Assembly (NCBI RefSeq): GCF_000009705.1
Contig: NC_003272.1
Coordinates: 3,240,001-3,272,000, forward strand
DNA length: 32,000 nucleotides
Origin: Nostoc sp. PCC 7120 = FACHB-418
GTDB taxonomy: Bacteria > Cyanobacteriota > Cyanobacteriia > Cyanobacteriales > Nostocaceae
Direction: 5' to 3'
Part shown: positions 1 through 32,000 of the stretch, piece by piece
Numbering within the stretch: the first letter of the stretch is position 1
Layout: every line of letters starts with the position of its first letter
Notes under the pieces: model-generated
Told to the model about the DNA's origin: nothing
The model's input: the letters and a program-made list of their open reading frames with translations, nothing else
Databases searched by the model: none
Translations under genes and position numbers: made by a program

Positions 1-60
1 AAATTGGGGACTGGGTATTGGGTATGGAATTTTCTCCCCCTGCTCCCTGCCCCCTGCCGC
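1..60. repeat. Short dispersed repeat just downstream of the TBDT stop codon
   Basis: ATTGGGGACTGG (3-14) recurs at 4433-4444 in the same orientation. TTCTCCCCCTGCTCC (32-46) recurs as its reverse complement GGAGCAGGGGGAGAA at 4453-4467. GGGTATT/GGGTATG heptamer-like units lie at 13-26. Confidence 0.6.
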
Positions 61-66
61 CATGAA

Positions 67-2670
67 TTAAAATTCAAAGGAGACACTACCTGTCAAAGTA
101 AAGGGCGCACCTGGAATTACACGCACAATGTCCCGCGCACCTTCGTAGTAATTTTCATCGAATAGGTTTTGAATATTAATGGCGGCGCGGAATTTGTCAC
201 GGCGGTAAAAGATGGAAGCATCTGTACGCAAGTAGCTAGGTAATGTGAAGGTGTTGCGTAGGTCTCCTTGGCGTTCTCCTTGCGTGAAAACACCTAATCC
301 AAATCCTAACCCTTTGAGGCTTCCGGCTTGCAGTTCGTAGGTACTCCACAAACCAAAGGAGTTTCTGGGAACGTTTTGTAATTGTCTATCTTGAAATTCG
401 GGGCGACTATCTTCGGTGATTTTGCTATCTGTATAGGCGTAACTGGCTGTTAAGTTCCAACCAGGGAGAATTTCCCCGGCTACGTCTAATTCTATACCTT
501 GGCTGCGTTGCTTGCCGATTTGGATTTGGGAGAGGGGTTCGCTGAGTCCTTGGGCTGCAACGTTGGTACGTTCTAGATTATAAAATGCGAGAGTGGTGGA
601 GAGGCGATCGCCTAATAAATTTGCTTTTAAACCCACTTCATACTGAGTTCCTCTTTCTGGTTCAAAGGGTTCGCCAACTGTTGTTATTCCTGTGTTTGTG
701 TCTAAAACCCTGGTTCTACCAACAACGGGTGTAAAGGATCTACTGTAGCTGGCATACAAAGAAAGGTTTTCACTAGGTTTGTAAACAATACCGACACGGG
801 GACTAAAAACTGTGTCGTTACGTTCAAAGCTTTCTTCTTCTGAGAGTAAGTCTTCATAGTCTTGGTTAACAAAATCCAAACGTCCACCCAAAACTAAAAT
901 AATATTTTTGGATAGGGAAATTTGGTCTTGAGCATAAATCCCCAAAGAATTTTTCTCGGTATTAGTATTACCAAAAGGAATGGCAAATGATGACACACTC
1001 TCAGGACGATAGACGGGATTGAAAATATCAATGTCTCTGAGTTGTCTAAAATCTAGTCTATCTTCTGTTTCCTCTCTAGTAACTTCCACACCAAACAGTA
1101 AACTGTGTTCAATACTGCCTGTTTTGAACTTACCTAAGAGGCTATTATTAAACGTCAAACTGGTCGTACTAGATGGGTTTTCTACTAAAAAGCGTCGGAG
1201 TGTACGACCATCTCTATTTAGTCCATTTGATGTACTAGAGTTAGCGATAGGAAGCACTACGGTACTTTCTGGAACATCTAAAAAGGCTGTAGAAAATTCA
1301 CTTTTGATTGTCCAGTTATCATTGAGGCGATGGTCTAACTGATAGCCTAAACGGGTAACTAAAGACTCACTTTCAGATAATGATGGTTCACCTAAGTTAG
1401 TCTCTCGTGAAACTCTACCATTAGGGTTGGAAATAACTGTTCCTGACGCTGGTAAGTCTGGTGCTGTCTCAAAACTGCGGTATTTCAGATATTCTATGCT
1501 TGCTGTTAAATTTGTATTTTCGTTACCTATTAATCTAACAACAGGCGCAATAAAAAAGGATTCACTATTCTCGAAATCTTTAAAGCTTTCAGCAGTTTGA
1601 TAAGCCGCATTCAAACGATAAGCAACACCATCTTTATCTAAGGGGCCAGAAAAGTCGATGGTGGGACGATGTAAACCAAATTGTCCTACTTGATAGCCAA
1701 TAGAGTAGTAAGGTGTATTTAGAGGTTGTTTAGTAACTAGGTTGACGACCCCACCTAAATCACCTTGTCCAAAGAGGACGGAAGCTGGGCCTTTGAGGAC
1801 TTCTACGCGTTCAACGTTAGCAATTTCACTTTGAAACCGTAAGCTATCATCCCTTAAACCGTTGCGTAATAAGTTACGAGATTCAAAGCCCCGAATTACT
1901 GGAGTTAGTGCTGGTGCTTGGGAAGATGTCCGACCGCTACTAGCACTACTAGTATTTTTTAAGACTTCGCCAAGGCTGCGAGTTCCTTGGTCTTTAATAA
2001 CTTCTTGGGGTATGACTTGAATAGCTTGGGGTACGTCAATTAGGGGAGTATCTGTGCGCGTTCCCACAGAAGAATTAGGAACTTGATACGTTGGACGGAA
2101 TTGATCCCCGACAACTGTTAGTTCGATGGGTTCGTCTGGTTCTTCTGGGGGTGGGGTTTCGGCTGTGGGTGTTTCTGGAGTTGTGGGTGTTTCTGGGGTT
2201 GGGGTTTCTGCGGTAGGTGTTTCTGGGGTTGGGGTTTGTGTAGTTGGTGGAGTTTGACTGGTAGTAACAAAAGGAAGACTAACAATAAATTCTTGTCCGT
2301 CCTGACGTAGATTAAATTGCGGGACTGCATTAACACCGGTGATTTCAATTTCAATAGTGTTAGGGTCAGACTGTCCCACAAAAATCTCAGCAATACCAGG
2401 GATGGGATTATTGGTAGTGATGGGGGGTTTTCCTTCTACCAATTGCAGTTGAGCATTATTGACGGTGATAATTAGGGTTTTGTCTTCGGTGCTAGTTTGA
2501 GTAGTTAGGGTTACTCCTGGCGAAGTTTTTAAAACGACCTCTAAACCTTGATCTGTATCATAGAGTTCTACTGCCGTTACCGGAACAGGAGCAGCCCAAA
2601 CTGGTTGGGAGACGAGAACAGTGATTACACTAGCAACACCAATGGCGGGTTGCCAATAATTCCATGTCAT
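67..2670 (-). CDS. TonB-dependent (siderophore-type) outer-membrane receptor with an N-terminal AMIN-like domain and a Pro/Thr/Glu-rich linker
   Basis: 867-aa ORF. Signal peptide ends VSQPVWA/AP. The following ~130 aa are beta-rich and AMIN-like (VTAVELYDTDQGLEVVLKT...IEIEITG). The linker is TPETPTAETPTPETPTTPETPTAETPPPEEPDEP. A TonB-box-like IELTVVG is followed by a plug (RTDTPLIDVPQAIQVIPQEVIKDQG, VEVLKGPASVLFGQGDLGGVVNLVTK). A long beta-barrel ends in the aromatic terminus SVSFEF. Confidence 0.9.
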   Translation of the reverse strand: MTWNYWQPAIGVASVITVLVSQPVWAAPVPVTAVELYDTDQGLEVVLKTSPGVTLTTQTSTEDKTLIITVNNAQLQLVEGKPPITTNNPIPGIAEIFVGQSDPNTIEIEITGVNAVPQFNLRQDGQEFIVSLPFVTTSQTPPTTQTPTPETPTAETPTPETPTTPETPTAETPPPEEPDEPIELTVVGDQFRPTYQVPNSSVGTRTDTPLIDVPQAIQVIPQEVIKDQGTRSLGEVLKNTSSASSGRTSSQAPALTPVIRGFESRNLLRNGLRDDSLRFQSEIANVERVEVLKGPASVLFGQGDLGGVVNLVTKQPLNTPYYSIGYQVGQFGLHRPTIDFSGPLDKDGVAYRLNAAYQTAESFKDFENSESFFIAPVVRLIGNENTNLTASIEYLKYRSFETAPDLPASGTVISNPNGRVSRETNLGEPSLSESESLVTRLGYQLDHRLNDNWTIKSEFSTAFLDVPESTVVLPIANSSTSNGLNRDGRTLRRFLVENPSSTTSLTFNNSLLGKFKTGSIEHSLLFGVEVTREETEDRLDFRQLRDIDIFNPVYRPESVSSFAIPFGNTNTEKNSLGIYAQDQISLSKNIILVLGGRLDFVNQDYEDLLSEEESFERNDTVFSPRVGIVYKPSENLSLYASYSRSFTPVVGRTRVLDTNTGITTVGEPFEPERGTQYEVGLKANLLGDRLSTTLAFYNLERTNVAAQGLSEPLSQIQIGKQRSQGIELDVAGEILPGWNLTASYAYTDSKITEDSRPEFQDRQLQNVPRNSFGLWSTYELQAGSLKGLGFGLGVFTQGERQGDLRNTFTLPSYLRTDASIFYRRDKFRAAINIQNLFDENYYEGARDIVRVIPGAPFTLTGSVSFEF
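2140..2250 (-). repeat. Imperfect ~30-nt tandem repeat encoding the PT-rich linker of the TBDT
   Basis: GGTGTTTCTGGGGTTGGGGTTT occurs at about 2187-2207 and 2217-2237, with a partial copy at 2167-2180. Translated on the minus strand it gives repeated TPETPTAE units. Confidence 0.8.
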
Positions 2671-2838
2671 AAATACCGATTGTCCTAATTTACTGATGTA
2701 GACGCTTACAGATCAAGCGAAGAATGTCGTAATGTGTGGAAAGGGAAATTTTTATGCTCAGTTATTTAACTGGAATAGAATACTATCATTTTTTCTATAA
2801 TCTTCATCCGACTTTTCAATACTTCTACAGATTTGTTT

Positions 2839-2887
2839 GTAGCGAGGACTTTAGTCCTCTCATTCTAAGGACTAAAGTCCTTACTAC
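2839..2887. repeat. ~49-nt imperfect palindrome immediately 3' of the hlyD-like stop codon; candidate hairpin, terminator or dispersed repeat
   Basis: AGGACTTTAGTCCT (2845-2858) and its complement AGGACTAAAGTCCT (2868-2881). Each is self-complementary, and both are flanked by GTAG (2839-2842) and CTAC (2884-2887). No clear T-tract follows on the minus strand. Confidence 0.55.
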
Positions 2888-2897
2888 GAACTGAGTA

Positions 2898-4421
2898 TTA
2901 ACGAACGAATTTCAGGCTTTCTCCGGTTTTATTGAAGAAATCAGTAAAGATGCTCATGACAGTACGTTCTCTAATTTTGATGTTGGCGTTTAATGACATT
3001 CCCGACTGTAGGGCAATTTTACGTTGCTGGCTGAGAAGATATTGTTGGTCAAGGGTGACTGTGGCTGGGAAGGTGTAGTATGGCTGAAGTTGGGTTGGTG
3101 GTAGGGCATCAGAACCAATCCAGGTTAAAGTACCTTTGATATCGCCAAATTCGCTGTAGGGGAAGGAATCTATGCGGACATCAACGCGCATTCCTTCTCT
3201 AATAAAGCCGATGTCTTGGTTGGTGATGGAAACTTTTGCTACTAAGTTAGTTTGGGGTACGATTTTCAGCACTGGTTCGGTGGATTTAGCCACAAAGCCG
3301 GGGGCGTGGGCTTTGAGGTCAAAGACTACACCATCAACAGGCGATCGCACTACACTATACTTTAATGCCTGATTGGTTTGACTGAGTTGGCTGTCAAGTT
3401 CGGCGATGCGTTTTTTGTTATCGACAATGGCTTTGCTTAATTGGCTGTCAATCTCAGCTATTCTCTGGCTATTATTGCCAATACGGGCGGTTAAATCTCT
3501 TCTATCAATGTCTTTGGTGTTTTGGACTTTGGCTTGGGCTTGGGCTATAGCCGCTTGCAAGCGTATCTTTTCTTCTTGCAATTGTGCAATTTCTGCACGA
3601 ATGGATTCTACTTCCTGCTGCTGGTTGAGGTATTGAATGCGGGAAATTCCCCCTTCTAACGCCAATTCGGAGATATCTGTGAGAATTTGCTCATTAACTT
3701 TCAATTTTTCTTGGTTGGATTTAAGTTTAATGTCTGCTTGGCTGTATTGCTTTTGTAATTGGTCAATTTCTAACTGAGCAGATGTAACTCGTGATGTTAA
3801 CTCTTCTAATTCAGATTTTACCCGTTGTCGCTGTTCGGCACTCAAGGACATTTCCCCAGCATTGCCATCAAGTTGAGCTTGAAACAGACGATTTTCGGCA
3901 AGTAATACCGCCCGGCTTCTGGTTAAGCTGACAAATTGCGCCGGAATGGAGACTGTAGGTGAGGTGTCCTCTTTACCACTTAGTTGTGCTTGGTAAAATT
4001 GATTTTCTTGTTCTAAAACTGTGCGAACTTTTTGGAAGGAATTTTCCTGCGCTTGGGAAACGGTGGGATCAAGACTTACAAGTAAATCCCCGGCTTTAAC
4101 ACGGTGTCCATCTTTGACGTGAATGGTTTTGACGACACCCTCGATAGGGATTTGCACCTCGTTGACATTATCTTGAGGTTCGAGTTTTCCTTGGGCTGGA
4201 ACTGCTTGTTCGATTTTGGAGACACTAGCCCAAGCTACTGCTGCAATTGAGACAAACATCAATGTCCATAATATCCCCCGTGACCACCCAGAGGATTGTT
4301 TGAGCATCAGGGGATGTTCAAAGGAGGATGCAGCAGGATTTGATGTTTTAGGTGGTGTGGGAGTAATATTCGTTTCCTGTGTTATCGTTGTCAGGCGACC
4401 GTTACCGTTGTTGGAACTCAT
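2898..4421 (-). CDS. HlyD-family type I secretion membrane-fusion (periplasmic adaptor) protein
   Basis: 507-aa ORF. One N-terminal TM segment (GILWTLMFVSIAAVAWASV). Lipoyl/beta-hairpin motifs (GVVKTIHVKDGHRVKAGDLLVSLD ... SPVDGVVFDL). A long Gln/Glu/Leu-rich coiled coil in the middle. It lies directly downstream of an ABC exporter gene. Confidence 0.9.
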   Translation of the reverse strand: MSSNNGNGRLTTITQETNITPTPPKTSNPAASSFEHPLMLKQSSGWSRGILWTLMFVSIAAVAWASVSKIEQAVPAQGKLEPQDNVNEVQIPIEGVVKTIHVKDGHRVKAGDLLVSLDPTVSQAQENSFQKVRTVLEQENQFYQAQLSGKEDTSPTVSIPAQFVSLTRSRAVLLAENRLFQAQLDGNAGEMSLSAEQRQRVKSELEELTSRVTSAQLEIDQLQKQYSQADIKLKSNQEKLKVNEQILTDISELALEGGISRIQYLNQQQEVESIRAEIAQLQEEKIRLQAAIAQAQAKVQNTKDIDRRDLTARIGNNSQRIAEIDSQLSKAIVDNKKRIAELDSQLSQTNQALKYSVVRSPVDGVVFDLKAHAPGFVAKSTEPVLKIVPQTNLVAKVSITNQDIGFIREGMRVDVRIDSFPYSEFGDIKGTLTWIGSDALPPTQLQPYYTFPATVTLDQQYLLSQQRKIALQSGMSLNANIKIRERTVMSIFTDFFNKTGESLKFVR

Positions 4422-4430
4422 AGTATTTAG

Positions 4431-4522
4431 GGATTGGGGACTGGAAATTGGGGGAGCAGGGGGAGAAGGGAGTGAGGGAAGAAATTCTGACTCATTACTC
4501 CTTACTCATTACTCATTACTCA
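4431..4522. repeat. Intergenic repeat block: G-run dispersed repeat plus an STRR-like heptamer tandem array
   Basis: Positions 4433-4467 share two blocks with 3-46 (see the first feature). Heptamer units are CTCATTA (4491), CTCCTTA (4498), CTCATTA (4505), CTCATTA (4512), and a partial CTCA (4519-4522). The ABC gene stop codon (TCA at 4520-4522 on the plus strand) sits inside the last unit. Confidence 0.75.
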
Positions 4523-7489
4523 CACCACTACGGCTTCTTGCTGGCGGTATAAACAGTAATACAGCCCTCTGAGAGCCATTAATTCGTCGTGTGTGCCTTG
4601 CTCGGCAATGCGGCCTTGTTCCATCATTAAGATAATGTCAGCATGGCGAATAGTACCTAAACGATGAGTTATGAAGAAGACTGTTCGCCCTTCTAGTGCT
4701 TGTTGCAGGTTTTGACAGACTTGGCGTTCGCTGTTGTAATCTAAGGCACTTGTGGCTTCATCCATAATTAGGAGACGGGGGTTTTGCAGGACGGTACGAG
4801 CGATCGCAATTCTTTGTCTTTGTCCCCCAGAAAGTGCTGATCCTCTTTCCCCAACACGGGTGTTATATCCCATCGGTAGGCTCATGATGAACTCATGGGC
4901 GTAGGCAATTTTGGCAGCGTTGATGATTTCTTCTGGTGTGGCTTCGGGGTTATTGAGAGCAATATTTTCTTGAACTGTGGTATCAAATAACAGGGTATCT
5001 TGTAATACCATGCCGATTTGTCGCCGTAGGGAATACAGTTCAACTTTGTGGATGTCGTAACCGTCGATGAGGATGCGTCCAACTTCGGGATCATAGAGAC
5101 GTGTTAAGAGTTTGGTGAGGGTGCTTTTACCTGCGCCACTTTGTCCGACTACACCGACGAATTTACCAGGGGGAATATCTAAACTAATGTTGTCTAGTTG
5201 GGGGGTGGGGCTATTGGTGAAGCGGAAGGTGATATGGTCGTATTTAACTGCTCCTTGAATATCTGGTAAGGGGATATCTTGACGCACTGCTTCTTCTTGG
5301 GGTGTGTCTAAAATATCACTCAATCTTTCCAGGGATAAGGCTGTTTCTTGGAAGTTTTGCCACAGTTGCACTAGACGCAGTAGGGGGCTTGTGGTGTAAC
5401 CAGCGATGATGCGGAAGGCGATTAATTGACCGAGGGTGAGTGTTCCTTGTAATACTAAGAATGCGCCGACCCAGAGGAGTAATAACCCTGAGAGTTGGTT
5501 CAGAAATTTACTGATAGAACCTGCTGTGGTGGAGGTGAGGGCATTTTTGAAACTATCAGCCACATAACGAGCATAACGGTCTTGCCATTGCCAACGCGAT
5601 CGCAATTCAATATTTTGGGCTTTGACGGTTTGAATACCGGAAACGACTTCGACTAAATAAGATTGAGTTTGGGCGTTGCGTTCGGCGCGGGTGCGGGTTT
5701 GTTGGCGGATGACGGGGGCGACAATTACACCTAACAGGGCAAATAGGGGGACTGTAGCTAAGGCAACTAAGGTTAATAGCCAACTGTAGTACAGCATGAC
5801 GACGATGTAAATAACGGAAAATATCGCGTCTAGGACTACTGTTAAGGCTGTACCTGTCAGGAATTGGCGGATGTTCTCTAGTTCGTTAATGCGGGTTGAG
5901 AGTTCGCCTACAGGACGCTTTTCAAAGTAACCCAGGGGTAGCCGTAACAGGTGGTTAATGACTTCTGACCCCAAGGCCATGTCTATGCGGTTGGTGGTTT
6001 CTACGAATAAATTTGTCCGTAGGGTGGTGAGGACGGCTTCAAATAGGGCTGTAGCAACTAACAATGTCCCCAACACATTCAAGGTGGCGGGGGAGTTTTG
6101 AATTAGGACTTTATCGATAATTACCTGGGTAATTAGGGGATTCGCCAAGCCGAACAACTGGACAAAGAAGGAGGAAATTAATACCTCACTCAAGACGCGG
6201 CGATACTGGGAAACGAAGGGTAAAAACCAACTTAAGCCGAAGCGTTTACGGGGGGTTTCCTTGGTTGGTTGGAGGAGGAGAATCTCGCCTTGTTCTCCCC
6301 AAGTTTCAATGAAGGCTTTGGGTTTGTGGCGTTGTATTCCCTTTCCTGGGACACCTAACACCAGTTCGCTATCGGTAGCTTTGTAGAGGATAGCAAAGCG
6401 GTTTTGCCATTGCAGCATGACTGGGGTTTGCAAGCGACTGATAGCAATGGCAGGAACTACGGCTAATTGCGCCCGTAAACCCAACATTTCGGCTAAAGAA
6501 CCGCATAATTGTAAGGAAACACTACCTAATCTTTGTTGTTGATTCTGCAATACCCGGCGGATGACATCACGACGGAAAGGCATATTCCAATACTGGCTCA
6601 ACATCTGGAAGCAAGCCAGGGTTTCATTTAATACCCCTTTTCCACTCACATAAGGATATTTACCCTGTCTATCTTTGGACTCTAGGGCCGGGGGTTGTTC
6701 TGAGGCGTAGGGGATATCGTCTGTGATTGTTTCCGGTTCTATTTCTGTGGGTGTGGGTTGAAAAGATACCGGGGGAATGCCGATTAACCTCGCTATACCA
6801 CTTTCTACCTTGAGATTTTGCTTGTCTGGATATGGCTCTAAGCGATCGCCTATGGCAAAGTTAGTATTACCACTACTTAACAACCAAAGCCGGTGGGGAT
6901 CTAGTTGGCTGAGGGGTGTTTTCCCCTTGGAGAGATTCAAAACGACCGTTTGAGGGAGCATTTGCTGGACTAAATCTGTCAGTTCAACTTCCCCCAAGGC
7001 GCGGCGTTGCACTTCTAAACTCAGTAGGTCAAATAACTCTGAGGTAGCACAGTGTTTAGTTAGAGCATCATTAAAGGCTTTTTCTTTTTTTAATAAGGTC
7101 TGAAAAATAACAGATGGGATAGTTAAAAATACTGCTTCTGTGGAGGCGATCGCAGTTTCACAACCCACACCCCTAAGCAAACTTACCCAACCCAGAATCG
7201 CCCCTGGTTGGAGTAATTCGATAGTATCGGGAATAGCAGAATTGTAGCTGTAACCAATTAGCCGGGCTTGTCCTTCGTAGAGAATTGCTACATGAGCCGG
7301 CATTGTTTCTTTGACAACTATTGTTTGTCCCATACGGTAGCGCAATAGTTGTGCTTTCTGTGTCAATTGCTCAATAGCGGCGGTAGATAGAAGATTGAAA
7401 GGCGGCGTTGTTGTGAGGAAATCGGATATTGAGGGTATGGAAGTAGTCATATCGTGTCCGAAAAAAGACTTATTAAGTGAGACTTTCAT
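4520..7489 (-). CDS. ABC exporter (HlyB/T1SS type) with an N-terminal cyclic-nucleotide-binding-like domain and a C39-like domain that appears to be non-catalytic
   Basis: 989-aa ORF. CAP/cNMP-like region at aa ~35-150 (RYRMGQTIVVKE, ILYEGQARLIGY, LQPGAILGW). C39-like region at aa ~285-410 (VLNETLACFQMLSQYWNMPF ... WQNRFAILY). Six-TM exporter domain. NBD with Walker A GQSGAGKST, signature LSGGQRQRIAIAR, Walker B LLIMDEATSALD and H-loop ITHRL. Confidence 0.9.
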   Translation of the reverse strand: MKVSLNKSFFGHDMTTSIPSISDFLTTTPPFNLLSTAAIEQLTQKAQLLRYRMGQTIVVKETMPAHVAILYEGQARLIGYSYNSAIPDTIELLQPGAILGWVSLLRGVGCETAIASTEAVFLTIPSVIFQTLLKKEKAFNDALTKHCATSELFDLLSLEVQRRALGEVELTDLVQQMLPQTVVLNLSKGKTPLSQLDPHRLWLLSSGNTNFAIGDRLEPYPDKQNLKVESGIARLIGIPPVSFQPTPTEIEPETITDDIPYASEQPPALESKDRQGKYPYVSGKGVLNETLACFQMLSQYWNMPFRRDVIRRVLQNQQQRLGSVSLQLCGSLAEMLGLRAQLAVVPAIAISRLQTPVMLQWQNRFAILYKATDSELVLGVPGKGIQRHKPKAFIETWGEQGEILLLQPTKETPRKRFGLSWFLPFVSQYRRVLSEVLISSFFVQLFGLANPLITQVIIDKVLIQNSPATLNVLGTLLVATALFEAVLTTLRTNLFVETTNRIDMALGSEVINHLLRLPLGYFEKRPVGELSTRINELENIRQFLTGTALTVVLDAIFSVIYIVVMLYYSWLLTLVALATVPLFALLGVIVAPVIRQQTRTRAERNAQTQSYLVEVVSGIQTVKAQNIELRSRWQWQDRYARYVADSFKNALTSTTAGSISKFLNQLSGLLLLWVGAFLVLQGTLTLGQLIAFRIIAGYTTSPLLRLVQLWQNFQETALSLERLSDILDTPQEEAVRQDIPLPDIQGAVKYDHITFRFTNSPTPQLDNISLDIPPGKFVGVVGQSGAGKSTLTKLLTRLYDPEVGRILIDGYDIHKVELYSLRRQIGMVLQDTLLFDTTVQENIALNNPEATPEEIINAAKIAYAHEFIMSLPMGYNTRVGERGSALSGGQRQRIAIARTVLQNPRLLIMDEATSALDYNSERQVCQNLQQALEGRTVFFITHRLGTIRHADIILMMEQGRIAEQGTHDELMALRGLYYCLYRQQEAVVV

Positions 7490-7497
7490 CTCTCAAA

Positions 7498-7606
7498 CTC
7501 TCTGCGTCTCTGCGCCTCTGCGTGAAATAAAATCTTTTCAAACGCATTCGCTGATAAGCGTTCCCGCAGGGTAGTATCGCGGAGGTTCACGCGGAGGTAC
7601 ACAGAG
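7498..7606. mobile_element. MITE-like small dispersed repeat (~109 bp) with inverted ends, filling the intergenic gap and overlapping the 3' end of the upstream CDS
   Basis: Left arm CTCTGCGTCTCTGCGCCTCTGCGTGA (7498-7525). Right arm TCGCGGAGGTTCACGCGGAGGTACACAGAG (7578-7606); its reverse complement CTCTGTGTACCTCCGCGTGAA matches the left arm. Related copies lie at 10367, 12311, 15484, 17587 and 19829. Confidence 0.7.
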
Positions 7607-8264
7607 TTTTATTTAAAGTTGCTTGTAATGATTCTTGTAACCATTCCTGGAAGAGTTTATTCAGGAGTTTTTTCCGCGTAGAGTCATCTAATTTGGCGTG
7701 AACCATCTGTTCTAACCGCACAATAACTATCCATTCCCCTAGACGCGTGGGGGGTAATAGTTGTCCTGGTTGACTGGCGCGGAGTTTGGCTACTAACTGG
7801 GGATGGGGTTGGGTAAGGGGTGTGGGGCCGATTAATCCGCCTGTCTGTGCTTCCGGCCCTTGGGAGTATTGACGGGCAATTTCCGCAAAACTTTGCTCTT
7901 TGGCTTTAATCCGAAAGTATAATTCTTGAGCTAGTGCCATATCACGGGTTCGTAGCAGAGAATAAGTTACCTGGTCTAGTTGGGCTTTTTGGGTGAGGAA
8001 ATAAGACTCTACTTTATGTCCCCAAGTCGCTTGTTTAAATTTCTCTAACCGTAATTTTCTAGTTGCTAGTGCTGTTGTCTGTTGAGGATCTTCCTGTTTT
8101 GCCTGCTCTATTTCTTCTGGAGTACATTCTATAGAGGCTATGGCTTGGTCAATTAACAACTCACGATATAGTTGAGGTAGCATCTGATAACCTGCCAACA
8201 GAGATATTAACTCTGATGCAGTGATGGTTTGCTGACACAATCTTTCTAGATAAGAATCATTCAT
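7587..8264 (-). CDS. PpiC/parvulin-type peptidyl-prolyl isomerase-like (SurA-like) protein
   Basis: 225-aa ORF. Parvulin-like core FAEIARQYSQGPEAQTGGLIGP...GQLLPPTRLGEWIVIVRLEQ follows a helical N-terminal half. It is the first gene of the minus-strand exporter gene string. The last residues, LCTSA, and the stop codon are encoded by the repeat at 7578-7606. Confidence 0.7.
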   Translation of the reverse strand: MNDSYLERLCQQTITASELISLLAGYQMLPQLYRELLIDQAIASIECTPEEIEQAKQEDPQQTTALATRKLRLEKFKQATWGHKVESYFLTQKAQLDQVTYSLLRTRDMALAQELYFRIKAKEQSFAEIARQYSQGPEAQTGGLIGPTPLTQPHPQLVAKLRASQPGQLLPPTRLGEWIVIVRLEQMVHAKLDDSTRKKLLNKLFQEWLQESLQATLNKTLCTSA

Positions 8265-8681
8265 TGCAAAATCAAGTGGACAGTTTGGTGGGATGTAATG
8301 TTTGCAATAGTAATTACTGTTGCAAATTGCTTGATCAAGTTGATAACATTCAATAAGAATTACGGCTCAATTTAGAGCTATTGCAATCAAATTATTGAGA
8401 AATTTTATTAAAAATAATATACCTTAGATTACAGAGGTTAGATTGTAAAAAAATTATGTTTTTATCTATAACAAAATTAAGCAGCTTAAATATAGCCACT
8501 CTAGCTGCTAGTAAAATCATCAACAATCAGGTATACTAACCTTCAGTGAAATCTTGATCAATCAGGTATTGGTGATTGAGTCCACACCCAAATGTAACTG
8601 CCAAGAAGCGCAGTTAAAAAGTGCAAATTTTTCACAAACCCTTCTAGCTAATTTCATTCCCCCAAGGCGAATTGGTGCATA
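8265..8681. promoter_or_regulatory. AT-rich divergent intergenic region between the exporter genes and the PKS genes; presumed bidirectional promoter region
   Basis: 417 bp between two divergent start codons (8264 minus, 8682 plus). It is strongly AT-rich at 8340-8520. It contains an 11-bp perfect direct repeat CAATCAGGTAT at 8524-8534 and 8559-8569. I could not identify confident -35/-10 boxes or an NtcA GTAN8TAC site by eye. Confidence 0.4.
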
Positions 8682-11600
8682 ATGATTAACCGCCAACGAC
8701 AAATATTGTCATTAACTCCACACCATGCAGCGACACTTGTGGATGTCTTACGCGCATGGACGCAGCAAAAAGGTGATGCGGTTGGTTTTGCTTTTTGGCA
8801 AGATGACAAACAGGTACATCTTACATACACGGAGTTAGACCACAAAGCGCGAGCCATTGCAGTGCATTTACAAGCTATGCGCTGGCAGGGAGAACGTGTA
8901 TTATTAATGTATCCGCCAGGGTTGGAATTGATTGCAGCTCTTATGGGTTGCTTTTATGCGGGTTTGGTGGCAGTTCCTGTATATCCTCCGCGTCCCAATA
9001 ATAACATAACGAGGTTGTTGTCAATTGGTGAAGATGCCCAAGCTAAGGGAATTTTGACGAAAGTATCCTTAGAAAATTCTTTAAAACAAGTATCTAAAAA
9101 TACTGCTTTTGAGGCTTTGCCGAAAGTTGCTACAGATAGCATCATTTTATCTGTCGGTGAAGCTTGGCAGAATCCTCAACTGACAGCCGATAGTCTGGCT
9201 TTACTACAATATACTTCTGGTTCGACCGGCACACCAAAGGGCGTGATGCTGAGTCATGGTAATTTGCTGCATAACTTAGGGCAAATTTATCAACGTTTTG
9301 GACATTCTGCTAATACTCACGTTGTCAGTTGGTTGCCACCTTATCATGACATGGGTTTGATTGGCGGAATTTTGCAGCCTTTATATGGAGGTTTTCCCGT
9401 CACTTTGATGTCTCCTGTAGCTTTTCTACAAAAACCCCTGCGTTGGTTACAAGCAATTTCTCAAACTCAAGCTACCACAAGCGGCGCACCCAATTTCGCC
9501 TATGAAATGTGTGTCCGCAATATCCGTCTTGATGAATGTCTTGATTTAGATTTGAGTAGTTGGGAGTTGGCGTTTACAGGTGCAGAACCAATTCGCCAGG
9601 AGACACTAGAAAGATTTGCTACTACTTTTAAAACTTATGGTTTTCGTCGAGAAGCGTTTTATCCTTGCTATGGTTTAGCTGAGGCGACTTTGTTTGTCAC
9701 TGGTAAAAATAAGGATGAAATAGTATTTAATCATACTTCTCAATCCTTGGTTAGTTGTGGTTCTCCCAGTGATGACCAGACTATAATTATAGTTAATCCT
9801 GAATCTAGAGAACCCTGTGCAGCCGGGGAAGAAGGGGAAATTTGGCTCAAAGGTGCAAGTGTCGCCCAAGGTTATTGGCAAAATCCCCAAGAAACAAAAG
9901 CAACTTTTCAAGGGGCTTTGGCTTCGGGAACTGGCGGGTTTTTACGCACGGGTGACTTGGGGTATTTAAACTCAGGCGAATTATTTGTCACCGGCAGGAT
10001 AAAAGATGTGATGATAATTCGGGGACAAAATTACTATCCTCACGATATTGAGGCGGCTGTTTCCCAGTGTCATCCGGCTTTGAGTGCCTATTGGGGTGCG
10101 GCGTTTAGTGTGGAAGTAGACGGGGAAGAACGGTTGGTGGTGGTGCAGGAGGTTGAACGTAGTAGTTGGCGTAGGCTTGATGAGGATGGGATTATTGCGG
10201 CGATTCGTGGTGCTGTTTCCTGTGAGTTTGGTTTGCAGGTGTATGGGATTTGTTTGTTGAAGCCTGGGAGTATTCCTAAGACTTCTAGTGGGAAGGTGCA
10301 GCGTTTTGCTTGTCGGGAGGGGTTTGTTTGTGGGGGGTTGGATGTGGTGTTTGGGTGGGAATTAGCTCACGCAGAGGCGCAGAGGCGCAGAGAGGAGAGG
10401 GGAGAAGAGAAAGAAAAGATAGTAGATGGGTTGATTGGGTGGTTACGGGATTATGCTAACCATCATATTAATTCGCGGTTGATGGATGAACGGCGTTGTA
10501 TTTCGCCTCATGTGGTTTTGGATTTTGGGAATAAGGGTTTGTTGGGGATGCAAGTCCCTTCCTGTTATGGTGGGTTGGGTTTGGGATATACGGACACCAT
10601 CAGGATTATACAACAGCTTGGGGCGATTGATCCGACTTTGGCTTTGTTTGTGGGGTTGAATAATGTTTTGGGGGTGCGTCCTATATTAATGTATGGGACG
10701 GATGCTTTAAAGGCGGAACTTTTACCGATTTTGGCGACGGGGCGGGAATTGGCAGCTTTTGCACTGACGGAAACGGGTGCTGGGGCGAATCCGCAAGCTA
10801 TACAGTCGCAAGCGATTAGTGATGGTGATGGTTGGTTGTTGCGGGGGGAAAAGATTTGGAGTGGTTCGGCGGCTTGGGCTGGTGTGATTAATGTGTTTGT
10901 CAAACATCAGCAGGGTATTAGCGGTTTTGTGGTGCGTCGCGGTAGTCCTGGTTTGCGTCAAGGTGCGGAAGCGTTGACGATGGGAATGCGGGGAATGGTA
11001 CAGAATACGGTTTATTTGGAAGATATTCCGGTGACATCCGCGCAAGTTTTGGGTGAAGTCGGGAAGGGGATGAATGTCGCTCAAGATGCCATGATGTATG
11101 GGAGATTAGCGATCGCATCTGCTTGTGTCGGTGGGATGCAACGCTGTGTACAATTAATGTGGCGTTATAGTCAACGGCGACAAATCGCTACAGGGAAGTT
11201 ACTCGACCATCCCATAGTTTTACATCGTCTGCAAGAATTGACTTGTGCGATTACTGTTGTCCAGAGTTTGGTGATGCGGGTAGGAAAATTACTCGACGCT
11301 GGTGAAACTGTGCCGGCGGAAGTATATGCAGCTTGTAAAATTTCTGCACCGGAATTTTATTGGCAAGCAGCAGATTTATTGGTACAAACTTTAGGGGGAC
11401 GAGGATATATAGAAAGTAATATTGCACCGCAAATTCTCAGAGATGCGCGAGTTTTGCGGATATTTGAAGGGCCGACAGAAACTTTGTGTGGGTTTTTGGG
11501 TGCGCGTGTGTTGAAACAGGGTGAGACATTGCAAAATTTCCTCTGTCAAACTTTGGGTGCGGTGGAAGTCGGTACGAGGTTAAGGGATGCTGTTGATAAA

Positions 11601-12302
11601 ATTAGAGGACGCTGTTTTGATGGTGCTAATATTACAGTGCAGCGTTGGGTTTATCATCAAGTCGGTAAACTCGCAACTGAAGCGATATTATGGGCAGTAT
11701 TAGATGATAAATCTGCAATAAATTGGGTAAAACATCGCTTTGATGAACAACTGCAAGAAATCTTGAGTTTTAACACCGATAACTTACTATTTCTCAATGG
11801 TCAAAGTTTAGTTCATCACCTCAACGAATACACAAAAACCATCGGTGACATTGAACAAAATCTGGCTGGGGAAGCGCAAGAGTTAGATGAGTTACTGCGT
11901 CAGTCAGGGGAGAATCCCCAGTTTATTCCCACAACAGCAGATTTACCCGCATCCTCAGAGATTCAAACCTGGTTAAAAACTTGGATATCTCAAAAATTAC
12001 GCCAGCCAATTTCTACTATAGATGTAAATAGAGCCTTCGCCGAATACGGTATGGATTCCGTCACAGCGATAGAACTAACCCAAGATTTACAAGAATGGTT
12101 GAAGATTTCCCAACCTTTAGATGCGACTATCGCTTGGAATTTCCCCACCATTAACGCCTTAGCTAACTACTTGGGGGAAGTTACCAAAGAAAATGCTGTA
12201 CCTTCAGATAACAACTTGGATGACTTATCTACTACAGATATAGCACAACTCTTAAGCCAAGAAATTGCGATCGCTCGTCACCGTAAACCTCAAATGAAAT
12301 GA
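8682..12302 (+). CDS. Tri-domain loading protein: fatty acyl-AMP ligase (FAAL), acyl-CoA-dehydrogenase-like domain, and acyl carrier protein
   Basis: 1206-aa ORF. FAAL motifs: YTSGSTGTPKGVMLSHGNL, FLRTGDLGY, PKTSSGKVQR (aa 1-~560). ACAD-like region at aa ~580-960 (FALTETGAGANPQAIQS, WSGSAAWAG, RIFEGPTETL with the expected catalytic Glu context). ACP motif EYGMDSVTAIEL with the Ser codon at 12057-12059. C-terminal docking-like tail DIAQLLSQEIAIARHRK. Confidence 0.9.
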   Translation: MINRQRQILSLTPHHAATLVDVLRAWTQQKGDAVGFAFWQDDKQVHLTYTELDHKARAIAVHLQAMRWQGERVLLMYPPGLELIAALMGCFYAGLVAVPVYPPRPNNNITRLLSIGEDAQAKGILTKVSLENSLKQVSKNTAFEALPKVATDSIILSVGEAWQNPQLTADSLALLQYTSGSTGTPKGVMLSHGNLLHNLGQIYQRFGHSANTHVVSWLPPYHDMGLIGGILQPLYGGFPVTLMSPVAFLQKPLRWLQAISQTQATTSGAPNFAYEMCVRNIRLDECLDLDLSSWELAFTGAEPIRQETLERFATTFKTYGFRREAFYPCYGLAEATLFVTGKNKDEIVFNHTSQSLVSCGSPSDDQTIIIVNPESREPCAAGEEGEIWLKGASVAQGYWQNPQETKATFQGALASGTGGFLRTGDLGYLNSGELFVTGRIKDVMIIRGQNYYPHDIEAAVSQCHPALSAYWGAAFSVEVDGEERLVVVQEVERSSWRRLDEDGIIAAIRGAVSCEFGLQVYGICLLKPGSIPKTSSGKVQRFACREGFVCGGLDVVFGWELAHAEAQRRREERGEEKEKIVDGLIGWLRDYANHHINSRLMDERRCISPHVVLDFGNKGLLGMQVPSCYGGLGLGYTDTIRIIQQLGAIDPTLALFVGLNNVLGVRPILMYGTDALKAELLPILATGRELAAFALTETGAGANPQAIQSQAISDGDGWLLRGEKIWSGSAAWAGVINVFVKHQQGISGFVVRRGSPGLRQGAEALTMGMRGMVQNTVYLEDIPVTSAQVLGEVGKGMNVAQDAMMYGRLAIASACVGGMQRCVQLMWRYSQRRQIATGKLLDHPIVLHRLQELTCAITVVQSLVMRVGKLLDAGETVPAEVYAACKISAPEFYWQAADLLVQTLGGRGYIESNIAPQILRDARVLRIFEGPTETLCGFLGARVLKQGETLQNFLCQTLGAVEVGTRLRDAVDKIRGRCFDGANITVQRWVYHQVGKLATEAILWAVLDDKSAINWVKHRFDEQLQEILSFNTDNLLFLNGQSLVHHLNEYTKTIGDIEQNLAGEAQELDELLRQSGENPQFIPTTADLPASSEIQTWLKTWISQKLRQPISTIDVNRAFAEYGMDSVTAIELTQDLQEWLKISQPLDATIAWNFPTINALANYLGEVTKENAVPSDNNLDDLSTTDIAQLLSQEIAIARHRKPQMK
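10367..10394 (-). repeat. In-frame copy of the CTCTGCG-family small dispersed repeat, reverse orientation, at the FAAL/ACAD junction
   Basis: TCACGCAGAGGCGCAGAGGCGCAGAGAG is the reverse complement of CTCTCTGCGCCTCTGCGCCTCTGCGTGA. It is translated as HAEAQRRRE within the linker [28 protein letters not shown]. Confidence 0.75.
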
Positions 12303-12305
12303 TCA

Positions 12306-12390
12306 CGCCCAGACGCAGAGGCGCAGAGAGTGAGAGTTACAACAGACTCCGCGCCCCTTTGCGTTTACCTCCGCGCCCCTTTGCGTTTAA
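12306..12390. repeat. Composite small dispersed repeat filling the loading-gene/PKS1 intergenic spacer
   Basis: Left arm AGACGCAGAGGCGCAGAGAG (12311-12330). Right arm CTCCGCGCCCCTTTGCGTTTACCTCCGCGCCCCTTTGCGTTT (12347-12388). The right arm is nearly identical to 19829-19871. Confidence 0.75.
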
Positions 12391-12398
12391 AAAATCCT

Positions 12399-15300
12399 AT
12401 GACTAACTCACCCAACTACCAAACATTGCTCAAAGACGCACTCGTAGAAATGCGACAACTACGAGCCGAAATCACAGCCTTGGAAGCACAACAAACTGAA
12501 CCCATCGCTATTATTGGCATGGCTTGTAGATTTCCTGGTGGTGCAAATAACCCGGAAGCTTTTTGGCAATTGTTACGGGATGGTGTGAATGCAGTCGGCG
12601 AAATTCCCGACGCACGTTGGGATATAGAGAAATACTACGATGCAAACCCCGACACCCCAGGGAAAATGTACACTCGCTACGGGCATTTTCTGGACAAAGT
12701 AGACGAGTTTGACGCTCAATTTTTCGGCATTTCTCCCCGCGAAGCCCAAAGTCTCGACCCCCAACAACGTCTATTATTAGAGGTGAGCTATGAAGCTTTA
12801 GAACGTGCTGGACAATCTCCCGCAAAAATCAAAGGTAGTCAGACATCTATATATATAGGACTATGTTTTGATGACTACGCCAAACATAGTCTTTCTCATC
12901 CTACACAAATTGATGCTTTTAGCAGTTTAGGTAACACTCGCAGCATCGCCGCCGGACGTATCGCCTATGTGTTGGGGTTACAAGGAACAGTAATGCAACT
13001 AGATACAACCTGTTCTTCCTCCTTGCTGGGGGTACATTTAGCCTGTCAAAGTTTGCGGAATGGTGAGTCTGACATGGCTTTGGCGGGAGGAGTCAACTTA
13101 ATTTTATCCCCAGAACCGATGATTGGCTTTTGTAAGTTGAAAGCCTTAGCAGTTGATGGACGTTGTAAAACCTTAGATGCGGCGGCGGATGGTTACGGAC
13201 GAGGTGAAGGTTGTGGCATTGTTGTCTTGAAAAAATTGCGAGATGCGATCGCAAACCGTGACCCGATCTTAGCAGTGATTCGCGGTTCGGCAGTTAATCA
13301 CGACGGTAGCAGCAACGGTTTAACAGCCCCCAACGGTACAGCCCAAGAAGCCGTAATTCACCAAGCTTTACAAAATGCTCAAGTCGAACCACACCAAATC
13401 CAATATAGTGAATTGCATGGCACAGGTACAGTTCTCGGCGACCCCATCGAAGTTTTAGCACTAGCTAAGGTGCTAGGTGAAGGTAGAAGTAAAAATCAAC
13501 CCTTATCTATTGGTTCGGTGAAAACCAACATCGGACATTTAGAAGGTGCAGCCGGTGTAGCGGGGTTAATGAAAGTCATCTTGGCACTGCAACACCAACA
13601 AATTCCAGCCCATGTCAACTTTCAACAACCAAACCCCTACATTCCCTGGCAGAAATTACCCCTCACCGTCCCTACTCAATTAACTCCTTGGCAGAGTGCA
13701 AACAGTCAACGCCTCGCCGGTGTGAGTTCCTTTGGGATGAGTGGGACGAATGTACATTTAATCTTAGAAGAATTTACCCCTGTACCAAATTCCCAACAAG
13801 ACACAGGATATCAACTACTAACCATATCCGCCAAAACACCCCAGGCATTGCGGGAACTTGTAGGGGAATACATTAAATACTTTGCTTCACAGCCGGAAGA
13901 TAACTTAGATGATATTTGCTTTACTTCTAACGTCGGGCGATCGCACTTCCCTTACCGCCTAACGATACCCGCCAATTCTTATAATTCAGTTTATGAGCAA
14001 TTATCTAATTACCTGAACAATACCGCAAAAACATTTGATAGTCAACTAATCCCCCCAAATACTCTCAAAATCGCCTTTCTCTTCACCGGACAAGGTAGCC
14101 AATACCTTAACATGGCGAGGGAACTTTACGACACCCACCCCTATTTCCGCCAACAAGTTGATAAATGTTGTGAATTATTGCATCCTTACTTAGATGTAGA
14201 TTTACGTGAGATTTTATTCACACCAGAAACGCCAAATAGTAGTAATTACGAATTACGAATTACAAATTACGAATTATCCCATACCATCTACACTCAACCC
14301 GCCTTATTCGTCATCGAATACGCCTTAACTCAACTGTGGCGACATTGGGGAGTTACACCTGACTTTCTTATAGGACATAGTTTAGGGGAATATGTCGCCG
14401 CTTGTATTGCTGGTGTCTTCACCTTACCAGACGCACTCAAACTAATTGCTCACCGCGCTCGGTTGATGCAACAATTGCCTGAGAATGGCAAAATGTTAGC
14501 TGTGAGTGCATCAGCCACAGAAATCGCCGAATATATTCAAGCATATTCTGAAAACGTGGGTATTGCTGCCATCAATTCCCCAGAGAATACAGTAATTTCC
14601 GGCGAACAAACAGCCATTGCACAACTAGCAGAAATTTTGCAAAATCAGGGAATCAAAACTACACCCTTATCAGTTTCCCATGCTTTCCATTCTCCCTTAA
14701 TGGAGACAATGGTAGAAGAATTTAGACAAGTCGCCGAGAGTATCACCTTTCATCCACCCAAAACACCGATAATTTCTAACATCACAGGTACAGTTATTGG
14801 TGAAGAAATTGCGAACGCCGAGTATTGGTGTCATCATATTTTACAACCCGTACAATTTGCACTAGGGATAGAAACATTAGCCAAAGACAACTGCAAAATC
14901 TTTCTCGAAATTGGAGTAAAACCCACCTTACTCAGTATAGGTAAAACCTGCTTCCCAGATGCAGAAAATTACTCCTGGCTACCCAGTTTACGTCCCCGAC
15001 AAAGTGACAGACAAACAATCTTATCTAGCCTCGCATCGTTATATATGCAAGGTATAGATATCAACTGGGAAAACTTCACCGACAACCAACCACATCAACG
15101 AGTAATTTTACCAACCTATTCATTTCAACGCCAGAGATTTTGGGTAGACAAACCTGAATTTACCCCACCCTATCCAACTCCTAACCTACATCCTTTACTG
15201 GGACAGAAATTAAAACTAGCAAAATCAGAAAAGATATATTACCAAAATAAAATTTCCCCAAAAAAACCAGACTTCCTACAGCAACATCAAGTCCAGAGTA

Positions 15301-18300
15301 ATAGTATCATGCCTGCTGCCGGCTATATAGAAATAGCAATAACAGCCGCCGAACAAATATTTCCATCCCACTCCTACAACCTACAAAACATTCAAATCAT
15401 CCAACCCTTACCCACCACCCAAGAAATCACCCTCCAACTAATCCTCACCCCCCTAGAAAAACAAACCTACCAATTTGAAATCCTCTCCCTTTGCGCCTTT
15501 GCGCCTTTGCGTGAGAAAGAAACCACCCACGCCACAGGAATCATCCAAACCTCCCCACCCCTTCCAAACTCCCCTCAACTCCCAACAACCTGCACCCAAA
15601 AAATTGACCCCACCACCTACTACCAAACCTGCCAAAAATTAGGAATAGAATACGGAAAATACTTCCAAGCAATTCAACAACTTTGGCGAGGAGAAAACCA
15701 AGCATTAGGCGAAATCAAACTATCACCAGAAATTGACACAACCCCTTATCAAATTCACCCGATAATCTTAGACGCTTGCTTACAAGTAACGGGAGCAATT
15801 TTCCTCGACTCCCAACCATTAACAGCGTACCTACCCATAGCTATCGAACAATTCCAATGGTATGGAGAAAAACACCAAACACACCTTTGGAGTTACGTTA
15901 AACTGCGAGAAAGATATATCGCTGATATTCAAATATTCAACGCTAATAATAAACTAATCGCCACTATCACCGGCTTAAAAATTCAGCCAGTCAAACAATT
16001 AAATAACTGGCAAGATTGGTTATATAGTATTGCATGGAAAGAAAACCCCTTAACTTACCATCACTTACTAACTCCCACTAAAGTTAGTAACTCATCAATA
16101 TTAAATCAGTCAGAATTAGATAATTATTTATCCCTATCATCCCAACTAGAAAAGCTGAGTATTGCTTGCATCTTACAGACATTGCAAGCGGGTGAAGAAT
16201 TGAGTATAGTAACCCAACATAAAAAACTATATCAGTATTTATTGCAAATTCTCCAAAATCAAGAACAAAGAGAAACACCCCTCAGCTTTACCCAATTGCG
16301 TCAAACCTATCCCAACGCCACATCCGAATTAAACTTACTCAAACGCTGCACCAGCCATTTAGCAGAAGTCTTGCAAGGAAAAATCGACCCACTACAATTA
16401 TTATTTCCCAATGGAGACTTCAGCGACTTAACGCACCTTTACCAAAATTCACCCATTGCCAAAATGATGAATACCTTGGTAAAACAAGCAATTACCACAG
16501 CCATAACCGACATCCCCCCAGAACAACCCCTGCGAATTTTGGAAATAGGCGCGGGAACTGGGGGAACTACCGCACATTTATTACCAGAACTCGCACAAAG
16601 AAACATTGAATATTTCTTTACCGACGTTTCACCCCTGTTCCTCAGCAAAGCACAGCAACAATTTGCAGATTATTCCTGTGTGCGATATCAATTATTTGAT
16701 GTCGAAAAACCTCCCACTACCCAAGGCTTCACAGAAAATAGCTTTGATATCATCATCGCCGCTAACGTACTCCACGCCACCGAAGATTTACGACAAACCA
16801 TAATACATATCAAGCAACTCTTGTCAAGAGGTGGGCTGCTTATTTTACTAGAAGGAGTACAGCCTGTATGGTGGTTAGACTTAATATTTGGGTTAACTGA
16901 AGGCTGGTGGCGTTTCCAAGACTATGATTTACGTCCCCATCATCCGCTAATTTCCAGTGAACAATGGCAGAAATTATTCACACAAGAGGGTTTTGACTCT
17001 ACAACCTTACTCGAAACCATAGGAAACCAAGCAGTAATTACCGCGCAAACTCCAAAATTACCAGATAACTGCGTAATTTTAGCGGATAAACAAGGCTTAG
17101 GAGAAAAACTCGCCACCCATCTACAAACCCAAGGAGTAACTTGTCATTTAATTTTTGCCGACTCCCAACCTCCCACCCTTCCCACACCAGCATCACACCT
17201 AATTAACCTCTGGGGTTTAGACGTACCCCACCCCGACGAATTAACCACCGCAGAATTAATCAAACAACAACAGATCCTCTGCGAAAGTTTGTTGTATTCG
17301 CTACAAAATAATATAAAATATCAGCAATTACCCCAATGGTGGCTAGTCACCCAGGGAGCAGTAAACACAGATCAGGACACTTCTATAAAAGGACTTGCAG
17401 CCACAACATTGTGGGGAATAAGCAAAGTAATACAACTAGAACATCCAGAAATCAACTGTCACTGTTTAGACCTAGACCCAAACCACACCCCCATAGAACA
17501 ACTAGATATTCTTTTAAAAGAACTCCTAACAAACTCCCCAGAAAAAGAAATCGCTTGGCGCACTAACATCCGATACACCCCAAGACTCTCTCAAAACTCT
17601 CTCTGCGTCTCTGCGCCTCTGCGTGAGAAAAATAATTCCTTAATGCAACGCCTAACCATCCCCCAAAGAGGAACACTAGAAAACCTAACCTTCCAAACAG
17701 TTAACCGTACTTCCCCAAACCCAGGAGAAATAGAAATCCGCATTCAAGCCACAGGCTTAAACTTCCGCGACATCTTAAACGCCTTAGACTTGTACCCAGG
17801 CGAACCCGGAATGCTAGGCTGTGAGTGCGTCGGCGAAATAGTAGCCATCGGTACAGATGTCAAACACCTGCAAATCGGACAAACAGTCATAGCCTTAGCC
17901 AGTGGTAGCTTTAGCCAGTATGTCACCATCAAAGCAGCGATGGCTTCGCCCGCCGCAGGCATCGCAATTCCCCTCCCCCAAAACTTAAATATCATCGATG
18001 GCGCAACCATACCAGCCGCCTTCCTCACCGCCTTTTACACCTTGCGCCATCTCGCCAAAATTCGCCCCGGTGACAAAGTTCTCATCCATGCTGCTGCGGG
18101 TGGTGTCGGACAAGCAGCCATTCAAATAGCTAAACTAGCAGGTGCAGAAATATTTGCAACCGCCAGTCCCCAGAAATGGGAAACCCTGCGAAACTTAGGC
18201 GTAACCAAAATTTTCAACTCACGCACTTTAGATTTTGCTGAGGAAATTCTCACCCAAACTCAAGGAGAAGGTGTAGATATCGTCCTCAATTCTCTCCGTG

Positions 18301-32000: not shown

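What the first reader, a model, noticed from the sequence alone, without database searches (positions are those of the whole stretch)
8682..27437. Orphan lipid-type assembly line: fused FAAL-ACAD-ACP loader plus two fully reducing C-methylating PKS modules, with no release domain
Seen in the sequence: three co-directional genes separated by spacers of about 96 and 114 nt.
- The loader has FAAL adenylation motifs, an acyl-CoA-dehydrogenase-like domain with the IFEGPTE catalytic-Glu context, and an ACP.
- Each PKS has a full reductive loop plus a SAM-dependent C-methyltransferase (EIGAGTGG).
- Both AT domains carry the malonyl-type HAFH motif, so methyl branches would come from SAM rather than methylmalonyl-CoA.
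- PKS2 ends at an ACP, and the next gene is a convergent HAD phosphatase. No TE, R, C or sulfotransferase-TE is present.

Established analogies:
- FadD28 (FAAL) plus mycocerosic acid synthase makes multimethyl-branched lipids. Mas lacks a TE and is offloaded by the discrete acyltransferase PapA5.
- Discrete acyl ligase, acyl-CoA dehydrogenase and ACP (LipA/LipB/LipD) make the unsaturated lipid starter of friulimicin.

Inference: if each module acts once, the product is a fatty acyl chain extended by two saturated alpha-methylated C2 units. This gives a 2,4-dimethyl acyl, possibly with a double bond inherited from the ACAD step. It would be released or transferred by an enzyme encoded elsewhere. 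I know of no characterised product for this architecture, but I cannot search.
Basis: partly seen in the sequence, partly recalled or inferred. Interest (0 to 1): 0.75.

Follow-up and report, generated by a model that had tools for sequence, protein, structure and literature searches.

The report
Lipid-loading arm of siderophore assembly line
Three genes of the model cyanobacterium Anabaena/Nostoc PCC 7120 (alr2678-alr2680) build a methyl-branched fatty chain but have no release step, most likely because they pass the chain to a fourth synthase encoded about 80-100 kb away in the iron-regulated siderophore gene cluster, which would make the "orphan lipid" the tail of an iron-scavenging molecule.

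Summary
The window is Anabaena/Nostoc sp. PCC 7120. It holds alr2678 (FAAL-ACAD-ACP), alr2679 and alr2680 (each KS-AT-DH-cMT-ER-KR-ACP, malonyl-type AT). PKS2 stops after its ACP, and a convergent HAD gene follows. No TE, R or C domain follows PKS2 in PCC 7120 or in any of eight Nostocales orthologous loci.

The "self-contained orphan lipid line" reading is probably wrong.
- In Oscillatoriales the same three genes run straight into a fourth PKS (PKS3, KS-AT-KR-ACP), then a monooxygenase and an NRPS.
- The last 16 residues of PKS2 (IExSITxELxxLExLL) are conserved from PCC 7120 to those clusters.
- Several Nostocales with the trio, PCC 7120 among them, keep a PKS3 orthologue with the same CurL-type N-terminal docking helix.
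- That orthologue is the last gene of an NRPS operon carrying Dmaq-type siderophore genes. It lies 79-89 kb from the trio, with a TonB receptor and an EntS-like exporter always beside the loader.
- Published EMSAs show FurA binding at alr2679 and alr2680.

Best reading (about 0.5): the trio is the lipid-starter arm of a split siderophore assembly line. All domains are under purifying selection. The product is unknown.

The parts
67..2670 (-). TonB-dependent siderophore receptor with N-terminal AMIN domain (all2674). It is a conserved neighbour of the loader. An EntS-like MFS_3 exporter lies just beyond the left edge of the window.
   Evidence: Pfam Plug, TonB_dep_Rec_b-barrel and AMIN. NCBIfam TonB-siderophor 378 bits against a cut-off of 223. 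Present next to the loader in every relative examined. Its identity to orthologues tracks that of the loader.
2898..7489 (-). HlyD-type adaptor (2898-4421) and HlyB-type ABC exporter with cNMP-binding and C39-like domains (4520-7489). They are associated with the trio in some lineages only.
   Evidence: Pfam and NCBIfam. Present in PCC 7120, UHCC 0870, Nodularia and Calothrix CSU_2_0. Absent in Trichormus M33 and N. edaphicum.
7587..8264 (-). PpiC-type peptidyl-prolyl isomerase. It travels with the ABC/HlyD pair.
   Evidence: Pfam Rotamase. Same distribution as the ABC/HlyD pair.
8265..8681 (.). Divergent promoter region. It holds a FurA-box-like 19-mer at 8390-8408 (- strand).
   Evidence: A weight matrix built from 77 published FurA boxes scores this site 14.3, against a median of 14.5 for the boxes themselves. 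It is the third best site in the 32-kb window and the best in an intergenic region. Weak evidence.
8682..12302 (+). Loader alr2678. Domains: FAAL (about 8754-10334), ACAD (10443-11513), ACP (11970-12173) and a C-terminal docking tail (...TTDIAQLLSQEIAIA...).
   Evidence: It is 100% identical to a protein of Anabaena FACHB-709 / Nostoc PCC 7120. dN/dS is 0.07-0.17 in the domains, and ACAD is the most conserved domain.
12303..12398 (+). Spacer of 96 nt. A 22-bp unit (CTCCGCGCCCCTTTGCGTTTAC) occurs twice at 12347-12390 and ends 8 nt before the ATG.
12399..19766 (+). PKS1 alr2679. N-terminal docking helix, then KS 12498-13622, AT 14076-15059, DH 15189-15998, cMT 16494-17000, ER 17721-18608, KR 18654-19187, ACP 19473-19670, and a C-terminal docking tail ([17 protein letters not shown]).
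   Evidence: dN/dS is 0.09-0.31 in the catalytic domains.
19767..19880 (+). Spacer of 114 nt. The same 22-bp unit occurs twice at 19830-19873 and ends 7 nt before the ATG.
19881..27437 (+). PKS2 alr2680. N-terminal docking helix, then KS 19962-21086, AT 21570-22499, DH about 22665-23636, cMT 24138-24650, ER 25335-26228, KR 26262-26798 and ACP 27093-27293. No further catalytic domain.
   Evidence: dN/dS is 0.06-0.35 in the catalytic domains.
23301..23426 (+). In-frame insertion of 126 bp (42 aa) with two palindromes, inside the DH domain of PKS2. It is specific to PCC 7120.
   Evidence: Absent from all six aligned orthologues, including the N. parmelioides orthologue (about 93% identical). DNA shown.
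27384..27434 (+). Conserved C-terminal docking helix of PKS2 (IETSITAELAALESLLT). It follows a variable linker.
   Evidence: The IExSITxELxxLExLL pattern (I replaced by V in Nodularia chucula) is conserved in Nostoc, Cronbergia, Trichormus and Nodularia, and in Limnoraphis, where PKS3 follows 4 nt after the stop. The preceding roughly 30 residues vary freely.
27481..28342 (-). Right border, not part of the system. It holds a HAD hydrolase (27481-28128) and a 63-aa remnant of an EamA transporter gene (28151-28342).
   Evidence: Pfam. The genes downstream of PKS2 differ in every orthologous locus.

Best explanation
**Claim.** alr2678-alr2680 is the lipid-initiation arm of a split, iron-regulated siderophore assembly line. 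It is not a self-contained lipid pathway.

**Shown from sequence**
- The FAAL domain has the motifs to adenylate a fatty acid and load it on the loader's own ACP.
- The ACAD domain keeps its catalytic Glu.
- Two single-module PKS proteins can each add one malonyl unit, C-methylate it with SAM and carry a full reductive loop.

**Inferred**
- The ACAD domain introduces a 2,3 double bond into the acyl-ACP, as proposed for NvlI.
- After the two extensions the ACP of PKS2 carries a 2,4-dimethyl-branched acyl chain four carbons longer than the starter, with the double bond now at C6.
- PKS2 does not release this chain. Its conserved C-terminal helix docks onto the CurL-type N-terminal coiled coil of a fourth protein, PKS3 (KS-AT-KR-ACP; P0242 in PCC 7120, probably all2635). 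PKS3 adds one more C2 unit with a beta-hydroxyl.
- PKS3 passes the chain to the NRPS modules of the all2641-all2649 siderophore operon.
- Release is then by the thioester-reductase domain encoded in that operon.
- Export and re-uptake use the EntS-like MFS (all2673) and the AMIN-TonB receptor (all2674) that sit beside the loader.
For: 1. **No release function nearby.** None is present in the window or downstream of PKS2 in eight orthologous Nostocales loci, and the downstream genes are unrelated from genome to genome. tblastn found no remnant of PKS3, LLM or NRPS genes after PKS2.

2. **Contiguous version in Oscillatoriales.** In Limnoraphis, Lyngbya, Capilliphycus and Oscillatoria, loci whose PKS2 is about 55% identical continue 4 nt after PKS2 with PKS3 (KS-AT-KR-ACP), a luciferase-like monooxygenase and a C-A-PCP NRPS; the FAAL-ACAD-ACP loader and PKS1 upstream were checked in Limnoraphis.

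3. **Docking elements are conserved.**
- The last 16 residues of PKS2 are conserved from PCC 7120 to Limnoraphis, while the linker before them is not.
- The PKS3 N-terminus is S(E/Q)RILAALK(E/D)AR(I/T)KLEAVE in Nostocales against SQRILAALTEARTKLEAVE in Limnoraphis. Overall identity is only about 55%.
- That N-terminus matches the CurL docking domain plus KS structure 4mz0 (E 6e-6).

4. **Co-occurrence.**
- PKS3 orthologues were found in these trio-bearing Nostocales: PCC 7120/FACHB-709, UHCC 0870, Cronbergia, Trichormus M33, Nodularia, N. edaphicum, N. favosum, CHAB 5715 and Calothrix CSU_2_0.
- Their identities run parallel to those of the loader: 90, 86, 82, 82, 70-73 and 67%.
- At least 16 loader/PKS3 pairs share the same longest-contig length.

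5. **Same chromosomal island.**
- Loader and PKS3 are 89 kb apart in Nostoc UHCC 0870 and 79 kb apart in N. edaphicum.
- They lie less than 47 kb apart on one metagenome contig, where PKS3 is followed directly by an AMIN-TBDT.

6. **PKS3 sits in a siderophore-type operon.** It is the last gene after a TubC_N-C-A-PCP NRPS, a CmlA-like/thioester-reductase protein, a methyltransferase, an aminotransferase and an SfmD-type peroxidase pair like FbnL/FbnM of Dmaq biosynthesis.

7. **Transport genes.** The TBDT and MFS_3 exporter are beside the loader in every relative examined, and the TBDT co-diverges with it.

8. **Literature.** FurA binds the alr2679 and alr2680 promoter regions in EMSA (PMC4788461). 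It also controls all2649-all2641 (PMC4005646).

9. **The genes are alive.** dN/dS is 0.06-0.35 in all catalytic domains.
Against: - The link to PKS3 is inferred from sequence conservation, co-occurrence and neighbourhood. No interaction or product data exist.
- In Nostocales PKS3 lies after the gene with the terminating reductase domain, so the proposed order is not collinear.
- I could read only the last 10 kb of the NRPS operon. One of its two other PKS proteins could carry a similar C-terminal helix and be the true partner of PKS3.
- I could not show that the NRPS genes after PKS3 in Oscillatoriales are the same as those in PCC 7120.
- all2674 transcripts were reported to rise under copper limitation, not iron limitation (PMC2771747).
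- In PCC 7120 the DH of PKS2 carries a 42-aa insertion that might impair it.
- The KR domains have His at the catalytic Tyr position.
- The assignment P0242 = all2635 rests on gene order and my memory of the annotation, not on a tool result.
Confidence: 0.5

Rival explanations
1. Self-contained lipid pathway. The trio makes a 2,4-dimethyl-branched (possibly unsaturated) fatty acyl chain. A trans-acting thioesterase or acyltransferase encoded elsewhere hydrolyses it or transfers it to a lipid or glycolipid. The product may be exported by the adjacent ABC/HlyD or MFS systems.
For: - The three genes form a compact unit that is conserved on its own in eight Nostocales loci.
- Exporters are adjacent.
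- N. edaphicum has a beta-lactamase-fold protein beside the MFS gene. The fungal LovF/LovD pair (from my own knowledge) shows that a KS-AT-DH-cMT-ER-KR-ACP synthase without TE can be off-loaded by such an enzyme.
- The Limnoraphis locus has a type II thioesterase nearby.
Against: - No candidate release enzyme is conserved next to the trio.
- This view does not explain why the extreme C-terminal helix of PKS2 is conserved with clusters where it must dock to PKS3.
- It does not explain why a PKS3 orthologue with the matching N-terminal helix is kept in the trio-bearing genomes examined.
- It does not explain why a siderophore-type receptor is the constant neighbour.
Confidence: 0.25
2. Decaying remnant. 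The trio is what is left after a rearrangement that cut a longer assembly line behind PKS2, and in PCC 7120 it no longer makes a product.
For: - The contiguous version exists in Oscillatoriales.
- The right border looks like a breakpoint. There is a truncated EamA gene in PCC 7120, a transposase directly after PKS2 in Nodularia chucula, and different neighbours everywhere.
- PCC 7120 has a 42-aa insertion in the DH of PKS2.
- PKS2 is split into two ORFs in Nodularia UHCC 0506 and Calothrix CSU_2_0.
Against: - All catalytic domains have dN/dS of 0.06-0.35 in comparisons from 93% down to 55% identity, and there are no stops or frameshifts in PCC 7120.
- The catalytic motifs are intact.
- The unit has persisted across several genera.
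- The split ORFs are in draft or metagenome assemblies and may be sequencing errors.
Confidence: 0.08
3. Self-releasing keto-polyketide. The KR domains are inactive because His replaces the catalytic Tyr. The chain therefore stays as a 2,4-dimethyl-3,5-diketo thioester and leaves PKS2 spontaneously as a 3,5-dimethyl-4-hydroxy-6-alkyl-2-pyrone, so no release domain is needed.
For: Both KRs read GQANHVAAN where EryKR1 and Mas have the catalytic Tyr. Pyrone formation from triketide thioesters is established chemistry (my own knowledge).
Against: - The His variant is a trait of a whole clade. In the loci held, 51 of 55 His-type KRs sit in modules with a cMT, against 1 of 54 Tyr-type KRs.
- The KR, ER and DH domains are all under purifying selection (KR 0.09-0.23, ER 0.12-0.22), which would not be expected if the reductive loop were idle.
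- The NADPH-binding and LDD motifs are intact.
Confidence: 0.04

Closest known systems
NvlI-NvlM of the nostovalerolactone cluster, Nostoc punctiforme (PMC9324945)
   Same: A fused FAAL-ACAD-ACP loader is proposed to load a fatty acid (octanoate), oxidise it on the carrier and pass it to cis-AT type I PKS proteins that include C-methyltransferase domains.
   Different: Nvl continues with four PKS proteins and a tetronate-like cyclisation machinery in one locus. Here there are two fully reducing cMT modules and no release or cyclisation genes. I did not measure sequence identity to NvlI. The roles of the Nvl loader domains are themselves a hypothesis.
Uncharacterised contiguous clusters of Limnoraphis robusta, Lyngbya, Capilliphycus salinus and Oscillatoria CS-180 (loci L010, L017, L018, L019, L085)
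   Same: Same PKS2 at about 55% identity and the same PKS2 C-terminal helix, with the loader and PKS1 confirmed upstream in Limnoraphis. An EntS-like MFS_3 exporter and iron-related genes are nearby.
   Different: PKS3, a luciferase-like monooxygenase and an NRPS follow PKS2 directly. A type II thioesterase is nearby. Genes are translationally coupled instead of separated by repeat-filled spacers. The product is unknown.
all2641-all2649 siderophore NRPS/PKS cluster of PCC 7120 (Jeanjean et al. 2008, cited in PMC4005646), and the Dmaq siderophores anachelin and fabrubactin
   Same: Same genome and same FurA control. The PKS3 orthologue closes an operon that carries an SfmD-type peroxidase pair like FbnL/FbnM, a methyltransferase, an aminotransferase and a thioester reductase.
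   Different: In the papers I could read, that cluster is described as nine genes without alr2678-80. No lipid tail is known for anachelin, and I do not know the fabrubactin starter unit. The structure of the PCC 7120 compound is not published in the papers I could reach.
FadD28 + mycocerosic acid synthase + PapA5 (Mycobacterium)
   Same: A FAAL-primed, fully reducing type I PKS makes methyl-branched acyl chains and has no thioesterase. Mas is among the best PDB matches of the KR domain.
   Different: Mas is one iterative protein. It takes methyl branches from methylmalonyl-CoA and has no cMT. It is off-loaded by an adjacent acyltransferase. Here there are two non-iterative modules, HAFH (malonyl) ATs, SAM-dependent cMTs and docking tails, and no PapA5-like gene is conserved nearby.
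LovF / LovD (fungal lovastatin side chain)
   Same: Identical domain order KS-AT-DH-cMT-ER-KR-ACP without a release domain. The product is removed by a separate protein (my own knowledge).
   Different: It is a fungal iterative synthase. Release is by a beta-lactamase-fold acyltransferase. Such a gene is seen only in N. edaphicum beside the MFS gene, not in PCC 7120.
Cyanochelin clusters (FAAL-primed PKS/NRPS siderophores with a transport cassette)
   Same: A fatty-acid-primed hybrid line makes an amphiphilic siderophore. An AMIN-TonB receptor and an MFS exporter are encoded alongside.
   Different: Different chelating groups (beta-hydroxy-Asp), no ACAD domain, and no pair of fully reducing cMT modules. 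The whole line is in one locus.

Membership tests
Modular cis-AT type I PKS, fully reducing module with C-methyltransferase | KS with Cys-His-His catalytic residues | tested here: met
   DTTCSSS/DTACSSS, HGTGT and NIGHLE are present in both proteins. Pfam ketoacyl-synt E 5e-93 and 2e-100.
Modular cis-AT type I PKS, fully reducing module with C-methyltransferase | Integrated AT with GHSxGE and an extender-unit motif | tested here: met
   GHSLGE/GHSVGE and HAFH (malonyl type) in both. NCBIfam fabD-like match. Specificity is inferred from the motif only.
Modular cis-AT type I PKS, fully reducing module with C-methyltransferase | DH with HxxxGxxxxP and DxxxQ motifs | tested here: inconclusive
   The His and the DACLQ Asp are present. 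The Gly of HxxxG is Ser (PKS1) or Asn (PKS2). The PKS2 DH carries a 42-aa insertion 16 residues after the catalytic Asp, in PCC 7120 only. dN/dS is 0.12-0.35.
Modular cis-AT type I PKS, fully reducing module with C-methyltransferase | SAM-binding cMT between DH and ER | tested here: met
   [11 protein letters not shown] and NVLHAT in both. Pfam Methyltransf_12 E 2e-20.
Modular cis-AT type I PKS, fully reducing module with C-methyltransferase | KR with the Lys-Ser-Tyr catalytic residues | tested here: not met
   Lys and Ser are present, but the Tyr position is His in both KRs (alignments to EryKR1 and Mas). The same holds in all orthologues and in a wider clade linked to cMT modules. Activity cannot be judged from sequence.
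Fatty acyl-AMP ligase (FAAL) | Closest relatives are proven FAALs rather than acyl-CoA ligases, and a carrier protein is the acceptor | tested here: met
   Best PDB matches are a PKS FAAL domain (7r7g, E 9e-183), the Legionella FAAL 3kxw, FadD32, FadD23 and FadD28. Acyl-CoA ligases score far lower. NCBIfam FAAL models are the top hits. An ACP is fused in the same protein.
Fatty acyl-AMP ligase (FAAL) | FAAL-specific insertion that blocks the CoA-thioester conformation | tested here: inconclusive
   In the alignment to 7r7g the query is about 20 residues shorter in the segment after the FVTGKN motif, where the insertion lies. No structural test was made.
Acyl-CoA dehydrogenase family (acting here on acyl-ACP) | Three-domain ACAD fold with the catalytic Glu in the C-terminal domain | tested here: met
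   Pfam N, M and C domains. IFEGPTE aligns with IFEGTNE of ACAD9. This is the most conserved part of the loader (81-95% identity within Nostocales, 72% to Limnoraphis; dN/dS 0.07-0.11). FAD binding and substrate were not tested. The domain is cleanly deleted in Cronbergia.
Mas / PapA5-type lipid system | One iterative synthase with a methylmalonyl-specific AT, and an adjacent PapA5-like acyltransferase | tested here: not met
   There are two separate modules with HAFH ATs and cMT domains. No acyltransferase or condensation-like gene is found in the window or conserved in relatives.
Cur-type (class 2) PKS docking pair between PKS2 and PKS3 | N-terminal coiled-coil docking domain on the acceptor, related to a solved example | tested here: met
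   Residues 12-50 of PCC 7120-type PKS3 match CurL (4mz0, E 6e-6) and weakly the CurK-CurL docking fusion 4myz.
Cur-type (class 2) PKS docking pair between PKS2 and PKS3 | Matching C-terminal helices on the donor, and physical binding | not testable with these tools
   The PKS2 tail is conserved and resembles the tails of the loader and PKS1. It has no PDB sequence match. Complex prediction or binding assays were not possible.
NRP-metallophore (Dmaq-type siderophore) gene cluster | Chelator pathway genes (FbnL/FbnM-like peroxidase pair), a TonB receptor and an exporter in the cluster, and iron regulation | tested here: inconclusive
   An SfmD_perox gene with a small partner ORF lies next to PKS3 in PCC 7120-type, UHCC 0870 and N. 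edaphicum loci. The marker definition comes from PMC12971057. The TBDT and MFS_3 are beside the trio. FurA EMSA is from the literature. That the trio belongs to this cluster is inferred, not shown.

The most novel reading that the evidence does not exclude
Anabaena PCC 7120 and its relatives make a lipidated Dmaq-type siderophore, an amphiphilic relative of anachelin and fabrubactin.
- Its 2,4-dimethyl-branched, possibly unsaturated tail is built by alr2678-80.
- The tail is handed across about 80-100 kb of chromosome to a PKS at the far end of the NRPS operon, purely through a conserved docking-helix pair.
- This would be a split, non-collinear assembly line in a genetically tractable model organism.

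A second, independent novelty is not excluded. The ketoreductases of cMT-containing modules may work with His instead of the canonical catalytic Tyr.
Probability: 0.4. Interest if true: 0.6.

Novelty: new variant of a known kind. Interest (0 to 1): 0.5.

Why it matters
- PCC 7120 is the main genetic model for filamentous cyanobacteria. The product of its large FurA-controlled NRPS/PKS siderophore cluster is still structurally undefined in the literature I could reach.
- If alr2678-80 supplies the tail, the molecule to look for is an amphiphilic lipopeptide, not a polar peptide. That changes where to look (cell-bound fraction) and what mass to expect.
- It would assign a long-standing orphan PKS to a function.
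- It is also a clean case for genome mining. Cluster-calling software would separate the two loci and report a PKS with no release domain. Conserved docking termini together with a contiguous version in another order reveal the connection.
- The link between His-type ketoreductases and cMT modules, if it holds outside this sample, matters for predicting the reduction state of polyketides.

Tried and rejected
1. **Pseudogene remains after PKS2.** tblastn of Limnoraphis PKS3, LLM and NRPS, and of all downstream ORFs of nine relatives, against 27438-32000 gave nothing.

2. **"ORF-free" 28.4-32 kb stretch.** This was an artefact of the ORF listing not listing ORFs that run off the window. It is a Ser/Thr kinase + AAA_16 gene starting at 28694.

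3. **A conserved TE, hydrolase or acyltransferase downstream in relatives.** None is shared.

4. **Conserved unknown proteins left of the MFS gene (323 + 720 aa; 1199 aa in Trichormus).** They show only weak ABC-2 permease and M1-peptidase-like signals and give no release candidate.

5. **Rfam.** No match in the window.

6. **Dead-KR / pyrone idea.** Rejected on conservation grounds.

7. **Literature.**
- Reviews on FAALs and on fatty-acid incorporation in cyanobacteria say nothing on ACAD fusions beyond nostovalerolactone.
- The nocuolin and cyanochelin clusters are different systems.
- Jeanjean 2008 and Vinnik 2021 are not held.
- A search for Tyr-to-His ketoreductases gave nothing relevant.

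8. **PDB sequence search with the PKS2 tail.** No meaningful hit.

9. **FurA matrix scan.** One plausible box in the loader promoter and none in the two short spacers. I treat this as weak evidence.

Full report
**Identity of the window**

The loader protein is 100% identical to a protein found on contigs of 6,413,771 bp and named from Anabaena sp. FACHB-709 / Nostocaceae. The neighbouring receptor retrieves complete chromosomes of the same strain group. The window is therefore the Anabaena/Nostoc sp. PCC 7120 chromosome. The three genes are alr2678, alr2679 and alr2680. The latter two are named as polyketide synthases in PMC4788461, and the receptor at the left end is all2674 (PMC2771747).

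**Check of the observation**

- The ORF listing finds three + strand ORFs.
- The ATG codons at 12399 and 19881 match the N-termini of orthologues. They give spacers of 96 and 114 nt.
- Pfam and NCBIfam give FAAL, ACAD (N, M, C) and ACP for the loader. They give KS-AT-DH-cMT-ER-KR-ACP for each PKS, with E-values down to 1e-100.
- The quoted motifs ([19 protein letters not shown]) are in the translations.
- The FAAL domain is closest to solved FAALs: 7r7g at E 9e-183, then 3kxw, FadD32 and FadD28.
- The ACAD domain aligns with ACAD9 and VLCAD with the catalytic Glu in register.
- PKS2 ends 47 residues after its ACP. A convergent HAD hydrolase follows, then a 63-residue remnant of an EamA transporter gene.
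- After that comes a + strand Ser/Thr-kinase/AAA_16 gene that runs off the window.
- The window holds no TE, R, C or sulfotransferase domain.

**Are the genes alive?**

I compared PCC 7120 with orthologues from N. parmelioides, Cronbergia, Trichormus M33, Nodularia chucula, N. favosum, N. edaphicum, Calothrix CSU_2_0 and Limnoraphis.
- Every catalytic domain has dN/dS between 0.06 and 0.35.
- The ACAD domain is the most conserved part of the loader, at 81-95% identity within Nostocales and dN/dS 0.07-0.11.
- There are no frameshifts in PCC 7120.

Two features need a caveat.
- Both KR domains have His where EryKR1 and Mas have the catalytic Tyr. This is true of all orthologues and of a wider clade. 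KR, ER and DH are all constrained. I therefore take the loop to be active, but this is inference.
- PKS2 of PCC 7120 alone has a 126-bp in-frame palindromic insertion in its DH domain.

**What lies around the trio in relatives**

To the right of PKS2 nothing is conserved:
- HAD in PCC 7120.
- An unknown protein, an SDR and a hydrolase in N. parmelioides.
- MoaA and a glycosyltransferase in Cronbergia.
- CHAT/TPR proteins in Trichormus.
- A transposase in Nodularia chucula.

To the left, the AMIN-TonB siderophore receptor and an EntS-like MFS_3 exporter are next to the loader in every genome examined. These are PCC 7120, UHCC 0870, Nodularia (two species), Trichormus M33, N. edaphicum and Calothrix CSU_2_0. 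Receptor identity tracks loader identity. The PPIase, the cNMP/C39 ABC exporter and HlyD are inserted between receptor and loader in some lineages only.

**The contiguous version**

In loci from Limnoraphis robusta, Lyngbya, Capilliphycus salinus, Oscillatoria CS-180 and an uncultured relative, PKS2 (about 55% identical) is followed immediately by a fourth PKS, PKS3. The FAAL-ACAD-ACP loader and PKS1 upstream were checked in Limnoraphis.
- PKS3 has the domains KS-AT-KR-ACP and is about 1570 aa long.
- It starts 4 nt after the PKS2 stop.
- A luciferase-like monooxygenase and a C-A-PCP NRPS come next.
- The Limnoraphis locus also has an MFS_3 exporter, a type II thioesterase, an OFeT iron permease and a Suc_Fer-like protein. 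That last family is noted in cyanobacterial siderophore transport cassettes.
- tblastn finds no trace of PKS3, LLM or NRPS genes after PKS2 in the window.

**Docking elements**

The tails of the loader (TTDIAQLLSQEIAIA), PKS1 ([17 protein letters not shown]) and PKS2 (SITAELAALESLLT) are of one kind. PKS1 and PKS2 begin with coiled-coil-like N-termini.

In the alignment of PKS2 orthologues the roughly 30 residues after the ACP vary freely. The last 16 residues keep the pattern IExSITxELxxLExLL in the Nostocales and in Limnoraphis (Nodularia chucula has V for the first I), where this tail must meet PKS3.

**PKS3 exists in PCC 7120**

A search with Limnoraphis PKS3 found orthologues of 54-56% identity and the same architecture in trio-bearing Nostocales. 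A second search with the UHCC 0870 protein found more:

| Genome | Protein | Identity to UHCC 0870 PKS3 |
|---|---|---|
| Nostoc sp. PCC 7120 / FACHB-709 | P0242 / P0241 | 90% |
| Cronbergia | P0217 | 86% |
| Trichormus M33 | P0245 | 82% |
| Nodularia spumigena | P0246 | 82% |
| CHAB 5715, N. favosum, N. edaphicum | P0193, P0223, P0195 | 70-73% |
| Calothrix CSU_2_0 | P0248 | 67% |

- These values run parallel to those of the loader.
- At least 16 loader/PKS3 pairs share the same longest-contig length in the two hit lists.
- The PKS3 N-terminus is far better conserved than the protein as a whole. PCC 7120 has SERILAALKEARTKLEAVE and Limnoraphis has SQRILAALTEARTKLEAVE.
- It matches the CurL docking-domain/KS structure 4mz0 (E 6e-6).

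**Where PKS3 sits**

In PCC 7120-type genomes, UHCC 0870 and N. edaphicum it is the last gene of an operon. The upstream genes, in order, are:
- A TubC_N-C-A-PCP NRPS that ends in ...EEREEFEI.
- A CmlA-like/metallo-beta-lactamase protein fused to TubC_N and a thioester reductase.
- A methyltransferase.
- A class III aminotransferase.
- MbtH, in some genomes.
- A small ORF plus an SfmD-type peroxidase.

A two-protein haem peroxidase (FbnL/FbnM) is the published marker of Dmaq biosynthesis in fabrubactin and anachelin (PMC12971057). The literature describes all2649-all2641 as the FurA-controlled siderophore NRPS/PKS cluster of PCC 7120 (PMC4005646). By gene order PKS3 should be a few genes beyond all2641, probably all2635. 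This assignment is my inference.

Distances and topology:
- Loader to PKS3 is 89 kb in UHCC 0870 and 79 kb in N. edaphicum.
- In both, the NRPS operon and the trio point away from a central stretch that holds the transport genes.
- On one 56-kb metagenome contig, PKS3 is followed directly by an AMIN-TonB receptor. The loader gene lies on the same contig.
- In the 10 kb of the NRPS operon that I could read, no other protein ends in the PKS2-type helix.

**Regulation**

- FurA binds the alr2679 and alr2680 promoter regions in EMSA (PMC4788461). It also controls all2649-all2641.
- A matrix built from published FurA boxes finds a site of median quality at 8390-8408 in the loader's divergent promoter. 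This is weak support.
- Against a simple iron story, all2674 transcripts were reported to rise under copper limitation rather than iron limitation.

**Mechanism proposed**

Shown from sequence:
- An adenylating FAAL with its own ACP.
- An ACAD domain with an intact catalytic Glu.
- Two modules with malonyl-type ATs, SAM-dependent cMTs and full reductive loops.
- Docking-type termini at each junction and at the end of PKS2.

Inferred:
- Fatty acyl-ACP is desaturated at C2-C3, as proposed for NvlI.
- Each module adds one C2 unit, methylates it and reduces it fully. This gives a 2,4-dimethyl acyl-ACP with the old double bond at C6.
- The chain is then transferred to the KS of PKS3, extended once more to a 3-hydroxy acyl chain, and passed to the NRPS.
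- Release is by the reductase domain in the NRPS operon.

The ACAD step is dispensable for the line as such. Cronbergia has a clean in-frame deletion of the whole ACAD domain, with FAAL and ACP left at about 80% identity.

**Rivals**

- A self-contained lipid pathway with release in trans (0.25) remains possible. It does not explain the conserved PKS2 tail, the retained PKS3, or the siderophore receptor as constant neighbour.
- A decaying remnant (0.08) is contradicted by purifying selection.
- A dead-KR pyrone route (0.04) is contradicted by the constraint on KR, DH and ER and by the clade-wide nature of the His variant.

**Comparison with known systems, and novelty**

- The loader architecture is not new. 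NvlI is a precedent. All 120 listed relatives of the loader contain FAAL and ACAD domains and nearly all an ACP, and some are further fused to a reductase, an aminotransferase or a monooxygenase.
- The Mas/PapA5 analogy fails on the defining features.
- FAAL-primed siderophore lines are known, for example the cyanochelins.
- What seems new is the connection of this long-annotated orphan PKS to the siderophore cluster through a split, non-collinear arrangement held together by docking termini. With it comes the prediction of a lipidated Dmaq-type siderophore.
- I found no paper making this link.
- I rate it a new variant of a known kind, with interest 0.5.

Noticed in passing
window 18654-19187 and 26262-26798 (KR domains); loci L001-L092: The catalytic Tyr of the KR is His (GQANHVAAN) in both modules, in all orthologues, and in related modules from methanotrophs and Chloroflexi. 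In the loci held, 51 of 55 His-type KRs are in modules with a cMT motif, against 1 of 54 Tyr-type KRs. The sample is phylogenetically biased, and I know of no description of this variant.
   Followed up: partly
window 8682-11516 (FAAL and ACAD coding sequence): Third-codon-position G-versus-C skew is +0.35 (FAAL) and +0.68 (ACAD). In the receptor, HlyD, ABC and KS-AT/DH-cMT regions of both PKS genes it is -0.35 to -0.54. The Nodularia loader shows the same contrast (+0.28 against -0.34). The Limnoraphis loader does not. Unexplained.
   Followed up: partly
window 12347-12390 and 19830-19873; L079, L081, L082 spacers: A 22-bp unit (CTCCGCGCCCCTTTGCGTTTAC) occurs twice and ends 7-8 nt before the ATG of both PKS1 and PKS2. 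Orthologous spacers carry related octamer repeats (CCTTTGCG, CATCTGCGTT) followed by TTTAAAAAA-N3-5-ATG. Oscillatoriales and Calothrix have tightly coupled genes with GGAG sites instead.
   Followed up: partly
window 10370-10392, 14244-14276, 15488-15511, 17600-17624: Short tandem repeats lie in frame inside coding linkers. They are the octamers CGCAGAGG, CCTTTGCG and TCTCTGCG, and the heptamer AATTACG, which gives [11 protein letters not shown] in the AT of PKS1. The ACAD deletion of Cronbergia has one breakpoint at the CGCAGAGG repeat (AEAQRRREE).
   Followed up: partly
window 23301-23426: An in-frame insertion of 126 bp with two hairpin-forming palindromes lies in the DH domain of PKS2, 16 residues after the catalytic Asp. 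It is absent from all six aligned orthologues. It looks like a small mobile repeat, and its effect on the DH is unknown.
   Followed up: partly
P0064 (Cronbergia sp. UHCC 0137), compared with window 8682-12299: The orthologous loader is FAAL-ACP only (705 aa). Residues corresponding to about 577-1075 (the ACAD domain and linker) are cleanly deleted in frame, and the rest is about 80% identical.
   Followed up: yes
window 28151-28342 (- strand): A 63-residue ORF matches only the last 40 positions of the EamA domain. It is a truncated transporter gene at the right border of the trio and suggests a past rearrangement there.
   Followed up: partly
window 28694-32000 (+ strand): A long ORF (Ser/Thr protein kinase + AAA_16, more than 1100 aa) runs off the window. 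The ORF listing does not list it, so the stretch looks empty at first.
   Followed up: yes
L087 21100-23624 and L005 (Nodularia sp. UHCC 0506); L013 (Calothrix CSU_2_0): PKS2 is split into two ORFs in these assemblies (624 + 1841 aa; 1117 + 613 aa). This is either real pseudogenisation or assembly error.
   Followed up: no
hits P0061, P0066, P0110, P0103: Some cyanobacterial FAAL-ACAD-ACP proteins carry a further fused domain: an aminotransferase, a thioester reductase or a luciferase-like monooxygenase. The tri-domain loader therefore feeds several kinds of downstream chemistry.
   Followed up: no
L083 14147-18152 and L081 602-5101: An ABC ATPase plus a large membrane protein with weak ABC-2 permease and M1-peptidase-like signals lie next to the MFS_3 exporter. 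The membrane protein is split 323 + 720 aa in PCC 7120 and fused as 1199 aa in Trichormus. Function unknown.
   Followed up: partly
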